Assembly (NCBI GenBank): GCA_963833575.1
Contig: CAWHXY010000004.1
Location: 928,001-992,000, forward strand
Length of the DNA stretch: 64,000 bases
From: Candidatus Bathyarchaeota archaeon
Lineage (GTDB): Archaea; Thermoproteota; Bathyarchaeia; Bathyarchaeales; Bathycorpusculaceae
Direction of reading: 5' to 3'
Under the pieces are notes generated by a model. That model saw only the letters and a list, made by a program, of their open reading frames with translations, searched no databases and had not been told where the DNA came from. How positions within the stretch are numbered: the first letter of the stretch is position 1; every line of letters starts with the position of its first letter. Of the stretch, positions 1 to 64,000 are shown piece after piece. The position numbers and the translations under genes were made by a program.

Positions 1-1
1 G

Positions 2-1009
2 GTTAATAATGATTCAGGCTTTAACAATTCAACCCTTATCAGTCAAACTTTCATAACTGGGCTTCAGCAGATTAACAGCCAAACTCACATTCTCGTACTT
101 TCCAATGTTTCCAGCGTAACGGATATACGCGATATGATTAAAAAGGGGGAACTTGAAGGCGGAATCATTATTCCTAGTAATTTCTCTACAAGCTTGATGA
201 CTGGACAGCAAGGGACCCTTATAATTATTAGTGATGAGTCTAACCCGCAAGTATCAGCAGCACTTCAGGGTGAATTGAAAACTGTGTTCGATGACATGGG
301 TACCGCCTTGGCACAGCAAAGAGTTCTGCCTCTTAATGCAACAAACACTTTAGCAGTCGTTCAACCTTATAACGTTCAAACTCAAGGTGTCGTCCCAGGT
401 AACCCAAGCTATTTTAGCTTTGTAGCTCCAGGAATAATGGCTCTGACTGTTACGATGAGTGTTATGACGGGGCTGCCGGTTGCTATCTCGGAGGAGAAAG
501 AGCTTGGCACGATGGACGGCATATTGGTAGCGCCAGTCAAAAGGCTCTCCATAATCTTCGGTAAAGCACTTGGACAAACTGCAAGAGGAATGATTCAAGG
601 AACCATTGTACTCCTATTGGCTGTGGGCTTGTTTGGAGTAACAATACAAGGAAACATACTCCTCGTATTTGCGCTGCTCATACTGGGAGTGTACGCCTTC
701 GTCGGCTTAGGTATTGTGATAACCTCAATTGCAAAAGATCAACAAACCGCGTTGATGCTGCTGATGACAATAAGTTTTCCAATGATGTTCCTCAGCGGTG
801 TCTTCTTCCCCATCCAGCAAATGCCATGGTACATGCAAGACATCTCAAAGGTACTCCCACTTACCTACGAGGCGCAAGCCCTCAGGCAAGTCATGGTGCT
901 AGGAGCAGGAATATCCGACATAACCACTCAACTATTGGTACTAATAATTTTCGGAACAGTTATGATGGCTGTTGCAGTGCCAGTGTTTAGAAGACTGATG
1001 ACCAGATAA
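2..1009 (+). CDS. ABC-2 type transporter permease (5' truncated by the window edge)
   Basis: Frame is open from nt 2 (VNNDSGFNNS...). Contains EKELGTMDGILVAP and FLSGVFFPIQQMPWYMQ...LPLTY, typical of ABC-2 permeases, and several C-terminal TM segments. Confidence 0.9.
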   Translation, partial: VNNDSGFNNSTLISQTFITGLQQINSQTHILVLSNVSSVTDIRDMIKKGELEGGIIIPSNFSTSLMTGQQGTLIIISDESNPQVSAALQGELKTVFDDMGTALAQQRVLPLNATNTLAVVQPYNVQTQGVVPGNPSYFSFVAPGIMALTVTMSVMTGLPVAISEEKELGTMDGILVAPVKRLSIIFGKALGQTARGMIQGTIVLLLAVGLFGVTIQGNILLVFALLILGVYAFVGLGIVITSIAKDQQTALMLLMTISFPMMFLSGVFFPIQQMPWYMQDISKVLPLTYEAQALRQVMVLGAGISDITTQLLVLIIFGTVMMAVAVPVFRRLMTR

Positions 1010-1650
1010 CAGCAACTGAAGAGGAAAACTTTAGTGTGTGTCCGCGAGAAATGTTGATGAAGCAGAGGTATGTCAATAGTCAGGAAGCTTTTTTGCGGAA
1101 AGCGAACGACGATGGGCTATTCCACTTCATAAAATCACATGCTTAAGAATTAATCATCTTTTTCTTGCGGAATCCTTTTGAGTTTTACTCATGCTTTGGT
1201 CCTTAAGTAGTTTTGCTCTTTTTCTTACTCTTTGACAGTAACTGTTGTAGCATCTTTATTAGAGGGGTTCGCTAAAGTTTTGACTATATTCGACGGGCAT
1301 AAAAAATAAGAGTGTTAAGACGGCTTCGATCGCTGTCACTGCTAGGTTCTAGATCCACTTTTCTACGCCAGTGTGAATTGTAAAATCATTAACTGGTTCA
1401 AGCCCTTGTTTTGTCCCTTAAAACGCATTATCTTTTCATACACCAAACTGAAAACCTCAACATTATTTTAGAGAGCGACCGATTGATAATTTTTCAGGAT
1501 AAGACCAAATACAATTTTTCTATATCTTTGTTTTTTTCCATGCTTCGTTACCGATGTTAACGCGTACACACTATTGTATTCTAGTACACATACTCGTCAA
1601 ATAAAACTAATGGGGATTAGCGAGCTACTTGTATTCCGAAGGAAATAAAT

Positions 1651-1905
1651 ATGGCGAATGAAAACAAACCAATAGAAAAAGAACGCTCATTCTCTGTCGA
1701 ACTAAAATCAAAAGCCAACCTCAAGAACATAACCTTAAACAATGACGCCCAGGAAAATGCCTTCATCGAAGGCACAATAGGCAAACTGGAACACGCCGAA
1801 TTCGTCGAAGACGCGGTTTTGGAAGTTCAAGGAATAAAGGGTGTTTTAAGAATTGACATCAGCGAAAACGAAATAAAAAGAAAAAAAGCGAATGCTCAAA
1901 GATAA
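1651..1905 (+). CDS. Hypothetical protein, 84 aa
   Basis: ATG preceded by GAAGGA; natural-looking composition; same strand as the downstream genes. Confidence 0.75.
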   Translation: MANENKPIEKERSFSVELKSKANLKNITLNNDAQENAFIEGTIGKLEHAEFVEDAVLEVQGIKGVLRIDISENEIKRKKANAQR

Positions 1906-1931
1906 TGCAGCAAAAAAGGAGGTGAATTAAC

Positions 1932-2720
1932 ATGGAAAGAATGTTGGTAGTAGTTTTTGAAAACGAGTTAAAAGCATATGATGGATCTAGAGCGTTATCA
2001 GACCTTGAATCCGAAGGCAGTATTTCAATTCATGCCAAAGCAGTAATAAAGAAAAATGATGACGGCACGTCTACAATAAAGCAGGAGGGTGATGATTTCC
2101 CGATTAAAACAATTGGTGGAACGGCAATCGGTGCTCTCATTGGACTCTTAGGCGGACCAATTGGCGTCGCCATTGGCGCTGTAGGCGGAACTTTTGTTGG
2201 AAGCGTTTGGGACATGAGTCGAGCAGGAGTAAACGCGGAGTTCCTAGACGACGTATCTGCTAAACTTACACCTGGCAAATGGGCAATAGTTTCAGATGTC
2301 AGCGAAGAATGGATCACCCCTGTCGATACACGAATGGAAGCACTAGGCGGCACTGTAATTCGCACTGCCAGAGAAAACGTTGAACACGAACAGTATGCAA
2401 AAGATGTTGCAGCTATCAAAGCAGACATTGCTCAATTAAAAGCAGAGCAAGCCAAATCCCGGGCAGAACACAAAGACAAGCTTCAAACAAAAATTGACAA
2501 CTTGAACAAGAAACTGTGTTCTAAATTAGAGAAGGCAAAGCAGAGGTCCGAGCAGCAAGAAGAAGAAGCCAAAGCCAAAGTGGAAGCTCTAGAAAAGAAG
2601 GCAGCAAAAGCAAAGGGTGAAGCAAAAGTGACCATTGAAGCGAGAATTGCTGAAATCAAAAAGAACGCAAAAGAATCCAAAGAAAGAACTAAACAACTAC
2701 TGGAGGTAGGACAGTTATGA
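1932..2720 (+). CDS. DUF1269-like membrane protein with glycine zipper and C-terminal coiled coil
   Basis: Strong SD GGAGGTGA; GGTAIGALIGLLGGPIGVAIGAVGG glycine zipper; K/E/A-rich coiled-coil tail. Confidence 0.8.
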   Translation: MERMLVVVFENELKAYDGSRALSDLESEGSISIHAKAVIKKNDDGTSTIKQEGDDFPIKTIGGTAIGALIGLLGGPIGVAIGAVGGTFVGSVWDMSRAGVNAEFLDDVSAKLTPGKWAIVSDVSEEWITPVDTRMEALGGTVIRTARENVEHEQYAKDVAAIKADIAQLKAEQAKSRAEHKDKLQTKIDNLNKKLCSKLEKAKQRSEQQEEEAKAKVEALEKKAAKAKGEAKVTIEARIAEIKKNAKESKERTKQLLEVGQL

Positions 2721-3301
2721 ATCTACTAAAGCAACCTAGTTGGCTCCGCGCCTTAGAAATATCAACTGGTTTATTGTCAATGCTTTTAGGCGTTCTAGTG
2801 CTTATCTTTCCTAACTGGGGCATTTCAACGCTTGTCATTCTACTGTCGTTCGGCATTTTCTTTTCTGCGATCAGGTCTATCTCTCTGGTAGGCTTTAGCG
2901 GCCTCTCTAAAGGGTTGAGGGCAATCAGCGTCATAGCAGGAATTATATCTTTGATATTTGCAGTGCTGGTCTTAATCTTTCCAGGTTTCGCCATTCTAAC
3001 TCTGCTGATCCTAGTTTCGACAGCTCTTCTAGTATATGGAGTTGGCAGAATATTCGTAGCCTACACGCTTAAGGCGACGGCTAGCTGGATCAAAGGTATG
3101 ATGGTAGCCGTAGGCATCGTCGATGTCATTCTATCGTTCGTCGTGTTCGTTCTCCCAGGTCTCGCGGTGCTAATGGTTGCTGTAATTCTCGCGTTGGCGT
3201 TGCTCGTTAGCGGAGCCGAGATGATAGTCTCCGGAGCGGTTGGTCGCACATGGCTTGGAGATATAGTAAAAGCCGCGAAAGACGAATTGGATGTGAAATA
3301 G
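2717..3301 (+). CDS. HdeD/DUF308-family membrane protein
   Basis: About 6 TM segments in repeated hairpins (GVLVLIFP, AVLVLIFP, VVFVLP); ATGA overlap with the upstream gene. Confidence 0.8.
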   Translation: MNLLKQPSWLRALEISTGLLSMLLGVLVLIFPNWGISTLVILLSFGIFFSAIRSISLVGFSGLSKGLRAISVIAGIISLIFAVLVLIFPGFAILTLLILVSTALLVYGVGRIFVAYTLKATASWIKGMMVAVGIVDVILSFVVFVLPGLAVLMVAVILALALLVSGAEMIVSGAVGRTWLGDIVKAAKDELDVK

Positions 3302-3410
3302 GTGCTAGTAGCGATGTCAAGAAAGACTGAAGCCCCAAGAAAACAAGCTTCTTGGGTCCACCTTTTCTTTGAAGTTAAACGTGATAAGATATCGAATTGG
3401 AGTGACCATT

Positions 3411-4091
3411 ATGCGGACTCGAGTTTCAAACTTAACTGAAATAACCAATAACTATATTCAGAAAGTATATCTCTGGATGTTCATAGGTCTAATAATAACC
3501 AGCGTCACTGCCTTCTTTATTTCGCAGGATCCAGACCTATACAACGTGATATTGGGCAATGACATTGTCTTTTATGGCATATTAATTGCACAGTTTTTAG
3601 CTGCCATTAGCATAGTTGCTTTTATAAAGAGAATACCGGATAATCTTGCAGAAATAACATTTGGAGTGTACTGCTTTCTCACTGGGCTTACCCTTTCAGC
3701 AATCTTTCTGGAGTTTTCGATAAGCTCAATTGCTTATGTAGTCATGATTACGGCGGCTATGTTCGGCTTTATGAGCCTTTACGGTTACGTAACAAAGACA
3801 GACCTAACTTCGCTGGGCAACATCGCGTTAATGGCCTTATTCGGTATTATTCTAGCATTAATCGTGAACTTATTTATTGGAAATTCGGTTCTTGACACAA
3901 TTCTTAGTATTTTTGGTGTTATCGTTTTTTCGGCTCTTACAGCTTATGACACGCAAAACATTAAGAACACTATATATGATGATGGCGATCTTATAAAGAA
4001 AGAAATACTAGGTGCCCTCAATCTCTACTTGGATTTCGTGAATATCTTCTTGGACTTGATCAAATTGTTAGGAAAAAGGAGAGACGACTAA
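3411..4091 (+). CDS. Bax inhibitor-1/YccA-family membrane protein
   Basis: KVYLWM, GYVTKTDLTSLG, TAYDTQNIK and GALNLYLDFVNIF motifs; start moved to ATG 3411, which follows GGAGTGA. Confidence 0.92.
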   Translation: MRTRVSNLTEITNNYIQKVYLWMFIGLIITSVTAFFISQDPDLYNVILGNDIVFYGILIAQFLAAISIVAFIKRIPDNLAEITFGVYCFLTGLTLSAIFLEFSISSIAYVVMITAAMFGFMSLYGYVTKTDLTSLGNIALMALFGIILALIVNLFIGNSVLDTILSIFGVIVFSALTAYDTQNIKNTIYDDGDLIKKEILGALNLYLDFVNIFLDLIKLLGKRRDD

Positions 4092-4348
4092 AAATATTGT
4101 TGGAAAAAAAACAGTTTGCTTAAGACTGGCTTCCAAATGCTTCGTAATAAGCTCGCGAGTGGAATCCTAGCACCAATTTGCTGACAAAATGATGCTTCGG
4201 ATCAGTATCTGGTCGATCGAACCACTTTTGGTGCTTAGTCGGCACAATTAGCCTTGGAGCTAGAATCATGCTCTTTAGAAGGAAAGTTTCCTAAAAAGAC
4301 CTCCAACCACCATTTTTAGGGTTTTTTGAACCCATTCATCTGTTATGC

Positions 4349-4636
4349 GTGCTTCAACTTAAGAACAGTGATAATGCAACGATTACCGATGTCTCAAAAG
4401 CCATTGTTGATCATTTCAGCAACCAAGTCTCCGTAACATCTTCTACTGCAGTATTCAGCACGATAAATAGTATCTTTAGTTTATTGCAATTGTTTTTAGT
4501 CGACATAGCCGCCATCTCGCTGCTTGTCGCAGGCATCGGAATTATGAACATAATGATAGTCTCATTGATTGAACGTACACGTGAAATTGGTATCCTCAAA
4601 GCTAAGCTTGGATGTTACCTCAAAAGTAACATATGA
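4349..4636 (+). pseudogene. Internal fragment of a MacB/FtsX-family ABC permease
   Basis: [33 protein letters not shown] signature present, but the N-terminus and the remaining C-terminal TMs are missing. Confidence 0.8.
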
Positions 4637-4687
4637 TTTAAGAGGGATAAGTTAACTTCAAAACAATAGTTTATGGAGCATTCCGAC

Positions 4688-4804
4688 ATGAAAAAGAGCG
4701 AGATTTTGGATTTCATCAATAGGAATCCTGTGGCATACATGGGAACTGTGGACGGCAACAAACCGCATGTGATTTTTTTTGGATCATACAATTGTGCATT
4801 TTGA
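4688..4804 (+). pseudogene. N-terminal fragment of a pyridoxamine-5'-phosphate oxidase-like (split-barrel flavoprotein) gene
   Basis: Hand translation MKKSEILDFINRNPVAYMGTVDGNKPHV, preceded by GGAG; similarity breaks at a T8 run overlapping the next gene's start. Confidence 0.55.
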
Positions 4805-5177
4805 AATCCCAGCCAACGACGCAGAAAAGCTAAAAGAATTCTATGGTGAGTTGTTTGGCTGGACAATAGAAAAATACCCTGGACCAACCGAATATTATTT
4901 GTTAGGAACAGTTCCTGTCGATGAAAGAACGATGATGCCGATTCGTCTTGGAGTTAATGGCGGGCTATATTTGAGAAAGGATTCCGCGGTGCCTGATATG
5001 GCTAAGCCAACAAACTACATTTCGGTTGAATCAGTCGAAGAATACAGCAAAAAGATTGGAGCTTTAGGTGGCAAAATTGTTGTGCCTAAAATGGAGATTC
5101 CGGGTTTAGGCTGGTGGGCACTGGCGCTAGACCTCGAAGGCAACCGCTTCGGCATACTTGAATACAAGCAAAAATAA
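4779..5177 (+). CDS. VOC/glyoxalase-family protein
   Basis: HFEIPA...FYGELFGW, NGGL, GGKIVVPKMEIPGLGW, DLEGNRFGI. Confidence 0.9.
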   Translation: MDHTIVHFEIPANDAEKLKEFYGELFGWTIEKYPGPTEYYLLGTVPVDERTMMPIRLGVNGGLYLRKDSAVPDMAKPTNYISVESVEEYSKKIGALGGKIVVPKMEIPGLGWWALALDLEGNRFGILEYKQK

Positions 5178-5240
5178 CGCCAAATCTTTCTTTTTAAGAA
5201 AAAGAGCTACAAAAACATTGAACCACAAATAGCCTAAGCC

Positions 5241-5302
5241 CTTAGAAACGCAAGACAACGGCAATCAACGCGGAATAACGCAGAAACACGCGAAAACACG
5301 CA
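5241..5302. repeat. Degenerate 10-bp tandem array (six phased ACG cores between A-rich spacers)
   Basis: cttagaaACG caagacaACG gcaatcaACG cggaataACG cagaaacACG cgaaaacACG: ACG recurs at exactly 10-nt intervals. Confidence 0.7.
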
Positions 5303-5547
5303 ACCTGCAAACAAAACAAACCCCGAATCAAAAAAACAATCTAAAACACAAAGAACAAGATCTACTCTAATTCCCCCCGATATTTTTGACCATAGGTCTG
5401 TTTCTTCTTGACCAAAAGCTCAACTTGAATATGCGTGAAGTTTGGGGTGCATTATGTCAAAAATCCCATGGTTTTATCTAAAATTTGTACATAAAGCTGA
5501 TAAACCCCTTCTGCAAGTACATGGATTATCACGCGGGAAGGGACCAA

Positions 5548-7029
5548 ATGGGCTGTGGTATCTTTGGCGCTATAAACTATGAAAATCAACCTGTGTTTCC
5601 ATATGTTTACTGGGGGTTACGCGCTCAAAATCATCGAGGGCATCAATCGCACGGGTTTCTTACTTTTAGTGATAAAGAATTTTTTACGTATAAAAATTTA
5701 GATTTAGTTCCTAAAGTGAAAAATGATGCCATAAAAGAATGGTTTGGTCGTCTTCCAGGATCAATAGGTATTGGCAACGTACGATATACAACGTCAGGCA
5801 AATGTGATGACGTCTCCATAATTGAGGGTACACAGCCAGTTGTGGCTTCGGTAAATGGCATAAAACTTGCTCTTTCATTTAACGGCAACATTGTTAACAC
5901 TTTGCCGCTGAGAAAAGAAATGTTTGCAAATTTCCCAGACTTTACCTACAGCTGCGATTCAGACATCGTATGCAACAAAATGCTACTAGCCCTAAAACAA
6001 GGCAAAGACCTGCCGTCTGCAGCTAAAATTGTTATGGAAAGTCTAGATGGGGCATTTAGCGTAACAGGTATAACTGGAGAAGGCGACTTTTTCGCTTTCA
6101 AAGATCCACACGGAATAAAACCCTTGTGTGCAGGTCATGACCCAGCAGGCAAAACCTACGCTTTCTCCTCTGAAACCGTAAGTTTAGACATGAACAGTTT
6201 TGTAAGAGACTTTGAATTAAAACCAGGCGAACTAGTAACCGTTTCACAAGACGGATTCAAACGCACCCAACTTATAGAAAACCCGCGCCCAGCATTTTGC
6301 GCCTTCGAATATGCCTATTTTGCGAGACCTGACTCAAGATTTAACGGAAAATACGTTTATGAAATCCGAGAAGACTTCGGAAGAAACATAGTAAAAGAAA
6401 ACCCTCAAATTGTAAAAGAAAGCGACATCATTCTTTCAGTGCCTGAAACCGGCGATGACTCAGCAATGGGCGTCCACGAAGCGTCTGGTTTAAGATGGGA
6501 ACGCGCGTCAAGACGGCACCGCTATGTTACTGAAAGAGCTTTCATACTTCTAAACGTCGAACGCTTTTCCACCATTGATAAGAAAATTAATATTTTAGGC
6601 TCAAAAGTAGATGGAAAACGAGTTATCATCACCGAAGACAGCATAGTCAGAGGAGACACAACCAAAGTAATCATTGATAAACTTCGCAAAGCAGGAGCCA
6701 AAAGTGTTTACGTATTCGTTACTTTCCCACGCATCATTGGCCCATGCTTCTACGGCATCGACATGTCAACCTACGGTCAACTTGTCGGCTCACGGCATGA
6801 TGCAGAAGGAATCGCAAAAATCATAGGTGCAGACGGCGTATGCTACCAATCCATTGAAGCATTAATAGGAGCCACGGGTCAAACAAAAGATCAACTCTGC
6901 CTAGCCTGCATAAACGGAGAATACCCAACGCCATGTGCACAAAAAATGGCGGACGTAATGAAACAAAGATTTGTGAATGGGTATCAAGAAACAACAAGAA
7001 TTTATGAGTCTGAAGAAGTGCAGCCATAA
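5548..7029 (+). CDS. purF: Amidophosphoribosyltransferase, Fe-S type
   Basis: CGIFG Ntn nucleophile, NHRGHQS, GNVRYTTSG, FNGNIVN, CAFEYAYFARPDS, EDSIVRGDT, PCFYGIDM, CLAC. ATG 5548 follows GGAAGGGA; ATG 5521 is an alternative. Confidence 0.96.
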   Translation: MGCGIFGAINYENQPVFPYVYWGLRAQNHRGHQSHGFLTFSDKEFFTYKNLDLVPKVKNDAIKEWFGRLPGSIGIGNVRYTTSGKCDDVSIIEGTQPVVASVNGIKLALSFNGNIVNTLPLRKEMFANFPDFTYSCDSDIVCNKMLLALKQGKDLPSAAKIVMESLDGAFSVTGITGEGDFFAFKDPHGIKPLCAGHDPAGKTYAFSSETVSLDMNSFVRDFELKPGELVTVSQDGFKRTQLIENPRPAFCAFEYAYFARPDSRFNGKYVYEIREDFGRNIVKENPQIVKESDIILSVPETGDDSAMGVHEASGLRWERASRRHRYVTERAFILLNVERFSTIDKKINILGSKVDGKRVIITEDSIVRGDTTKVIIDKLRKAGAKSVYVFVTFPRIIGPCFYGIDMSTYGQLVGSRHDAEGIAKIIGADGVCYQSIEALIGATGQTKDQLCLACINGEYPTPCAQKMADVMKQRFVNGYQETTRIYESEEVQP

Positions 7030-7093
7030 CTGCGGTCGCAAAGCAAATTAAGTGACCCCTTCTATTTTGTCTTAGCGGAAAGGTGTATCTTTA

Positions 7094-8509
7094 ATGGAAA
7101 AAATTGGTGTGCTGGTTGTTTCTTATGGTGCAAGAGAAGTCGCTATGGTTGACGCACTTCTACAAAGCAAAAAATATCAAGTGGAACTCTACATCGCCGA
7201 CAAACAACGAAATCCTTTCAACGCTGAAAAAGCCACCAAACACGTTGTCATTCCAAATCTAGATGTTGAAGAAATCTGCAAATTCGCGCAGGCAAACAGG
7301 GACAAAATAAGTTTTGCGTTAGTCGGATCAGAAAAACCCATTATTGAAGGTATCCGCGACCAAGTAGAAAAACGCACTGGCATACCTGTTATTTGTCCAA
7401 AGCAACAATACGCTATCGAAGTCAGCAAGGTAGAGCAGCGAGTGCTTTTTGACGAAATCGCGCCAGAAGCTAATCCACGCTTCAAAGTTTTCAATCCATC
7501 CGATTACAAAGATGGTTCAGACGTTAAAACAGACGTTTACCATTGGCTAGATGAACTAGATAACCAAGCTGCAGTCAAGCCCGATAAGCCTGCATTGGGT
7601 AAAGGTGTCGGTGTCTGGGGAGATCACTTTGCCAATAGGGAACAACTTTTTGAGCATTTCATGTCTAACTTTCATTATGGCTCAGTTATCATAGAAGAAA
7701 AAATTGATGGCGAAGAATCAAGTTTCATGGCTTTCTGCGACGGTAAACACTTTTCGCCACTTCCAGATACACGTGACTACAAGCGCGCCTTGGACGATGA
7801 CAAAGGACCAAATACTGGCGGAATGGGCTCTTACAAAGATTCTGGCGACAAATTACCATTTTTAACCGCGATGGAACGCGAACAAGAGCTTTTGTTGGCT
7901 AACAAGATTTTCACGGGTTGGAGCTACAAAATCGAAGATGACTCAGCTCTCAGAGGCGTGCCGCTTTATCTTGCTTTTATGCATACTGGTAAAGGAATTA
8001 AAGTTCTTGAGAACAATAGTCGTCCTGGTGACCCAGAAATAATTAATCTTCTTGCTTTAATCAAAGGTGACTTTGTTGATTTATGTTTCAGGATGATTGA
8101 AGGAAGCTTGGGGATTGTTGAGTTGGAAAAGGCTTCTTCTGTTTTAACTTACAAAGTTCCGCCTGATTACGGTGGCTACGCAGACGTATTTCCAAACCAA
8201 GTGGATCAAGCATCTCTTAACTCGCCAGTTGACCTTTCAAAAGCTTATGCATTAACCAAAAAATATGGCAATAAAATCCGAGTTTACCCTGGCTCAATGG
8301 AAGTTAGATACGGCAAAAACTATGCTTTAAAATCCCGTGCAGTTGGAATTTTAGGCATTGGCGACAGCATTGAGGAAGCACGACAAATCAGCCAAGAAGG
8401 TGCTACGGCAATCACGGGCGGCGGCCTATGGAATCGAACAGATATTGCTACAAAGCAGCATATTGCCAAAGCAGTTAGTCACATGGAAAATTTGAGGTGT
8501 AGAGCATGA
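7094..8509 (+). CDS. purD: Phosphoribosylamine-glycine ligase (divergent archaeal type)
   Basis: GKGV, IEEKIDGEESS, DYKRALDDDKGPNTGGMGSY, ENNSRPGDPE. Confidence 0.93.
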   Translation: MEKIGVLVVSYGAREVAMVDALLQSKKYQVELYIADKQRNPFNAEKATKHVVIPNLDVEEICKFAQANRDKISFALVGSEKPIIEGIRDQVEKRTGIPVICPKQQYAIEVSKVEQRVLFDEIAPEANPRFKVFNPSDYKDGSDVKTDVYHWLDELDNQAAVKPDKPALGKGVGVWGDHFANREQLFEHFMSNFHYGSVIIEEKIDGEESSFMAFCDGKHFSPLPDTRDYKRALDDDKGPNTGGMGSYKDSGDKLPFLTAMEREQELLLANKIFTGWSYKIEDDSALRGVPLYLAFMHTGKGIKVLENNSRPGDPEIINLLALIKGDFVDLCFRMIEGSLGIVELEKASSVLTYKVPPDYGGYADVFPNQVDQASLNSPVDLSKAYALTKKYGNKIRVYPGSMEVRYGKNYALKSRAVGILGIGDSIEEARQISQEGATAITGGGLWNRTDIATKQHIAKAVSHMENLRCRA

Positions 8510-9552
8510 AACGTGTTTTTATATCTGATTGTGAAGGGCCAATCTCAAAAAATGATAATGCTTTCGAGTTAGCGTCACATTTTATTCCAAACGGAGACAA
8601 ACTTTTCGCTAACATAAGCAAGTACGACGATGTGCTGGCGGATGTTCTGCAGAAACCAGATTACTCAGCGGGCAGCACATTGAAGCTAATTTTGCCATTC
8701 TTCAAAGCATACGATATCACGGACAAACAGATGGAAGACTTTTCAGAAAAAAACATTGTTTTAGTTGCTAACAGCAAAAACACTCTACGCCATTTACAAG
8801 CTATAGCTAATGCTTTCATCATTAGCACCAGCTATGAACATTACATCAAAGCTTTATGTAAAACACTCAATTTTCCATACAAAAACACGTATTGCACCAA
8901 AATATGCCTAGACAAATACGCTATTACATCAAGAGAAAAGGAACGCCTAAAACAAATTGCGCATGAAATCTCCAAGATGCGCTTAATCGATATACCTCAA
9001 GGAGCAAAATCAGTAAATGCCTTTTCAAACAGCGAACAAGCGATAATTCAGCGTTTAGACGAAATTTTCTGGAATGAAATACCCAAAATGACCGTTGGCA
9101 AAGTAATGACCGATGTGGTTACCGTAGGGGGGAAACAAAAAGCCGAAGCAATTCGTGATGCAGTTAAACGCGTAGGTGCAAGCTTAGAGGATGTAATGTA
9201 TGTGGGAGATAGCATAACCGACGTCGAAGCCTTCAAGCTGGTTCGAACCAACGGCGGCTTAACAGTCTCTTTCAATGGTAACAGTTATGCCGTTAAGAAT
9301 GCTGAAGTAGCGATCTTATCTGAAAACAATGTTGTTACTGGCGTGATTGCTGATTTGTTCTGCAGGTTTGGAAAAGAAAAAACAATCAACACCCTCCGAT
9401 CTTGGGGATTTGAGGCGCTTGAAAACAGCGGCGCAATTGATGTTTCGCCTAAAGCAAAATTAGTAACACCCCAAAATATGGAAATGTTGGTAAAAGAAAG
9501 TAGCGAATTTAGAAAAAATGTGCGCGGCGTAGCCATCGGGAGACTCGGATAA
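8506..9552 (+). CDS. HAD-superfamily hydrolase, EhaR/COG4030-like
   Basis: Motif I FISDCEGP, motif II IISTS, motif III Lys (GKQKAEA), motif IV YVGDSITD, FNGN. The N-terminus DCEGPISKNDNAFEL recalls proteins annotated as Eha subunit R. Confidence 0.82.
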   Translation: MKRVFISDCEGPISKNDNAFELASHFIPNGDKLFANISKYDDVLADVLQKPDYSAGSTLKLILPFFKAYDITDKQMEDFSEKNIVLVANSKNTLRHLQAIANAFIISTSYEHYIKALCKTLNFPYKNTYCTKICLDKYAITSREKERLKQIAHEISKMRLIDIPQGAKSVNAFSNSEQAIIQRLDEIFWNEIPKMTVGKVMTDVVTVGGKQKAEAIRDAVKRVGASLEDVMYVGDSITDVEAFKLVRTNGGLTVSFNGNSYAVKNAEVAILSENNVVTGVIADLFCRFGKEKTINTLRSWGFEALENSGAIDVSPKAKLVTPQNMEMLVKESSEFRKNVRGVAIGRLG

Positions 9553-10461
9553 GTGGCAAAAGCAGAGATAGAGGACACTTACGCTGAAGCCTTTACCGGA
9601 ATATTTTGTCGAATAATAGTAACTGCAGATGATGAGGAAATCTTGCGTAAGGCGGCTGAAGATTCAACAGCAACACCATCCGTTGTAATTGGCAGAACAG
9701 AAGGCGGAGTTGAAAAATACCTCACTCCCAAAGAAACTCCAGACAAACGTTACGGTGCATTATTGCAGTTCTGGGGAGAAATAAACCCTAAAAAAACTTT
9801 TGCTGAGTCACTCAAAAAGTTTGAAACCGAACTTTCTTACCGTATCAGACAAGACATCCTAGTCAAGCCCTTCACTGCCGTATTTGATTCTCTACCCACT
9901 GCTGAAGGTAAAATTGATATGATGGAAACTGTTGGGCACTGCGGCGACGGCTTTGAATGGGTTGAAAAGCGCGATGGAAGAGAAGTTATCGTCGTGCCTT
10001 TGATGGTTCCTGACTTTGTCATCGAGCATTACTTAGGCTACAGTCGCGGTGTTATGGGTGGGAACTTTTGGATAATTTGCAAAACAAAACAAGCCCTAAA
10101 ACAAGCAGGAAAAAAAGCCTTAGCCGCAATCCACACAGTTGAAGGCGTGGTTACGCCGTTTGATGTGTGTTCCGCGGGCTCCAAACCAGAAACCCATTTT
10201 CCCAAAATTGGTCCAACAACCAACCATCTCTATTGCCCATCGCTAAAGGAACGTTTAGGTAAAGACTCGCTTGTTCCCGAAGGCGTAGGATATATAGCCG
10301 AAATAGTTTACGACGGCATCTCCTTACAAGCCATTAAGCAAGCAACAAAAGCAGGAATAGAAGCCGTTTTGAATATTAATGGTGTTGTGAAAGTTTCCGC
10401 TGGCAACTACGGCGGCAAACTAGGCGAATACAAAATCCCGTTACTGGAGTTGTTTTCATGA
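9553..10461 (+). CDS. ftr: Formylmethanofuran:tetrahydromethanopterin formyltransferase family protein (Ftr paralogue, EhaS-like)
   Basis: IEDTYAEAF, ETPDKR, RIRQDIL, GDGFE, GVMGGNF, SAGSK, PTTNHLYCPSLK, EIVYDG, VSAGNYGGKLG. Confidence 0.92.
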   Translation: MAKAEIEDTYAEAFTGIFCRIIVTADDEEILRKAAEDSTATPSVVIGRTEGGVEKYLTPKETPDKRYGALLQFWGEINPKKTFAESLKKFETELSYRIRQDILVKPFTAVFDSLPTAEGKIDMMETVGHCGDGFEWVEKRDGREVIVVPLMVPDFVIEHYLGYSRGVMGGNFWIICKTKQALKQAGKKALAAIHTVEGVVTPFDVCSAGSKPETHFPKIGPTTNHLYCPSLKERLGKDSLVPEGVGYIAEIVYDGISLQAIKQATKAGIEAVLNINGVVKVSAGNYGGKLGEYKIPLLELFS

Positions 10462-11372
10462 CTAAATTTGATGTCGTTGGTTTTGGCGCACTTAATGTTG
10501 ATGTTATTTTTAAAGTTGATAGACTCGCAAAAGCAGAAGAGGAAAGCTTCGTCGAAGATTACACTGAAGCCTGCGGTGGCTCAGCTGCAAATACAGTAGT
10601 CGCCTTGGCCAGGCTTGGCTGCAAGACAGGGTTCATAGGAAAAGTAGCTGATGATCGAGAAGGTAAACTTCAAATTAACTGTTTTGACAATGAAGGTGTT
10701 GACACCAGCGGAATCATTCAGGCAAAAAAGGGCAAAAGCGGTTCAGTAATGGGGTTCGTGGACAAGAAAGGCGCAAGAACCCTCTACATCAACTCTGGCG
10801 TCAACGACACAATCGAGCCGCGCGAAATAGATTATGGTTATGTTTCTCAAACAAAATTTATACATTACTCGTCTTTTGTTGGGGAAAAATCTCTTCGTGC
10901 CCAGAAAAAGCTCCTAGCTGCTTTGCCTAACACTATAAAAATAAGTTTTGACCCTGGATCGGTCTATGCACAGAAGGGTTTTACAGCCATAGAACCAATT
11001 ATTCGAAGTACTCATGTTTTAATGCCTAATGTCCTTGAACTCGAACTTTTAACTGGGGAAACGGATTACCGTAAAGGCGCCGATTTAATGATTGATGCGG
11101 GCGTAAAAATTGTGGCAGTTAAGCTTGGCGAAAAAGGTAGCTACGTTACTGACGGTCAAGACCAGCTTACAATAGAACCTTTCAAAGTTAAAGCGGTCGA
11201 CACAACTGGTGCTGGCGATGCTTTCTGTGCAGGCTTCCTTTACGGTTTAATTAACAAGAAAAGCCTCTTTGAATGTGGGCAGATTGGGAATTTTGTAGCT
11301 TCCAGAAGCGTGATGGCGTTGGGTGCCCGTGCAGGCTTGCCCTATGTTAAGGATTTAGCATTTCTTTACTAG
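10458..11372 (+). CDS. PfkB/ribokinase-family (nucleoside or sugar) kinase, EhaT-like
   Basis: GGSAANTVVALARLG, FDPG, PNVLE, VKLGEKGS, DTTGAGDAFCAGF. Confidence 0.93.
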   Translation: MTKFDVVGFGALNVDVIFKVDRLAKAEEESFVEDYTEACGGSAANTVVALARLGCKTGFIGKVADDREGKLQINCFDNEGVDTSGIIQAKKGKSGSVMGFVDKKGARTLYINSGVNDTIEPREIDYGYVSQTKFIHYSSFVGEKSLRAQKKLLAALPNTIKISFDPGSVYAQKGFTAIEPIIRSTHVLMPNVLELELLTGETDYRKGADLMIDAGVKIVAVKLGEKGSYVTDGQDQLTIEPFKVKAVDTTGAGDAFCAGFLYGLINKKSLFECGQIGNFVASRSVMALGARAGLPYVKDLAFLY

Positions 11373-12173
11373 ATTATCAATTATGCTTTGGAAGATTAGT
11401 TTTCCGTCGCCATACTGTAGCATCTGATGTTCGCGAGTCCAGTTGGGTTGTTGCCACCAGTACATTGATCTCTCTGGGTGAGGCATTAAACCAAAAATGT
11501 TTCCTTCCCTGTTACATATTCCAGCAATATCATAAGTGGAGCCGTTTGGATTAATTGGATAACTGCCGTTTGCAATGTTGCCGTTTTTGTCGCAGTATCG
11601 AAAAACAACCATATCGTTATCGATTAATTTTGCCAGCATCTCTTCTTCTTTTTCCTTAGGAAACAATAACCTGCCTTCTCCATGGGCAATAGGCATCCCT
11701 AACACTTTGCCAACTGGAATTTTATTCGTAAAAATGCTTTTTCCTTTATTTTCATGCTTAAGATAAACCCATTGGCACTTGAAGCCCGATGGCTCATTTG
11801 TAGTCAATGTTACTTCTGGATAGGTGCTTACTCCTTCCAAACCTGGAAGTAAACCGTATTCAACAAGGATTTGGAAGCCGTTGCAAATGCCCAGAATTGG
11901 TCTGCCTTCATCGATGAAAGTTTCCATTTCTTTTCCTAATTTGACTGAGAGGTGTCTTGCAAAAATCACGCCGGAACGCACATAATCGCCGAACGAGAAG
12001 CCGCCTGGAAAAACCAGCACTTGATAGTCCAGCAGGTTTTTGCGTTTCATTAACTCGTTAACATGTAAAGTTTCTGCTTTAACACCTATTTCTTGAAATG
12101 CCCGTTGGGTTTCGGCGTCACAGTTGGTACCGCCGACACGCATAACGCAGACTTTGATTTCTTCTTGGTTCAT
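11355..12173 (-). CDS. purQ: FGAM synthase glutaminase subunit
   Basis: GTNCD, PGGFSFGDY, GICNGFQIL, AHGEG, GLMPHPER; start ATG 12173 overlaps the purL stop (TAATG). Confidence 0.96.
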   Translation of the reverse strand: MNQEEIKVCVMRVGGTNCDAETQRAFQEIGVKAETLHVNELMKRKNLLDYQVLVFPGGFSFGDYVRSGVIFARHLSVKLGKEMETFIDEGRPILGICNGFQILVEYGLLPGLEGVSTYPEVTLTTNEPSGFKCQWVYLKHENKGKSIFTNKIPVGKVLGMPIAHGEGRLLFPKEKEEEMLAKLIDNDMVVFRYCDKNGNIANGSYPINPNGSTYDIAGICNREGNIFGLMPHPERSMYWWQQPNWTREHQMLQYGDGKLIFQSIIDNLVKKC

Positions 12174-14554
12174 TAGGATTCCCCGCTTAACGTTTTCTTC
12201 CAAGCATGCCGCAACTCGACAAGTGAAGCATCGACCACCGTTTTCTGATTTAATCCGTGAATGGCCAGTTTCTCATTTTTGGTTACTTTCCCAATTTGGG
12301 CACACATTTTACCCTTCATCAAAGCTTCAAATTCTTTTCTGTCTTGTTCCGCCACTTCCATAAGGAAACGGCTATTTGACTCCGAAAATAAGATAAAGTC
12401 ATTCCGTTCTAGTGGTTTGCCAGGCACTTTTGATAAATCCAGTTCTAACCCATAGCCGCCTGCAAATGCCATCTCCGCTGCAGCTACTGCTAATCCTCCT
12501 TCTGAGAGGTCGTGGCATGATTTGACTAAACCAGAATCGATGGCTTTGGTTACGGCTTTGAATGTGCGTTTGGCTTTTGCTCCTTTGACTTTGGGTACGT
12601 TTGCGCCTAAGTAGCCTTTGAGTTTGTAGTATTCTGAGCCGCCAAGTTCGTTGAAGGTTTCTCCGATAATGTAGAGTAGGTTGCCTGGTGCTTTCAAATC
12701 CATGGATGTGGTGTATTGAAGATTTGGAATCACGCCAACTGCTGTAATAAGAAGAGTCGGTGTGATTGGACCTAGAGGAGACTCGTTATAGAGACTGTCT
12801 TTTCCAGAGATGAATGGCGTCCTAAACGCTGTTGCAAAATCGTAGCAGGCTTCACAAGCTTTAACCAGTGAACCCAATCGCTCTGGTTTCTCAGGATTTC
12901 CCCATGTAAAATTATCTAGCAGAGCAATTCTTCTACCGCCAACAGCAATGTTATTTCTCACTGCCTCGTCAATTGCTGAAGCCGCCATCCAATAAGCATC
13001 AATCTTACCGTAATTCGGGTTCATGCCGCAAGAAATCGTTAAACCTTTCCATGAATCATCAAGGGGTTTTAGAACAGCTGCATCGTTTGGCCCTGCATAT
13101 TCTCCCTGAAGAGGCTTGAGTGTGGTGTTTCCTTTTACTTCGTGGTCGTATGTTCGGATGACGCTTTCTTTGCTGGCAATGTTTGGCGAAGAAAGAAGCT
13201 GCATTAAGCTTTCAGTTAGGTTCTGCGGTTCAGGGAACTCTGGTTCAATGAAACTTTGTTTTTCAATGGTTGCGATTTTCATGCTTTTGCATGGATTGAA
13301 CAGAAATGCCATTTCCATGTCTGCAACCTTTTCGCCGTTAAAACTGAGTTGCAAACGGCGTTCGATTGTCAGTTTGCCAATTGCAGTGGCTTGAACATCT
13401 TCCTTCTCAAAAACTGCCATAACTTGCTCGAGATTTTCCGGTGGAACTGTTATAAGCATTCTCTCTTGTGATTCAGAAATGTAAATTTCCCATGGAGCCA
13501 AGCCCTGATGCTTCAAAGGCACCTTGCCAAGGTCAATTGCAACTCCGCAGTCAAATCTCTCGCCAGTTTCTCCGACTGCTGAAGATAAGCCTCCTCCGCC
13601 AAGGTCAGTTGTCGCCGACGCCAATTGTAAATCGCGGATTTCTATTATTGCCCGCTTCACTTTCTCTTCTTCGATTGGGTCGGCGATTTGTACGGCAGGA
13701 CGGGATATTTCTTCTGATTTCTCAGTTAATTCGGCTGAGGCAAATGTTACGCCGTGGATTCCGTCACGACCAGTTTTTCCTCCTGCTACGACGATTATGT
13801 GTTCTGGTTTAGCATTTTTTGTGAATTTGCTTAATGGTAAAATCCCGATGCATCCGCAATGTACAGTGACGTTGCCTGTGTAGCTTTCGTCAAAATATAT
13901 TGCTCCGTTAACAGTTGGGATGCCCATGTTATTTCCATACGCGCTAATTCCCGCGGTGACGCCCATGTAAACGTATTTTGGATGTTTGACTCCTGCGGGA
14001 AGCTTGTTATAATCATAGTCTAATGGTCCGAAGCCTAAAACATCCGTGCAGGCGATTGGATCAGCCCATACACCAAGGATATCTCGGATGACGCCTCCGA
14101 CCCCTGTAGCTGCCCCACCGAAAGGCTCAACTGCAGACGGATGATTGTGAGTTTCAACTTTGGCTGCTATTCCATAGCCTTTGTCAAATTTTACGATCCC
14201 TGCGTTATCTTCAAAAACGCTAAAGCACCAAGGGGCTTTGATTTCTTTGGTGGCTTTTTGAATGTAGGTTTTGAATAGGCTGTCGATTTCTTTGCCGTCA
14301 ATTTGGATTTTTCCTTTGAATGTTTTGTGGTAGCAGTGTTCGGACCACGTTTGACTAATGGTTTGCAGTTCCAAGTCTGTTGGGTTTCTGCCTTCAGATT
14401 TGAAGTAGGTTTGAATGCTTTTCATTTCTTCTAAGCTTAAGCCCAAAGCTAGTTCATTGCTGATTTCAATTAGCTGTTGGTCAGTTGCTGTGGTCAGTGC
14501 AGCTTCGTAAAGTGAGTAGTTTGCTTCTCGTTGGATGTAGAGGTTAGCGTTCAT
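12173..14554 (-). CDS. purL: FGAM synthase synthetase subunit
   Basis: WSEHCYHK, KVETHNHPSAVEPFGGAATGVGGVIRD, DLGGGG, SESQERM, HDLSEGGL. Confidence 0.97.
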   Translation of the reverse strand: MNANLYIQREANYSLYEAALTTATDQQLIEISNELALGLSLEEMKSIQTYFKSEGRNPTDLELQTISQTWSEHCYHKTFKGKIQIDGKEIDSLFKTYIQKATKEIKAPWCFSVFEDNAGIVKFDKGYGIAAKVETHNHPSAVEPFGGAATGVGGVIRDILGVWADPIACTDVLGFGPLDYDYNKLPAGVKHPKYVYMGVTAGISAYGNNMGIPTVNGAIYFDESYTGNVTVHCGCIGILPLSKFTKNAKPEHIIVVAGGKTGRDGIHGVTFASAELTEKSEEISRPAVQIADPIEEEKVKRAIIEIRDLQLASATTDLGGGGLSSAVGETGERFDCGVAIDLGKVPLKHQGLAPWEIYISESQERMLITVPPENLEQVMAVFEKEDVQATAIGKLTIERRLQLSFNGEKVADMEMAFLFNPCKSMKIATIEKQSFIEPEFPEPQNLTESLMQLLSSPNIASKESVIRTYDHEVKGNTTLKPLQGEYAGPNDAAVLKPLDDSWKGLTISCGMNPNYGKIDAYWMAASAIDEAVRNNIAVGGRRIALLDNFTWGNPEKPERLGSLVKACEACYDFATAFRTPFISGKDSLYNESPLGPITPTLLITAVGVIPNLQYTTSMDLKAPGNLLYIIGETFNELGGSEYYKLKGYLGANVPKVKGAKAKRTFKAVTKAIDSGLVKSCHDLSEGGLAVAAAEMAFAGGYGLELDLSKVPGKPLERNDFILFSESNSRFLMEVAEQDRKEFEALMKGKMCAQIGKVTKNEKLAIHGLNQKTVVDASLVELRHAWKKTLSGES

Positions 14555-14802
14555 TTATGCTCCTCAACATTTATTGTGTAATTATCTTTGGTTGGGTTTG
14601 CCAAAAGGCGCTTGCTCATGTCTTCCGCTTTTGCTTTGGCTTCGGCAATTGTTGAGGCATCAAGAGTGACTGTGTAAACTTTGCTAACGTCTACGCTTTC
14701 GACTTTGTATCCGAGTTCTTTGAGTAAATGGGATGTTGTTTCTCCTTCAGGATTGCTGTGGCCTGGCTTTAAGCTGACCTCTATTTTCGCTAGGTATTTC
14801 AT
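14551..14802 (-). CDS. purS: FGAM synthase subunit PurS
   Basis: LKPGHSNPEG and LLANP motifs; 83 aa from ATG 14802; overlaps the purL start. Confidence 0.9.
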   Translation of the reverse strand: MKYLAKIEVSLKPGHSNPEGETTSHLLKELGYKVESVDVSKVYTVTLDASTIAEAKAKAEDMSKRLLANPTKDNYTINVEEHK

Positions 14803-14860
14803 AAAGCCTTTAAATCGAGGTTTAGGATTTAAAGACTTTCGCCATAAAGAATGCAAAACT

Positions 14861-15940
14861 TTACGTTAAAACCAATTTTTTGTTTTGGAACTTTATTTCA
14901 ACCGTTTGTTTGTCTGTTACTTTTCCTATTATCTCAGGCTTTAAGTCGCCTTGCTCAAGCGTATTAATTGCTTTGTCGGTCTCTTTTTTGTCTACGATTA
15001 TGCCAAAACCCCAACCCATATTGAATGTTTTGAACATTTCTTCATCTGTGATTGTAAAGCCGAGTTCAGCTGCTGTTTTTTGGATCAAGCCAAAAATCGG
15101 TTGTGGCTTAAAATTGTTGAATTCGAAGCCTATTCCAGGCGAGACACTAACAAGGTTATTGAATTTCATGTAAGCGTCGCCTGTTATGTGTACAGCTCCT
15201 TTGACTTTCACTTCACTGGCTAGTTTGAGTAAGGGTTTAACATAGATTTTAGTGGGTTCTAATGCTTCCAAAACGATTTCTCTATCCAATCCTTTGGGGA
15301 TATCGTTGAGTTCGTATTTTCCTCCCCATTCTTTAAAGAGGATTTTTCTTGCCATTGTTATGCCGTTGCTATGCAATCCGCTGCTCGCTAAACCTATAAT
15401 TGGGTCACCTGGTTTGATGTTTTCTCCAGTTATGATTCTTTGTTTTTCAACTTGACCGACTGAGGCGACGACCATGTCAAACCCAACCTTTTCGGTTACC
15501 CCTTTAATTATTTCAGCTACGTCGCCTGTTTCTCCATTAGTAACTGGACATTCAGATTCAGCTGCGCCTTGAATAATTCCTTTCAGCCACTCTTTTACAA
15601 GCAGTGGGTTACTTTCTTGTGCATGTATATTGTCTGCGATTGCAAGTGGCTTAGCTCCTGATCGAATTACATCATTAACGACCATAGCAACTGCATCAAT
15701 GCCGATTGTGTCATATTTCCTGGCTAATTGTGCTAAGAGAACTTTGGTGCCTACTCCTTCAATTTCAAGATCCAAAAACAAATTTTCTGCAATTGGAAAA
15801 ATATTGCCATAAGGTAAATGCATGATGCCGCCATAAAGGCTGTGCTTGTATGTTTCTTTCAGGTTCTGCAGCGCCTTTTTTGATTCAACACGTTGTTTTC
15901 GGTTAACGCCTGCATCAGTATAAGTAAAGTTTTTGGGCAT
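14861..15940 (-). CDS. purM: AIR synthetase
   Basis: YTDAGV, EGVGTK, DAVAMVVND, GETG, SSGLHSNG, HITG, EMFKTFNMGWG. Confidence 0.96.
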   Translation of the reverse strand: MPKNFTYTDAGVNRKQRVESKKALQNLKETYKHSLYGGIMHLPYGNIFPIAENLFLDLEIEGVGTKVLLAQLARKYDTIGIDAVAMVVNDVIRSGAKPLAIADNIHAQESNPLLVKEWLKGIIQGAAESECPVTNGETGDVAEIIKGVTEKVGFDMVVASVGQVEKQRIITGENIKPGDPIIGLASSGLHSNGITMARKILFKEWGGKYELNDIPKGLDREIVLEALEPTKIYVKPLLKLASEVKVKGAVHITGDAYMKFNNLVSVSPGIGFEFNNFKPQPIFGLIQKTAAELGFTITDEEMFKTFNMGWGFGIIVDKKETDKAINTLEQGDLKPEIIGKVTDKQTVEIKFQNKKLVLT

Positions 15941-16080
15941 AGACAGGTTTCTCCTTGCACGCTAATGATTAAGTTACTGTCTCATAACGATTTTGTTTCT
16001 CTAAAATCCTGACCGGTTTCTTTTGTAACTTTTAGTGGGCAACGTTTTTGTGTTCCGAGCGTTGATTACAACTGATTAGT

Positions 16081-16917
16081 TTGCCCAATCCCAAATATCA
16101 TATCTACTTAGAATATTCTGAGCTAGATAAGTCTGGAGTGCGCTTCAATATTTCTCAAGAGGAACTTAATCGAACCTTCGCCACACCCTTCAATGCCAAC
16201 CAACCCTTTTGGTTCGCTGGTAGACTTCTCAACCCCATCAAAGCCTCTAAAGTTGTACTCTTCTGGTCGTATGAAACAGCCGATAAACTAAAGCTGCCTA
16301 ACCAAGAAAGCATTGTAGCTGTCAAAGACAAAAAATATCTAATCGAAAGCATTATCAAAGGCAAAGTCAAAGGGGCGTACCTTTGCACAGAAAAATTCTT
16401 AGAGACACCAGAGAGAGCTACTGTACCCACTCAATCGGTAGAGGCTTCTTTGGGAAATACCCGGCGCAGAATTTTCGTTGTTTCTGGCACTGACGATGTA
16501 ATGAAACAAGCTCTTACTGGGTCTTTGACCAAACTTTTGCTATCGCCGGTTATAATTCATGAAGAGCCTGGTTTAGGCAGAAAAATAATAGAACATTTCA
16601 CAGACTACAATGACGTGAAATTTGCCCTAGTTTTGCTCTCCCCAGATGATCATGTTTACTCTAGGGCTGATCCATTCACAAAAAGCAAGCTAAAGCCTCG
16701 TCAAGATGTTATTTTCCTACTTGGCTTCCTGATAGGCGCGCTCGGCAAAGGCAACGTACTTGTATTCTTCAGAGAACACGAAAACTTTGAAATCCCTCTT
16801 GATTTTGAAGGAATAAAATTCACAGCATTCGACGACCGTGACAGTTGGAAACTTGCACTAATACGGGAACTAACTAAAAGCGGGTACACAGTCGACGGAA
16901 AAAGAATTCTAAAATAA
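16081..16917 (+). CDS. Protein with a C-terminal TIR-like domain (COG4271/CAP12-PycTIR type), active site degenerate
   Basis: IFVVSGTD...PVIIHEEPGLGRKIIEHF...FALVLLSPDD...RQDVIFLLGFLIGALG...EIPLDFEG matches the family pattern; N-terminal ~125 aa unassigned. Confidence 0.8.
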   Translation: MPNPKYHIYLEYSELDKSGVRFNISQEELNRTFATPFNANQPFWFAGRLLNPIKASKVVLFWSYETADKLKLPNQESIVAVKDKKYLIESIIKGKVKGAYLCTEKFLETPERATVPTQSVEASLGNTRRRIFVVSGTDDVMKQALTGSLTKLLLSPVIIHEEPGLGRKIIEHFTDYNDVKFALVLLSPDDHVYSRADPFTKSKLKPRQDVIFLLGFLIGALGKGNVLVFFREHENFEIPLDFEGIKFTAFDDRDSWKLALIRELTKSGYTVDGKRILK

Positions 16918-17011
16918 ACTCTTTCCAGTCACTTGATTTTTAGATCGCAAAGTTTCTATATCAAATGAACCAATCCTATGCAATAGCCACTGTACATAAC
17001 AAACAATATTT

Positions 17012-17084
17012 GCGGTCGTAGTCTAGTTCGGTAGGACATCAGCTTCCCAAGCTGACGACCCGGGTTCAAATCCCGGTGACCGCA
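17012..17084 (+). tRNA. tRNA-Gly (CCC)
   Basis: Acceptor GCGGTCG/TGACCGC, D arm GTC..GAC, anticodon arm TCAGC-TTCCCAA-GCTGA, T arm CCGGG-TTCAAAT-CCCGG; no intron; complete CCA not encoded. Confidence 0.96.
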
Positions 17085-17364
17085 CCTTAATTCACTAAAA
17101 GAAGCTGGCTTTGAGCTTATAGCGTCTTATTGAAATCCCTAAGAAACTTAGCCTTTGTATTAAAATTATTCAAGAAACCTGCATAACTGAGAATCACGCC
17201 TTGGTAAATCTTGGCTTTCTTCTGATTTGATCTTTCAATAAATATTTGTAATTTTAATCAAAGCTATCCTGATAACGCAAATATTCAATCTCTTTTTGGC
17301 TAAGGAACTTAATTTCAGGCGCAGTTGGTAGATGCAACGGTGAGTACCCTTTTTTCATGTGATC

Positions 17365-18201
17365 TTATGCCAATGCTGAATTACTTTTATTGGACTTGGA
17401 TTGTTTGATCGCAGGTAACGCTTCGCTATCGCACTTTTTTTGAGCTTTATTCCAGAGGTCTTCAAAGTGGGTCTCCGCCAGTTTTATAACATGGGGGCTA
17501 TTTGTCCATAAGCTGGGTATCGCCTTTTCGGATATGGCTAGGGTCACTTGTTGTTTATCAAATATATGCATTCCAAAGGGAATTGATTTCCGGGGTAAGT
17601 ACCTGAGTTCAAATAAGGGATTTTTCGATAAAGTTTTTGGGGTTTTGGAAATTGTTTCTTCATCAACTTTTTCTGCAATAGCTCGAATTTTTACGCCTCT
17701 TCTTATCGCCCGCGTGATGTAATTGCAATATTGGAATAATATTTTCTCATTCAATGGAAAAACAAAATCAATATCTTTTTTGGTCATGTCGGCCAAATTA
17801 GTATGCATTTTTGCAAGAAGAGCCCTTTCAGAAGTAATGGTGAACTGAATATTTTCATTCAAAATTTGTTGGTCGTAATTGTCATTAAAATTGTTAAACA
17901 TCGAGTTTACTTGCTTTTTTGTTTTAATGTAATCTTCTTTTTTGTGTTGCAGTAGGCTACAAAGACCTTCTTTGATTGGGGTGGCTTTATACATCGTTGT
18001 TTTGGCTATGATTTTTTCTGCAAGCCCCAACTTTTGTAGTGAAGGCATTATTCTGTAGATGTCTTGTCGAGCCGTGTTTGAAGTTTTTGCTAGTGTTTTT
18101 ACGTCTGTTTTTCCGAGTTTTGCGAGATTCAAGTATGTTTTTGACTGTAGATAGCTTAGTCCCAAGCTTATCAGTGTCTGAATTTGTTCTTCCTGAATTA
18201 T
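17365..18201 (-). CDS. TrmB-family transcriptional regulator
   Basis: LGLSYLQSKTYLNL...ARQDIYRIMPSLQKLGLAEK wHTH plus effector domain (RRGVKIRAI, IFDKQQV, FEDLW). Family-like sequence extends 12 codons upstream of the TTG at 18165, to an ATA at 18201. Confidence 0.88.
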   Translation of the reverse strand: MIQEEQIQTLISLGLSYLQSKTYLNLAKLGKTDVKTLAKTSNTARQDIYRIMPSLQKLGLAEKIIAKTTMYKATPIKEGLCSLLQHKKEDYIKTKKQVNSMFNNFNDNYDQQILNENIQFTITSERALLAKMHTNLADMTKKDIDFVFPLNEKILFQYCNYITRAIRRGVKIRAIAEKVDEETISKTPKTLSKNPLFELRYLPRKSIPFGMHIFDKQQVTLAISEKAIPSLWTNSPHVIKLAETHFEDLWNKAQKKCDSEALPAIKQSKSNKSNSALA

Positions 18202-18263
18202 GTTGAAGCCCTTCCTTAAGGCATTTATCAGTCAGGAGACTCACATAAGCTTTTTTACTAATT

Positions 18264-18295
18264 GTCACAAGTCGAACTTGTTACTAGTCTTTAAA
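18264..18295 (+). promoter_or_regulatory. Palindromic operator plus TATA-like box upstream of surface-protein gene 1
   Basis: GTCACAAGT-CGA-ACTTGTTAC (18264-18284, 8/9 inverted repeat) followed by TTTAAA at 18290. Confidence 0.6.
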
Positions 18296-18345
18296 GGCTC
18301 TTTTTGAATATCGTTGAAGCCACAGAATAAAGGAAAGGAAAAGAA

Positions 18346-20979
18346 ATGGAAAAAACAAGAAATAGAATTGTAACTATTGTGATTGCGATATTTTTAATGA
18401 TTTCAATGTCAGCTTCGATAATGCTAGTGTCGAATGCTAGTGCTCATACTCCTGCTTGGCAGATTCCAACATACGCATATGTGCAGGCTGTGCCTAACCC
18501 TGTGGGTGTAGGCCAGCAAGCGATCATATATATGTGGGTTGACAAGATACCCGATGGAGCAGAACTAGGCAACAGCATTCGATTCCAGAACTACCAACTT
18601 ACCATTACTGCACCTGACAAAACAGTAACAACAAAGACTTTTGCAACTGTCCAAGATCCCACGTCAAATCAGCACTATTATTTCACTCCAACTCAAACCG
18701 GCACATACACCCTTAACTTTACATTCCCAGGATACGCATACACATATACAGGGCTCCTCGCAGGCTTCTTCGGTCCTCCCGCGCCAAGCGATTACGTAAA
18801 TGATACCTATTTGGCCAGTTCAGCATCTACAACGTTTACTGTCCAGAACTCAGCTATACCTACAATTCCAGCCAATCCGCTTCCATCAGCTTATTGGACA
18901 CGCCCAATTTATGGAGAGAACCCTAACTGGTACTCAATTTCATCAAACTGGCTAGGCATCAATGCACCAGGATATACTTCAGGTTACCCTGGTGATGCTG
19001 TGGGTCCTCAAACGGGCCATGTTATGTGGACTAGGTCGGTTCAAAGCGGTGGAGTGGTCGGCGGTAACAACTTTGAAATTCAAGGCGCCACTTACTTCGA
19101 GGGTTCTGCCTACGCTCAAAGATTTGAAGAACCAATAATACTTGATGGAAAACTCTACTATGCAGAACCAATATCGTTCGGGGGCAACAACTACGGGCCA
19201 ACGGACTGCGTTGATCTGCGCACTGGACAGCTTATTTGGTCTCGCACTGATGTACCGCAGCCATCCTTCGGTCTCATATTTGACGTTCAGGAACCCAACC
19301 AACACGGAACTTACCCACCAATACTAATTGATGCTGTTGGGCAAAGCTTCTTTTCGACTGCGTCTGTCTGGAGAGCTTTTGATGCAGACACAGGAGATCC
19401 GATGTTCAACGTAACTAACATTCCTTCAGGCGTAACGGCTATGGGCGCAAATGGGGAATACTTGATATATGTCTTGACAAATGATGGCACTGTTGCACAT
19501 CCTCAGTATTATTTAGCTCAATGGAACTCGTCTAACCTGTGGTCCGGTCAATACAACGGCGCATCAACAACACCATCCGTAGTTCCACCTATAACTGACG
19601 GGAGCAACCCCCTTATGTACGACTGGAACATTTCGATACCCTCACTAAACACCCTGACCTCAACATCTTCTATAGTTGCAGCGTTCACCAACAATATGCT
19701 GATTGGCATGAGCGGCTCCTACCCTGGAGCTCCTAGTTTGTTCAGTGTAGCAAGCTGGTCTCCCTACACATACTTCGGTGTAAACCTTAACGCTACTAAA
19801 GGTGCAGTCGGTTCGATACTGTGGACAAATACTGTTCAACCGCCAGCGGGCAATATTAGTGTCTCATATGCCGGGGCTGATCCAACGGTCGGTGTCTTCG
19901 CTGAAACATATAAGGAAACGATGCAGCGAGTAGGCTTCAGTATGGCGACAGGCAAGCAAATTTGGGGTCCAGTTGGCGATCAAGTGGCCTTCCAATACTA
20001 CAGCACTACTGGATACTACAGCGGCGGAATAGGCGGATGCGTACTTGCTTACGGTAAACTCTACAGCGCTGGATATGGCGGAATAGTCTACTGTTATGAT
20101 CTGAACAATGGGAACCTACTTTGGACTTATGGTAATGGTGGCGAGGGCAACAGTACTAGTATGGATTATGGTGTACGTGGTAACTATCCAACTAGCATAT
20201 ATGCGGTTGGCAACGGCGTGGTGTACACGATTACTACGGAGCATACTGTTCAAACACCAATTTACAAGGGTGCAGAGACACGCGGCATTAACGCTACAGA
20301 CGGAACGGAAATCTATACTCTCGATGATTACTGTGGCTCGTTTGCTACTGCAACAGCTGCTATCGCAGACGGCTTTGCAACAGTTTTCAATGGCTATGAT
20401 AACCAAATTTATAGCATAGGCAGAGGACCTAGCGCCTTAACAGTAGAAGCGCCAAAGACATCAAACGAACTGGGCAAATCGTTGGTAATTGACGGTTCAG
20501 TACTGGATATTTCTGCAGGTACAAAACAGGCACAGCAGGCAGCTGATTTCCCTAACGGTGTTCCAGTGGCATCTGACGCGAGCATGAAGGATTGGATGGG
20601 CTATGTTTACCAACAGAAACCCTTGCCCAGTAACTTTACTGGTGTTCAGGTGACGATCGACGTTTTAGACTCTAATGGCAACTACCGAAACATTGGCACT
20701 GTTAATACTGATGCAACCGGCATGTACAGTTTGTCTTGGAAACCTAACATTTCAGGCAACTACACTGTCGTCGCTACTTTCCACGGCACCAACGCTTATT
20801 GGCCATCGTATTCAGAAACCACTTTCGTAGTAGATCCGGCAGCAGCTACACCAGCTCCAACGACAGCGCCAGTAGCTTCAAACACTGACACATACATTCT
20901 GGCTTCAGCTATCGCAATCATAGTCGTGCTAATCATCGTGGGCGCAATCCTGATGATGATGGTACGCAAACGACCATAA
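18346..20979 (+). CDS. Secreted, C-terminally membrane-anchored PQQ-like beta-propeller protein (paralogue 1)
   Basis: Signal peptide, Ig-like N- and C-terminal parts, DLRTGQLIW, ATGKQIWG and DLNNGNLLW propeller repeats, P/T linker, TM helix ending RKRP. Confidence 0.88.
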   Translation: MEKTRNRIVTIVIAIFLMISMSASIMLVSNASAHTPAWQIPTYAYVQAVPNPVGVGQQAIIYMWVDKIPDGAELGNSIRFQNYQLTITAPDKTVTTKTFATVQDPTSNQHYYFTPTQTGTYTLNFTFPGYAYTYTGLLAGFFGPPAPSDYVNDTYLASSASTTFTVQNSAIPTIPANPLPSAYWTRPIYGENPNWYSISSNWLGINAPGYTSGYPGDAVGPQTGHVMWTRSVQSGGVVGGNNFEIQGATYFEGSAYAQRFEEPIILDGKLYYAEPISFGGNNYGPTDCVDLRTGQLIWSRTDVPQPSFGLIFDVQEPNQHGTYPPILIDAVGQSFFSTASVWRAFDADTGDPMFNVTNIPSGVTAMGANGEYLIYVLTNDGTVAHPQYYLAQWNSSNLWSGQYNGASTTPSVVPPITDGSNPLMYDWNISIPSLNTLTSTSSIVAAFTNNMLIGMSGSYPGAPSLFSVASWSPYTYFGVNLNATKGAVGSILWTNTVQPPAGNISVSYAGADPTVGVFAETYKETMQRVGFSMATGKQIWGPVGDQVAFQYYSTTGYYSGGIGGCVLAYGKLYSAGYGGIVYCYDLNNGNLLWTYGNGGEGNSTSMDYGVRGNYPTSIYAVGNGVVYTITTEHTVQTPIYKGAETRGINATDGTEIYTLDDYCGSFATATAAIADGFATVFNGYDNQIYSIGRGPSALTVEAPKTSNELGKSLVIDGSVLDISAGTKQAQQAADFPNGVPVASDASMKDWMGYVYQQKPLPSNFTGVQVTIDVLDSNGNYRNIGTVNTDATGMYSLSWKPNISGNYTVVATFHGTNAYWPSYSETTFVVDPAAATPAPTTAPVASNTDTYILASAIAIIVVLIIVGAILMMMVRKRP

Positions 20980-21007
20980 AAAAAGGAAAACAAAAACAAA
21001 AACAACA

Positions 21008-21020
21008 TTTCCCCTTTTTT
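21008..21020 (+). terminator. Pyrimidine/oligo-T tract after propeller gene 1
   Basis: TTTCCCCTTTTTT about 30 nt after the stop; an equivalent CCCTTTTTTTT follows gene 2 at 24210-24220. Confidence 0.5.
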
Positions 21021-21034
21021 AGTCTTAAAACAAA

Positions 21035-21235
21035 TGGAGAACAAATTCGGGCTGAGTAGGTTCTGGTTAAACTCACGATACGTGACATAGGATCGTTGAG
21101 AATTTTGCATTTTTTCTTTTTCTCCTAAAAGAAAATTTTTCTGTCCAGAACCTCAGCAAACCCTAAATTCTCCAATTTAAATTTAGAATCGGCACCATTT
21201 TGGTTTCAAATTCCACGGACCTGCCGTAAAGAAAA
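21035..21235 (+). repeat. Structured intergenic repeat, copy 1 (full)
   Basis: TGGAGAA..GGGCTGAGTAGGTTCTGG..CTCACGAT/ATCGTTGAG hairpin..T-rich tract..CCAGAACCTCAGCAAACCC..TTCTCCA; homologous to 24237-24430. Confidence 0.85.
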
Positions 21236-21348
21236 TAGATCAGCTTTTCTCCAACTCAGCAAAAATTGTCAGAAATGACACTGGTTGCCAACTTTTAAAA
21301 AGCTGTTTGAAGCAATTAAAACAGTGAAGGAAAAAGCTTAAAATAAGC

Positions 21349-21445
21349 GCTGAATAGGTTTTGGTTTGATCATTATGGTGCAATCGTGATAGTTGACTCG
21401 TATTTGGTTTGTTTTCTCTTAAAGTTTCCAGAGCCTCAGCAAACC
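21349..21445 (+). repeat. Structured intergenic repeat, copy 3 (core only, degenerate)
   Basis: GCTGAATAGGTTTTGG..ATCGTGAT..TTTTCTCTTAAAG..CCAGAGCCTCAGCAAACC. Confidence 0.75.
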
Positions 21446-21507
21446 TTTGAGGTTACTATTTTTTGGAAACAAAACAAGATTTTTTCTAAACTTTGCGAAG
21501 GCGGTTT

Positions 21508-21539
21508 GGAAGAAGTGGAACTTGTTACAAAGGCTTAAG
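21508..21539 (+). promoter_or_regulatory. Palindromic operator plus TATA-like box upstream of surface-protein gene 2
   Basis: GGAAGAAGT-GGA-ACTTGTTAC (21508-21528) followed by CTTAAG at 21534, the same spacing as at 18264-18295. Confidence 0.55.
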
Positions 21540-21592
21540 CGCACTTTTGGTGTCTAGCATTTTCTAGCTCAATAAAAAATGAAGGAAAAAAA

Positions 21593-24175
21593 ATGAAAAA
21601 CAGAAAAATGAAAAACAGAAAATTTATGCTATCTCTAATTCTCATGATAGTGCTAAGTATGTCAATGATGATGCAAATTCCTCATACTGTACATGCGGCA
21701 TCTACGCTTAATGTGACAGACTATTTGTATGTCAGCGCTGGGCCTAGTCCTGTAGGCGTTGGACAAACCATATACCTTAACCTCTTCTTCACTAAGCCTA
21801 TACCCACAGTCAGCGGTTTCGTTTCTACATTGTACACTGGTATGTCAATCAATGTTATCAAGCCAGATGGAACTAATGAAACTCTCGGACCTTACACGGC
21901 TGATACTACGGGCGGTGTTGGAGGACTTTCATTCGCACCTGCTACAGTTGGAAACTATACTTTCCAAGGAATATTTCCGGGGCAAAATATAGGGACCGAT
22001 GCTACGGGCACGACCTATATTATGGATGCTTCCAATAGCCCTCCTGTTTCAGTTGTCGTTCAACAAGGGCAAATATCGTATAATTCTGGCTCTCCGCTCC
22101 CAACAAACTACTGGACACGCCCAATATACGCATCGAACTTTTACTGGCAAACTATTGGTGGAAACTGGTACGGTTTAGGAAGACCCGCCTTCGACAACAC
22201 TGGTGGATACGATGGAACTGGAAACAACTTCCAACAATACAGCACTGCGCCAACTACTGCTCACATACTTTGGACTAAGGCAACAACAACCGGAGGTCAA
22301 CCTGGCGGCGAAACTATCGCTAATGAAGAGAATGCTTACTCAACAGCATCCCCGCTCTACCACCTATTTGAACCAATAATTCTCAATGGAGTACTTTATG
22401 AAAACTTGTGGGCAGCTCAAACCGATAACGCAGGCATTATTGCAATAGACCTCCGCACAGGACAAACATTGTGGGATCAGAACACTTCTGACGTCTTAAT
22501 TTATGGTCAAGTTGTAAATTTCCACAACAATGAAGAATTTGGCTCTCAAGCATTTCTATGGACATCGCATTTAGCCGGCTATGACGGCATGGGTATGTTT
22601 GGCCCAAATGCAGTCTACGATTATAATATATTGGATCCAGTGACTGGAAATCAGATGGCTACCGTAACCGATGTTCCCAGCAGCATAGCTAATCTCTTCG
22701 GAACATCACCAAGTGCACTTATAGATTCCAATGAAACCAATACCTCAGGAGCAATTCTAATCTACTATTTAGGCGACAGCAATAATCTAATAATGTGGAA
22801 CTCAAGCCAATGTCTTAGTCCTTCCGGCGGATTCGGATCACCCACAGGCTCTTACAAGCCATCAGGATCCTACAACTTTACAGCAGGCATACAATGGTCA
22901 ATCACGCTTCCTAACGCAAACCCAGCATTTGGCATCGCTGAGATGAATAATCAAGCAATACTTTTGAGTTCACATCCACCGACACTTTCTACGTTTGCCG
23001 ACCAATTTGGCGCTGATTTTGCAACTGATGTGGCCTATGATCCCGCTACTGGCGCTAAGCTTTGGGGACCAACTAACCAGACGACAACGAACTTTGATGA
23101 CGTTGGAATAGTTGCTGTAGGAGATGGTGCATACGTCAGACATGACAAAGACACAAATCAACTCTATGGCTACTCACTGACAACTGGCCAACTGCTCTGG
23201 GGACCAACACAACTCGTAGGAAACGCTTTGACCCATCTTTTCGCTTCTGCTGCTATAGCTTACGGTAGAGTTTACATTTGGGACTTCGGCGGCTACGTAA
23301 ATGCTGTTGATCTCAAAACTGGAAAACTCGACTGGACCTACACTCGCGGATCAGCAGGTTATGACACACCCTACGGCATATATCCAATCTGGGTCTACGG
23401 AACACAAACCATTGCTAACGGAATGCTGTTCCTCTCTGAAGGTCGACTATATGATCCACCGCTGTTTCCAGGCGGAGAAAAACTCGCGATAAACTGCACT
23501 GATGGTTCACTTGTCTGGGCAATAAGCGGAGCATTCATGAGATCGCCAAGCCCTGTTGCTGATGGAGAACTGCTTGGATTTAACGGCTACGACAGTCAAA
23601 TATACGCTTTCGGCACTGGACCAACAAGAGTTGCGGTCAATGCACCTGATCCTGTTACGTCTGTAGGTTCGCCTATGATCTTACGCGGCACAGTCACTGA
23701 CATCTCCAGCGGCTCACAACAAGAAGCAGTTGCAGCAAACTTCCCTAACGGGTTACCATGCGTTTCTGACGCTAGTATGACTTCATTTATGGAAGCCGTT
23801 TACGAACAGCAGCCAATGCCAACCAACATTACAGGTGTTCCTGTTACGGTAAGTGTTACTGACTCGAATGGAAACTGCTACAGCATAGGCACTACTTCAA
23901 CTGATCCAAGCGGCATGTTCACGCTAACTTGGGCACCTACAATCTCAGGTAACTATACCGTAACCGCATCGTTTGCAGGCACGCAATCGTATTATTCATC
24001 TTCCGCGGAAACATCCTTCTATGCTACTGCTGCTCACCCAGACACTGCTGCTCCAACAGCTACACCTGTCTCAATTGCTGACCAATACTTCATCCCGCTG
24101 TCAATCGCAATGATTCTCGTAATAATCATAATTGGCGCCATACTTGCAGTACTGTTGCTAAGAAAACGACCATAA
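21593..24175 (+). CDS. Secreted, C-terminally membrane-anchored PQQ-like beta-propeller protein (paralogue 2)
   Basis: Same architecture as 18346-20979: PSPVGVGQ, PLPTNYWTRPIY, DLRTGQTLW, NGYDSQIY, FPNGLPCVSDASM, TM helix plus RKRP. Confidence 0.88.
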   Translation: MKNRKMKNRKFMLSLILMIVLSMSMMMQIPHTVHAASTLNVTDYLYVSAGPSPVGVGQTIYLNLFFTKPIPTVSGFVSTLYTGMSINVIKPDGTNETLGPYTADTTGGVGGLSFAPATVGNYTFQGIFPGQNIGTDATGTTYIMDASNSPPVSVVVQQGQISYNSGSPLPTNYWTRPIYASNFYWQTIGGNWYGLGRPAFDNTGGYDGTGNNFQQYSTAPTTAHILWTKATTTGGQPGGETIANEENAYSTASPLYHLFEPIILNGVLYENLWAAQTDNAGIIAIDLRTGQTLWDQNTSDVLIYGQVVNFHNNEEFGSQAFLWTSHLAGYDGMGMFGPNAVYDYNILDPVTGNQMATVTDVPSSIANLFGTSPSALIDSNETNTSGAILIYYLGDSNNLIMWNSSQCLSPSGGFGSPTGSYKPSGSYNFTAGIQWSITLPNANPAFGIAEMNNQAILLSSHPPTLSTFADQFGADFATDVAYDPATGAKLWGPTNQTTTNFDDVGIVAVGDGAYVRHDKDTNQLYGYSLTTGQLLWGPTQLVGNALTHLFASAAIAYGRVYIWDFGGYVNAVDLKTGKLDWTYTRGSAGYDTPYGIYPIWVYGTQTIANGMLFLSEGRLYDPPLFPGGEKLAINCTDGSLVWAISGAFMRSPSPVADGELLGFNGYDSQIYAFGTGPTRVAVNAPDPVTSVGSPMILRGTVTDISSGSQQEAVAANFPNGLPCVSDASMTSFMEAVYEQQPMPTNITGVPVTVSVTDSNGNCYSIGTTSTDPSGMFTLTWAPTISGNYTVTASFAGTQSYYSSSAETSFYATAAHPDTAAPTATPVSIADQYFIPLSIAMILVIIIIGAILAVLLLRKRP

Positions 24176-24236
24176 AAACACCAGACAAAAACAAAAAAAA
24201 AAATCACATCCCTTTTTTTTAGTTTTGAAAAAGCAA

Positions 24237-24430
24237 TGGAGAAAAAATTGGGCTGAGTAGGCTCTGGCTAAGATTCACGAGATAGCAATAGTTCGTGATA
24301 GTGCAGTTGCATTTGTGTTTTTATCCTTTATTTTCTGCGCCAGAGCCTCAGCAAACCCTGAATTCTCCAATTGAAATTCAAGACTCGAATCCTTTTGGTT
24401 CAAATTCCATCACAATCGCCGTAAGGGAAA
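24237..24430 (+). repeat. Structured intergenic repeat, copy 2 (full)
   Basis: TGGAGAA..GGGCTGAGTAGGCTCTGG..TCACGA/TCGTGA hairpin..T-rich tract..CCAGAGCCTCAGCAAACCC..TTCTCCA. Confidence 0.85.
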
Positions 24431-24561
24431 AAAACTTGTTTCTGAAATAGTGTCGTCAATGACGTGGGACTTGAACCGTTCAGATTTAACTCTCTTTGAT
24501 TACATCAATTTCCCAAAAAAACGGGTTTCATATTTAGAAGTGATTTTTCGATCTTTGTATT

Positions 24562-24804
24562 CTACAGAGGAATTATTTCGGCGTCTGCGCAACCGCTGAC
24601 TATTTTGGTGATTCTTACTTTTACGTGTTCGTTAGCTTTTGCATTGCCGATGAAGACTGGAAAACCTTTGATTTTGGCTATGCCTTCTCCGTTTGGGCTC
24701 ATATCGACGACGTCCACTTCATATTCGTCTCCAATTTCAAAGGGGTAATCAATTCCTCTGCCTCTATTTTTGGCATTTCTTGGGGCTCGTTTTTTTGGGC
24801 TAAA
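24562..24804 (-). CDS. Single TRAM-domain protein, not in the ORF track; no canonical start codon, so possibly a pseudogene
   Basis: Hand translation (F)SPKKRAPRNAKNRGRGIDYPFEIGDEYEVDVVDMSPNGEGIAKIKGFPVFIGNAKANEHVKVRITKIVSGCADAEIIPL*, matching the archaeal TRAM pattern G-GIA-I-GF-VF. Confidence 0.8.
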   Translation of the reverse strand, partial: FSPKKRAPRNAKNRGRGIDYPFEIGDEYEVDVVDMSPNGEGIAKIKGFPVFIGNAKANEHVKVRITKIVSGCADAEIIPL

Positions 24805-25002
24805 AGTGCATCTTCCTCGCTTTAAACATAATTAACATTTAGTATTATACATCAAACGCATAAGTGTTTTGTCTGCCTTCTTAAAGAAAAAGCTGGAAGA
24901 CAACAAATTATCTATGTTTTAAGATAAACCGACATGAAAAAAGAAAAAAGCAGGATGTGACACTATACAATTTGGTGTTGAAGAATTCTTTCAGCTTTTA
25001 TT

Positions 25003-25248
25003 ATGCTACCTACTCCAAGTTACACCCAATACATTTATTGTCCAAATTGCAGATCACAAGTGCCTGCTTTCTCAAACTACTGCAATATATGCGGGACAAA
25101 AATACGTCTACCCATGCTGCTGAAAATTTGTCCGAAATGCCAAACCCGAATACTAGCTACCGCGAAATTTTGCCCAGAATGCGGGCAAAAACAAAAATTC
25201 AACAATGAAGAAAAATCTAATGTACCGCAGGCGGCAAACCCCTGCTAG
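25003..25248 (+). CDS. Double zinc-ribbon protein
   Basis: CPNC..YCNICG..CPKC..FCPECG. Confidence 0.8.
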   Translation: MLPTPSYTQYIYCPNCRSQVPAFSNYCNICGTKIRLPMLLKICPKCQTRILATAKFCPECGQKQKFNNEEKSNVPQAANPC

Positions 25249-25430
25249 CTTTATCCGAAGTCCTTCAAGCCAAACTTGATACATCTGATCCACACGGCGA
25301 ACTTGAAAATTTGCTGGTTCGCAACGAGCAAGCCAAAAAAATATGATTTGAATAAGTCAACACGAAAACCCAAATAACTACTTACTGATTCTGAGCTGAA
25401 AAACCAACAGAAACCAATGCAAGATTACTT

Positions 25431-25503
25431 TTTCGTTCAAAACACGCAAGAACACGTAAGAAATGCGCAAAAAGACGTTAAAACCGCGCAGAAAGACGTC
25501 AAA
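25431..25503. repeat. Degenerate ~10.5-bp tandem array (phased CG cores between A-tracts)
   Basis: CG at 25434, 25445, 25455, 25466, 25476, 25487, 25497 (spacing 11,10,11,10,11,10). Confidence 0.65.
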
Positions 25504-25743
25504 TCTCTTCATAACTTCAAAAGCAAAACGTCGCAAGCTCCAAGCTTTCGCCAATCTAAGCTTATTCCAAGCCTCTCTCAAAACGAATCATCGCAAAAAT
25601 TGAAGGAAAAGCTTCAAAATCAAATTTCATCTTGCTTAACCATATTCATTTTCGTTGAGAACGCATTCCTGATCTGATAATCTCTCTTTTTAAAATCAAC
25701 AACAACGGTTCAATTAACGCGTCCAAATAATGTACTCTATTTC

Positions 25744-26826
25744 TTAGTTCTTTAGTTTTGTAGGTAAGTATTCGTCAACTATGTATGTTAATCCGTATCT
25801 GCTGAAAGCTTCCTGTTCGGCTTTTCTTTTTATTTTTAGGAATAGTTTGATTTCTTTTTGCCAGATGGGGTCATTTTGGTATCTTGGGTCTCTTTGCAAT
25901 TCGTATAGTCGTTTGATGTCTACTTCGTCTAGGGGGTCGGTTGGGAGTTTGTATTCAATTATGTCGCTTGCCCACACTCCGCTCCAAACAGCGTCTGGCG
26001 TGTTTAGTTCTCGCAGGTGTGCTGCGTTGGCTGAGCCTGAAATGATGACTTGTGCAATGTGCATTCCCCACGGATCACCATCAGTCAAAATGTAAACTGG
26101 CAAATTCAACTCGTCATGTAGGCGTCGGATGAAACTGCGGGTTTGCCTGGGGGCTTGTCCACCGCATGAAATTAGCAAAGCGTGATGTTTGTTATGCACG
26201 TTTTCTTCGATGAATCTTGTAAAGAGGGCGCCTTTCTCTATCGCGATGACTTTGTCTGCTCTTGTTTTAATAAGCTCTGATGAGGTCAAAGCTGGACCAA
26301 TCAAAACGCCGTCTGGGTGACTGGTTAGATTCAACGTTTTTCCTTCATAACCGGGAACAGTGTAGCCGATGTCTAAGTCGCCGAAAATTGCGCTGCGTTC
26401 TTCTGGAAAAATGTGAAAGTCTTCTCGAGCAAAACCCGTCAGAGTTTCTAGATCGGTGATAATGTTGTTGGATTCCTGCTGGTCAGTGAAAGTCATCTCG
26501 TAGGCTTGCGCGGAATAGTAAACGTCTCTTAATGTGCTGGTTTTGCGTTGAGTTGTTAGTTCATTGCTAAACATCGCTGCCCACGCAAGTTGAGTGAAAG
26601 GCTTAATGTGGCGGATGTTTCTAGCGCTTCGGCTAACGTTTCTTTCGCCTAAAATATACTGTCGTAAGGTTGGGTCGTAAGCAATGTTGTCTGTGCCGCG
26701 GCTTGGCATTTCAATCGTTGGAAAAACGCCTTGATCTAGCTGATTGTAGATTTTGCTGCCGAATTCATGAAGACCTTTGATTACTTCATTTTGACGTTCA
26801 AGTATCTTAGCTTTCTTCTGCGCCAT
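25744..26826 (-). CDS. top6A: DNA topoisomerase VI subunit A
   Basis: TLRDVYY catalytic Tyr, IEKGA, TDGDPWG Toprim motif, KAEQEA. Confidence 0.96.
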   Translation of the reverse strand: MAQKKAKILERQNEVIKGLHEFGSKIYNQLDQGVFPTIEMPSRGTDNIAYDPTLRQYILGERNVSRSARNIRHIKPFTQLAWAAMFSNELTTQRKTSTLRDVYYSAQAYEMTFTDQQESNNIITDLETLTGFAREDFHIFPEERSAIFGDLDIGYTVPGYEGKTLNLTSHPDGVLIGPALTSSELIKTRADKVIAIEKGALFTRFIEENVHNKHHALLISCGGQAPRQTRSFIRRLHDELNLPVYILTDGDPWGMHIAQVIISGSANAAHLRELNTPDAVWSGVWASDIIEYKLPTDPLDEVDIKRLYELQRDPRYQNDPIWQKEIKLFLKIKRKAEQEAFSRYGLTYIVDEYLPTKLKN

Positions 26827-28348
26827 ACTTCTGTACACTCTTCAAAAGTTTGTCAATATCTGGAATACGTTTTTCCCCAGCCAATGTTGCCGAGAACTGA
26901 GCAATTTTTGGAAGATACTTGCTGAAAATTCCCAAACGCTTCTTTTCCATATGCACGTGTTCTTGACGTGACAGAAAATGCTGAAGTTGACGCGCTACCT
27001 CACGCAATGCGTTTGCTTCTTCACGGCGTACTTCGGGGCGATCAGCAATGAATTCTTTTCCAACCGTTTTGTAAGGCACTTTTGTGCTGCAAATGTGAAC
27101 CACGATAGCGATTGGCATGTCAGGTGCTACTTTGTAACGCCTCCAATTCATAGCTGAGATCACTCGATAAGAAACATCGCTTGCTTCATCATACAACAAG
27201 GGGATTTTGTTAGCAAACCTGTAAATTACAAAAGTGCCTCGTTTAGGCACTCCTCCTCCATAGGCGATTGCCATTTCAATAGTGAAAGGATGACCCGCAT
27301 ATGTTGATGGTTTGCGTTGATGAACAACAAGGTACTCAGGATTCAACTCTTTCATAACACCTGCCCTGAGCAAGTCCTCGCCTAAAGGTGAGAGGCAACT
27401 TGCGTCTGGCGGCAAGAAATCCTTGTATTTCTTTAAATTCTGCATCAAACGCACAATTTCTTCATGGGAGAGCTTCTTTGGATTCTTGCTGGGGCTTAGC
27501 TGACTGAACTCCAAGAATTTTTGTGCAGTGATTTCGCCAACTCGATGAAAATGACCCTTAAGAAAATCCGACATATTATTGTAAGTTGTAATTTGAATGA
27601 GCCGTTGGAGAAGTTCTACGTCTACGCCGTATGGATGGGGAGATATTTCTGTTGGCGGCTCAGGCATTTCTGTTGTAGCACGAGTAAACTTATAGAGCCT
27701 GCCTTTGGGGTCAACAAACGTCAAATTCGCATACGGATTGACCATTGCGGTTTGCTTAAAATACTCTAAAATCTTGGGCATTGCTCTAAGGTAGTCGCCT
27801 TCAAGAGTAAACTCAACGATGGTTCCTCGCCAATTTTCCTTATTGATCAAGACTTTGCGATCAAGAATTATTGGCCGATTCCTTTGGATGTCAATCATTA
27901 ATTTAAAACTATAAATTTTTTCTTGTCCCGTAGACGAGGTAACGTATACTGGCTGGTGAGTGGTGACTTGCCCGTAGAGGACAGCCATTTTTCCTCCTAA
28001 ACCGAAGGTTCCTCTCGTTTGTTTGAGCTTGTATTTGCTGCCATAAAGAACTTGACCGAAAGCAGATGGAATAAATCTCGGTTGAATCCCGCTTCCATTA
28101 TCTTCTACACGAAGTTTGTAGATTTGGGTTTCTTTTGTCGCTTCTCCTTCATAAGATAACCGAACGTAAATTTCTGGCGGAATCCTTTGACTCTCCGCTG
28201 CATCTAACGAGTTTTCAACGATTTCTCGTATTGCAACAAAGATAGCGCGTGAAGGATTTGTTAAGCCTGCAATGTCTCGGTTTCGATAGAAAAAGTCTGA
28301 TGCGCTAATTTCTTCAAAGGTTGCTTGAGCCACTTGTTGCCTACCCAC
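26807..28348 (-). CDS. top6B: DNA topoisomerase VI subunit B
   Basis: GHKL motifs EIVENSLDA, EDNGSG, QTRGTFGLG; RFANKIPLLY. Confidence 0.96.
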   Translation of the reverse strand: MGRQQVAQATFEEISASDFFYRNRDIAGLTNPSRAIFVAIREIVENSLDAAESQRIPPEIYVRLSYEGEATKETQIYKLRVEDNGSGIQPRFIPSAFGQVLYGSKYKLKQTRGTFGLGGKMAVLYGQVTTHQPVYVTSSTGQEKIYSFKLMIDIQRNRPIILDRKVLINKENWRGTIVEFTLEGDYLRAMPKILEYFKQTAMVNPYANLTFVDPKGRLYKFTRATTEMPEPPTEISPHPYGVDVELLQRLIQITTYNNMSDFLKGHFHRVGEITAQKFLEFSQLSPSKNPKKLSHEEIVRLMQNLKKYKDFLPPDASCLSPLGEDLLRAGVMKELNPEYLVVHQRKPSTYAGHPFTIEMAIAYGGGVPKRGTFVIYRFANKIPLLYDEASDVSYRVISAMNWRRYKVAPDMPIAIVVHICSTKVPYKTVGKEFIADRPEVRREEANALREVARQLQHFLSRQEHVHMEKKRLGIFSKYLPKIAQFSATLAGEKRIPDIDKLLKSVQKYGAEES

Positions 28349-28521
28349 TTATTTCGATTTTATTTTTCAGTTTGCTTAGTATATTTGTTGCTTGTTCTTT
28401 AAGTTAACTGCACTTCATACTGAAAACCGTTATTATCGAAAGTGCGGAATTGCTTGGGAAATGGTAACTTTTGCCACAAATGTGTATAATTATTAAGGTT
28501 AAGCAGTAAAATATACATGCA

Positions 28522-30342
28522 TTATTTTTTGGCTGCTTGTTTTTTTTCGTCTTTCTCTGTTTTATTGGTTTTAGTATAGTAGTATTCGCCGATTCCTTTC
28601 TGGAACATATCCATTTGTGATGCTTCTTTGTTTACTCTGGGTCGCATAGTCGCTGGGTCTCTGCGGAAGGTAATGTTCATTTCTTTGAGGAAGATGTTCA
28701 TGCCTTTTCTTAAACTCGTTGGCGGATTAGCTACGCCACTTACACCTGGTTCACCATTGAAAACCATTAATCGGTCAGCAATGAAATCTTGAGTTACCAC
28801 ATCATGTTCAACTACGAACGCTGGAATGCCATGTGCTTCAACTACTCGCCGGAGTGTTTTAGCCATGTTGAGACGTTCTTCAACATCCAAGTACGCGCTT
28901 GGCTCGTCAAGAAGCAACAGATCAGTTTTTCGACTAAGGCAGGCGGCTATGGCAACTTTTTGCAGTTCTCCGCCGCTTAGCTCCATCACATTTCTATCCA
29001 TTAGAACCTGAAGTCGCAAAGGTTGAGCAATCTCGGTTTTGTACCAACTAGACGTAAAGTTTTCTTTAGCTACACTCATTAGAAGTTCTGCTACTGTGCC
29101 AGCGTAGTCTGGTGCAATGTACTGGGGTTTATAGCTGACAGTTAACTCACCGAGTTTTTGTTTATCATCAGTCTCTTCAATTCCTGCAAGAATTTTTACA
29201 AATGTCGTTTTTCCGATGCCGTTAGGTCCAAGAATACCGATGATTTCGCCACGTAAAATCTCACCTGGCTCTACGGATAATTCGAATCCTTTGAACGTTT
29301 TCTTCATTTTACCCCATTTGAGTAGTGCATCGCCTAGGTTGGTGCCTGCAGTAGGTGGTTTCTCATGAAAAACGATGGATTCTTTACGGAACATGATGTT
29401 CTCGTCTGGAATGTAGCCTTGCAGGTAAATGTTAATGCCTGTTCTGACACCATGTACATGTGATACGACACCGTACACGCCTGGTTCCCCATAGAAGAGG
29501 CAGATTTGATCTGACAAATAATCAATGATGGCTAAGTCATGTTCCGCAACAATTATGGTTTTTTGCTGTTCTTTGAGACCGCGAATTGTTTTTGCAACCA
29601 CAAGCCTCTGTTTCACATCCAAATAGCTTGACGGTTCATCAAAAAGGTAAACATCCGCATCACGACTAAGCGCCGCCGCAACCGCTACACGCTGAAGTTC
29701 TCCACCACTCAAAACATCTAAAGGTCTATCCCAAATCTTTTTCAGTTCAAACTCTTCAGCAAGAGCATCAAGCTGTTTTCTTTCATCAACCTTTTCAAGT
29801 AAATCACCGACTTTCCCAGTGATCGCTTTCGGAATTTTATCAACGTACTGGGGCTTGCTGCTGACCTTGAGTTTCTTCTCACTCATCTTTTGGAAGTAAT
29901 CTTGAAGGCTAGAACCACGATAATACTGAATTATCGCTGGCCAATCTGGCGGGTCATCATATTTGCCAAGGTTTGGTTTTATTTCGCCTGAAAACACCTT
30001 AAGCGTGGTTGTTTTGCCAATACCGTTTTGGCCAAGCAAACCCAAAACTGTGCCGGGAGAGGGCATAGGTAAACGGAAAAGTTTGAAGCTGTTTGCACTG
30101 AAACGGTGGCTACAATCCTTTTCTAATTCGTCTGGAAGGTTAACGATGCTAATCGCCTTGAAGGGGCACTTTTTCACACAGATGCCACAGCCACTGCACA
30201 GCGTTTCAGCAATGACTGCTTTGTTTCCTTCTACTTTGATGGCTTCGACTCGGCTTCTTACCATAGGGCAGAAGCTAACACAAAGTGAATTGCACTTTTT
30301 GACTTTGCATTTATCTTCGTTAAGTACAGCGATTCGAGTCAT
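28522..30342 (-). CDS. ABCE1/RLI ribosome-recycling ATPase
   Basis: N-terminal Fe-S domain (CSGCGICVKKCPF), two NBDs (GQNGIGKTT, GPNGIGKTT, LSGGELQ twice), TFRRD...RPRVNK hinge. Confidence 0.96.
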   Translation of the reverse strand: MTRIAVLNEDKCKVKKCNSLCVSFCPMVRSRVEAIKVEGNKAVIAETLCSGCGICVKKCPFKAISIVNLPDELEKDCSHRFSANSFKLFRLPMPSPGTVLGLLGQNGIGKTTTLKVFSGEIKPNLGKYDDPPDWPAIIQYYRGSSLQDYFQKMSEKKLKVSSKPQYVDKIPKAITGKVGDLLEKVDERKQLDALAEEFELKKIWDRPLDVLSGGELQRVAVAAALSRDADVYLFDEPSSYLDVKQRLVVAKTIRGLKEQQKTIIVAEHDLAIIDYLSDQICLFYGEPGVYGVVSHVHGVRTGINIYLQGYIPDENIMFRKESIVFHEKPPTAGTNLGDALLKWGKMKKTFKGFELSVEPGEILRGEIIGILGPNGIGKTTFVKILAGIEETDDKQKLGELTVSYKPQYIAPDYAGTVAELLMSVAKENFTSSWYKTEIAQPLRLQVLMDRNVMELSGGELQKVAIAACLSRKTDLLLLDEPSAYLDVEERLNMAKTLRRVVEAHGIPAFVVEHDVVTQDFIADRLMVFNGEPGVSGVANPPTSLRKGMNIFLKEMNITFRRDPATMRPRVNKEASQMDMFQKGIGEYYYTKTNKTEKDEKKQAAKK

Positions 30343-30792
30343 GGTTAAACGTCCTAAAGATGCTAACAAGTGAGTTATAAATGTAAACCAGAAATTGAAA
30401 ATGAATTTTCGTTTTATTACTATTTTCGCGCCGGTGTTACATCAAATATCTTTAATTGTGCAAATTTAGCTTTCAGGTGAAGTGATGCCTTTCGTAGGTT
30501 TTTGTGTTACTGGTTTTCAACATAGGTCAACATGGTTTCATGTATCTGGGGGCCTCTGGGCTTGTTTGGGAAACCTGAGAAATCACATTTTTTGCTCTAA
30601 ATAGGGTATATAAATGCTAACATAGTTCCATGAACCGGGGGGCACATGAAAAATAAACTGATTATCCACTTGTCAACAATAAATTTTTAGCAAAATATTT
30701 CTTTTCATCGGTTTTTAAAAAATTAAGCCTCAACCGCTCAGGTAGATTTCTATCTTAAAAGAAAAATTAAAAAAACTCTTTTAGGATTTAGT

Positions 30793-30861
30793 TTACCATT
30801 CTTCTTCTTCCCACTCTTCGTCTTCGCCTTCTTCCCATTCATCTTCTTCTTCGAATATCAT
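30793..30861 (-). CDS. 22-aa acidic, Trp-containing microprotein MIFEEEDEWEEGEDEEWEEEEW
   Basis: ATG 30861, SD GAGGTGA at 30877-30871, TATA-like TTTTAAA at 30921-30915, stop TAA at 30795-30793. Confidence 0.7.
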   Translation of the reverse strand: MIFEEEDEWEEGEDEEWEEEEW

Positions 30862-31102
30862 GTCTCTTTTTCACCTCGCATTAAAACGCTTTATGCAACG
30901 TATCGCTACGGCAGTTTAAAACATTTAGATTCGTCAACTGTCGTTAATAATGAAGAAAATTCTTGCAAAAAACATGTGACACGCACCGATTTTTCTACTT
31001 ATTTTTTCAAGTCTTCATTCGATCATTAAGGTTTTCGCTGTAAGATAGTTTTTTATGTAAACCCGAACAATAGTGCCATCCAACAAAAGATGGGAGTAAA
31101 AA

Positions 31103-31669
31103 ATGAGAAAAATATTCAAAATAATTCTAGTAGTATTAGCTGTAATAATAATTGTAATCGTTGCTTTTGCTGCTATAATATTTTTAGATTTAGCTGCCTA
31201 TACGGCAACAGGATCACAAACTCTTAACCCAACCGGAACCTCAGTTGGAAAAGCTCTAGTTGTCTACGATCCTGGATTGTCAGGAACCGCAAAAGGCGTT
31301 GCGGACAAAGTCGCCAGCGACCTACAAGCCCAAAGCTATACTGTTACGTTGGCTGGCATAAAAAGTTCAGCCGCAGCTAAAACTTCAGGTTACATCATCC
31401 TTGTCGTTGGAGGACCAATCTATGCAGGCTCACCCACCGCCTCAGTCAAAGACTGCTTAAACAACTTGAAGCCTGATTCTGGAACAAAGATTGGTGTATT
31501 TGGAAGCGGTCAAGGAGCGACCTCTCAAAGTGACATAGACACGATAAAAAGCTCAGTACCAGCACTCTCAAGCACGGGTTCTTTATCAAATGCTATAATT
31601 GTTAAAATCGGCGAAAAAGAAGACCTCAACACTCGAGCAGTAGACTTCGTGAACCAGCTAGTAAAGTAG
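31103..31669 (+). CDS. Membrane-anchored flavodoxin-like protein
   Basis: N-terminal TM; ALVVYDPGLSGTAKGVADKVA, VVGGPIYAG, GVFGSG. Confidence 0.75.
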   Translation: MRKIFKIILVVLAVIIIVIVAFAAIIFLDLAAYTATGSQTLNPTGTSVGKALVVYDPGLSGTAKGVADKVASDLQAQSYTVTLAGIKSSAAAKTSGYIILVVGGPIYAGSPTASVKDCLNNLKPDSGTKIGVFGSGQGATSQSDIDTIKSSVPALSSTGSLSNAIIVKIGEKEDLNTRAVDFVNQLVK

Positions 31670-31932
31670 AGAGTAAAAAAACAACCCAACATACTTTTTT
31701 TGTGAAAAAATCTGAATACTAAACACTAAAGTTCTACGAAAAGTCATCACAATAGATAAATTTCCCAAAAACGTTTTCTCATCTTGGGATGATGTGAGGC
31801 GACGGCTTCGAGCCTAAGCTGTGAGAAATCGTCAAATAACGCTGACCCAAATACAAGAAATTGATTTTTTGCGCAATTTCGAGGTAAACGCAAAATAACC
31901 TGCATGCATTTTTCTTTCTGAGAGAACTATCT

Positions 31933-32460
31933 ATGATTAATGACTTTAACCTTGTAGCAACAACTTCGCGGGGAAACGAGCGTCCTATGTGCAACGAACT
32001 GCTCTACCTGCTAAAAGAACAGGTAGGCGATGAGCAAGCAGAAACCAGCAAAACCAAAGTTAGAGGCTTAATCGTCGGCAAAACTACGTTAGACCCATGT
32101 GTCGCTATAGAAAAATTGCGCAGCATTCTAGTGGAGCGTCCATACGAGTTCCGCTACGCCCTGAGAATTTTACCCATTGAACGGGTTGTGCCCACAGGCT
32201 TGGAAGAAATAAAGCGTGTCGCCGAAGATTTAGCTTTAAGAATCGGCGAACAGGAAACTTTCAGAGTTACAGTTGAAAAACGTTTTACTACTCTTCATTC
32301 AAAAGACATTATCGAGGCTGCAGCAGGAGATATCAAGCGCAGAGCCAACCTTGAAAATCCAGACAAAATCTTGCTTATCGAAGTTCTCGGAGCTTTAACC
32401 GGTTTATCATTGCTAAAGCCCAACGATATTTTGGCTGTAATTAAAGAAAAAATGCTCTAA
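31933..32460 (+). CDS. THUMP-domain RNA-binding protein
   Basis: TFRVTVEKR...ANLENPDKILLIEV. Confidence 0.9.
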   Translation: MINDFNLVATTSRGNERPMCNELLYLLKEQVGDEQAETSKTKVRGLIVGKTTLDPCVAIEKLRSILVERPYEFRYALRILPIERVVPTGLEEIKRVAEDLALRIGEQETFRVTVEKRFTTLHSKDIIEAAAGDIKRRANLENPDKILLIEVLGALTGLSLLKPNDILAVIKEKML

Positions 32461-33023
32461 AGCTGAGTCGACAGCAACGCAACACGTTCAATAACGAGGT
32501 TAATTAGGGCTTTTTCACTTTCATCATTTTTTATTATTGTCTTGATTTCTTCATCACTAATTTGAAAGGCTTTTTTGATTTCGGTTTTCTTGGTTTTAGT
32601 TAGATCAAGAACCCGTTCATCTGGATCTGAACCAAGACATTCGGTCACTGCTTGAAGAACGGTTTTGAGCCAGACTTGGTTTTCACCGATTATTACTACT
32701 GCCATGTTTTTAGTTTCAGGCTTTATGCCGCAGAGCTGGATCGCTTTCGTTATTTGCCGCTGCCCTGAAGCGTAAAGCATTGTTTCCATGGCTAGGCTTT
32801 TAGAAATGTTTGTTTTGTTTTGGAAACCTTGCAAGGCATTTATCGCTGCGAAATACAAGTGCTCTTGCGTGGCAATTAATGCTGCATCAAAAAATTGAAC
32901 ATCAATAACTTTTCCAGTTTCTTTCCGATTGGATTTTAGGAATTCTTCAGCTTTAGCAAACGCTATATTTCTGTACCCTGTTATCTCCGCAAATTTGCCG
33001 TATTCCTTAAGGTGATATAGCAT
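32457..33023 (-). CDS. cgi121: KEOPS complex subunit Cgi121
   Basis: QFFDAALI..HLYFA..A, NISKSLAMETMLYASGQRQITKAI, IERVAL. Confidence 0.9.
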   Translation of the reverse strand: MLYHLKEYGKFAEITGYRNIAFAKAEEFLKSNRKETGKVIDVQFFDAALIATQEHLYFAAINALQGFQNKTNISKSLAMETMLYASGQRQITKAIQLCGIKPETKNMAVVIIGENQVWLKTVLQAVTECLGSDPDERVLDLTKTKKTEIKKAFQISDEEIKTIIKNDESEKALINLVIERVALLSTQL

Positions 33024-33033
33024 TTTGTGGCTC

Positions 33034-33621
33034 CTACTGCATATCTTTAAGAAATTCTTTAACTAATTGTTTTGGCAAGCCTGCTTTCACAAGTTTTGCG
33101 ATTTCTTTTCCCGGGGCACGTTTGTCCAGTTGGGTTTCAATTATTTTTCTCACAGTTTCCTTAATATCCCATGGAAAAACTATCCAGTTGCTTGTTTGTT
33201 TTTCAAAGTAGTCGGGTTTAGTTATTGATGTAGGTTTAGCGTAGAGGGTGGCGATTTTGATTTCTTTTGCGCCGTTTTGTTTCAGGTGGTTTTTTGCAAG
33301 CTGTAGGCTGCTCCCACTGTCAGAGATGTCATCCACTAACAGGACTGTTTTACTTGTCAATTGCAGATTTAAGCACCGTTTTAGAGAGGGTTCATCTTTT
33401 GTTTGGTTGATTCCTTTGTAATATTCGATTTGAATTGTGGTAAGATTTCTTGTTTCTAGGAGATCAGATAGAAATCGCGCCGGCACTATCCCGCCTCGTG
33501 CAATTCCCACTATAATATCAGGTTTGTAATCTGATTGTAATTTTTTGGTTTGGCAAAGCAGCATGGCATATATTTGGTTCCACGTTGGAACTTCAAATTG
33601 AATGTTGGTGTTATCGGACAT
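33034..33621 (-). CDS. Type I phosphoribosyltransferase (purine salvage, HPRT/XPRT-like)
   Basis: IVGIARGG, VLLVDDISDSGSSL, WIVFPWD. Confidence 0.9.
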   Translation of the reverse strand: MSDNTNIQFEVPTWNQIYAMLLCQTKKLQSDYKPDIIVGIARGGIVPARFLSDLLETRNLTTIQIEYYKGINQTKDEPSLKRCLNLQLTSKTVLLVDDISDSGSSLQLAKNHLKQNGAKEIKIATLYAKPTSITKPDYFEKQTSNWIVFPWDIKETVRKIIETQLDKRAPGKEIAKLVKAGLPKQLVKEFLKDMQ

Positions 33622-33973
33622 TTATCTGCCTCTTGTGACTCTATTTTTGTTAGGGACTCATAATTTGATTTTGGTTTGTTAAGTGTTTTTCCTGTAAGTC
33701 TATTCTTTGGGATAGCTGGAGTTGAATTTCACTGGCATTTAATTGTAAAAGTTTAGGCATGTTAATGATTCCAATTCTATCTTTTGCCAGTTATAATGAT
33801 TGTAGCTCTAATCTTTTTTGGGCTAGTTTAGTATTATTTATAAAGGGGATCAGTTATTATTTCATTATTTGATGTCGGGAGGAAGGCGTCTGCAGATATG
33901 TTTCGCAATTCGTAATATTGGTTTAAAAGTCTCAGACGGATTTTTGATTATAAAATAGAAAGGAGTGTTTGAA

Positions 33974-34309
33974 ATGGTGAAAAATATGGAAGAAGAAAAA
34001 ATTAAGCATGTGCTAACTGACTCAAAGCTATCGGCTATTAAAGCTATGCTAGAAAAAGATCATGCTATTGATTGCTTGTTGCTGCTGCACGCTGGCAGAG
34101 GTAAATGGAAAGACGCTAAGGATTTCATGCATAAAAATAAGCTCACATTAAGCGACGGAACTTTTAGGGCAAGAATGATCGAAATTGAATCGTTGGGTTT
34201 AGCTAAGAGCGAACGTATTGATCCGCTCAAGAAATATTACGTCAAAACTGAATTTGGCGAGAAAATAACGAATCTTCTTCTCAAGCTTTTCGACGAAATT
34301 AGCACTTAA
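33974..34309 (+). CDS. Small winged-helix DNA-binding protein
   Basis: LSDGTFRARMIEIESLGLA...KKYYVKTEFGEK (HxlR/ArsR-like pattern); AAGGAG upstream. Confidence 0.65.
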   Translation: MVKNMEEEKIKHVLTDSKLSAIKAMLEKDHAIDCLLLLHAGRGKWKDAKDFMHKNKLTLSDGTFRARMIEIESLGLAKSERIDPLKKYYVKTEFGEKITNLLLKLFDEIST

Positions 34310-34460
34310 ACAATTTAGTTTTTTCTTTTTTCTTTTCTTTAGCTTTTTGAATTGTATTCTTGTTGTACAGGCATATACTACTGTATATTAAGTCGTAATA
34401 TTTATTAGGTCAAGTTATCCAAAATATGTTTCAATGAACTAACAAGAGTTGAAAATAAAA

Positions 34461-34916
34461 ATGAACTACATCAGAAAATTTAAGAAAAACTCAAAAGCCC
34501 TCAGCCCAGTAGTCGCATCAATCATACTCATAGCCGTCACAGTAGCCGTTAGCGTTGTCGTCGCAGCATGGATGGGCGGAATGACCATCGGATTAATGGG
34601 TTCAACAGAGCAAGCATCAATCACCAACATTCAATTCTTACCTGCCGGAACAGGTAACCCTGATGAAATAGTAGCGCTAGTACAGAATTCAGGAAGTAAC
34701 ACCGTAACAATCTCAACCGCATTTATCAACGGCGCATCAGCAACAATTGTCAACGCCACAGCTCAGATTCTAAAGAGCAGCTCAGGAGCCATAGTTTTGG
34801 ATGTCCCATCAAGTCTAGGCGCTTTAAGTGCAGACCAAGGAACTTCATTCGCAGTCAAACTGGTCACCGCAAAAGGTACTCAACTTTCGACAACTCAAAC
34901 ATATGCACCATATTAA
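34461..34916 (+). CDS. Archaeal type IV pilin with a class III signal peptide
   Basis: Basic leader RKFKKNSKA, PibD/FlaK-type cleavage site KA|LSPVVASIILIAVTVAVSVVV, beta-rich C-terminal domain. Confidence 0.9.
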   Translation: MNYIRKFKKNSKALSPVVASIILIAVTVAVSVVVAAWMGGMTIGLMGSTEQASITNIQFLPAGTGNPDEIVALVQNSGSNTVTISTAFINGASATIVNATAQILKSSSGAIVLDVPSSLGALSADQGTSFAVKLVTAKGTQLSTTQTYAPY

Positions 34917-35010
34917 ATTCCGACATTTAATTTAGAAATTTGGGGGTAAGGTGAAGCAATCATTCACCCAATTTTCCTTTTCTTATATCATTTAAGGGAG
35001 TAAAAAAATC

Positions 35011-35436
35011 ATGGTAACACAAATAAAAGAATACAATTCAGCCCAGGCAATTGCCGAAGCCTTAGACAAAGAATTATCTGAAACCAAAAGCGTACTCGGA
35101 GAATATCTGCGTCGCTTAGATGAAATAAGAAACTTGGCGGAAAAATCAAAAAAAGTCCGCGAAGTCGTCATGAAGCTTGCAGGCAAAAAACCCAACAGCG
35201 AAAACCCGAGCGAAGTAACTGTAGGAACACTAAACATCATCTTAGATGCTAATGCGTTCCACGAGTTAACCGCTATAGAAGCTGTTGTGCGCAGTCACCA
35301 GGAACGACTTTTGATTTTGCAGAAAGTTCGTGAAGCGCTAAAATGGCTTGATCAACTCGGAGACACCGAAGGACTCAGATACCTTGTTTTAGAAGACGAG
35401 GGCGTTCCAGAACGCATACTATTCAAAATAACGTGA
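35011..35436 (+). CDS. Hypothetical coiled-coil protein
   Basis: GGGAG SD; two long amphipathic helices around a beta hairpin; first gene of a three-gene run. Confidence 0.75.
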   Translation: MVTQIKEYNSAQAIAEALDKELSETKSVLGEYLRRLDEIRNLAEKSKKVREVVMKLAGKKPNSENPSEVTVGTLNIILDANAFHELTAIEAVVRSHQERLLILQKVREALKWLDQLGDTEGLRYLVLEDEGVPERILFKIT

Positions 35437-35462
35437 TAAGCAAATACGAAAAGGAGCAAAAT

Positions 35463-36281
35463 ATGACCCAAACCTACTCTAATCCACTGCAAATAATCAT
35501 AGATGAATTCAAAAACATAAGTCCAGAAATAAAGAAAACTTTTATTTTTAAGACAAACGGCGAAATTGTTGCTTGCGACGAAACTACAACCCAAGATCAA
35601 AGTAAAAAACTAGCCGTTGCTTTTCTTAACTTGTCAAGTGAAGCTGAAGTTATAGGTGGCATAGAAAATCTGGCCATTCAAGGTGCGGATAGCCAACTAA
35701 ACATTACGTCTATGAACGATCGATACCTTACAACTGTTTCTTCCCGTTCAGCGGATGTGAAAATTGTCAATAGTTTAACTCGTGTTATTATTCCAACAAT
35801 TATGACGCTAATTGATGAAGTCCCATCTGAGAGATTAGAAAACGAGCTACCTCAAACTGCCGAGCTTGAAACGGAACCGGTTGAAGATGTGGTTCTAACA
35901 CCTCAAGACCCTATATCCACTGATTTATCTACTGACGTGCCGGTAACATTTGGTTCTGATCCGCCGCTTCCGCAACCTCCCGTGACCCAGTTTATGGTGG
36001 AAAAGATCGGGGGCTTACTAGTCTCTTCTGACACTGTGCGGGTTGATAGCGGAGTAATAGAAAAATGGAGTGATCTCTTCGGCGACACACAAATCACACA
36101 GATACACATAGAAACCTTAGAGGGCAAAACAACAATCTGCAAGTTTAGAGCTGTAAAAGAAGCGGACATTAATGCTAAAGGCATAATACAAATTCCGGAA
36201 AAAATCCTTCAATCGTTACAAACTAGTAAAGGTAAACTCGTAATCGTTAAACCGGTAATAACCCAGTCTCAGGAGAGATAA
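35463..36281 (+). CDS. Roadblock/LC7-like domain, acidic linker and predicted double-psi-barrel-like C-terminal domain
   Basis: N-terminal TFIFKTNGEIVA; E/D/P/T-rich linker; C-terminal DTVRVD...GIIQIPEKILQSLQTSKGKLVIVKP resembles CDC48-N-type barrels. ATG 35463 follows AAGGAG. Confidence 0.6.
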   Translation: MTQTYSNPLQIIIDEFKNISPEIKKTFIFKTNGEIVACDETTTQDQSKKLAVAFLNLSSEAEVIGGIENLAIQGADSQLNITSMNDRYLTTVSSRSADVKIVNSLTRVIIPTIMTLIDEVPSERLENELPQTAELETEPVEDVVLTPQDPISTDLSTDVPVTFGSDPPLPQPPVTQFMVEKIGGLLVSSDTVRVDSGVIEKWSDLFGDTQITQIHIETLEGKTTICKFRAVKEADINAKGIIQIPEKILQSLQTSKGKLVIVKPVITQSQER

Positions 36282-36285
36282 TGCG

Positions 36286-36690
36286 TTGAAACAAAAAACA
36301 AGCCCCACCCGCGACGAAATCTCAGTAACAAACGAGGCTGCGCCAAAACCGATTGTTGAAGAGAATTCTGCTTTCGTAAGCCTAAGTGCGAGTTTAGAGG
36401 AAATACGTAAACTAAAAGGTGTCATAGGCTACATTATAAGAAGTAATACTTCAGCGGTAGTAGACTTAACGGAACCAGATAAGATTAGTGAATATGCTCT
36501 CTTAACTTCTGAAATTCATGAGTCATGCCAAAACATAACAAATCATCTAAATTTAGGTGAAACTGAAACTGCAATAATTGAAGGCAAAAACGTTAAGGTG
36601 CTCTGTCTTAGTGTGGGAGAAAATAGAATAAGCATTTTAATGGAAAAAGACGCCAATCATTCTTGGATAATTAAAAGAATTTTATTATAA
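36286..36690 (+). CDS. Roadblock/LC7 (MglB-like) protein
   Basis: LEEIRKLKGVIGYII...LNLGETETAIIEGKNVKVL. Confidence 0.72.
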   Translation: MKQKTSPTRDEISVTNEAAPKPIVEENSAFVSLSASLEEIRKLKGVIGYIIRSNTSAVVDLTEPDKISEYALLTSEIHESCQNITNHLNLGETETAIIEGKNVKVLCLSVGENRISILMEKDANHSWIIKRILL

Positions 36691-36781
36691 CAGTGATCAA
36701 TAAAGTCTAATAATTTCGATCTTGTCGTTTGATTATTTTTGCAGGAAAGCACTTTAGAGAAACTGTCAATAGATTTAGTAA

Positions 36782-37360
36782 GTGAAGAATTTGTCTCGAG
36801 AATTCATTTTGTTCTCTCGTTTGGGAAAAACCAACTCGTTATTTAGCAACCTGCATGATGCAGGAAGATTAGATATAGTCTACGAATGTATAGTCACAAG
36901 CCTTTTTCTTTCTCATGGCATACGCAGAGACGTAACTTTCCACGCAGTATTGAATGGTCCACCAAATCCACCACGGCACATACAAATCGACGGCAGTACC
37001 GTCTATGACGTACGGACAGATGTGGACACATGGCAGCAAATCCTAAGAAAAGTAATTGCTGGCAAATCCCATCCTGGCATTAGCATGGACAAGTCAAGCT
37101 TTGAAGCGCTACTCAAAACAGAAGCTCAAACACGCAAGGTGTATGTTTTGGAAGAGGGTGGAAAAGACGTCACTGAGTCAAAACTTGAGGAAAATGCAGT
37201 TTTTATCTTGGGCGATCATGTGGGGTTGCCCAAAAAAGCTGAAACCTTCGCCCTTCGGTACGGCGAAAAAATTAGTTTAGGCAAACAGCCCTATTTGGCC
37301 GCCTCATGCATAACAATAATCAATTACCTGCTAGACTGCCGAGTTAAAACTCGCTTTTGA
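36782..37360 (+). CDS. trmY: tRNA pseudouridine-54 N1-methyltransferase (SPOUT)
   Basis: AGRLDIV, LFLSHGIRRDV, FILGDHVG, ISLG...YLAASCI. Confidence 0.9.
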   Translation: MKNLSREFILFSRLGKTNSLFSNLHDAGRLDIVYECIVTSLFLSHGIRRDVTFHAVLNGPPNPPRHIQIDGSTVYDVRTDVDTWQQILRKVIAGKSHPGISMDKSSFEALLKTEAQTRKVYVLEEGGKDVTESKLEENAVFILGDHVGLPKKAETFALRYGEKISLGKQPYLAASCITIINYLLDCRVKTRF

Positions 37361-38375
37361 AATGTTCCCAGCCTCGAGCGGCAATAGTATGTTTCTTTCC
37401 ATCAACATCTAAAATCATCTCTTTATCCCTTGCAACTTTCCCGATAGGTAGAAGGCATCCGCCGATTGCTTCCACTGCGGTTTCAGCATTAACCCACATT
37501 TTTGGTTTTACAGTAACTACCAGTTCGTATTCTTCCCCGCCGTAAAGTGCCAGTTCTAAAGGGTCGAGATGGTTGAACTCTGCAAATCGTTTTACTTCGT
37601 CCGCAACAGGAATGCTATTAACAATGAAACCGACATCACTCATTCTTCCGATTTCGTGCAGACTCCATGCTAAGCCATCACTTGAATCTATAGAAGCTGA
37701 GACTGCGCCTGAGTGGCTAAGTGCTAATCCCTCTTTGAGTCTGGCTTTAGGCATGCAAACTGCGCTTAACAGAACTTCGTTGAGGTTTGGAGATACTGAG
37801 CAGTTGTCTTTAAGCAAGCGTAGACCAGAAGCGGATTTGCCAAAAAAACCTGTAACTGCCAGAATATCGCCTGGTTTTGCTCCATTGCGCAACATTAAGG
37901 CTTCTTTTGTAGCGGTTCCAAAAAGCGAAATTGAAATGATGAGATCTGAAGTTTCACTTGTGTCGCCGCCGATAATGTATGCGCCATATTCTCGTGCTCC
38001 AGCGTTTAATCCTCTTGCAATTTCTTCGATGTCTTTGCGCATGAATTCTTTCGGCAAACCAAGTGCCACAAGAGCAGCTGTAGGTTGAGCCCCTTTAGAT
38101 GCGAAATCACTTACATTCATTACAATTGCTTTCCGAGCTGCTTGCCAAAGACTCATTTTTCTGGGAACATCGGTTTTACCTACTAACATATCAGTTTTTA
38201 ATACTGCGATTTGTTTTTCGTCCAGATTAACACCGGAAACGTCGTCTCCAAAAGGAACGGTTAAATTAGGCATCGGTTCCAGGTTGTTGGCGAGGATTTC
38301 AATTATTTTTCGTTCGCCTAAGTCTGTGCTTTTTTCGCCTGAATAGAGGTCGTTTCCAGTTTTGTCGTTATCCAT
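37344..38375 (-). CDS. thiL: Thiamine-monophosphate kinase
   Basis: GERKII, FGDD, KTDMLV, NVSDFASKGA, GGDT, IDSSDGL, GGEEYELV. Confidence 0.95.
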   Translation of the reverse strand: MDNDKTGNDLYSGEKSTDLGERKIIEILANNLEPMPNLTVPFGDDVSGVNLDEKQIAVLKTDMLVGKTDVPRKMSLWQAARKAIVMNVSDFASKGAQPTAALVALGLPKEFMRKDIEEIARGLNAGAREYGAYIIGGDTSETSDLIISISLFGTATKEALMLRNGAKPGDILAVTGFFGKSASGLRLLKDNCSVSPNLNEVLLSAVCMPKARLKEGLALSHSGAVSASIDSSDGLAWSLHEIGRMSDVGFIVNSIPVADEVKRFAEFNHLDPLELALYGGEEYELVVTVKPKMWVNAETAVEAIGGCLLPIGKVARDKEMILDVDGKKHTIAARGWEHFKSEF

Positions 38376-38592
38376 AAATTTATTCTCTTTTCAATAAAAC
38401 TGCAGTCAAAAAATATAAGGTTGGTTAAGACTTTTAAAATTGACGCTTAAACTGCCTGAAGAATTCTTTTGGTCTCTCTATCATCCTTCGAGTTCACTAG
38501 ATAATCCCAAATGGTTGTTGACTTCAAATCTTGAAATACAGATTTACCTGAAAACCTTAAAAACTTGGGTTTCACTCATTAGCAAATGCGAT

Positions 38593-38669
38593 GCCCCGAT
38601 GGCTCAGCCTGGTAGAGCGGCTGCCTCGTAAGCAGCAGGCCGCGGGATCAAAGCCCGCTCGAGGCTCCA
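38593..38669 (+). tRNA. tRNA-Thr (CGT)
   Basis: Acceptor GCCCCGA/TCGAGGC (one C-A mismatch), D arm GCTC..GAGC, anticodon arm GCTGC-CTCGTAA-GCAGC, T arm GCGGG-ATCAAAG-CCCGC, discriminator T plus encoded CCA; GAAAACCTTAAAA promoter-like sequence at ~38550. Confidence 0.92.
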
Positions 38670-39263
38670 TTTAAACTTTGCAATAAAACAAGAAGCGTTG
38701 TTTTTGAGGGAAATAAGAGATTTGGGTTTTTCGAAGGGTCCTAATTTATTATTGTGCTCGGTTTTTTGTCATCTCCATTTTTTGTTTTATGTTTTTGTTA
38801 AGCTGCGTTTTTTAGGAATTTTCGATATTTTGTATTGTAATATACGAAGGCTGCCATCAACGAGCTTGTGAATAACACGATTAATGGCATGCTTGTTTCT
38901 ACAATCATTTTTGTTCTCCTATACGTGTGGGAAGTACACGCTTTCTTTTTGAGCTGTTTTCTTTTGGGACGTTTTTTCCATTTTTTCCACCACTAATTTT
39001 TGATATTAATTACTTGATGAGCAATATAAGGGTGTTTGAGATTTGTTCATAAATATTGTGAAAAGTTGGATGAATAGTGGTTTAACGCCATTTATTATGT
39101 AACTAAATATCAAAAAATGCTTAACAAGTTAACAATTGTAGAATAGGTGCTTTTCTAGCGTGGTTGTATTTGTGTTGTGCATGTCGGCGCTCACACGGCT
39201 AAGTTGGAAATCTTTATTAAATATTACTATACTCGATGATAATTACATCAGGAGGCGATTGAC

Positions 39264-39596
39264 ATGCAGATTTTCGGGCACCAACACGAAGAAAAACTTA
39301 AATGCCCATACAAAGGCTGCGAAAAAACATTCGACAAGCCAACCGTCATAACTGACACCTCAGTCCTACCAAGACAAACACACTACGCCTGTCCCTACTG
39401 CATGTCCAAGCTTAACCTAATAATGGACAAAGAGAAAATCTTGGAGATAAAACCAACTGAGTATTCAACAGTTTTGGATTCTCCTGCAAAATGTGCCATC
39501 TTCAGCGGACTTCTGCAGCCAGGACAACAAATTCTGACGATGGACGAATGCCTAATATGCCCCAAGGTTCTCCAATGCAACATACGCAAGAAATAG
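39264..39596 (+). CDS. Cys-rich zinc-finger protein
   Basis: CPYKGC, CPYC, C..ECLICPKVLQC; SD AGGAGG. Confidence 0.8.
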   Translation: MQIFGHQHEEKLKCPYKGCEKTFDKPTVITDTSVLPRQTHYACPYCMSKLNLIMDKEKILEIKPTEYSTVLDSPAKCAIFSGLLQPGQQILTMDECLICPKVLQCNIRKK

Positions 39597-39606
39597 TAGA
39601 TTTGAT

Positions 39607-40158
39607 CTAAAATCTAATATTTGGGTTCCAAGCACCTGACGAAGATTGCCTTTCTGTAACTTCCACATGTTCTATTACAATCACTGCTCCGATGACTATT
39701 CGGTGGTCGACATCTCCTGTAATTGACACTCCAAGTTGATCTCTTACAGATACCCATTTCCGATGAATAATTGCAACTGGTGCTCTATCGACCTCCATTT
39801 GATATTCGTGTTCAGTAAAGTCTCCATAGATTCGCATGAACTCTTGGCCATTTTTTTCTATCCAGAATTCTTCGCCGACCAGCTTGGCGATTTTGCGCTT
39901 TATGGTGCCGAGCTCTTCGCCGCTTGAGCTGAAAAAAGTAAATTCTCGGTGTAGTGACAACGTTTTTCCATGCAGATGCATGAGTTCCAAGCCATGAGTA
40001 TCCAAAACTGTGAATTTGGGTGGAACCTGGACGATTTTACCGTCTGCCTCGGCCATCTTATTGCCTTTTAGGTCGATAAAATCATAGTGTTCTCTTGCAG
40101 AGAGGATTTTCTTTTGCATTATGAAATCGTTAGATTCAATTAGGAAATTGTCGCTCAT
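39607..40158 (-). CDS. LURP-one/tubby-C-like (scramblase-like) protein
   Basis: IMQKKILSARE, IYGDFTEHEY, VAIIHRKWVSVRD, C-terminal hydrophobic helix. Confidence 0.8.
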   Translation of the reverse strand: MSDNFLIESNDFIMQKKILSAREHYDFIDLKGNKMAEADGKIVQVPPKFTVLDTHGLELMHLHGKTLSLHREFTFFSSSGEELGTIKRKIAKLVGEEFWIEKNGQEFMRIYGDFTEHEYQMEVDRAPVAIIHRKWVSVRDQLGVSITGDVDHRIVIGAVIVIEHVEVTERQSSSGAWNPNIRF

Positions 40159-40426
40159 GTTAGTCACATTGAAAAAGGACTATTCAATTTAAAAAGTCTT
40201 TGTAACACTAATGATTTAACTAGGGAAGGGCGATAGTAAGTCATTCTTTGTTAACGAATTCGGCAACGATAAATAAAGGTCTGCATCAGCCAGTAGGAAC
40301 AACCCTCAACAACTAATAAGCAGAATAAGATAACCAGTCTGTTTTAAGGGTAAAAGTTTATATTTCCGTAGCCTTTTTTGCTTATTTCCGAATTAAATAA
40401 AGTTCTATTAAAGTAGGGATAACAAT

Positions 40427-42079
40427 ATGGCGTATTTAACAACAACAGGTTCAGGACAGCCAGTCTTGATTCTTAAAGAAGGAACAACCCGAAGTAGAGG
40501 CAAAGAAGCCCAAAGAAACAACATTATGGCCGCACGAGTAATCGGCGAAGTACTCAAAACCACCTTAGGCCCACGAGGCATGGACAAGATGCTCATCGAC
40601 AGCCTAGGCGACATTACAATTACAAACGACGGGGCAACGATCCTAAAAGAAATAGACGTTGAACACCCAGCAGCGAAAATGATGGTTGAAATCGCAAAAA
40701 CACAAGACGACATGGTCGGCGACGGAACCACAACAGCAGTAGTCCTCGCAAGCGAACTGCTCAAGAAAGCAGAAGAACTTCTAGACCAAAATATCCACCC
40801 CATAATCTTAGTTAGCGGCTACCGAAAAGCATCACAAAAAGCAATCGAAGTCATAAACAAAATAGCTGTTCCATTGGACGTAAACGATCGCAAAACACTC
40901 CTCAAAGTTGCATTAACATCTATGAGTAGCAAATCCGTAGGCGGAGCAAAAGATCACCTGGCAGAAATTTCCATCGACGCGGTCAAACAAATCGCAGAAC
41001 AACGCGGCGACAAAACCATAGCCGACATAGATAATATCCAACTAATCAAGAAAACAGGCAAAAGCCTCCTAGAAACAGAATTGATCCAAGGCATAATCAT
41101 CGACAAAGAAGTAGTTAACCCAGGCATGCCGAAAAAGAAAGAAAACGCAAAAATTGCTCTCCTAGACTCAGCACTCGAAATAGAAAAAACTGAGATTACA
41201 GCTGAAATCCGCATCAAAGACCCATCACAAATGAAAGCCTTCCTAGACCAAGAAAACGACATGATGCAGAAAATGGTCACAAAAATCAAAGCATCAAAAG
41301 CGGACATAGTTTTCTGCCAAAAAGGCATAGATGACATGGTTCAACACTTCTTAGCTAAAGAAGGCATAATGGCAGCTCGACGCGTAAAAGAATCAGATAT
41401 GGAGAAACTTGCAAGAGCAACAGGCGCAAGAATAAGCAGCGATTTAGACGACCTAAAAGCCGCAGATCTTGGTTTGGCAGGCTTAGTGGAAGAACGCAAA
41501 ATCGGCGACGACAAAATGATTTTTGTCGAAAAATGTAAAGATCCACATAGCGTGGCTATACTCATCCGCGCAGGCTTAGAACGCATGGTTGACGAAGCAG
41601 AAAGAGCCATGATCGACTCACTCTCAGTTGTGTCAGACGTAATTGAGAATAACAAAATTGTCGCAGGCGGCGGAGCAGTTGAAATAGAAATAGCCAAAGA
41701 ACTACGCAAATATGCAACAAAAGTTGGTGGAAGAGAGCAACTAGCCGTTGAAGCATTCGCAGACGCAGTCGAAGTAATCCCAAGAGCATTAGCAGAAAAC
41801 GCTGGTCTCGAACCTATAGATATCCTCGTCGAACTACGCTCAAAACACGATACCGCCGAAGGCAAAAACATAGGAATAAACGTCTTCACTGGTAAACTAC
41901 AAAACAGCATTGAGAACGGCGTCATAGAACCAATAGTTGTCAAAGAACAAGCCATAAAATCAGCAGCAGAATCAGCAGCCATGATACTACGCATAGACGA
42001 CGTAATTACCAGCAAATCACCAAAAGGTGGCCCAGGTGGTCCAGGTGGACCCGGCGGAATGCCCGGCGGCGAAGAATAA
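40427..42079 (+). CDS. ths: Thermosome (group II chaperonin) subunit
   Basis: [36 protein letters not shown]; GGPGG tail. Confidence 0.98.
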
Positions 42080-42343
42080 ATAAACCACATTTCTTAATTT
42101 TTCTTTTTCAATTCTAAGTTCGCTCTCTATGACCATAGGTTTTCTATTCTTTTGACAATACAAAATTTGATCTTTCTTTTGCAAATGCTGAGTAATCAGG
42201 CTCTTTCAAAGGGATAAGTCAAAAGCAAGAGTTGGAAAACCTTAAACTCCAAATACCCTGAAGAGAACCTTGTAAACAACAAATAATTTAAAATAACCCA
42301 TCATGTTTATTGTAGCCATTAACACGGAGAGAAGGGCGAAAAG

Positions 42344-42547
42344 ATGAGTGAAGAAGGCGACACATTCTGGGTATCGCTTATGGAAAAATTCTTTGGCGTA
42401 ATATTACTTATAATTGGCGGATTAATGATCTATTTCACAGCCACAAGCACAACCGAACTCGGTGATTTCAGCGTATTCTTTGGCGTCATAAGCGTAGTAA
42501 TGCTTATTATCGGTCTGTTTTTGCTTTTGGTTAGAGCGCCTGAATAA
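42344..42547 (+). CDS. Small 2-TM membrane protein
   Basis: Two hydrophobic helices; purine-rich SD region. Confidence 0.75.
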   Translation: MSEEGDTFWVSLMEKFFGVILLIIGGLMIYFTATSTTELGDFSVFFGVISVVMLIIGLFLLLVRAPE

Positions 42548-42688
42548 ACCAATTTGTTTCCTTTAATCACTCGAATTAGATTTTACTCCTCACCACAAAA
42601 CAAATCTAAAGAAAAAAAACACCCATTATCATTTATTAACCAAAAAACCATTTAGTTCATAGAAAAAATTTATTCAGAAGGATTAAAC

Positions 42689-44476
42689 ATGCCAACCCGT
42701 CAACCAATAGTATGCGTACTTGGACACGTAGATGCAGGAAAAACATCACTTCTTGACGAATTGAGGAAAACTAGCGTTCAAGCGCGTGAAGCCGGAGGCA
42801 TGACTCAGCACATCGGCGCAAGCTTCTTCCCCGTGGAAACCCTCAAGCAACTTATCGGACCATATCTCTCTAACTTCAAAACAGGCATAGAAATCCCCGG
42901 CTTACTCATCGTTGATACGCCCGGGCACGAAGCGTTCACTAATCTTCGGCGTAGAGGCGGAAGTGTCGCTGATATAGCGATTCTTGTCATAGATGTTTTG
43001 AAAGGTTTCGAAGCTCAAACTTTTGAATGTATAGAAATTTTAAAAGCTCGCAAAACTCCCTTCATTGTGGCTGTTAACAAGATAGATCGAATTCCAGGCT
43101 GGACTCCTCAGCAAGCTGCTCCATTTCTGAAGTCTTATGCATCCCAATCAAGTTTTGTTCGTGAGGCATTAGATAACCGTTTATACCAAGTTATGGGCGA
43201 GTTTTCCCGCTTATCGTTTAAAACTGATCGTTTTGACCATATTCGAGATTTCACCGTTAACGTTGCTTTAGTACCGGTTAGCGCAAAAACTGGCGAGGGC
43301 TTATCTGAACTAGTTATGGTTTTAGTTGGGTTAACTCAGCAGTTTCTTACTAAGCGGTTGCAGACAACTGAGGGTGCAGCCAAGGGGTCAGTGCTGGAGG
43401 TTAAAGAGGAGCCTGGCTTAGGTTTAACATTAAACGCAATTGTTTATGATGGCACGTTACATAAGGATGATCTGATTGTTGTCGGTGGCCGAGACGGAGC
43501 TATTTCAGCTCGGGTTCGGGCAATTCTGGTGCCAAAACCTTTGGATGAGATGAGGGATCCTCGTGACAAATTTACTTCCGTCGATTGCGTTATTGCCAGT
43601 GCAGGTGTTAAGGTAGTAGCTCCAGGTTTAGAGGGCGCATTAGCGGGGGCGCCCCTTTTTGCTGTGCCATCTGGCGAAGACCCTGCAAAATACTGCAAAC
43701 TCATCACTGAAGAGATAGGCAGAATTCGAATTGCAAAAGAGATTGAGGGAGTTATTGTTAAAGCTGATACGCTTGGCTCGTTAGAGGCAATGGCGGAAAT
43801 TTTGAAGACCAACAATGTGCAGGTGCGAATTGCCGATGTTGGGGATATTAGCAAGCGAGATGTAATTGAGGCGTCTGTTGTAAAAACGCGCGAGCCATTG
43901 GTCGGCGCAATCTTAGCATTCGGCGTTAAAACATTGCCTGATGCACAAGAGGAAGCTACAGCAAACAATATTCCAATTTTTAATCAACCGATCATATACA
44001 ATTTAATAGACTCATACTTGCAGTGGGCTAAAAACAAACGCGAAACCAAGAGCGAAGCAGAATTTGAGGCGCTAGTGAAACCTGGAAAAGTCAGGGTCTT
44101 ACCTAATTGTATCTTCCATAGAGCTAAACCATTAGTCGTAGGCGTGGAAGTGCTAGGAGGACGATTAAAACCAAAATATGGACTTATGCGTGCTGAAGAT
44201 GGAAGCGATTTAGGCGAAATTGATCAGATTCAAGACCAAGGCAAAGCAGTTCCTGAAGCCAAAGTTGGCATGGAAGTCGCAATTTCAATGGATAAGCCAA
44301 TCGCTGGCAGACATATATTTGAAAGAGATTTGTTATTTGTGAAAGTGCCTGAGAAAGATGCACAAGCATTGCAGAAAGCTCATGCTGATGACTTAACCGC
44401 TGATGAACAAGAAGTGCTAAAAGAATACATCAATCTTATGAGAAAGAAGGTTCCTTTCTGGGCAGGCGTCATGTAA
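42689..44476 (+). CDS. infB: Translation initiation factor aIF5B (IF-2)
   Basis: GHVDAGKT, GGMTQHIGA, DTPGHEAF, NKID, KADTLGSLEA. Confidence 0.97.
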   Translation: MPTRQPIVCVLGHVDAGKTSLLDELRKTSVQAREAGGMTQHIGASFFPVETLKQLIGPYLSNFKTGIEIPGLLIVDTPGHEAFTNLRRRGGSVADIAILVIDVLKGFEAQTFECIEILKARKTPFIVAVNKIDRIPGWTPQQAAPFLKSYASQSSFVREALDNRLYQVMGEFSRLSFKTDRFDHIRDFTVNVALVPVSAKTGEGLSELVMVLVGLTQQFLTKRLQTTEGAAKGSVLEVKEEPGLGLTLNAIVYDGTLHKDDLIVVGGRDGAISARVRAILVPKPLDEMRDPRDKFTSVDCVIASAGVKVVAPGLEGALAGAPLFAVPSGEDPAKYCKLITEEIGRIRIAKEIEGVIVKADTLGSLEAMAEILKTNNVQVRIADVGDISKRDVIEASVVKTREPLVGAILAFGVKTLPDAQEEATANNIPIFNQPIIYNLIDSYLQWAKNKRETKSEAEFEALVKPGKVRVLPNCIFHRAKPLVVGVEVLGGRLKPKYGLMRAEDGSDLGEIDQIQDQGKAVPEAKVGMEVAISMDKPIAGRHIFERDLLFVKVPEKDAQALQKAHADDLTADEQEVLKEYINLMRKKVPFWAGVM

Positions 44477-44537
44477 GGACTCACGTTGTAACAGCTCATA
44501 TTTGCCAATGCTGGGTTAACGGGTTCTTGAGATTCTT

Positions 44538-44834
44538 TTATCCTCCGCCTACTGGCGGAAGAATAGCTAAGACGTCACCATTTTTTAACTCAGTTTCTAG
44601 CCCGCTTAGTGTTGAGGTAGCAGTTCCGTTTATGAGGAACTGAAGGAAATTTTTAGGTTGCTGCGTTTTGCCGTTGTAAACATATTCTGTGAAGGGGGTG
44701 CCATATTTTTGCGAGAGGGTTTTAAGAACCAAGTTAACTGTAACATTCTCGCGTTTTGCAAAGTACAGAGTCTCTTCTCTTTTGTTCACGATTTCTCTTA
44801 GACTTGTGAAGAAACGAACTTTTATTTCTACCAT
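44538..44834 (-). CDS. MoaD/ThiS/SAMP ubiquitin-like sulfur carrier
   Basis: KVRFFTSLRE...LING...LKNGDVLAILPPVGGG* with C-terminal diglycine. Confidence 0.92.
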   Translation of the reverse strand: MVEIKVRFFTSLREIVNKREETLYFAKRENVTVNLVLKTLSQKYGTPFTEYVYNGKTQQPKNFLQFLINGTATSTLSGLETELKNGDVLAILPPVGGG

Positions 44835-44927
44835 TCGCACACAGCAGTTATATATGAAAAAATTGTGAAAAATAACCCTTCCGCAGAATCATTATTACAT
44901 CCTGAATTTCTTTAATAGACAAAAGGA

Positions 44928-45018
44928 TTGACTGAGGCTCTGGAACAGTCTTTAGGAGAAAAGAATGCAAAACACGAAACATGAATATCGTGAATTTTCT
45001 CCAGAGCTTCTCAGCCAA
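44928..45018 (-). repeat. Structured intergenic repeat, copy 4 (core, minus strand)
   Basis: Reverse complement reads TTGGCTGAGAAGCTCTGG..TTCACGA..TCGTG.TTTTGCATT..TTTTCTCCTAAAG..CCAGAGCCTCAGTCAA, sharing all core motifs with copy 1. Confidence 0.8.
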
Positions 45019-45274
45019 TAATGTAAATTTAGCAAACGAGCTATATATATTTTTTTCATAATTAAGCCAGAATTGGAAAAGAAATAAAGTAGTGTTCAAT
45101 TCTTGATTCAAAAAGAAGAAGAAACAAGTTGAAAAAGGAAAAAGTTGAATCATTTAAGATCTGAAATGGATTGACGTGACATTTCACATCTATTTTTGAA
45201 ATAGAAAATAATTTGGGCAAGAAACAGTTATACATTTAATACATACCAAAAAAACTGTACGTAGGTCTGGGAAA

Positions 45275-46042
45275 TTGAAATTAAGTCTGTCTAACGGACT
45301 CTTTAGCAAGCTAAGCATAAAAGAAAATTTCGAAACTGTTAAACAACTTGGTTTTAAGAACGTTGAGTTTAATATGAAGTCAATAAAGAAAGAACACGAC
45401 ACGGATGTTTATCGTGAAAAAAAAGCTTTGATAGATTCTGGACTAAATTGTTTAACGCTGCATTCTGCCAGCCTACATGTAAAAGATCCTATCGAGGTTC
45501 ATCAGGCTGTATATTACGGCAAAATCTCACTTGAGTGCGCCGTCGCCCTGAATGCGCCACTTATGACCATACACTCGAACGTTTCGAAGAAGTTGCCTCA
45601 TAATGTCAGAGAAAGGTGCCTAACGGAAATTTTTAATGACGAAATCAAGCCACTCGCAAAAAAGTTGGGTATAAAGTTGGCATTGGAGAATCTCTCATAT
45701 ACGTCCACGGGGTTTGGCAAGAACGTGGAGCAGCTGGAAGAAGTACTTGGAGTTATAGGTGAAAGCAGTATGGGGATAACTTTTGATTTGTGTCATGCGC
45801 TGGAAACAAAGCAAACAGACAATCTGCTAGAGAAATATGGGCGGCGTATCTGCAACGTTCACATGGCAGACAAAGCGCATAAGCCATTCATAGAGCCAAA
45901 AAAAGAATTAACCGCATTTTTGGGCAAACTGCATGACTTCGGGTATTCTGGTCCAATAACACTGGAGCTGGTGCATACAAGCAGCATGGACGAAATTGCT
46001 AAAAGTAAGGCACTCTTCGATAAGCTTTTGCGAGAATTTTAG
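45275..46042 (+). CDS. Sugar-phosphate isomerase/epimerase (xylose isomerase-like TIM barrel)
   Basis: GFKNVE, LALENL, FDLCHA, NVHMAD, GYSGPITLE. Confidence 0.88.
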   Translation: MKLSLSNGLFSKLSIKENFETVKQLGFKNVEFNMKSIKKEHDTDVYREKKALIDSGLNCLTLHSASLHVKDPIEVHQAVYYGKISLECAVALNAPLMTIHSNVSKKLPHNVRERCLTEIFNDEIKPLAKKLGIKLALENLSYTSTGFGKNVEQLEEVLGVIGESSMGITFDLCHALETKQTDNLLEKYGRRICNVHMADKAHKPFIEPKKELTAFLGKLHDFGYSGPITLELVHTSSMDEIAKSKALFDKLLREF

Positions 46043-46053
46043 TTCTTAAATGA

Positions 46054-46812
46054 CTACATAAGCGCTTTTTGCACAAATGTCTGTGTTGCATAGCCCCCTC
46101 CCATGAATTCGGTTAGGGTCAAGTTGTCCGATGGTAGCTCGGCTGTGCCTAAAACGAAAGAAGGATGCTTCTCTAAGCTTACTTCTCGTGTATAAGTGGT
46201 TTTGCTAAAGGCTAATACTGTGTTTGCTTTTGAGCAAGTTATGTCTTGAAGTAAATTGCTTCTTTTATTGTCTGAGCAAGGTAAGTAAGTTGCAATTATG
46301 ATTATACGATGTTTTCTTGCGAAGCTTGAGAGATAACTGATAATTTGACTGTAAACTCTTACAGCTTCTTCATTAGGAACATCACTGCCTAAAAAGAATC
46401 CTGCTATGTCGGAAATCACTACTAGTTTGGCCTTATATTTTTGTATGGTTTCTTCTAGCTTATCTAGTATAAGCGAAGTTAACTGATAAGCGGTAAAAGC
46501 TCTTGAAATAAAGATGCGTTCAAGCACTTGCCTTGGGTTTAAGTCGTGAAGTTGGGCTAAACGGGCGATTTTGTAGAGCCTAAACGTGTTTCCACCATCA
46601 ACAAAAACAACATTGCTTCCTAAACCGCCAAGCTGCGTTGGCAATTGTGCGCGGATGCAGAGTAAAGAAGTTAATGAAATAACTGATGGTGACCCATAAA
46701 GCACGGCGAAGTCGCCTGGCGCAAATCCTGGGAAAAGCTCGTCTACACCGGGCATGTTTAAAGAAAATAGTGGTTGAACTAATGTAGTAGGTTTAACGAT
46801 TAAATTTTGCAA
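46054..46812 (-). CDS. RadA/Rad51-fold protein with inactivated Walker A
   Basis: PGVDELFPGFAPGDFAVLYG then SPSVISL instead of xxGxGKT; QLPTQLGGL, VVFVDGGNTF, LERIFISRAFTAYQ, LVVISD. Confidence 0.85.
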   Translation of the reverse strand: MQNLIVKPTTLVQPLFSLNMPGVDELFPGFAPGDFAVLYGSPSVISLTSLLCIRAQLPTQLGGLGSNVVFVDGGNTFRLYKIARLAQLHDLNPRQVLERIFISRAFTAYQLTSLILDKLEETIQKYKAKLVVISDIAGFFLGSDVPNEEAVRVYSQIISYLSSFARKHRIIIIATYLPCSDNKRSNLLQDITCSKANTVLAFSKTTYTREVSLEKHPSFVLGTAELPSDNLTLTEFMGGGYATQTFVQKALM

Positions 46813-46934
46813 TCTCTTCGTTCTCCATGTTCAAGACAAAGAAGGAGGTACGGTTCTTACCCTTTTTAAGGCATTGAAGAAACAACATTACAGAGCAGGG
46901 GAGGGTAAAGTGAAAGTGAAAAAGGCTTAAGCAC

Positions 46935-47150
46935 TTAGGCAGCGGCTTGCTTAGTTTCTTTTTCCATTCTTAACATTTGGGTTGCTAAAGTAATCAGAAA
47001 AATTACTACAAACACTATAACTGCCATCCCGACCTTATACGTGAGATCTATGTTAACATAAAAAAGCGCAAAAACAGCCACAAGCATCAATGCTAAAACC
47101 AGCACTTCTTGAACGCCGCTAAAGATTTTTGGTCCAAAACTCATTTTCAT
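46935..47150 (-). CDS. Small 2-TM membrane protein
   Basis: Two hydrophobic helices and a charged tail; GGTGA before the start. Confidence 0.7.
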   Translation of the reverse strand: MKMSFGPKIFSGVQEVLVLALMLVAVFALFYVNIDLTYKVGMAVIVFVVIFLITLATQMLRMEKETKQAAA

Positions 47151-47323
47151 TCACCAATATTTCCAAAACCCTTGCGTAAGCGTAAGATATTAATTTTCTG
47201 CCTATTGTTGCCAAGAAATCCCTGCATTTTGAGCTTAAAGATGAAAATAAATCTGTATAATGTTTTGATGCACGAGTTAAATACTGTTGCTTCTGTTCCG
47301 TAATTAACCTCAATAATTGGAAA

Positions 47324-47625
47324 TTGCTCAAACTATACTTGATAGTCTTAGCCGCATTGCTAGGCGGTCAGCTCATGGCTAGAAGTCAAGAAGCGCATAA
47401 CCATCGCGTTTCGCTCTCAATACCCCAACTTAAGCGCAGTTTATCCGAGGAATTCATGGTTGAAACTGACGGCTTAGCCTTCTCTAAATTGAAAAAAAAT
47501 ATAAAGCGCCAAATAGGAAAATTTACCAGCTTACGGATGCGGGGATGAACCGAATTCGCGAGCTTGCAGCAACTCCGATTAGACTACTCGGAGCGGAGTT
47601 AGAAAATCTGAGGCAGATGTGTTGA
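47324..47625 (+). pseudogene. Frameshifted PadR-family regulator relic
   Basis: Pieces in different frames: LYLIVLAALL / SAHG / EVKKRITIAFRSQYPNLSAVYP / ETDGL / PNRKIYQLTDAGMNRIREL, following the PadR HGY..YP..RK-Y-LT-G pattern. Confidence 0.72.
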
Positions 47626-47757
47626 CCACTCATAATGTATTTTTCCATATCATCTCAAACGAGGAGAGTTGCTCAGTTACCTGTTGATGTTGTGCGTAAA
47701 CATCGTTTTGGTTGGTAAACTTTTTAGGGAAGTCTTGATACACCAAGAAGACTTTTA

Positions 47758-49473
47758 GTGAAATTTATGGTCGAGTACAAGTGGGTTGCGCTTTCGAATA
47801 CGACTCTTGGCATGTTGATGGCTTCAATAGATAGCACCATCGTTATGATTGCGCTGCCAGCTATTTTCCGAGGAATAAACATTGATCCCTTCTCATCTTT
47901 CCAGTATATGCTTTGGATACTTTTTGGGTACAGCATAGTTACTGCCACATTACTTGTGACATTCGGTAGACTGTCCGACATGTTTGGGCGCGTAAAACTC
48001 TATAACCTTGGATTCGCCATATTCACACTTGGCTCAATACTGCTCTCAATAACACCTAATCAAGGAGACGCAGGAGCAATCGAATTAATAGTTTTCAGAA
48101 TAATTCAGGGAATCGGCGGAGCGTTCCTATTTGCAAACAGCGCCGCAATATTAACTGATGCATTCCCAAGCAATGAACGTGGAAAAGCGCTTGGAATAAA
48201 CCAGATTGCTTTTCTCGCCGGCTCATTAATTGGTTTGATTCTTGGCGGTGTACTAGCGATTATCAATTGGCGGCTAGTGTTTTTGGTAAGTGTCCCAGTT
48301 GGAGTGATAGGTACCATTTGGTCATACTTGAAGCTTAAAGAACAAGGCAATATCAAGAAACACCAGAAACTGGATATATGGGGCAACATTGCTTTTGGCG
48401 GCGGCTTAACATTGGTTTTAACAGGTTTTATTTACGGTTTGATACCGTACGGAAACTCGTCTATGGGCTGGACGAATCCATGGGTCGTTGCTTCCCTTGT
48501 CTCAGGTGTTAGTCTCCTAGTTGCTTTTCCATTCATAGAAAATCATGTTTCTGAGCCCATGTTTAGGCTTGATCTGTTTAAGATAAGAGCGTTTACTGCA
48601 GGAAACCTTGCTTCATTTTTCAGTTCAATGTCAAGAGGGGGAGTCATGATCATGCTTATAATATTGCTTCAGGGAATTTGGCTTCCACTTCACGGCTACA
48701 GCTTTGATTCAACGCCATTTTGGGCTGGAATTTTTATGATACCAATGTCCATTGGTTTTGTCTTAACTGGACCGATTAGCGGCTGGCTCTCTGACAAACA
48801 TGGTGCAAGGCTGCTTGCTACTGCTGGTATGATAATCTCTGCAACTGCATTCATAGGATTCGTTTTGCTTCCAGTCGATTTCATTTACTTAGCATTTGCC
48901 TCTGTGCTTTTTGTTATGGGAATTGGCGGCGGAGTGTTTGCATCTCCTAACATGGCATCGATAATGAACTCAGTTCCTGCAGAATGTAGAGGCGCTGCAT
49001 CTGGAATGCGCGCAACCATTCAGAATAGTGCAATGATGATAAGTCAAGCCGTATTTTTCACAATCATAATAGTTTCGCTTAGCGCCACTCTTCCAGGTGC
49101 ACTTTCCGCCGCCGTGACTAGCGCGGGCGCTTCTCCACAGATTGCACATATCTTCAGCTCAACACCAGCTTCAGGAGCATTATTTGGAGCATTTCTAGGC
49201 TACAATCCAGTTGCAACCATACTTCATACACTTCCAGCATCAGTCATTAGTTCCATACCCACTGCAACAATGACTTATCTTACGGGATCGACGTTTTTCC
49301 CAAATGCAATTTCAAGTCCATTCATGACAGCGCTTAGAGAAGCATTCATTATCGGCGCGGCAATGTGCATTTTAGCAGCAGTTTGCTCTGCATTCAGAGG
49401 GGGAAAATACGTTGATGAAGGACCAAGTGCAATAAAAAATGGGCAAAATATTGCTTTAAAACAAAACGTTTAG
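47758..49473 (+). CDS. MFS drug:H+ antiporter (DHA2, 14-TM type)
   Basis: GRLSDMFGRVKLY motif A, FRIIQGIGG, ERGKALG, GWLSDKHGAR. Confidence 0.93.
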   Translation: MKFMVEYKWVALSNTTLGMLMASIDSTIVMIALPAIFRGINIDPFSSFQYMLWILFGYSIVTATLLVTFGRLSDMFGRVKLYNLGFAIFTLGSILLSITPNQGDAGAIELIVFRIIQGIGGAFLFANSAAILTDAFPSNERGKALGINQIAFLAGSLIGLILGGVLAIINWRLVFLVSVPVGVIGTIWSYLKLKEQGNIKKHQKLDIWGNIAFGGGLTLVLTGFIYGLIPYGNSSMGWTNPWVVASLVSGVSLLVAFPFIENHVSEPMFRLDLFKIRAFTAGNLASFFSSMSRGGVMIMLIILLQGIWLPLHGYSFDSTPFWAGIFMIPMSIGFVLTGPISGWLSDKHGARLLATAGMIISATAFIGFVLLPVDFIYLAFASVLFVMGIGGGVFASPNMASIMNSVPAECRGAASGMRATIQNSAMMISQAVFFTIIIVSLSATLPGALSAAVTSAGASPQIAHIFSSTPASGALFGAFLGYNPVATILHTLPASVISSIPTATMTYLTGSTFFPNAISSPFMTALREAFIIGAAMCILAAVCSAFRGGKYVDEGPSAIKNGQNIALKQNV

Positions 49474-49774
49474 CCTAACAGTATTTTCAGTATGTTCATT
49501 TAAGAGAACCTTTTACATCAGCAGGGATATTTATGACTTAAGTTGTTTCAATCGATGTCAATCAAAGGTTTTTGATGGAGAAATTATGGTTCTGAACTGT
49601 TAGGTCGCTGTTATTATAGATGGCGAGGTGCCTGTTGGAATAGTCACTAAAAGAGAATAAATAATTAATTTAGGGCTTGCCTTATTCTATGCCGCTATTT
49701 CTCGAAAAGACTTTAGGATAAAAAACTCTATCAACAAGAAAGTGGAGAATAAAACTCCATGTTGAATTTCTACC

Positions 49775-50065
49775 CTATAGCTTTGTGAGAGTTATCTCTA
49801 TAGTGGAAACCATTCGAGACCTGTTTTCGCCTTCTCTTGGTGGCATCTCCGCTGTTCCAATAGCTACTTTTGTCACTTTAAGGTCTTTTATGAAGCGGTT
49901 TCTTGTGATTTCTGAGCAGTCAACTGCGGTCGTTATTGCTTGGCCTCTTGCTTTCAGAGTAATTTCTTTGTTTACGCCAGAAGAGAATGCGGTTATGATG
50001 GCGAGCACATAGCTCATGGGTGGTTTGTTTCCGACGAAGATTACGTCGCTAGGTTTTTCTGTCAT
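49775..50065 (-). CDS. albA: Chromatin protein Alba
   Basis: IFVGNKPPMSYVLA, LKARGQAITTAVD, VSTIEITL. Confidence 0.95.
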   Translation of the reverse strand: MTEKPSDVIFVGNKPPMSYVLAIITAFSSGVNKEITLKARGQAITTAVDCSEITRNRFIKDLKVTKVAIGTAEMPPREGENRSRMVSTIEITLTKL

Positions 50066-50249
50066 ATTCTTGTCACTTCTCCATGTCAAATGATTCCGTC
50101 TCGTATATGGCTAATGCCGTTTTAGCGGTGGCTACCATGACCTTCCAAAAATAAGGGGCATATTGGGAAAGGATAGTCGAAAAATAACATATCAGAACAT
50201 ATAAAAATCAAATAAATAAATTCAAACATATCTACTCAATACCGCCAGT

Positions 50250-50864
50250 TTTTGAAAGGCATCTGCTATATCAATGATACAATGCAAACTTTAACCGAAA
50301 ACTTTTTCAGGAAATTTTTGCAAGCGCCAAGTGAGACATTAAAAATAAGTCGAATCGACATCAACGACAACATATCACCATAATTTCCCAGTCAAAGGAC
50401 ATTACCCAGAACCAATCCAAATCTCGATCAAAATCATCGCGATGCTATATTCACTAACAAAAGAATCAGAGCGATTCTTTTCGAAACATACGGAATTATG
50501 TCAAGCAATCAACACACGAATCCGAAAAAGATTGCGAAACAGTTCACAAAAATTCGCGTCCCCCCCCCCCATTGAATTAAGACGCTTCAGATACTGGAGA
50601 GGAAAAAACTATGTTTGCACATTATCTTAAACAGTTATGTTCTGAAAATCCAGAAAAATTCTAAGACACAAACGGGCTGACCGAATGATGAAGTATAGTT
50701 CAGATGCTTAATCTAGAAGATGACGAGTTTGAGGTAACAAGACAAACAACAATCGATGAAATCGAAAGCTGGGCTTGGTAGGCTGGTTAAAATACTGCGA
50801 AATTGTCGTTAGTGAAAAGCACATTAATTTCTACAAAAAACCAAAAAAATTTTCAAACGCTTAA
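50250..50864 (+). pseudogene. Heavily decayed tyrosine recombinase/integrase relic (5' boundary approximate)
   Basis: Fragments across frames: PVKGHYP (catalytic Lys region), IELRRFRYW (xxRH box), KILRHK..MMKY (H and Tyr boxes), QMLNLEDDEFEV..TTIDEI..GWLKY..FYKKPKKF C-terminal tail. Confidence 0.62.
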
Positions 50865-50981
50865 GCTGATCGCTGTCTCAAAAGTATACTTATAAAAACA
50901 GTAGCATATGTATAAGCTTTTATACGTATGTTGATGAGATGTTAAAATAATGTTAATTGCTTCCGTGAGGATAAAGACTAA

Positions 50982-53900
50982 ATGCCCTACATAAAAAAAA
51001 TCGAGTTAAAGGGATTCAAGTCTTTTGGGCCACAGACTGTCAAAATTAATTTGGACAAAGGTTTCACAGCAGTAACAGGTCCAAACGGAAGCGGAAAATC
51101 CAACATTATGGATGCAGTGCTTTTCTCGCTTGGCGAACTAAGTACCAGAAGGTTACGCGCTGAAAATGCTGCTCAACTCATATTTCATGGCTCAGAAAAA
51201 GCTGGGCAAGAAAAAGCTAAAATGGCAAAAGTTGTCATTCAATTTGATAATACAGATGGAACAATGCCAGTTGATACAACCACAGTAACTATTTCACGTG
51301 AAGTTTTTCGAAACGGTCAAAGCGTTTATCGGTTAAATGGTAGAAGAATGTCAAGGGCATACATTACAGAAACGTTATCGATGAGCTCAATCAGCAGTAT
51401 GAGCCAAAACATTATTCCTCAGGGCACATTAACTAGGTTAACCGATCTTACTTCTGTTGAACGTCGAAGAATTATTGAAGACCTTGTTGGAATCGGTCAA
51501 TATGATGCGGAAAAGGCCGAAGCAGAAGAAAAACTTCGAGCAGCTGACATTTCAATACGTACAGCCATGGGTAGAATAGATGAAGTTCAAAAACGTTTAG
51601 ATGATTTGGAGCGTGAACGCAACCAACTCTTACGATACAATTTCATTCAAAGTGAAACCAGAAAGTTTCAAGCAATAAAAATCTCAAGCGACATAACACA
51701 ACTAAACCTCAAAATAAATGAAGCAACCGGCCAAACTGAAAAAGTAAAAGCCAGAGTTGACAAATTAAAAGAACAACGGGATCTGCGAAGATCAAAACGA
51801 CATGAAATTGAGGCTGACTGGAGAAAACTCAGCGGCGAAAACCTTGAGGCAGGCGGATCTGAAGTTCTTAAGGTTCAAATAACGATTGGTGATTTAAAAT
51901 CTAGACTAACTGAATTATCGACAAGAATTACTTCTGGGCAAGGCAGCTTCGAAAGTCTACGTCGAATAAGAGAAAACAACATTGCTCAGCAAGAAAATCT
52001 TAGAAATGAAATAAGAGAAAACCGTTTAAAAATTAGGGTATTTCGTAGTGAATACTGTAAAATCAAAGATCAAATAGAGCAAAAAGAGCTGGAACATGAA
52101 GCTTTGGCAAAACAAACTGCCGAGCTTTGGGGTGGACTAGGCGATAATAATCAGCAAATACACTTAAAGCAAGCAGAAATTGATAACCACGTTAAACGGC
52201 TTGCTTATTTACGGTCAGAATATACAAAAGATAAAGCAGCTTTGCGTCTCTGCACCGGAAGACTCAAAAACTTAACCGTGCGAAAAGAAAAATTCCAGAC
52301 AAACATAGCCGAAATCGAAAAGTCATTATCGGAACTTGAACAAGTTCAAAAGGATCAGAAAGCTCAATTTAAAAATCTCGAACACGTCATTGAACGCAAA
52401 AAGATCCAAAAAGAAACGGTTGAAAGAGAAATAAGTGAAGCCGAAAAAATAGCTAGTTCAGCTAAAGATGCTGTAGTAGAATTTGCTACTCAACGAGACC
52501 TTGCCTCAACCATAGCGGCTGAAGAAAAAGCTTTGAGAAGTATTGAGGAAATGGGTAATGTCGGTGCAATAGTTGGAATTCACGGTAGATTACGCGAATT
52601 AATTAAAATAGATAAAAATTATAAGAAAGCCATAGAGGCGGCGGCAACTGGTTGGCTTGATGCTTTAGTTGTGTCAAACATTGAAACAGCGTTCACTTGT
52701 GCCGAGACTCTCAGGCGTATGAAACTGGGCAGAGTCAAAATAATTCCGTTGCAGGGAGCCATAAACGTCAAGAACAAAGCCACGCCCAGTCGAGATGGCG
52801 TAGTAGGCGCACTTTCAAGCTTCATGAAATATGAAAACAACTATGATTTGGCCGTGAATTATGTTTTCGGAGACACGGTTGTTGTTTCAAACGATAAGGC
52901 AGCGTTTGCTATTTCGAACGAAGGCTACCGAGCAGTTACTGTTAATGGCGATTTGTATGAGCCAGGCGCTTTTGAAAGCGGCTATTACCGTGCACCAATT
53001 GATTTCTCAACAATTATTCCTAGCGAGAATGCTTTGAAAAGTTTAGATGAAGCAGTCAAAGCTCTGCAAACACACCTCACTCAAAGGGGAACTGACATAA
53101 CTGGCATCGAGGAAGAAATTGAACGAAGCAAAATCGAAATTACTCGTTTATCAGAGTCAATCGCGACTTTAGATAGGGAAATAGTTAGGATAAAAAGAAG
53201 TGTTAAAAGAACGCAATTCAATATTCGGCATACCGAAAAGTACGGTGGCAAACTTGAGCGTGAAGCAGCTTCTTACAAGGGTCGTATGAGCATATATATG
53301 AATGAACGGAATTCCATCAGAAGAGACGATCAGAGGTTACATGCTGATATTGTTAATTTAAGATTGAAAACTGATGTTGCCCACATCCAAGAACTTGAGG
53401 TTCAAAGGGAAAAACTTGGCGAGGAAATAAATAATCTGCGCCAGAAATCAGGGTCAACTCAAACAGAAATTTCAACTTACCAGTCTCAATTTGACCGAGT
53501 TCTGCGAAATGGTTACAAAAACATTAAGATTCAGATAGTTAAAGTTGATCAGCAACAGAAAAAACTGGAAAAAGAGATTGTTGAGGCAATTCAAGAACGC
53601 GAGACAATCAAGAAAGAGCTCGATGAGCTAGACAAAAACCGCGTTGAGCTCTCAAAAGCCGTTTTTTCTGCACGCGAAGAATCCAAAAAATTCACTTCAC
53701 AAATAGATAGTATTGATGCTGATTTACGTTTACTCGATTCGGAGTATGAGCAAGCGGAGCGGTTACTAAACCAACTTCAACTAAGCATGGAAACAAGCCA
53801 ACTTCGCCTTCAGCAACTCCAATATCAACTTCGCCAATTCGGCTATGAACAGCCATTTGAAACAAATCAAAAACAGGTCGAAGATGCAGAAACAACTATA

Positions 53901-54533
53901 CGCATGATGCAGTTTGAAATAGAAAGAATTGGCGCCATAAACCAGCTAGCGCTATCACATTACTCTGAGCAGATTTCTAGGTATAGAGAATTATCCGTGC
54001 GGTTAAACGAGCTGGAAAAAGAAAAGCAAGCCATCGTTCAGTTCATGGATGAAATTGAATCTAAAAAACGCAAAGTTTTCATGACAGCCTTCGAAAAAAT
54101 CAATATTGGACTCAAAACCTACTTTTCTAAACTCACCGGCGGTGGAGAAGCTACACTTAAGCTTGAAAACCCAGAAGAACCTTTTTCCGGCGGCATAGAC
54201 ATGATAGTGCAATTCCCAAACAAACCCTCAATTGTCGTTAGCGGGGCAAGCGGTGGCGAAAGATCAGTTTCAGCAGTCAGCTTCATTTTCTCACTAAAAG
54301 AATTCACTCCTGCATCATTCTACATTCTCGACGAGGTTGACGCCCACTTAGACGCTTACCATACAGCAAAACTTGCTGAAGTGCTACTTGAAGAAGCAGC
54401 AAAAATGCAGTTTGTTGTGATTAGCCTGCGTCCTGAAATGGTTAACAAAGCACAAAAAGTCTATGGTGTTTATGAACGAAATGGAGTCTCAAATGTTGTA
54501 ACAGCAAAGTTCCCAGCGGAGGTAGCCGCTTAA
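50982..54533 (+). CDS. smc: Chromosome segregation ATPase SMC
   Basis: GFKSF, GPNGSGKSN, hinge with GRVKIIPL, long coiled coils, ASGGER signature, ILDEVDAHLD. Confidence 0.97.
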   Translation: MPYIKKIELKGFKSFGPQTVKINLDKGFTAVTGPNGSGKSNIMDAVLFSLGELSTRRLRAENAAQLIFHGSEKAGQEKAKMAKVVIQFDNTDGTMPVDTTTVTISREVFRNGQSVYRLNGRRMSRAYITETLSMSSISSMSQNIIPQGTLTRLTDLTSVERRRIIEDLVGIGQYDAEKAEAEEKLRAADISIRTAMGRIDEVQKRLDDLERERNQLLRYNFIQSETRKFQAIKISSDITQLNLKINEATGQTEKVKARVDKLKEQRDLRRSKRHEIEADWRKLSGENLEAGGSEVLKVQITIGDLKSRLTELSTRITSGQGSFESLRRIRENNIAQQENLRNEIRENRLKIRVFRSEYCKIKDQIEQKELEHEALAKQTAELWGGLGDNNQQIHLKQAEIDNHVKRLAYLRSEYTKDKAALRLCTGRLKNLTVRKEKFQTNIAEIEKSLSELEQVQKDQKAQFKNLEHVIERKKIQKETVEREISEAEKIASSAKDAVVEFATQRDLASTIAAEEKALRSIEEMGNVGAIVGIHGRLRELIKIDKNYKKAIEAAATGWLDALVVSNIETAFTCAETLRRMKLGRVKIIPLQGAINVKNKATPSRDGVVGALSSFMKYENNYDLAVNYVFGDTVVVSNDKAAFAISNEGYRAVTVNGDLYEPGAFESGYYRAPIDFSTIIPSENALKSLDEAVKALQTHLTQRGTDITGIEEEIERSKIEITRLSESIATLDREIVRIKRSVKRTQFNIRHTEKYGGKLEREAASYKGRMSIYMNERNSIRRDDQRLHADIVNLRLKTDVAHIQELEVQREKLGEEINNLRQKSGSTQTEISTYQSQFDRVLRNGYKNIKIQIVKVDQQQKKLEKEIVEAIQERETIKKELDELDKNRVELSKAVFSAREESKKFTSQIDSIDADLRLLDSEYEQAERLLNQLQLSMETSQLRLQQLQYQLRQFGYEQPFETNQKQVEDAETTIRMMQFEIERIGAINQLALSHYSEQISRYRELSVRLNELEKEKQAIVQFMDEIESKKRKVFMTAFEKINIGLKTYFSKLTGGGEATLKLENPEEPFSGGIDMIVQFPNKPSIVVSGASGGERSVSAVSFIFSLKEFTPASFYILDEVDAHLDAYHTAKLAEVLLEEAAKMQFVVISLRPEMVNKAQKVYGVYERNGVSNVVTAKFPAEVAA

Positions 54534-55250
54534 ATGGCTTCAGCATCGACTACACCACTTAGAAGACCATTCTACCTTCGCCCACCATGGAACATTCTAT
54601 TTGAAATTAGCAAGCTTGAGAAGCTTACTCCTTGGAATGTAAACATAGCCTACCTGTTGCAGTCATTTCTTACGGAAATGGAGCGAACAAAAAACGTAGA
54701 TTTCCGCGCTTCAGGAGTTGCATTGGATTCTTCAGCGCTTATTTACTTAATGAAGTCCAAACTTCTGCTTACTTTGCAAGAGCCTCCAGTGACGCCGCCT
54801 AAAGGTCCGCAGGACTTTGTTCCTCCACCATTATTCTTGCCACTTCGTCACGAGTTAACTTCTACAACTATTCAGCATTTGCTTGAAGTCTTAGACGATG
54901 TTCTAAAGGGAGAAAAACTTCTTCATCTCAATCACACGGTTGAGCAGCATCCGGTTCTTCCATCTGTCACAGATTTGATGCCCCAGTTTGACAGGTTTAT
55001 CGCTGAACTGGAATTGCAGGTTGATCAACTATACGCTATCTTATGTGAAAAAGTGAAAGGCTCGGGAATAATAGATTTTTCAACTTTAACGAAAGGTTCA
55101 ACCAGAATTGAAGCGTTAAGAATGTTTATTTATCTCCTGTTTTTAGCTCAAGATGGCATGGTAAGTCTATGGCAGAACGAAGAAACTGAAGAATTATACA
55201 TTGCAGTGGGGAAATTAAACGTTGGAAAAGCCCAAGGTACAACCAGTTGA
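54534..55250 (+). CDS. scpA: Kleisin ScpA
   Basis: PWNVNI, ALIYLMKSKLL, C-terminal FIYLLFLAQDGMVSLWQ; abuts the smc stop. Confidence 0.88.
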   Translation: MASASTTPLRRPFYLRPPWNILFEISKLEKLTPWNVNIAYLLQSFLTEMERTKNVDFRASGVALDSSALIYLMKSKLLLTLQEPPVTPPKGPQDFVPPPLFLPLRHELTSTTIQHLLEVLDDVLKGEKLLHLNHTVEQHPVLPSVTDLMPQFDRFIAELELQVDQLYAILCEKVKGSGIIDFSTLTKGSTRIEALRMFIYLLFLAQDGMVSLWQNEETEELYIAVGKLNVGKAQGTTS

Positions 55251-55821
55251 TCTAAACGCCGAAGCGGAACAAGCTCAAGATAACGAGCGAAAAGCTCACT
55301 CCATCGCACTTTTGGAAGCAGCGTTATTTGTTGCTGGTCGTCCACTAGATGTCAATGAGTTATGTCAAGTCATCGGCAGCCGCTCAAAAAAGAAAGCCAC
55401 AAAGTTTGCTGACACGCTCGTTCAAGAGTATAACGCAAGAAATACCGCACTGGAAATTTTAGCTTTAAAAGATGAACGCTACGTGCTTCAGGTTAAGGCA
55501 GAATTTACTCATTTGATCCAAAAACTTGTGAATCGTCCATTGCTGTCTTCTGGACCGTTAAAAACACTTTCTTACATTGCCCTTCGGCAGCCAATTTCCC
55601 AGAAAAGAGTAATTGACGTTAGGGGGCAACACGCATACGGTCATATAAAGGAGCTAAAAGAAAGGCGTTTGATTCAGGCCGAAAAAAGCGGACGCACAAT
55701 GGCGCTGAAAACGACTAGTGACTTCGCTGACTATTTCGGGTTACCGAATGATATCACTGAGATGAAAAAAAACCTGAAGAAGATTTTTGGTGAAGCCTTA
55801 AAAGACGAAGCAGAAAAGTAA
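55222..55821 (+). CDS. scpB: Kite subunit ScpB
   Basis: LEAALFVAGRPL, LKTLSYIALRQPISQ, IDVRG, TTSDFADYFGL. Confidence 0.93.
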   Translation: MEKPKVQPVDLNAEAEQAQDNERKAHSIALLEAALFVAGRPLDVNELCQVIGSRSKKKATKFADTLVQEYNARNTALEILALKDERYVLQVKAEFTHLIQKLVNRPLLSSGPLKTLSYIALRQPISQKRVIDVRGQHAYGHIKELKERRLIQAEKSGRTMALKTTSDFADYFGLPNDITEMKKNLKKIFGEALKDEAEK

Positions 55822-55934
55822 CAAGGAACATTTCTTGGCGAAGAAGCTTAGCCTTAAAACGGATACGTTTATATGGAAATTAACCGTTTTAGTGACTACT
55901 CGAATTAATAATTCATAAAAAGGAAATGTAGAAT

Positions 55935-56330
55935 ATGGCTTTCCATAGCAGTATATACAAAAGAAAACTCTCAGGCGGCAAAAAAAGAGCCTACAGATCA
56001 AAGAAAAAATATGAGGTAGGCGGATATGCAGCGGAAACAGTACTTGGCGAACCAAAGAGAAAAAGCACAAGAGGATTAGGCGGTATCAGTAAAGTTAAAG
56101 TTTTAACCGACAAATTCGCTTCAGTAACTGACCCAAAAACCGGCAAGACACAAAAAACTGAAATCACACGTGTGGTCAAAAACGGTGCAAACGTTGACTT
56201 TAACAGAAGAGGCGTCATAACCAAAGGCGCAGAAATCGAAACCGCTCTAGGACAAGCAAAAGTTACCAGTCGCCCAGGCAGCGACGGAGTAATCAACGCA
56301 GTCTTAATTGCAGGCAAAGAAAAAAGCTAA
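55935..56330 (+). CDS. rps8e: 30S ribosomal protein S8e
   Basis: KRKLSGG, RRGVITKGAEIET, VTSRPGSDGVINAVL. Confidence 0.97.
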   Translation: MAFHSSIYKRKLSGGKKRAYRSKKKYEVGGYAAETVLGEPKRKSTRGLGGISKVKVLTDKFASVTDPKTGKTQKTEITRVVKNGANVDFNRRGVITKGAEIETALGQAKVTSRPGSDGVINAVLIAGKEKS

Positions 56331-56338
56331 AAATCCAT

Positions 56339-56644
56339 TTAGTATTTTGTCGTCTGTTGCTGGTTTTTGATTTTCATTAATTGTTTTGCTATTTTCTGAA
56401 TTATCTTTTCTTTTGGTTCCTTCTTTTCAACAAGCAACATTCCAGTCTTAGCCCACGGCATTTTTGGGAAATGAGCTTCAAGGTTTATCTCATTTTTTAA
56501 TCCTAATTTGTCCGTTGCTTCTTTGAGCTCTGCGATTTTTGGGGATTGCACTGCCAAATTTTTTGATACTCGTCGACCTTTTTTCCTGGTTTTTGAGGAA
56601 TCAAAGTATATGGGCCAAATTATTGCTTTATCGAGTTTTTTCAC
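56339..56644 (-). CDS. srp19: Signal recognition particle protein SRP19
   Basis: IIWPIYFDSSKTRKKGRRVSK, FPKMPW. Confidence 0.94.
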   Translation of the reverse strand: MKKLDKAIIWPIYFDSSKTRKKGRRVSKNLAVQSPKIAELKEATDKLGLKNEINLEAHFPKMPWAKTGMLLVEKKEPKEKIIQKIAKQLMKIKNQQQTTKY

Positions 56645-56657
56645 GTTGTTTCACCAT

Positions 56658-58409
56658 TTATTTGTGGGCATAATAACCTACGAGTTTTTGGTTTGCTTCG
56701 TCTATGCGTGTGAATCCGAAGCGTTCAAACTGTATTATTGCGTCTGGCTTTAACTTTTTGCAGGCGCTTTCAGCAAAACCTTCAATTACTGATGCGTTTG
56801 GCATAACTATTTCGCAGGGGAATTCCTCGTCCTTAGGTATCCATTGGATGAGCGGGGCTTTGATTTTTCTGATGTCTTCGTAGGATTCGCTGACAAAAGT
56901 TGCAGTTTCTGAATTACCTATTTTGCTTTCGATTTTAACGTTAAAAAGTTCCATGAGCCTAACGATATCGCCTGTTTTTATAGCTTCTAAATCTTTCTTT
57001 GAAATCCAGAAAGTAACTGCTTTCTCGTTCCCTTGAGGCGATATGGTGTACTCTCTGAAGCCTTGCTCAGGTTTCTCAGGATGCATTGGAAGCATTGCAT
57101 CGAAGGTTTTCGGGACTTCCAAAACTTTAAGCTCAACTGGCGCGGGAACGAAGAAATACCGGTGGCTTGTGGCGTCAAGGATTTTGCGGTTGTAAGAAAA
57201 CAGGTTCTCCCAGCTTAATGTAACATCGTTTGATTTTATTCCAACATCAATAATCATTTTTTTGATGGCTTCTGGTGTTATGCCTCGTTTCCTTAGTGCT
57301 AAGAACGTGCCGAGCCGTGGATCATCAAAGCCTGAATATATGCCTTCTTTTACGCCCTGAACAATCTTAGACTTACTCAAAAAAGCCCCTGTGATCTTTA
57401 ACCTACCATAATGTATGGCTTCAGGGTATTCCCAACCCAAATATTTGTACATGAATTTTTGGCGAACCATGTTAGTGTAATGTTCTTTGCCGCGGATGAT
57501 ATGGGTCATGCCCATTAGGTGGTCGTCTAAGCCCGCTGCTAAATTGTAGAGAGGCCAAACAATGTATTTACTTCCCACCCGAGGGTGAGGATACTTTTTT
57601 GTGTCTATGATTCTAAGCGCTGGCCAATCACGGACTGCGGGGTTTGGATTTTCTAAGTCCGTTTTTACTCGAACCACAGCTTGGCCTTCTTTATAGCCGC
57701 CGTCTAACATGCGGTGCCAACGTTCTAAGTTCTCAGCAGCCGGTAGGATTCTGCATGGGCAAGCTTGTTTTGCTATGATTTTTTTCCTGAATTCCTCAGG
57801 CGGGCACTCACAGACATAAGCGTTGCCATCTCCAATTAGCCGCTCGGTATACTCGTAGTAAACTGGCAAACGGTCGCTTTGGATATATTCTTCGTCAACT
57901 TTGCAACCTAGCCACTTTAGATCTTGCTTAATGCTTTCATAAAACACTAAAGACGGTTTTTTGATTTTGGGATCTGTATCTTCAAAGCGCAAAATAAACT
58001 TGCCTTTGTAAATACGGGCGTACTCGTGACTTAGCAGAATTGCTCTTGCTGAACCCAAATGTAGGACACAATCAGGGTTTGGGGAAAACCGAGTCACTAT
58101 CTGAGCGTATTTATCAGCATTAGGAAGGGGCGGAAGTTTTTTTTCTTCAGCTTTCTCTTTCTTTTGAGTTTCAGGCCATTTTTCCTCGACAATTGCCTTC
58201 TGCTCTGTCAATGAGAGGCTGTTTACTTCATTTACAACTGAGTTAATTATGATTGAGAGCTCTTTTATCTTGGATCTTAGGTCTTGTCTTTCGCCAAGAA
58301 TTTTGCCGACCATGACGCCTGCTTGAGCCTTGCCATCATGCGAAACTGCATTGAGTAAAGCAGCTTTCCGAATCTGTTCTCTAAGATCATTATCGTTTTC
58401 AAGTGCCAA
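56658..58409 (-). CDS. gltX: Glutamyl-tRNA synthetase (archaeal)
   Basis: RFSPNPDCVLHLGS, LRFEDTDP, THIIRGKEH, LSKS, QFERFGF. Confidence 0.96.
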   Translation of the reverse strand: MALENDNDLREQIRKAALLNAVSHDGKAQAGVMVGKILGERQDLRSKIKELSIIINSVVNEVNSLSLTEQKAIVEEKWPETQKKEKAEEKKLPPLPNADKYAQIVTRFSPNPDCVLHLGSARAILLSHEYARIYKGKFILRFEDTDPKIKKPSLVFYESIKQDLKWLGCKVDEEYIQSDRLPVYYEYTERLIGDGNAYVCECPPEEFRKKIIAKQACPCRILPAAENLERWHRMLDGGYKEGQAVVRVKTDLENPNPAVRDWPALRIIDTKKYPHPRVGSKYIVWPLYNLAAGLDDHLMGMTHIIRGKEHYTNMVRQKFMYKYLGWEYPEAIHYGRLKITGAFLSKSKIVQGVKEGIYSGFDDPRLGTFLALRKRGITPEAIKKMIIDVGIKSNDVTLSWENLFSYNRKILDATSHRYFFVPAPVELKVLEVPKTFDAMLPMHPEKPEQGFREYTISPQGNEKAVTFWISKKDLEAIKTGDIVRLMELFNVKIESKIGNSETATFVSESYEDIRKIKAPLIQWIPKDEEFPCEIVMPNASVIEGFAESACKKLKPDAIIQFERFGFTRIDEANQKLVGYYAHK

Positions 58410-58431
58410 ATTCTTTACGCTCGCTGAAACA

Positions 58432-59502
58432 TTACTTGTTTCTCTTAATCAAGAATTCAGCGAACTCTTTTAATTTTTCCTTGGCCTCAGGGGTTGGCAG
58501 AAATTTTTCGGCTTCTTTCCAACTTTCGGCAACCATGCGTTCCGCAGTGCGTTTGACATGTTCAAAAGCGCCGTACTTTTGCATTACTGCTATTGCTTCA
58601 TCTCGAAGAGCTTGATCGGAAGTGTGTATGTTGAGAATTTCAATTAGACGTTTTTTTTCGTTGATATTGGCTTTTCTTAGCGTGTAAATGACCATTAAGC
58701 TTCTTTTGCCTTCGGTAATATCTTGCCCGACACCGCCTTTCTTTTTTGCAAACTCTGTGCCGGTTAAATCCAAGATATCGTCTTGCATTTGGAATGCAAC
58801 GCCGATACTTTCTGCAAAACGCCCAAGGTTTTCAACTAATGGCTTGTTTGCACCTGATAGAACCGCCGCTATTTTTGCTGACATCCGCGCGAGTGTTCCA
58901 GTTTTGTAAGCACACATCTGCAAATAATCCTCTTCTTCCAATTCGTCTGCATTGGCTATGCCTCGGTGCCATGCAATATCCATAGCTTGTCCCATGCTGA
59001 GATTAATCATTTCTTGCACATATACCTCGTAAACATCCCGTTGAATCTCGGGTGTAAGCTTTGCTCTTTGCTCCATCAGGGGCAGAAGCGGCAGATAGTA
59101 CATTGCGTTTCCAGCGTTTACCGCGATGTCTGTTTGGAAAATTTTGTAAGTGCAGAGTTTGCCTCGTCGTAGTTCCGAGGAATCCTCAATGTCATCAATA
59201 ACTAATGTTCCGTTGTGAATGACTTCAGGGATAATTGAGAAGTCCAAGCAGTAATCCTCATTTTTGCCAAGCGCTTCACATATGAGCAGGAATAGGCTTG
59301 GTCGCCACCTTTTTCCGCCGCGGTCTAGCATGTCCCAGATGGGGTCTGAAATTGCTTTGTTGAGTGGTTCTAGGTTGTAACTAAACATTGGAGGGTTAAT
59401 TTTGAAAAGGACCGAGTTTTTGCTGAATTTTCTTGGAATATATTTTTCAATTGTTTTGTCGATTAAGGGCGCTTTTTCTTCAAGAAACCTTTCAATATCC
59501 AC
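58432..59502 (-). CDS. idsA: Polyprenyl (geranylgeranyl) diphosphate synthase
   Basis: GGKRWRP, VIDDIED...RRG (FARM), GQAMD, KTG, FQMQDDILD (SARM). Confidence 0.92.
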   Translation of the reverse strand: MDIERFLEEKAPLIDKTIEKYIPRKFSKNSVLFKINPPMFSYNLEPLNKAISDPIWDMLDRGGKRWRPSLFLLICEALGKNEDYCLDFSIIPEVIHNGTLVIDDIEDSSELRRGKLCTYKIFQTDIAVNAGNAMYYLPLLPLMEQRAKLTPEIQRDVYEVYVQEMINLSMGQAMDIAWHRGIANADELEEEDYLQMCAYKTGTLARMSAKIAAVLSGANKPLVENLGRFAESIGVAFQMQDDILDLTGTEFAKKKGGVGQDITEGKRSLMVIYTLRKANINEKKRLIEILNIHTSDQALRDEAIAVMQKYGAFEHVKRTAERMVAESWKEAEKFLPTPEAKEKLKEFAEFLIKRNK

Positions 59503-59505
59503 TTT

Positions 59506-60609
59506 TTAGTGAGCTCCTCTTTTACCGTATTTTTCTAAGTTAAAGCCTCTGGCCCAGAGCCATTGTGCAGTTTTGCCAGTGATCACTGCTGGTATGTTTG
59601 ATAAATCAACTATTTTTTCTACACCCACTAGGAACATAATGTTTCGAAGTTCTTCAATTAGACATGACAGTTTATTCTCAGTTTCTTTTGTACTATTAAC
59701 TGCCGTTTGAAGAATTGGCTGAGAAATGCTTGCTAAACTTGCATTAAGCGCTAATGCTTTAGCTATATCTGTGCCGCTTCGTACGCCACCTGAAGCAATT
59801 ATAGGTAATTTGACTGTTTGAGCTGTTTCGATAAGACTAACTGCAGTTGTTATGCCCCAATCCCAGAATGTTTCCCCTAAAAAATGCTCGATCTCATCTT
59901 TTTTTCCGTTTGACCTAAAATATTCAACGGCTGCAAAACTTGTTCCGCCTACTCCACCGACGTCTATTGCTTTGACCCCTGCGGTTTCAAGCGCTTTCGC
60001 ATCTTCCGCGGAGATTCCTGAGCCTGTCTCTTTGACTATCACTGGCGTCTCGATTCTATCGGCTATTTCACTAATTTTAGCCAAGATGCCTTTGAAGTTA
60101 GTTTGCCCCTCAGGCTGGACGGCTTCTTGCAAAGCGTTCAAATGTATCGCTACCGCGTCGGCATCTATCATTTCAACGACTTTCTTGACTTCCTTCAATC
60201 CGTATCCGTGCACTAGTTGAACGCCGCCGATGTTTGCTATTAAGAAGGCATGGGGCGCCTTTTTGCGTGCAACAGAGTAGGTTTTTTCCAGCTCTTTTTT
60301 TTCAATCGCTGCTCTCTGGCTCCCAACTCCCATCCCCAAACCAAGTTTTTCCACAGCTTCGGCGATTGAAGAATTTATTTTAATTGCTTGTTCTGTTCCC
60401 CCAGTCATTGCACCGACAATAATTGGCGCTGAAAATTTCTTGCCTAAGAAAGTAGTTGATAAATCTATTTTTTTCTTGTTGACCTCTGGCAATGCGTGAT
60501 GTATGAGTTGGATGTCTTCAAAGCCCGCGGTCGCATTCTTGGCTTGAGCTTTCTTGTCCAAACAAATCCTAATGTGGTCACCTTTGCGTCTGCCGGTGTC
60601 CTCAGCCAT
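59506..60609 (-). CDS. fni: Type 2 isopentenyl-diphosphate isomerase
   Basis: RKGDHI, AMTGG, GVGSQR, HLNALQEAVQPEG, VKETG, GGTSF. Confidence 0.96.
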   Translation of the reverse strand: MAEDTGRRKGDHIRICLDKKAQAKNATAGFEDIQLIHHALPEVNKKKIDLSTTFLGKKFSAPIIVGAMTGGTEQAIKINSSIAEAVEKLGLGMGVGSQRAAIEKKELEKTYSVARKKAPHAFLIANIGGVQLVHGYGLKEVKKVVEMIDADAVAIHLNALQEAVQPEGQTNFKGILAKISEIADRIETPVIVKETGSGISAEDAKALETAGVKAIDVGGVGGTSFAAVEYFRSNGKKDEIEHFLGETFWDWGITTAVSLIETAQTVKLPIIASGGVRSGTDIAKALALNASLASISQPILQTAVNSTKETENKLSCLIEELRNIMFLVGVEKIVDLSNIPAVITGKTAQWLWARGFNLEKYGKRGAH

Positions 60610-60610
60610 C

Positions 60611-61414
60611 TTACGCCTTCTCTATTTCAGTGCCCAAAACGCTTTGGTCCGTCAATGCCCTGTAAATGGATAATCCTTTCGTGGCACCAGTAATCGTAAT
60701 GCGTACTCCCTGCTCTATGGCTGGAATAAGCTCTGCTATTTTGCCTGCCATGCCGCCGGTGACGTCTGTATTTGCTGTTTTGCCAATTTTAGGTTGAATC
60801 TGCTTTAATTCTGCTAACGTTAGGTGTTTGTAAGGTTTTGCATTTGGGTTGGTTTTAGGGTCAGCATCATATAAGCCATCTGTGTCAACGCCAAGAACTA
60901 TTTTTGAAGCCTTGTATTTAATTGCCAAATAAGCAACCAATTGATCACCCGAAAGAATTGTGAAGCCTAATTTATCATCTAAAATAGCATCGCCATACAT
61001 GACCGGGGTGAACGTCATTTTCTGCATCGCTTTTATTACGGTTTCGTCGAAAGATTTGATTTGCCCATTTTCAGTTATTATACACGATGATGGAGCGATG
61101 CTTAGGGCTGGGACTTCATGCCAAATAAGTGCGTCCATAACTAACCCATTTAGTACAGTCATAACATGGTGAGTTTCTGCAAAGCCTAGTTTTTGAGTTG
61201 GGTCTTCTTTGTAGCCTTCTTTTATTCCGTACTTTGCCGCGGTTGGATGGCCAAAGCTCCCTCCACCATGTACAATTATCAGGTTATCAAGATCTGCCCG
61301 CTTTATTTCTTCGGCTAAACGATTTATTATTTCTGTTTTTGCGGCTAATGGTTCTGCTTTGTCAGTGATGGCTGAACCGCCGATTTTTAGGATTATTGGT
61401 TTCGCATCGTTCAA
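60611..61414 (-). CDS. ipk: Isopentenyl phosphate kinase
   Basis: LKIGGSAITDK, VHGGGSFGH, SGDQL, DVTGGMAGK; start moved to TTG 61414, which follows AAGGTG. Confidence 0.93.
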   Translation of the reverse strand: MNDAKPIILKIGGSAITDKAEPLAAKTEIINRLAEEIKRADLDNLIIVHGGGSFGHPTAAKYGIKEGYKEDPTQKLGFAETHHVMTVLNGLVMDALIWHEVPALSIAPSSCIITENGQIKSFDETVIKAMQKMTFTPVMYGDAILDDKLGFTILSGDQLVAYLAIKYKASKIVLGVDTDGLYDADPKTNPNAKPYKHLTLAELKQIQPKIGKTANTDVTGGMAGKIAELIPAIEQGVRITITGATKGLSIYRALTDQSVLGTEIEKA

Positions 61415-61518
61415 GTTCTTTGCACCTTTACATTTGATATTAGAGCACTTATTGAAAAGCATTACCGCGTAATGCATCGAGTCAAAGGTATGGGCGGAAC
61501 ATGAGTTAAGAGGAAGAG

Positions 61519-61905
61519 TTAAAAAATTTTTACAATGCCATTTTCAACGATGACTTTGGTGCCTGTCTTGATTTTTAAGATGTCAATTTTGTCAACACAT
61601 GGGATTTCGCTAATTATGGCACCAACAGCAACAACGGTTTCGCATTCTTTGTTTATCATTCCCGCAGGGGCTGTGCCATTCTTCTTCATGCGATAGAGTG
61701 TATAGGAGCCTACGGTTGAGCCTTTGCCCGTTGGGAACACGAGGATCTTGTCTTTAACGCTTTGCCCTTGTAACTCATGTCCTTTTTCGATTACAATGCC
61801 TGTATTGGGGTCTACTCCGCCGTAGAAAGATATAGGCTGTGTAGTGGCGAGGGCATCGCCTTTGCCTTTGCCTTTCGAAATTAATCTGCCATTTAGCTGT
61901 TCCAT
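61519..61905 (-). CDS. Aconitase X swivel subunit (phosphomevalonate dehydratase small subunit, DUF126)
   Basis: ISFYGGVDP.TG, GKGSTVGSY; operon context. Confidence 0.9.
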   Translation of the reverse strand: MEQLNGRLISKGKGKGDALATTQPISFYGGVDPNTGIVIEKGHELQGQSVKDKILVFPTGKGSTVGSYTLYRMKKNGTAPAGMINKECETVVAVGAIISEIPCVDKIDILKIKTGTKVIVENGIVKIF

Positions 61906-63101
61906 TTTCCAGTCACCGCAGCCTGAACGCACTCTTCAATACTGCCCATTTTAGTTTTCATGTTATTCTGTCTTGAATAAAAGCATCCTTTCGCCGAGGT
62001 TGTTGCAAGCGATTTAAACCTGCCTTTTAATGGCGCTACTGCCATGCATGTGTCGCATGCGAATTTGGCGCCAGATGTTTCAATAGTTTGGGTGTAACCG
62101 CGTTTGTCAGCAAGTTGTTTGACTGTTCGTGAAGTAGCAACCCAAAATTCCGTGCCCTCAGCCACTTTTTTTCCTTTCAACAATTCTGCGACTTTAGAAA
62201 TTTCGTTGATCGAACAATGTGGGCAACCAACGCACACCAACTCAATGTCAGTTACGAAGTCATTGATGCTATCGTAGGCATTTTTGATATCTGCTTCCTC
62301 GATTGTTACTGTATCTTTTGGTTGAGTCTGCAATTCGGCTCCAGGAGTTACGCCTTTCATGTAGAAAAGGGGTTTTGCACCGTAAGTTACAACGGAAGCA
62401 CAGAAAGACTTGATTTCGTCAAGGTCAATCGATTTTATGCCCGTAACGTAAGAAATTTTGTTTTCTGCCTTTTTGCCAATTGCATAACCCAATGCTCCCC
62501 AATCTGAAAGCTTCGTTATTTCAGCGTTCACCTCTACGTGGATATCTGGAGCTCTGTTTTCGTCCAAATGCAATCCGTAGCAAGGCGTTTTTCCGACAAA
62601 TGCTGCTGCTAATGCGGATGGGCCGCCTTCACGGTTTGTTTTTGCACCTATAACCGAGTTCGCAAAAGTGACCGCTGAGCTTTCGGACCATGCGAGGTGT
62701 TCGCCATAGAGCGGTAAATTCCCAATCAGGTAGGGTGTGCAGGTGCAACTAACGAGTATGCCCATGCGTTCGAAGGCGTCGATTACGAGGTTTTGTTTTT
62801 CGGCAAACTCTGGGCTAATTCCAAGTTGTTGCCAATTTTCCAGGTCCATGCCTGCAGGGTTCAAGGTAGTTAAAACTTTGACTCTGCCGTCTTTGGCTAA
62901 CTCATTGAGGAACTCTAAACCTGCGTCGCCTAGATTATGGTAAGATACACCTGCGACTTGGACGCTGCTCACTTTAATTAGGCTTTTTGCGCCGTAAATT
63001 TCGCCTAAAGCGGTGAGGATTTCCATGCTTTTCTGGACAGCGTATCCTTCCTCGCCGTCGAGCATTTTCTGTTCTTGTTTAGTTAATTGCATATTGGTCA
63101 C
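61893..63101 (-). CDS. Aconitase X catalytic subunit (phosphomevalonate dehydratase large subunit, DUF521)
   Basis: TTLNP, CTCTPY, WSESSA...NSVIGAKTNREG, GCPHCS, DTCM. Confidence 0.92.
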   Translation of the reverse strand: MTNMQLTKQEQKMLDGEEGYAVQKSMEILTALGEIYGAKSLIKVSSVQVAGVSYHNLGDAGLEFLNELAKDGRVKVLTTLNPAGMDLENWQQLGISPEFAEKQNLVIDAFERMGILVSCTCTPYLIGNLPLYGEHLAWSESSAVTFANSVIGAKTNREGGPSALAAAFVGKTPCYGLHLDENRAPDIHVEVNAEITKLSDWGALGYAIGKKAENKISYVTGIKSIDLDEIKSFCASVVTYGAKPLFYMKGVTPGAELQTQPKDTVTIEEADIKNAYDSINDFVTDIELVCVGCPHCSINEISKVAELLKGKKVAEGTEFWVATSRTVKQLADKRGYTQTIETSGAKFACDTCMAVAPLKGRFKSLATTSAKGCFYSRQNNMKTKMGSIEECVQAAVTGKWNS

Positions 63102-64000
63102 AGGTACTTGTTTAAATCCACTTTAACGTATTGCTCTTTTTTGAAGCCCTTACCCGTTGTTACAAGCGGTGCAGTTGCGTCTAAGCCTGCTTTAGCGGTG
63201 GTAGCTTTCTTGCCCTCGGTCAAATCACCTGACGGGTCAAGTGAAGAGCCTGGCTGGTTAGAAAGAATAACTGCATTTTTATCGGCTTGGAACCTTGTGG
63301 CGATAGCCCATTCCACATCGTGCGGGTCATAAATGTTAATGTCCTCATCCACCACGACGCAGTGTTTGAGTGATTTATGCCCCTCGAAAGCGGCGGCGAT
63401 TGCTTTTTTGCCATCCTCCGTGTTTTGCTTTTTGATCTGGACTACGGCGTGGAGCCAGCTGCATCCGCCTGGGGTGATGTAAACGTCTTTGCATTGGCAG
63501 ACTTTGTTCACTTCGTTGTAGATTGTGGGTTCTTTTGGCATACCCATGAGGAACTTGTGCTCGTTTTTGCCTGCCAGAATGGTTTGATAGATAGGGTTCT
63601 TGCGATGGGTGACACATTTGATTTCTAAGATTGGCTGCTGACGAACCCGATCGACGACTCCTGTCAAATCCAGAAATGGGCCCTCCGTGGCTTTCTCCTT
63701 AGTTATGCGTCCTTCAAGCACAAACTCAGTCTCTGCTGGAACCTCTATGTCAACGGTTTTGCATTTGACCACGTCCGTTTTTTCAAGCGCGTTAGCCATT
63801 CCCAACTCATCTGTGCCTCTAGGTAGAGAAGTTGCGGCTGAAAGCAATACGGCAGTTGAGTTGCCTATGCAGATGGCTACGTCGAGTTCGCCGCCAGCTT
63901 TTTTGAGTGCTGTGTCAGTTCCTCGATCTTCGACTATTCGTGCGACAAAATGGTTTTTGTCTTTAAGCATAAGGCGGTGGAAGCACATGTTTCTGCCCAA
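63098..64000 (-). CDS. UbiD-family decarboxylase, probably trans-anhydromevalonate-5-phosphate decarboxylase (5' truncated)
   Basis: EGPFLD, EH, VVVDEDINI, VEWAIATRFQ, GSSLDPS, GLDAT; directly upstream of the AcnX pair and ipk. Confidence 0.88.
   Translation of the reverse strand: MGRNMCFHRLMLKDKNHFVARIVEDRGTDTALKKAGGELDVAICIGNSTAVLLSAATSLPRGTDELGMANALEKTDVVKCKTVDIEVPAETEFVLEGRITKEKATEGPFLDLTGVVDRVRQQPILEIKCVTHRKNPIYQTILAGKNEHKFLMGMPKEPTIYNEVNKVCQCKDVYITPGGCSWLHAVVQIKKQNTEDGKKAIAAAFEGHKSLKHCVVVDEDINIYDPHDVEWAIATRFQADKNAVILSNQPGSSLDPSGDLTEGKKATTAKAGLDATAPLVTTGKGFKKEQYVKVDLNKYL

What the first reader, a model, noticed from the sequence alone, without database searches (positions are those of the whole stretch)
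5548..15940. Candidate third GAR-formylation route: HAD + Ftr paralogue + PfkB kinase occupy the purN/purT slot of a purine cluster
SEEN: purF-purD-HAD-ftr-pfkB on + converges on purM-purS-purL-purQ on -. The last four + genes are translationally coupled (ATGA overlaps at 8506 and 10458; TAA-GTG abutting at 9552/9553). The block encodes purine steps 1, 2, 4 and 5, but no PurN (folate-dependent) or PurT (formate/ATP-grasp) for step 3, GAR to FGAR. The only formyltransferase-family gene sits where step 3 belongs, and no fwd, mch, mtd or hydrogenase genes are in the window. KNOWN: Ftr reversibly moves a formyl group between N5 of H4MPT and the primary aminomethyl amine of methanofuran; GAR also accepts formyl on a primary -CH2-NH2. 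From memory, to be verified: the same trio ends the Methanothermobacter eha operon as ehaR-ehaS-ehaT with no assigned role, and several H4MPT-using archaea (Methanobacteriales, Methanopyrus, Archaeoglobus) lack a recognisable PurN or PurT. INFERENCE: the Ftr paralogue is a formyl-H4MPT-dependent (or formyl-methanofuran-dependent) GAR transformylase linking the archaeal C1 pathway to purine C8.
Basis: partly seen in the sequence, partly recalled or inferred. Interest (0 to 1): 0.93.

Follow-up and report, generated by a model that had tools for sequence, protein, structure and literature searches.

The report
Candidate third GAR formylation route
In this archaeal purine gene cluster a phosphatase, a second methanogen-type formyltransferase and a sugar kinase sit where the usual enzyme for the third step of purine synthesis is missing, which probably identifies a long-sought missing enzyme.

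Summary
purF-purD-HAD-Ftr paralogue-PfkB (+) converges on purM-purS-purL-purQ (-), with the stated overlaps. The genome (Bathyarchaeia, 94% complete) has a separate canonical Ftr. It has no Formyl_trans_N domain and no PurT. PurP covers the other formylation step.

The paralogue ("Ftr2") forms a clade split from canonical Ftr with 100% support. Two samples show near-exclusive complementarity:
- 121 Bathyarchaeia: of 46 purD+ genomes with Ftr2, 0 have a PurN-family hit and 1 has a weak PurT-like hit. Of 56 without Ftr2, 53 have one.
- 151 genomes of a second phylum: 61 of 65 Ftr2 genomes lack both, and 83 of 86 without Ftr2 have one.

In Bathyarchaeia, PurN, PurT or HAD-Ftr2-PfkB all occupy the slot just downstream of purD. 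The same trio ends the eha operon of Methanobacteriaceae.

New point: four Bathyarchaeia replace Ftr2 with a PurN-like enzyme whose SGxGSN loop is altered, yet they keep HAD and PfkB. I therefore favour a route through the dephosphorylated riboside.

There is no biochemical evidence. Nine Ftr2 genomes also carry PurN. I found no paper making this link.

The parts
5548..7029 (+). purF, amidophosphoribosyltransferase (step 1). The ORF opens at a TTG at 5485; the likely start is the ATG at 5548.
   Evidence: TIGR01134 312 bits, GATase_7. N-terminus MGCGIFG seen.
7094..8509 (+). purD, GAR synthetase (step 2). Its stop overlaps the HAD start (ATGA).
   Evidence: GARS_A/N/C domains and TIGR00877 221 bits, below the 288 cut-off. 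Junction read.
8506..9552 (+). HAD-superfamily phosphatase-like protein (EhaR/AF1437 family). Proposed GAR 5'-phosphatase (inferred).
   Evidence: Weak HAD Pfam hits. PDB 1Y8A AF1437 at E 2.7e-31. Model pLDDT 93.7, TM 0.83/0.92 to 1Y8A, then phosphoserine-phosphatase-type HADs. Invariant motifs D8-x-E10-G-P, S107-T108, K212 and G234-D-S-I-x-D239 in 36 homologues.
9553..10461 (+). Ftr2, a divergent paralogue of formylmethanofuran:H4MPT formyltransferase. Proposed formyltransferase of purine step 3. GTG start abuts the HAD stop.
   Evidence: FTR plus FTR_C. NF002554 335 bits, over its cut-off; TIGR03119 239 bits, under 292.6. Separate clade with 100% support. E250 conserved; signature residues R99, C130, E213, P221.
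10458..11372 (+). PfkB/ribokinase-family kinase (EhaT-like). Proposed 5'-kinase that restores the phosphate (inferred). Its start overlaps the Ftr2 stop (ATGA).
   Evidence: PfkB 181.9 bits. Best NCBIfam hits are ribokinase at 177 bits and ribose-1-phosphate kinases at 136-152 bits, all below cut-off. TTGAGDAF motif in the sequence.
11355..12203 (-). purQ, FGAM synthase glutaminase subunit (step 4).
   Evidence: NF002252 321.7 bits, over its cut-off.
12173..14554 (-). purL, FGAM synthase large subunit (step 4).
   Evidence: TIGR01736 697 bits.
14551..14856 (-). purS (step 4).
   Evidence: TIGR00302 70 bits, PF02700.
14861..15940 (-). purM, AIR synthetase (step 5).
   Evidence: TIGR00878 257.9 bits.

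Best explanation
HAD-Ftr2-PfkB is a three-gene module that supplies purine step 3 (GAR to FGAR) in archaea that use H4MPT and methanofuran and lack PurN and PurT.

Tier 1, about 0.8 on its own, inferred from comparative genomics: Ftr2 is the formyltransferase of this step and takes the formyl group from the archaeal C1 pool.

Tier 2, about 0.45, inferred: the module works on the dephosphorylated intermediate.
- The HAD enzyme removes the 5'-phosphate of GAR.
- Ftr2 formylates the free aminomethyl group of glycinamide riboside. This is the same chemistry as formylating methanofuran's aminomethyl group.
- The PfkB kinase re-phosphorylates formylglycinamide riboside to FGAR for PurLQS.
- The cost is one ATP, the same as PurT.

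I favour 5-formyl-H4MPT over formyl-methanofuran as donor, but this is open.

In Methanobacteriales the same trio is EhaR/S/T. There the C1 drain to purines would be co-expressed with the hydrogenase that refills the C1 cycle.
For: This genome:
- It has no PurN-type domain and no PurT. It has PurF, D, L, Q, S and M plus two PurP genes for the AICAR step, so step 3 is the only gap seen.
- FwdA, Mch and a canonical Ftr are present, so formyl-MFR and formyl-H4MPT should exist.

Clade:
- Ftr2 (55 rows) and Ftr1 (25 rows) are split with 100% SH-aLRT support.
- The catalytic Glu is kept. Positions invariant in Ftr1 are changed: G to R99, F to C130, G to E213, A to P221.

Complementarity, Bathyarchaeia sample of 121 genomes:
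- Among 102 purD+ genomes, 46 have Ftr2. Of these, 0 have a PurN-family hit and 1 has a weak PurT-like hit.
- 56 lack Ftr2. Of these, 42 have a PurN-family hit, 11 are PurT-like and 3 have neither.

Complementarity, second phylum, 151 genomes:
- 65 have Ftr2; 61 of them have neither PurN nor PurT and 4 have PurN.
- 86 lack Ftr2; 83 of them have PurN and/or PurT.

Named non-Bathyarchaeia Ftr2 genomes: 23 of 28 lack both.

Same slot (my hand count from the coordinates):
- purD lies 1.1-1.7 kb upstream of Ftr2 on the same strand in 42 of 48 Ftr2 genomes.
- A PurN-family gene follows purD directly in 15 of 44 genomes that have one, and PurT does so in 4 of 12.

Linkage:
- The trio is present in 27 of 30 Bathyarchaeia loci and in 50 of 80 named loci. 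43 of the 80 have purD next door and 31 have the whole cluster.
- An Asgard locus (Borrarchaeum, L124) reads purF-purD-HAD-Ftr2-PfkB-purL-purQ-purM.
- In Methanobacteriaceae the trio follows the hydrogenase genes and polyferredoxins.

HAD co-distribution:
- Found in 48 of 48 Bathyarchaeia Ftr2 genomes and in 4 of 73 without Ftr2.
- Found in 24 of 28 named genomes.
- Found in 10 of 10 second-phylum Ftr2 genomes and 0 of 10 PurN/PurT genomes there.
- HAD-PfkB pairs stay adjacent even where Ftr2 is elsewhere, twice beside purF or purD.

For tier 2:
- Those 4 of 73 genomes carry a PurN-like formyltransferase in place of Ftr2. In two of them it lies in a purF-purD-FT-HAD-PfkB-FolD operon.
- In 4 of 4 of these enzymes the SGxG[ST][ND] loop reads [ST]GRDx[AD]. 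In 18 of 18 PurN-type proteins from genomes without HAD the loop is intact.
- Gene order purD-HAD-Ftr2-PfkB matches the proposed reaction order.

Rival excluded: Methanobacteriales have a single PurP, so a PurP paralogue cannot fill their gap (Brown 2011, section 14 passages).
Against: - There is no enzymology. Everything rests on distribution, position and sequence.
- Exclusivity is not strict. PurN over its cut-off co-occurs with an Ftr2-clade gene in 5 of 28 named genomes (four Promethearchaeota and one unnamed archaeon) and in 4 of 65 second-phylum genomes (G155, G166, G177, G219). G219 even has the full trio.
- In 25 of 80 named loci Ftr2 stands alone with no recurring neighbour.
- Two Bathyarchaeia Ftr2 genomes gave no purD hit (G052, G063).
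- Related genomes are not independent, so the 2x2 tables overstate significance. I had no species tree to count switches.
- A phosphatase-kinase detour looks wasteful. Formyl transfer from formyl-MFR to an amine should be about isoenergetic, so thermodynamics does not demand ATP.
- The role of the PurN loop in binding the GAR phosphate is recalled from E. coli PurN and was not verified here (one search found no source).
- Brown 2011 cites the view that N10-formyl-H4MPT is not a functional formyl donor.
- I could not map the Ftr2-specific residues onto the cofactor pockets.
Confidence: 0.72

Rival explanations
1. Ftr2 formylates GAR itself. HAD and PfkB are accessories: for example they salvage dephosphorylated intermediates, supply ribose 5-phosphate, or regulate flux. 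This shares tier 1 with the best explanation and rivals only the riboside mechanism.
For:
- Ftr2 is often unlinked to HAD and PfkB: 25 of 80 loci are solitary.
- In G233, G153 and G175 a transferred Ftr2 was kept while the flanking HAD (and, in G233, PfkB) decayed to remnants.
Against: - HAD was found in every Ftr2 genome checked where assemblies were good: 48 of 48, and 10 of 10. It was absent from 69 of 73 and 10 of 10 genomes without Ftr2.
- HAD and PfkB stay in the operon when a PurN-like enzyme with an altered SGxGSN loop replaces Ftr2.
- The four genes are translationally coupled.
Confidence: 0.3
2. Ftr2 is only an isoenzyme of canonical Ftr (formyl-MFR:H4MPT) for anabolic C1 flow. It might, for example, feed formate or C1 units to an unrecognised GAR formyl ligase, and the pur linkage would reflect C1 supply.
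For: - It passes the NCBIfam subfamily model for Ftr at 335 bits and keeps the catalytic Glu.
- All public annotations seen call it Ftr.
- Ftr2 co-occurs with PurN in 9 genomes.
Against: - It fails the Ftr equivalog model (239 against 292.6 bits).
- It is a separate clade that co-exists with Ftr1 in 23 of 28 named genomes.
- Residues invariant in Ftr1 are replaced.
- It takes the exact PurN/PurT slot and is complementary to them.
- No candidate ligase is known, and Methanobacteriales have only one PurP.
- Chadwick 2022 reports that Ftr1, not Ftr2, is the highly transcribed copy in ANME.
Confidence: 0.1
3. The trio are subunits or maturation factors of the energy-converting hydrogenase Eha. Kaster 2011 treat EhaS and EhaT as subunits of the EhaA-T complex because they are cotranscribed with ehaA-R.
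For: The trio lies at the end of the eha operon in Methanobacteriaceae loci, and cotranscription is reported.
Against: - In this genome the hydrogenase homologues are on another contig (C7) while the trio sits inside a purine cluster.
- 43 of 80 named loci link the trio to purD, not to hydrogenase genes.
Confidence: 0.03
4. The trio acts in the biosynthesis or repair of a cofactor (H4MPT, methanofuran) whose pathway includes ribose-phosphate steps.
For: H4MPT biosynthesis has unassigned phosphatase and ribosyl steps (recalled). All holders use H4MPT.
Against: - 57 of 121 Bathyarchaeia have Ftr1 without Ftr2 or HAD, so the cofactor pathway does not need the trio.
- The trio is complementary to PurN/PurT and takes their position.
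Confidence: 0.04

Closest known systems
Canonical Ftr / FhcD (formylmethanofuran:H4MPT formyltransferase; PDB 1FTR, 1M5H, 1M5S, 2FHJ, 6S6Y)
   Same: Same two-lobe fold families (FTR, FTR_C). About 38-42% identity. E-values of 1e-48 to 1e-53 to the solved archaeal Ftr structures. The catalytic Glu is conserved. The proposed chemistry is the same: formyl transfer between a pterin N5 and a primary aminomethyl group.
   Different: Separate clade. Fails the equivalog cut-off. R99, C130, E213 and P221 replace G, F, G and A that are 96-100% conserved in Ftr1, and a loop is deleted. It co-exists with Ftr1, sits in purine or eha operons, and is complementary to PurN/PurT. The proposed acceptor is a purine intermediate, not methanofuran.
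PurN (folate-dependent GAR transformylase)
   Same: Proposed same pathway step, and the same genomic slot directly after purD in Bathyarchaeia.
   Different: Unrelated fold and a different C1 carrier. PurN needs no phosphatase or kinase. A PurN-like variant with an altered SGxGSN loop does travel with HAD and PfkB.
PurT (formate- and ATP-dependent GAR transformylase)
   Same: Same step, the same slot after purD in four Bathyarchaeia, and the same ATP cost if the riboside route is right.
   Different: PurT is an ATP-grasp ligase that uses free formate. Here ATP would be spent on re-phosphorylation.
EhaR/EhaS/EhaT of Methanothermobacter
   Same: Same three families in the same order. Identities to Methanobacteriaceae homologues are 42-43% (HAD), 58-63% (Ftr2) and 47-48% (PfkB). 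These Ftr2 sequences are sister to the Bathyarchaeia ones.
   Different: There the trio is appended to a hydrogenase operon; here it is embedded in a purine cluster. No function had been assigned in the papers I could search.
AF1437 (PDB 1Y8A), an uncharacterised HAD protein of Archaeoglobus fulgidus
   Same: Homologue of the HAD gene: E 2.7e-31, TM 0.83/0.92.
   Different: A structural-genomics entry with no assigned function.

Membership tests
Ftr (formylmethanofuran:H4MPT N-formyltransferase) | FTR (distal) plus FTR_C (proximal) lobes over the full length | tested here: met
   PF01913 148.5 bits and PF02741 179.7 bits, covering residues 3-300.
Ftr (formylmethanofuran:H4MPT N-formyltransferase) | Catalytic glutamate (Glu245 in M. 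kandleri numbering by my recollection; Glu252 in FhcD) | tested here: met
   E250 aligns with the Glu of the YEIV motif in 1M5H. It is at least 90% conserved in both clades and invariant in A1. The role of the Glu is taken from PMC6926001 passages.
Ftr (formylmethanofuran:H4MPT N-formyltransferase) | Scores as an equivalog of the characterised enzyme | tested here: not met
   TIGR03119 gives 239.3 bits against a cut-off of 292.6. Only the broader subfamily model NF002554 passes, at 335.5 against 297.
Ftr (formylmethanofuran:H4MPT N-formyltransferase) | Falls in the clade of the characterised enzymes | tested here: not met
   The Ftr2 clade is split from Ftr1 with 100% support. The genome's other copy falls in Ftr1.
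Ftr (formylmethanofuran:H4MPT N-formyltransferase) | Activity with formyl-MFR and H4MPT | not testable with these tools
   Needs an enzyme assay.
PurN / PurT (known GAR transformylases) | Formyl_trans_N fold with the N-x-H...D catalytic triad, or a PurT-type ATP-grasp | tested here: not met
   No such domain occurs in the trio or anywhere in the genome. The claim is analogy of function, not membership.
HAD-superfamily phosphatase | Four HAD motifs and a Rossmann-like core with a cap | tested here: met
   Motif I is D-x-E-G-P, with Glu where most phosphatases have the second Asp. Motif II is S-T-S, motif III is K212 and motif IV is G-D-S-I-x-D; all are invariant or at least 90% conserved. The model has pLDDT 93.7. 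Structural neighbours are 1Y8A and then phosphoserine phosphatases.
HAD-superfamily phosphatase | Phosphatase activity on GAR | not testable with these tools
   Inferred only.
PfkB / ribokinase family | PfkB domain with the GAGD catalytic motif | tested here: met
   PF00294 181.9 bits over residues 5-295. DTTGAGDAF is seen in the sequence.
PfkB / ribokinase family | Equivalog of ribokinase or of another named kinase | tested here: not met
   The best hit is TIGR02152 at 176.8 bits against a cut-off of 299.65. All 24 NCBIfam hits are below their cut-offs.
EhaR/S/T module | Homologous HAD-Ftr2-PfkB in this order | tested here: met
   Loci L092-L094 and L125-L127. Ftr2 tree.
EhaR/S/T module | Located at the end of an energy-converting hydrogenase operon | tested here: not met
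   In the window the trio lies between purD and purQ. The hydrogenase homologues are on contig C7.

The most novel reading that the evidence does not exclude
A third way of making FGAR, not homologous to PurN or PurT. An Ftr-fold enzyme takes the formyl group from the H4MPT/methanofuran C1 pool and puts it on dephosphorylated GAR. A dedicated phosphatase acts before it and a dedicated kinase after it.

This would fill the GAR formyltransferase gap noted since 2011 for Methanobacteriales, Archaeoglobi and Methanopyrus, and later for ANME-1. It would extend the answer to Bathyarchaeia and some Asgard archaea. It would give EhaR/S/T a function, and it would tie Eha's anaplerotic role to the C1 drain into purine C8.
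Probability: 0.45. Interest if true: 0.93.

Novelty: new variant of a known kind. Interest (0 to 1): 0.88.

Why it matters
De novo purine synthesis is core metabolism, yet a curated survey (Brown 2011) found no enzyme for step 3 in several H4MPT-using archaea. One of them, Methanothermobacter, is a proven purine prototroph. Chadwick 2022 repeated the gap for ANME-1 and, in a different section of the same paper, described the Ftr2 paralogues. It did not connect the two.

The evidence here turns that gap into a concrete three-gene hypothesis that can be tested. It would do the following:
- Assign a function to EhaR/S/T and to AF1437.
- Correct the widespread 'Ftr' annotation that inflates inferences of C1 or methanogenesis pathways in metagenome-assembled genomes.
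- Show purine C8 drawn directly from the Wood-Ljungdahl/Wolfe C1 pool.
- Possibly reveal a pathway segment that runs at the nucleoside level.

The folate-type variant (PurN-like enzyme plus HAD plus PfkB plus FolD) offers a version that could be tested in E. coli.

Tried and rejected
Led nowhere:
- Neighbours of solitary Ftr2 genes: 105 ORFs from 23 loci showed no recurring informative family.
- I could not obtain the residues that bind MFR and H4MPT in the Ftr-coenzyme complex. The paper is not held, and one search gave only a paper that says most of these residues are conserved in FhcD. So the Ftr2 signature residues could not be assigned to a pocket.
- A search for a source on the PurN phosphate loop found nothing useful.
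- An exact look-up of eight trio proteins returned no informative names.
- The Atlas search gave a look-alike cluster auto-named EhaR. This is a lead only.

Literature searches for a prior statement of the link:
- ehaS / ehaT / formyltransferase.
- GAR formyltransferase / formylmethanofuran / paralog / purine.
- Ftr2 / formyltransferase / purine.
- glycinamide / methanofuran / formyltransferase / purine: 0 papers.
- AF1437 / MTH402-404 / ftrII: nothing relevant.
- Adam 2022 (PMC9635834) does not contain EhaR/S/T, Ftr or purine.
- No paper in the searchable library makes the link. Subscription journals are not covered. Supplements were closed, so Chadwick's S2 Data and tree files and Brown's additional files, which may bear on the distribution, were not seen.

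Considered and rejected:
- A PurP paralogue as the missing enzyme. The genome has two tandem PurP genes, but Methanobacteriales have a single PurP and Thermococci and Crenarchaeota have the pair alongside PurT.
- An Eha subunit role.
- A plain isoenzyme.

Not run: complex prediction, because I make no binding claim; and read mapping for expression.

What I saw of each paper:
- Brown 2011: section 8 in full, plus passages of sections 5, 11, 13, 14 and 19.
- Kaster 2011, Chadwick 2022 and Hemmann 2019: passages only.
- mBio 2013 (PMC3585446): only the start of the abstract in a search listing.

Full report
**What is there.** The window lies at C4:928001-992000 of a 2.75 Mb genome in 8 contigs, 94.3% complete. 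Its closest Ftr2 relatives are named Bathyarchaeia. Between 5.5 and 15.9 kb there is a compact purine block. purF, purD, a HAD-like gene, an Ftr-family gene and a PfkB kinase run on the + strand. They converge on purM, purS, purL and purQ on the - strand. The flanking genes are unrelated: an ABC-2 transporter, DUFs, Bax1-I and glyoxalase on one side; a TIR protein, a tRNA, a TrmB regulator, large beta-propeller proteins and topoisomerase VI on the other.

**The gap in this genome.**
- No PurN, no Formyl_trans_N domain of any kind, and no PurT beyond weak ATP-grasp hits of at most 47 bits.
- No PurH, but two tandem PurP genes, so the second formylation step is covered.
- A canonical Ftr lies 585 kb away. 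FwdA and Mch are present.
- The organism should therefore make formyl-methanofuran and formyl-H4MPT, and step 3 is the one step without a candidate.

**Ftr2 is a distinct clade.** A FastTree of 58 full-length representatives and an IQ-TREE of 80 sequences taken from genomes both separate Ftr2 from canonical Ftr with 100% support. The genome's other copy falls in Ftr1. Ftr2 passes only the broad NCBIfam subfamily model and fails the equivalog model. The catalytic Glu is kept: E250 aligns to the Glu of solved Ftr, and its role is taken from PMC6926001. Positions 96-100% conserved in Ftr1 are replaced in at least 90% of Ftr2 sequences: G to R99, F to C130, G to E213 and A to P221. A loop is also deleted.

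**Complementarity with PurN and PurT: Bathyarchaeia.**
- I searched 121 genomes at least 80% complete. Hits to the Ftr2 query were bimodal: at least 51% identity and 271 bits, or at most 45% identity and 204 bits.
- 48 genomes have the Ftr2 type, counting one partial match.
- Among the 102 genomes with purD, 46 have Ftr2. None of them has a PurN-family hit. One (G001) has a weak PurT-like hit of 175 bits.
- Of the 56 without Ftr2, 42 have a PurN-family hit (13 over the cut-off in the whole sample), 11 have a PurT-like gene, and 3 have neither.
- One coded family (f11) contains all three solutions.

**Complementarity with PurN and PurT: second phylum and named genomes.**
- I searched 151 genomes at least 85% complete in the phylum of a Methanocellales-labelled genome.
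- 65 have Ftr2. Of these, 61 have neither PurN nor PurT and 4 have PurN.
- 86 lack Ftr2. Of these, 83 have PurN and/or PurT.
- Of 28 named non-Bathyarchaeia genomes with an Ftr2-clade gene, 23 lack both. They include Methanobacteriaceae, Methanophagales (ANME-1), Alkanophaga, Archaeoglobaceae, Hadarchaeota, Hydrothermarchaeota and Asgard lineages.
- This matches the literature. Brown 2011 could not find the enzyme in Archaeoglobi, Methanobacteriales and Methanopyrus. Chadwick 2022 notes the same gap for ANME-1 and, separately, places Ftr2 of ANME with those of Archaeoglobales, M. kandleri and M. marburgensis.
- Related genomes are not independent, so I give no weight to the Fisher p-value printed.

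**Same slot.** These are hand counts from the coordinates.
- purD sits 1.1-1.7 kb upstream of Ftr2 on the same strand in 42 of 48 genomes. That gap is the size of the HAD gene.
- A PurN-family gene directly follows purD in 15 of 44 genomes that have one. PurT does so in 4 of 12.
- The trio is intact in 27 of 30 Bathyarchaeia loci.
- Among 80 named loci, 50 carry HAD-Ftr2-PfkB, 43 with purD next door and 31 with the whole cluster. 25 are solitary and 5 are Ftr2-PfkB only.
- An Asgard locus (Borrarchaeum) has purF-purD-HAD-Ftr2-PfkB-purL-purQ-purM at only 28-43% identity.
- In Methanobacteriaceae the trio follows DUF2105, NADH-dehydrogenase-like, hydrogenase small and large subunit genes and two polyferredoxins. 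That is the eha operon end, where Kaster 2011 place EhaS (Ftr) and EhaT (ribokinase).

**HAD and PfkB belong to the step, not to the cofactor.**
- The HAD family has the solved but uncharacterised homologue AF1437 (1Y8A). All HAD motifs are invariant, with a D-x-E variant of motif I.
- HAD occurs in 48 of 48 Bathyarchaeia Ftr2 genomes and in only 4 of 73 others. It occurs in 24 of 28 named genomes. It occurs in 10 of 10 second-phylum Ftr2 genomes and 0 of 10 PurN or PurT genomes there.
- Where Ftr2 is solitary, HAD and PfkB are often an adjacent pair elsewhere. In Promethearchaeota loci this pair once follows purF (G130), and in another genome (G146) HAD lies near purD.
- The four exceptional Bathyarchaeia lack Ftr2 but carry a PurN-like formyltransferase. 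In two of them the operon reads purF-purD-FT-HAD-PfkB-FolD, with an AICAR transformylase gene beside it.
- These enzymes keep the N-x-H and Asp catalytic residues. Their loop reads [ST]GRDx[AD] in 4 of 4. All 18 PurN-type proteins from genomes without HAD keep SGxG[ST][ND].
- From memory of E. coli PurN, that loop holds the 5'-phosphate of GAR. I could not verify this here.

**Mechanism I commit to.** Shown: gene content, clade, distribution and position. Inferred: the module performs step 3 (about 0.8). Further inferred (about 0.45): GAR is dephosphorylated by HAD, the riboside is formylated by Ftr2, and PfkB restores the phosphate. Four observations support the further inference:
- The gene order matches the reaction order.
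- The phosphatase-kinase pair is retained whichever formyltransferase fold is used.
- The loop is altered in the PurN-like variant.
- The PfkB protein most resembles ribokinases and kinases that phosphorylate O5 of a ribose carrying a substituent at C1.

The donor is open. I lean to 5-formyl-H4MPT because the glycinamide amine would stand in for methanofuran's amine. An H4MPT-bound donor could also reconcile the labelling conflict quoted by Brown 2011. That last point is my inference, and it rests partly on recalled physiology of Methanosphaera.

**The Eha link.** Eha provides anaplerotic reduced ferredoxin for methanogenesis (PMC3585446, abstract start only). Co-expressing the enzymes that drain formyl units into purines with the hydrogenase that refills the cycle would make sense. 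In this genome the hydrogenase homologues are unlinked to the trio, which argues against the trio being hydrogenase subunits.

**Against.**
- There is no biochemistry.
- Nine Ftr2 genomes also have PurN over its cut-off: four Promethearchaeota and one unnamed archaeon, plus G155, G166, G177 and G219. G219 carries the whole trio. These cases cluster in a few subclades.
- Many Ftr2 genes are solitary, with uninformative neighbours.
- G052 and G063 have Ftr2 but gave no purD hit.
- The detour costs ATP without an obvious thermodynamic need.

**Transfer.** Four second-phylum genomes (G210, G175, G233, G153) carry an Ftr2 of 72-74% identity that nests inside the Bathyarchaeia clade. Remnants of a Bathyarchaeia-type HAD C-terminus lie beside Ftr2 in G233, G153 and G175, and a PfkB N-terminal remnant lies beside it in G233. 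Each genome has its own HAD homologue elsewhere. The formyltransferase was therefore replaced by a foreign copy while the function was kept.

**Verdict.** The finding is real. I found no paper that states it. It makes an old missing-enzyme question directly testable.

Noticed in passing
window 16081-16917 (+), next to tRNA-Gly 17012-17086: A 278-aa protein with a CAP12/Pycsar-type TIR domain (80 bits), starting 140 bp beyond the start codon of purM on the opposite strand (divergent) and just before a tRNA gene. It is possibly a stand-alone defence effector.
   Followed up: no
L179:3338-7204 (G034) and L180:3353-7333 (G028): Four Bathyarchaeia have a PurN-like formyltransferase with an altered SGxGSN loop. 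In these two genomes it lies in purF-purD-FT-HAD-PfkB-FolD, and L179 also has an AICAR transformylase gene next door. This looks like a folate-type version of the same module.
   Followed up: partly
L184:7393-9207 (G052): The C-terminal two thirds of the HAD gene sit in one 604-aa open frame with an N-terminal FAD/NAD-binding and 4Fe-4S region, followed by Ftr2 and PfkB. No purD was found in this single-contig, 86%-complete genome.
   Followed up: no
L187, L189, L190 (G233, G153, G175): A Bathyarchaeia-like Ftr2 (72-74% identity) in another phylum, with 31-34-residue remnants of the donor's HAD C-terminus beside it (and a PfkB remnant in G233). This points to transfer of part of the trio followed by decay of its neighbours.
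   Followed up: partly
G000:C1:32639-34278: Two tandem PurP-like genes (228 and 251 bits to DUF1297). This resembles the cluster Ib plus cluster II pair that Brown 2011 describe, whose second member has no known function.
   Followed up: no
table (purD scores across 121 Bathyarchaeia): PurD of most Ftr2 genomes scores 220-270 bits against TIGR00877, below the cut-off, while PurD of most PurN or PurT genomes scores 300-500 bits. G031 has the high-scoring type beside HAD-Ftr2. This may reflect lineage or co-adaptation.
   Followed up: no
window 18346-20979 and 21593-24175 (+): Two large paralogous proteins (877 and 860 aa) with PQQ-like beta-propeller and Ig-like domains. They are probably secreted or surface proteins.
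   Followed up: no
L106:20-9406: A single open frame of about 3,100 codons lies upstream of the solitary Ftr2 in a Pyrohabitans locus.
   Followed up: no
G047, G012, G086, G104, G024, G110, G061, G056, and second copies in G097 and G046: A divergent PurN-like subfamily of about 275-320 aa, with an SGSG[TS]N loop and an insertion after the HPAD motif. It scores 81-102 bits against PurN, sometimes lies directly after purD, and sometimes sits beside a canonical PurN.
   Followed up: partly

Follow-up and report, generated by a model that had tools for sequence, protein, structure and literature searches.

A HAD-type hydrolase and a PfkB-type kinase as probable partners of a formyltransferase paralogue in a Bathyarchaeia purine operon

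The purine region and its three additional genes

The window analysed here is a stretch of 64,000 nucleotides from the genome of a member of the Bathyarchaeia. Its plus-strand pur operon opens with purF (amidophosphoribosyltransferase; 5485–7029), which carries GATase_7 and GATase_6 domains and keeps a conserved position upstream of purD in the syntenic related loci. The purD gene (GAR synthetase; 7094–8509) matches GARS_A (1.5e-31), GARS_N (8.8e-15) and TIGR00877 purD (E 2.4e-65). It is followed on the same strand by a gene for a HAD-IB-type hydrolase of the 'EhaR'/AF1437 family with Pfam and NCBIfam HAD matches (8506–9552; 348 aa), a paralogue of the formyltransferase Ftr, here Ftr2, which is 'EhaS'-like (9553–10461; 302 aa; FTR 1.6e-43, FTR_C 4.5e-53), and an 'EhaT'-like PfkB-family kinase (10458–11372; 304 aa; PfkB E 2.4e-53). 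The start of the HAD gene (8506) overlaps the stop of purD (8509), Ftr2 begins one base on from the HAD stop, and Ftr2 and the kinase gene overlap by 4 bases. The abutting reading frames of the preliminary description are therefore present where it placed them, with family matches far above chance. Convergent with the kinase gene lies purQ (11355–12203, minus strand; GATase_5 6.3e-71, synteny), followed on that strand by purL (FGAR amidotransferase, which consumes FGAR; 12173–14554), an open reading frame with 69–91% identity in related loci, and by purS (14551–14856) and purM (14861–15940), both assigned from open reading frames and synteny. In the list of open reading frames these four genes together span 11355–15940, and the trio sits in the pur region between purF-purD and purQLSM.

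Ftr2 shares both domains, over their full length, with formylmethanofuran:H4MPT formyltransferase (Ftr1; PDB 1FTR, 1M5H and 1M5S; E 4e-53 to 1M5H). It is nevertheless a distinct paralogue of the canonical Ftr1, which is encoded elsewhere in the genome: Ftr2 orthologues are at least 51% identical to one another and 36–42% identical to Ftr1 copies, Ftr2 is never seen without the HAD, and it scores 239.3 bits against the fhcD equivalog, below the cut-off of 292.6. The presence of a canonical Ftr and FwdC in the genome means that a donor is available, and Ftr2 is a candidate formyltransferase for the conversion of GAR to FGAR.

Distribution of the trio and the hydrogenase label

In this genome, which is 94% complete, no PF00551 gene (PurN) was found and no PurT, the top ATP-grasp match scoring 47 bits where the cut-off is 502. 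The folate-dependent PurN and the formate- and ATP-dependent PurT are GAR transformylases for the same step and occupy the same slot after purD, which is filled by a canonical PurN in one relative (G409). Each of these is one enzyme, whereas the module comprises three genes with a formyltransferase of the Ftr fold.

Distribution was counted in 201 genomes, all from a single archaeal class; being relatives, they are not independent samples. The HAD occurs in 85 and Ftr2 in 79, and the HAD is present in all 79 of the latter, so the co-occurrence on which the preliminary description had staked its proposal holds. Ftr2 adjoins the HAD gene in 74 of its 79 genomes and the PfkB gene in 71, and the kinase is found in 80 of the 85 genomes with the HAD, the remaining five being interrupted at contig ends. 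The order HAD-Ftr2-PfkB is seen at 72 of 80 related loci; five others are truncated and three are split as purF-purD-HAD and Ftr2-PfkB-purQLSM. PurN and PurT are distributed almost exclusively of the module, with PF00551 formyltransferases in 87 genomes (5 overlaps with the HAD) and PurT-like genes in 10 (0 overlaps). One family (f6) has two genomes with the module, six with a PurT-like gene and one with PF00551. With these queries, HAD and kinase orthologues were found in 0 of 46 genomes of family f51, which relies on canonical-type PF00551 or PurT-like genes, while family f62 gave the HAD in 0 of 36 and, for the kinase, weak paralogues in only 2 of 36. HAD, Ftr2 and PfkB are an obligate co-located unit replacing PurN and PurT. 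As the HAD and kinase always accompany Ftr2 in the slot of the missing enzyme, the three probably carry out that purine step together. Beyond this class, the Archaeoglobi, Methanobacteriales and Methanopyrus are without PurN and PurT (Brown, 2011), and these same groups hold Ftr2 (Chadwick, 2022).

The two partners could also be salvage enzymes with no link to formylation, the HAD a general nucleotidase and the kinase acting on ribose or nucleosides to feed PRPP, both placed in the pur operon for co-regulation only. Such jobs are common for HADs and PfkB kinases, and the best named matches of the kinase are ribokinases. However, with the queries used, orthologues were not found in f51, nor that of the HAD in f62 or in the ten PurT-like genomes, and the kinase scores 176.8 bits against the ribokinase equivalog, far under its cut-off of 299.65. 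It also lacks the Lys of the ribokinase GGK motif, for which we assume the role usually assigned to it, a literature look-up having given no confirmation. This reading is already disfavoured and we consider it very improbable.

Database labels point elsewhere. Homologues of the HAD are called 'energy-converting hydrogenase A subunit R' by JGI, and in Methanothermobacter co-transcription with ehaA-R is described, with EhaS as an Ftr-like and EhaT as a ribokinase-like gene (Kaster, 2011). EhaR-EhaS-EhaT, at the end of the Methanothermobacter eha operon, represent the same three protein families as the module. Unlike the eha operon, the trio here and in the 80 related loci lies within a purine operon with hydrogenase genes not nearby. 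The HAD and PfkB genes lie in pur clusters at 80 of 80 related loci, the only Complex1_49kDa-type gene of the genome is on another contig, and both proteins have soluble enzyme folds. A role for them as subunits R and T in an energy-converting hydrogenase is scarcely conceivable, and 'hydrogenase subunit R/T' is, as had been proposed, a positional label. We know of no function shown for EhaR, EhaS or EhaT.

Exchange and fusion of the formyltransferase

In four genomes a divergent PurN-type protein, PurN*, replaces Ftr beside the same HAD and PfkB genes, and in two genomes (G274 and G270) the gene order is purF-purD-PurN*-HAD-PfkB. Fusions are also seen, of PurN* with the HAD (P0193), of a PurT-like ATP-grasp protein with the HAD (P0199 and P0214), and of Ftr2 with PfkB in a single frame of 620 aa (G398). 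At the two PurT-like-HAD fusion loci neither PfkB nor a pur gene was found within 10 kb; either the kinase is not always needed there or it is encoded elsewhere. The HAD's fusion to PurN-like and PurT-like domains and its pairing with PurN* indicate that folds other than that of Ftr need the partners as well. The earlier rationale for the partners, in which a pocket derived from Ftr would not admit a 5'-phosphate, is too narrow and lacks support in that form, since the HAD and PfkB also join a PurN-type enzyme in G274 and G270. The argument that gene order mirrors reaction order is likewise weak, because the PurN* loci put the formyltransferase first, followed by the HAD and PfkB.

The canonical SGxG(S/T)N loop of PurN is lost in the PurN* of the module, which reads SGRD(A/R/E)A in 5 of 5 sequences where canonical PurN reads SG(R/S)G(S/T)N in 5 of 5. 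This loop presumably holds the phosphate of GAR, although a literature look-up did not confirm it.

Roles of the hydrolase and the kinase

The HAD protein matches Hydrolase_3 (E 2.7e-8), Hydrolase (2.9e-7) and HAD-IB (9.7e-9) in profile searches. Reading of the translation bears out the intact motifs of the preliminary description (D8-C-E10-G-P, S107-T-S109-Y, K212 and G234-D-S-I-T-D239), the sole correction being that motif I is D-x-E and not the usual D-x-D. Phosphatases usually carry Asp as the general acid/base at this position. Among 116 diverse relatives E10 is found in 105, making D-x-E a family trait, and D8, K212 and D239 are found in 101, 115 and 116, respectively; the nucleophile Asp is absent from 15 of these distant family members. 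Of 86 locus copies, 82 keep all five motifs, those linked to PurN* among them. The structural-genomics protein AF1437 from Archaeoglobus fulgidus (PDB 1Y8A) is of the same family and fold (E 2.7e-31, 27% identity; TM 0.82/0.91 to an AF2 model with pLDDT 89.9) and has D-x-E-G-P in common with the HAD; to our knowledge it has no known function or ligand. After AF1437, the model comes closest among solved structures to phosphoserine phosphatases, ThrH and MtnX, and nucleotidases are not among these neighbours.

The intact PfkB motifs reported for the kinase are likewise found in its translation (G40-G-S-A-A-N45 and D248-T-T-G-A-G-D254-A-F). In alignments GGSAAN stands where the ribokinases 3RY7, 11BL and 1VM7 carry GGKGANQ, and among 80 module kinases this signature is at least 97% conserved, as are each of N13, D15, N191, E194 and G-A-G-D254. 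The N/D pair that begins the sugar pocket in the aligned solved ribokinases is retained. Judged by its residues, the pocket would be that of a non-ribokinase, compatible with a riboside substrate in a dephosphorylation-rephosphorylation detour. A PfkB member in Salmonella, aminoimidazole riboside kinase, has a similar function in that it converts a purine-pathway intermediate from riboside to ribotide by phosphorylation; unlike the module kinase, it is a salvage enzyme that partners neither a phosphatase nor a formyltransferase.

Translational coupling and domain fusions suggest physical association, and conservation in the HAD extends to its C-terminal tail (S332, R336, R340 and G341). The partners might be mainly structural: in a complex that channels intermediates from PurD through the formyltransferase to PurL they would serve as scaffold or regulator, and their chemistry would be dispensable. 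Pure scaffolds usually lose catalytic residues, however. Here the HAD retains its nucleophile, Lys and acidic motif, and the kinase its catalytic Asp and N-x-x-E, across widely diverged sequences, which makes a mainly structural role improbable.

If both partners are catalytic, the HAD may be a GAR 5'-phosphatase and the kinase a formylglycinamide riboside 5'-kinase. The HAD would strip the 5'-phosphate from GAR, the formyltransferase (Ftr2 here, a divergent PurN in some relatives) would formylate the free amine of glycinamide riboside, and the kinase, using ATP, would restore the 5'-phosphate to give FGAR for PurL. The donor for Ftr2 would probably be formylmethanofuran or formyl-H4MPT. The conserved catalytic residues of both partners, GGSAAN in the kinase and the loss of the PurN* loop favour this detour, while several points count against it: no nucleotidase is among the solved structures closest to the HAD, motif I has Glu, some family members are without the nucleophile, and two PurT-like-HAD fusion loci have no kinase nearby. 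Glycinamide riboside is nowhere known to us as an on-pathway intermediate, and a literature search found no published account of such a route or of the module. An analogy exists in the riboflavin pathway, where HAD phosphatases dephosphorylate a ribitylamino-pyrimidine 5'-phosphate, the free alcohol is processed, and riboflavin kinase rephosphorylates at the end; that pathway differs in its kinase family and in the several steps between removal and return of the phosphate. Taken as a whole, with each step and substrate proposed from indirect evidence, the detour is the likeliest of the mechanisms considered, a serious possibility that stops a little short of probable.

The module may instead formylate GAR with no riboside on the main path, the HAD and PfkB doing another catalytic job such as supplying or regenerating a co-substrate, or a form of the formyl carrier, that the divergent formyltransferases share, or clearing and rescuing a by-product. 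Obligate co-occurrence and conserved catalytic residues do not identify the molecule handled, the closest solved HADs use small amino-acid-type phosphoesters, and PurT-like-HAD fusions exist without a nearby kinase. Yet the formyltransferase shifts between folds with different donors and the two partners do not change with it, which implicates the acceptor common to these folds more than the donor. Both the retained N/D pair and the altered N-terminal loop of PurN* also speak against another job, which we regard as rather unlikely.

Those fusions without an adjacent kinase would also be accounted for if the HAD were a phosphotransferase or mutase whose Asp accepts the 5'-phosphate from GAR and hands it back to the formylated riboside, with the kinase only priming or rescuing the cycle after hydrolysis of the phospho-enzyme and ATP not spent each turn. 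HAD-formyltransferase fusions would suit a phosphate kept beside the formylation site, and ThrH, among the structural neighbours of the HAD, is reported to move phosphate from phosphoserine to homoserine. The kinase, though, is kept as strictly as the HAD in the class sample, which exceeds what a rescue role predicts; we give such a relay little probability.

The detour would cost a net one ATP per formylation, equal to PurT, and this expense would keep the step from running backwards even if the formyl donor were only weakly activated, an energetic rationale that is weakened by the PurT-like partner, which itself spends ATP. Whatever their substrates, the HAD and PfkB proteins are very probably catalytic partners in a non-canonical module for GAR formylation rather than subunits of a hydrogenase, and with Ftr2 they would form a three-enzyme module for the third purine step, GAR to FGAR, where PurN and PurT are absent.

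Three genes between purD and purQLSM

In the window, purF and purD (+ strand) are followed by genes for a HAD-type hydrolase (8506-9552, +), an Ftr paralogue denoted Ftr2 (9553-10461, +) and a PfkB-type kinase (10458-11372, +), and this trio is convergent with purQ, purL, purS and purM on the − strand. The pur genes were identified as open reading frames with domain matches, and the trio through matches to HAD models (E 1e-7 to 1e-9), FTR and FTR_C (E 1.6e-43 and 4.5e-53) and PfkB (E 2.4e-53, residues 5-295); the reading frames bear out the positions and strands given for the three genes in the preliminary description. The end of purD overlaps the beginning of the HAD gene, and the trio is gapless, with the Ftr2 start one base on from the HAD stop and an overlap of four bases between Ftr2 and the kinase gene. 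Just past purM lies a gene (16081-16917, +) for a 278-aa protein with a TIR domain of the CAP12/Pycsar-effector type (PF10137, E 1.6e-22), which is possibly a defence gene beside the purine cluster.

The third step of purine synthesis, from GAR to FGAR, is usually carried out by PurN (PF00551) or PurT. Named homologues assign the window to Bathyarchaeia. In the source genome (2.75 Mb, 94% complete) neither a PF00551 gene nor PurT was found, the top ATP-grasp match reaching 47 bits where the cut-off is 502. The genome has a canonical Ftr at another site, with Ftr2 as the second copy, and encodes FwdC of formylmethanofuran dehydrogenase, so a supply of formylmethanofuran is plausible. Brown et al. 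(2011) report that GAR transformylase was not found in two Archaeoglobi, four Methanobacteriales (printed there as 'Methanomicrobiales') and Methanopyrus, and that several archaeal groups synthesise their own purines despite missing the third-step enzyme. A divergent 'Ftr2' clade is described for Archaeoglobales, Methanopyrus, Methanothermobacter and some ANME by Chadwick et al. (2022), who state separately that PurN and PurT are missing from Archaeoglobales and Methanobacteriales.

In JGI annotation, homologues of the HAD protein are labelled 'energy-converting hydrogenase A subunit R', and EhaR, EhaS and EhaT, the last eha-operon proteins of Methanothermobacter, belong to the same three families as the trio. 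According to Kaster et al. (2011), the original annotation of EhaS was formyltransferase and that of EhaT ribokinase. That the HAD protein and the kinase are hydrogenase subunits is nevertheless almost certainly wrong: none of the 80 best related loci, all from Bathyarchaeia, has the trio outside a pur cluster, and the single Complex1_49kDa-type gene of the source genome lies on contig 7, the trio being on contig 4. An identity as Eha subunits R, S and T was likewise rejected, as the trio in these loci does not form an operon with membrane and [NiFe] subunits. The preliminary description was right to treat 'hydrogenase subunit R/T' as a positional misannotation.

Co-occurrence and replacement of PurN and PurT

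Conservation of the trio was followed in the 80 best loci retrieved with a 14-sequence HAD alignment. HAD, Ftr2 and PfkB stand in this order in 72 of them, 47 of which show the full arrangement purF-purD-HAD-Ftr2-PfkB followed by purQLSM, and a contig end interrupts five of the 80. Three loci (L075, L080 and L084) have purF-purD-HAD and then unrelated genes, and in their genomes Ftr2-PfkB adjoin purQLSM at a separate site. The genes after purF-purD-HAD in these split-module genomes encode a KaiC-type ATPase, a small DUF5752-containing regulator and a fructose-1,6-bisphosphatase of archaeal type (neighbours at L080 11945-12748 and L075 4604-5407, both − strand).

Across 201 genomes of the class, whose kinship makes the counts a description and not a statistical test, HAD is present in 85. 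Ftr2, called at ≥50% identity to the copy in the window, is present in 79, with HAD adjoining it in 74 and PfkB in 71. The co-occurrence of the three genes, on which the preliminary description had made its reading depend, holds, as every one of the 79 Ftr2 genomes has HAD and a kinase match accompanies HAD in 80 of 85 genomes. A contig end cuts the locus in each of the five HAD genomes without one (G114, G293, G319, G368 and G384), and the six kinase matches without HAD are weak paralogues (29-34% identity). In a phylum sample of 251 genomes HAD occurs in 31, all from this class; 216 genomes of the sample belong to other classes, and HAD was found in none of them. As leads only, cluster names and the Atlas point to HAD-family members in bacteria.

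PF00551 is encoded by 87 of the 201 class genomes, five of them also HAD-positive, and PurT-like genes (E at most 1e-60; 224-303 bits, all under the curated cut-off) by ten, none with HAD; all three are missing from 24. In family f1, HAD is found in 31/31 genomes and PF00551 in 0/31, while the counts are 0/46 and 43/46 in f51 and 0/36 and 24/36 in f62; in f6 the module occurs in two genomes, PurT-like genes in six and PF00551 in one. One f62 genome (G409) has a canonical PurN directly after purD, the slot held by the module in the window. The module belongs to neither the PurN nor the PurT family, but it takes the same place, and its distribution is that of a GAR transformylase, being found among pur genes where PurN and PurT are missing and not where they are present. 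For archaeal groups with this gap, it is the leading candidate for the third purine step. General ribose or nucleoside salvage was rejected on the class-wide distribution of HAD, kinase and PurT-like genes in the 201 genomes, and an unrelated salvage function for the HAD protein and the kinase is very improbable.

Exchange and fusion of the formyltransferase

Four of the five genomes with both PF00551 and HAD carry a divergent PurN-type protein in place of Ftr2. In two of these (G274 and G270) the order is purF-purD-divergent PurN-HAD-PfkB on a single strand, and in the other two (G074 and G042) purF-purD-divergent PurN is found at one site and HAD and PfkB close together at another. The divergent PurN (e.g. 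L099 6458-7210 and L100 9362-10201, both − strand) scores 53-75 bits with TIGR00639 against a cut-off of 150, and shares 46-53% identity with the N-terminal domain (residues 1-262) of P0193, a 599-aa protein in which a domain of this type is fused to the same HAD. Among solved structures, P0193 matches GAR transformylases best (E 3e-10). In the divergent PurN the catalytic N-x-H and D are kept (N-L-H-P and L-D-E-G-P in 5/5), whereas the N-terminal loop reads S-G-R-D-(A/R/E)-A in 5/5 divergent copies and S-G-(R/S)-G-(S/T)-N in 5/5 canonical PurN of the same class. We take the SGxG(S/T)N loop of E. coli PurN to hold the 5'-phosphate of GAR, in which case the Asp in the divergent loop would disfavour a 5'-phosphate. 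The divergent family, seen beside or fused to HAD, has two insertions in addition to the altered S-G-R-D-x-A loop.

HAD is also fused to an ATP-grasp domain, in P0199 (899 aa) and P0214 (961 aa), and among named models only those of PurT match this domain, along a short segment (NF006766, E 2.5e-8). Two such PurT-like-HAD fusions of 960-970 aa lie on metagenome contigs (L111 10001-12892 and L112 10001-12910). At L112, genes for a succinyl-CoA ligase, an Lrp-type regulator and a class II tRNA synthetase (D/K/N type) are found upstream, and one for a DNA methylase downstream. In one genome (G398), Ftr2 and PfkB share a single 620-aa open frame with a stop-free junction (L106 6758-8548; contig C1, about 302757-304547), possibly a natural fusion or a sequencing error. 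Two other longer forms were set aside as uninformative: P0271 (559 aa) is Ftr1-like (Ftr1 being canonical Ftr) at 37% identity, and P0301 looks like a mis-called frame, as no domain could be recognised in its C-terminal half.

HAD therefore pairs with three unrelated kinds of formyl-transfer catalyst, and the kinase accompanies both kinds seen in genomes. The two persist alongside any formyltransferase that takes the slot and are not passengers, and their constancy across the exchange indicates a shared acceptor substrate. This alters two arguments of the preliminary description. It had reasoned that an Ftr-derived pocket cannot take a 5'-phosphate, but the same HAD and PfkB also accompany the divergent PurN, so the rationale is not specific to Ftr; and the match between gene order and reaction order is weakened, as the PurN version runs formyltransferase-HAD-kinase. 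The fusions and the gene overlap by themselves suggest a putative physical association between HAD and the formyltransferase. That HAD and PfkB are mainly structural is, however, improbable; very probably they are catalytic partners in a non-canonical GAR formylation module.

Predicted activities and a proposed route through the riboside

The HAD and PfkB motifs noted in the preliminary description are present in the translations, but motif I of the HAD protein is D-x-E, not D-x-D, throughout the family. Its nucleophile Asp, at the end of strand 1 (D8 in the window), is found in 101/116 relatives and in 15/15 Bathyarchaeia copies, and the general acid/base Asp of phosphatases at nucleophile +2 is replaced by Glu (E10; 105/116 relatives). 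Enolase-phosphatase E1 also has D-x-E, so HAD activity would be compatible with E10. Motif II (S107 in 107/116 and S109 in 103/116), motif III (K212 in 115/116) and motif IV (D235 in 106/116 and D239 in 116/116) are conserved, as are the cap residues D17, D41, D42 and Y53 and a C-terminal S-x3-R-x3-R-G tail among the 116 diverse relatives. All five motifs are present in 82/86 locus copies, including every copy linked to the divergent PurN. The nucleophile is missing in 15/116 relatives, all distant (e.g. P0213, P0232, P0241 and P0267), and some branches of the family may be non-catalytic or re-purposed.

By sequence, the protein belongs to the HAD superfamily and is unusual in having Glu in motif I; the HAD-IB model TIGR01488 matches at E 9.7e-9, under its cut-off. 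The AF2 model (pLDDT 89.9) has a Rossmann-like core and a helical cap after motif I, and matches AF1437 best (1Y8A, TM 0.82/0.91), followed by phosphoserine phosphatases (SerB/PSP), ThrH and MtnX. The structural neighbours after AF1437 are true phosphatases of the small-substrate type IB branch, not nucleotidases. The window copy has 348 aa, 12 fewer than the 360 aa of most close homologues, and the difference seems to fall in a poorly predicted loop (302-313).

The kinase keeps the PfkB (PF00294) residues D254 (in G-A-G-D) and N191-x-x-E194, each in at least 97% of 80 module kinases, and the pair N13 and D15 is kept in at least 97% of the 80 copies. With the ribokinase (RbsK) model TIGR02152 this PfkB member scores 176.8 bits against a cut-off of 299.65, and by the curated model it is not a ribokinase. 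Its GGSAAN motif, common to the kinases linked to Ftr2 and to the divergent PurN although these are only 35-39% identical to each other, aligns with GGKGANQ of the solved ribokinases 3RY7, 11BL and 1VM7. The Lys of GGK presumably contacts the free anomeric side of ribose, and its loss in the kinase would fit a substituted C1, i.e. a riboside substrate. Ftr2 has both FTR lobes at full length (PF01913, 1.6e-43; PF02741, 4.5e-53) and passes NF002554 (335.5 bits, cut-off 297), but falls short of TIGR03119 (239.3 bits vs 292.6), which argues against orthology with the Ftr of the C1 pathway. The canonical copy scores 184 bits with PF01913 and Ftr2 150 bits, and sequence identity is bimodal.

Tentatively, the most likely mechanism is the detour put forward in the preliminary description, which we hold at somewhat less than even odds. 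GAR would be dephosphorylated by HAD, the resulting glycinamide riboside would be formylated by Ftr2 (or the divergent PurN), and the kinase would then make FGAR and supply it to PurL. The net cost would be one ATP, the same as for PurT. The formyl group of formylmethanofuran is weakly activated, and this expenditure would make formylation irreversible even with a donor of that type. The detour would account for a phosphatase and a ribose-5'-type kinase both being obligatory, for partners that track the acceptor and not the donor chemistry, for the divergence of every formyltransferase that joins the module, and for fusions in which the formyltransferase is joined either to HAD or to the kinase. 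Riboflavin and thiamine pathways also drop and then restore a phosphate. Against the detour, the solved HADs nearest the module HAD are not nucleotidases, and at the two PurT-like-HAD loci neither a kinase nor a pur gene was found within 10 kb. A different catalytic job for HAD and PfkB inside the module is unlikely, and a phosphoryl relay via HAD is a good deal less likely than that.

More tentative again is a general form of the riboside route, in which many archaea and some bacteria would carry out the third purine step on nucleosides. The enzymes would be a phosphatase dedicated to GAR, a formyltransferase specific for the riboside and descended from Ftr, PurN or PurT, and a kinase for formylglycinamide riboside, together acting as an ATP-driven ratchet for weakly activated donors, e.g. 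formylmethanofuran. In a literature search that left most subscription journals outside its reach, neither the assignment of the module nor the riboside route was found, and one search on the riboside route turned up nothing but a paper on human PFAS deficiency in which formylglycinamide riboside is mentioned.

The module is very probably a known pathway step in a new three-gene arrangement drawn from known superfamilies. If the detour is true, the core purine pathway would for the first time have an intermediate at the nucleoside level, three enzyme activities would be new, and purine synthesis would have a direct tie to the one-carbon pool of methanofuran/H4MPT. The detour would also correct the 'hydrogenase subunit R/S/T' labels of thousands of entries (5298 HAD homologues alone). 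E. coli has folates and is missing methanofuran, and the PurN-type version of the module may function there. The Eha hydrogenase is reported to refill the methanogenic C1 cycle, and if purine synthesis draws on formylmethanofuran, the placement of ehaR, ehaS and ehaT on a hydrogenase operon would make sense. A nucleoside-level third step would explain why these genes share an operon with a hydrogenase that replenishes formylmethanofuran, and would fill the GAR transformylase gap that has stood since 2011 in Archaeoglobi, Methanobacteriales and Methanopyrus.
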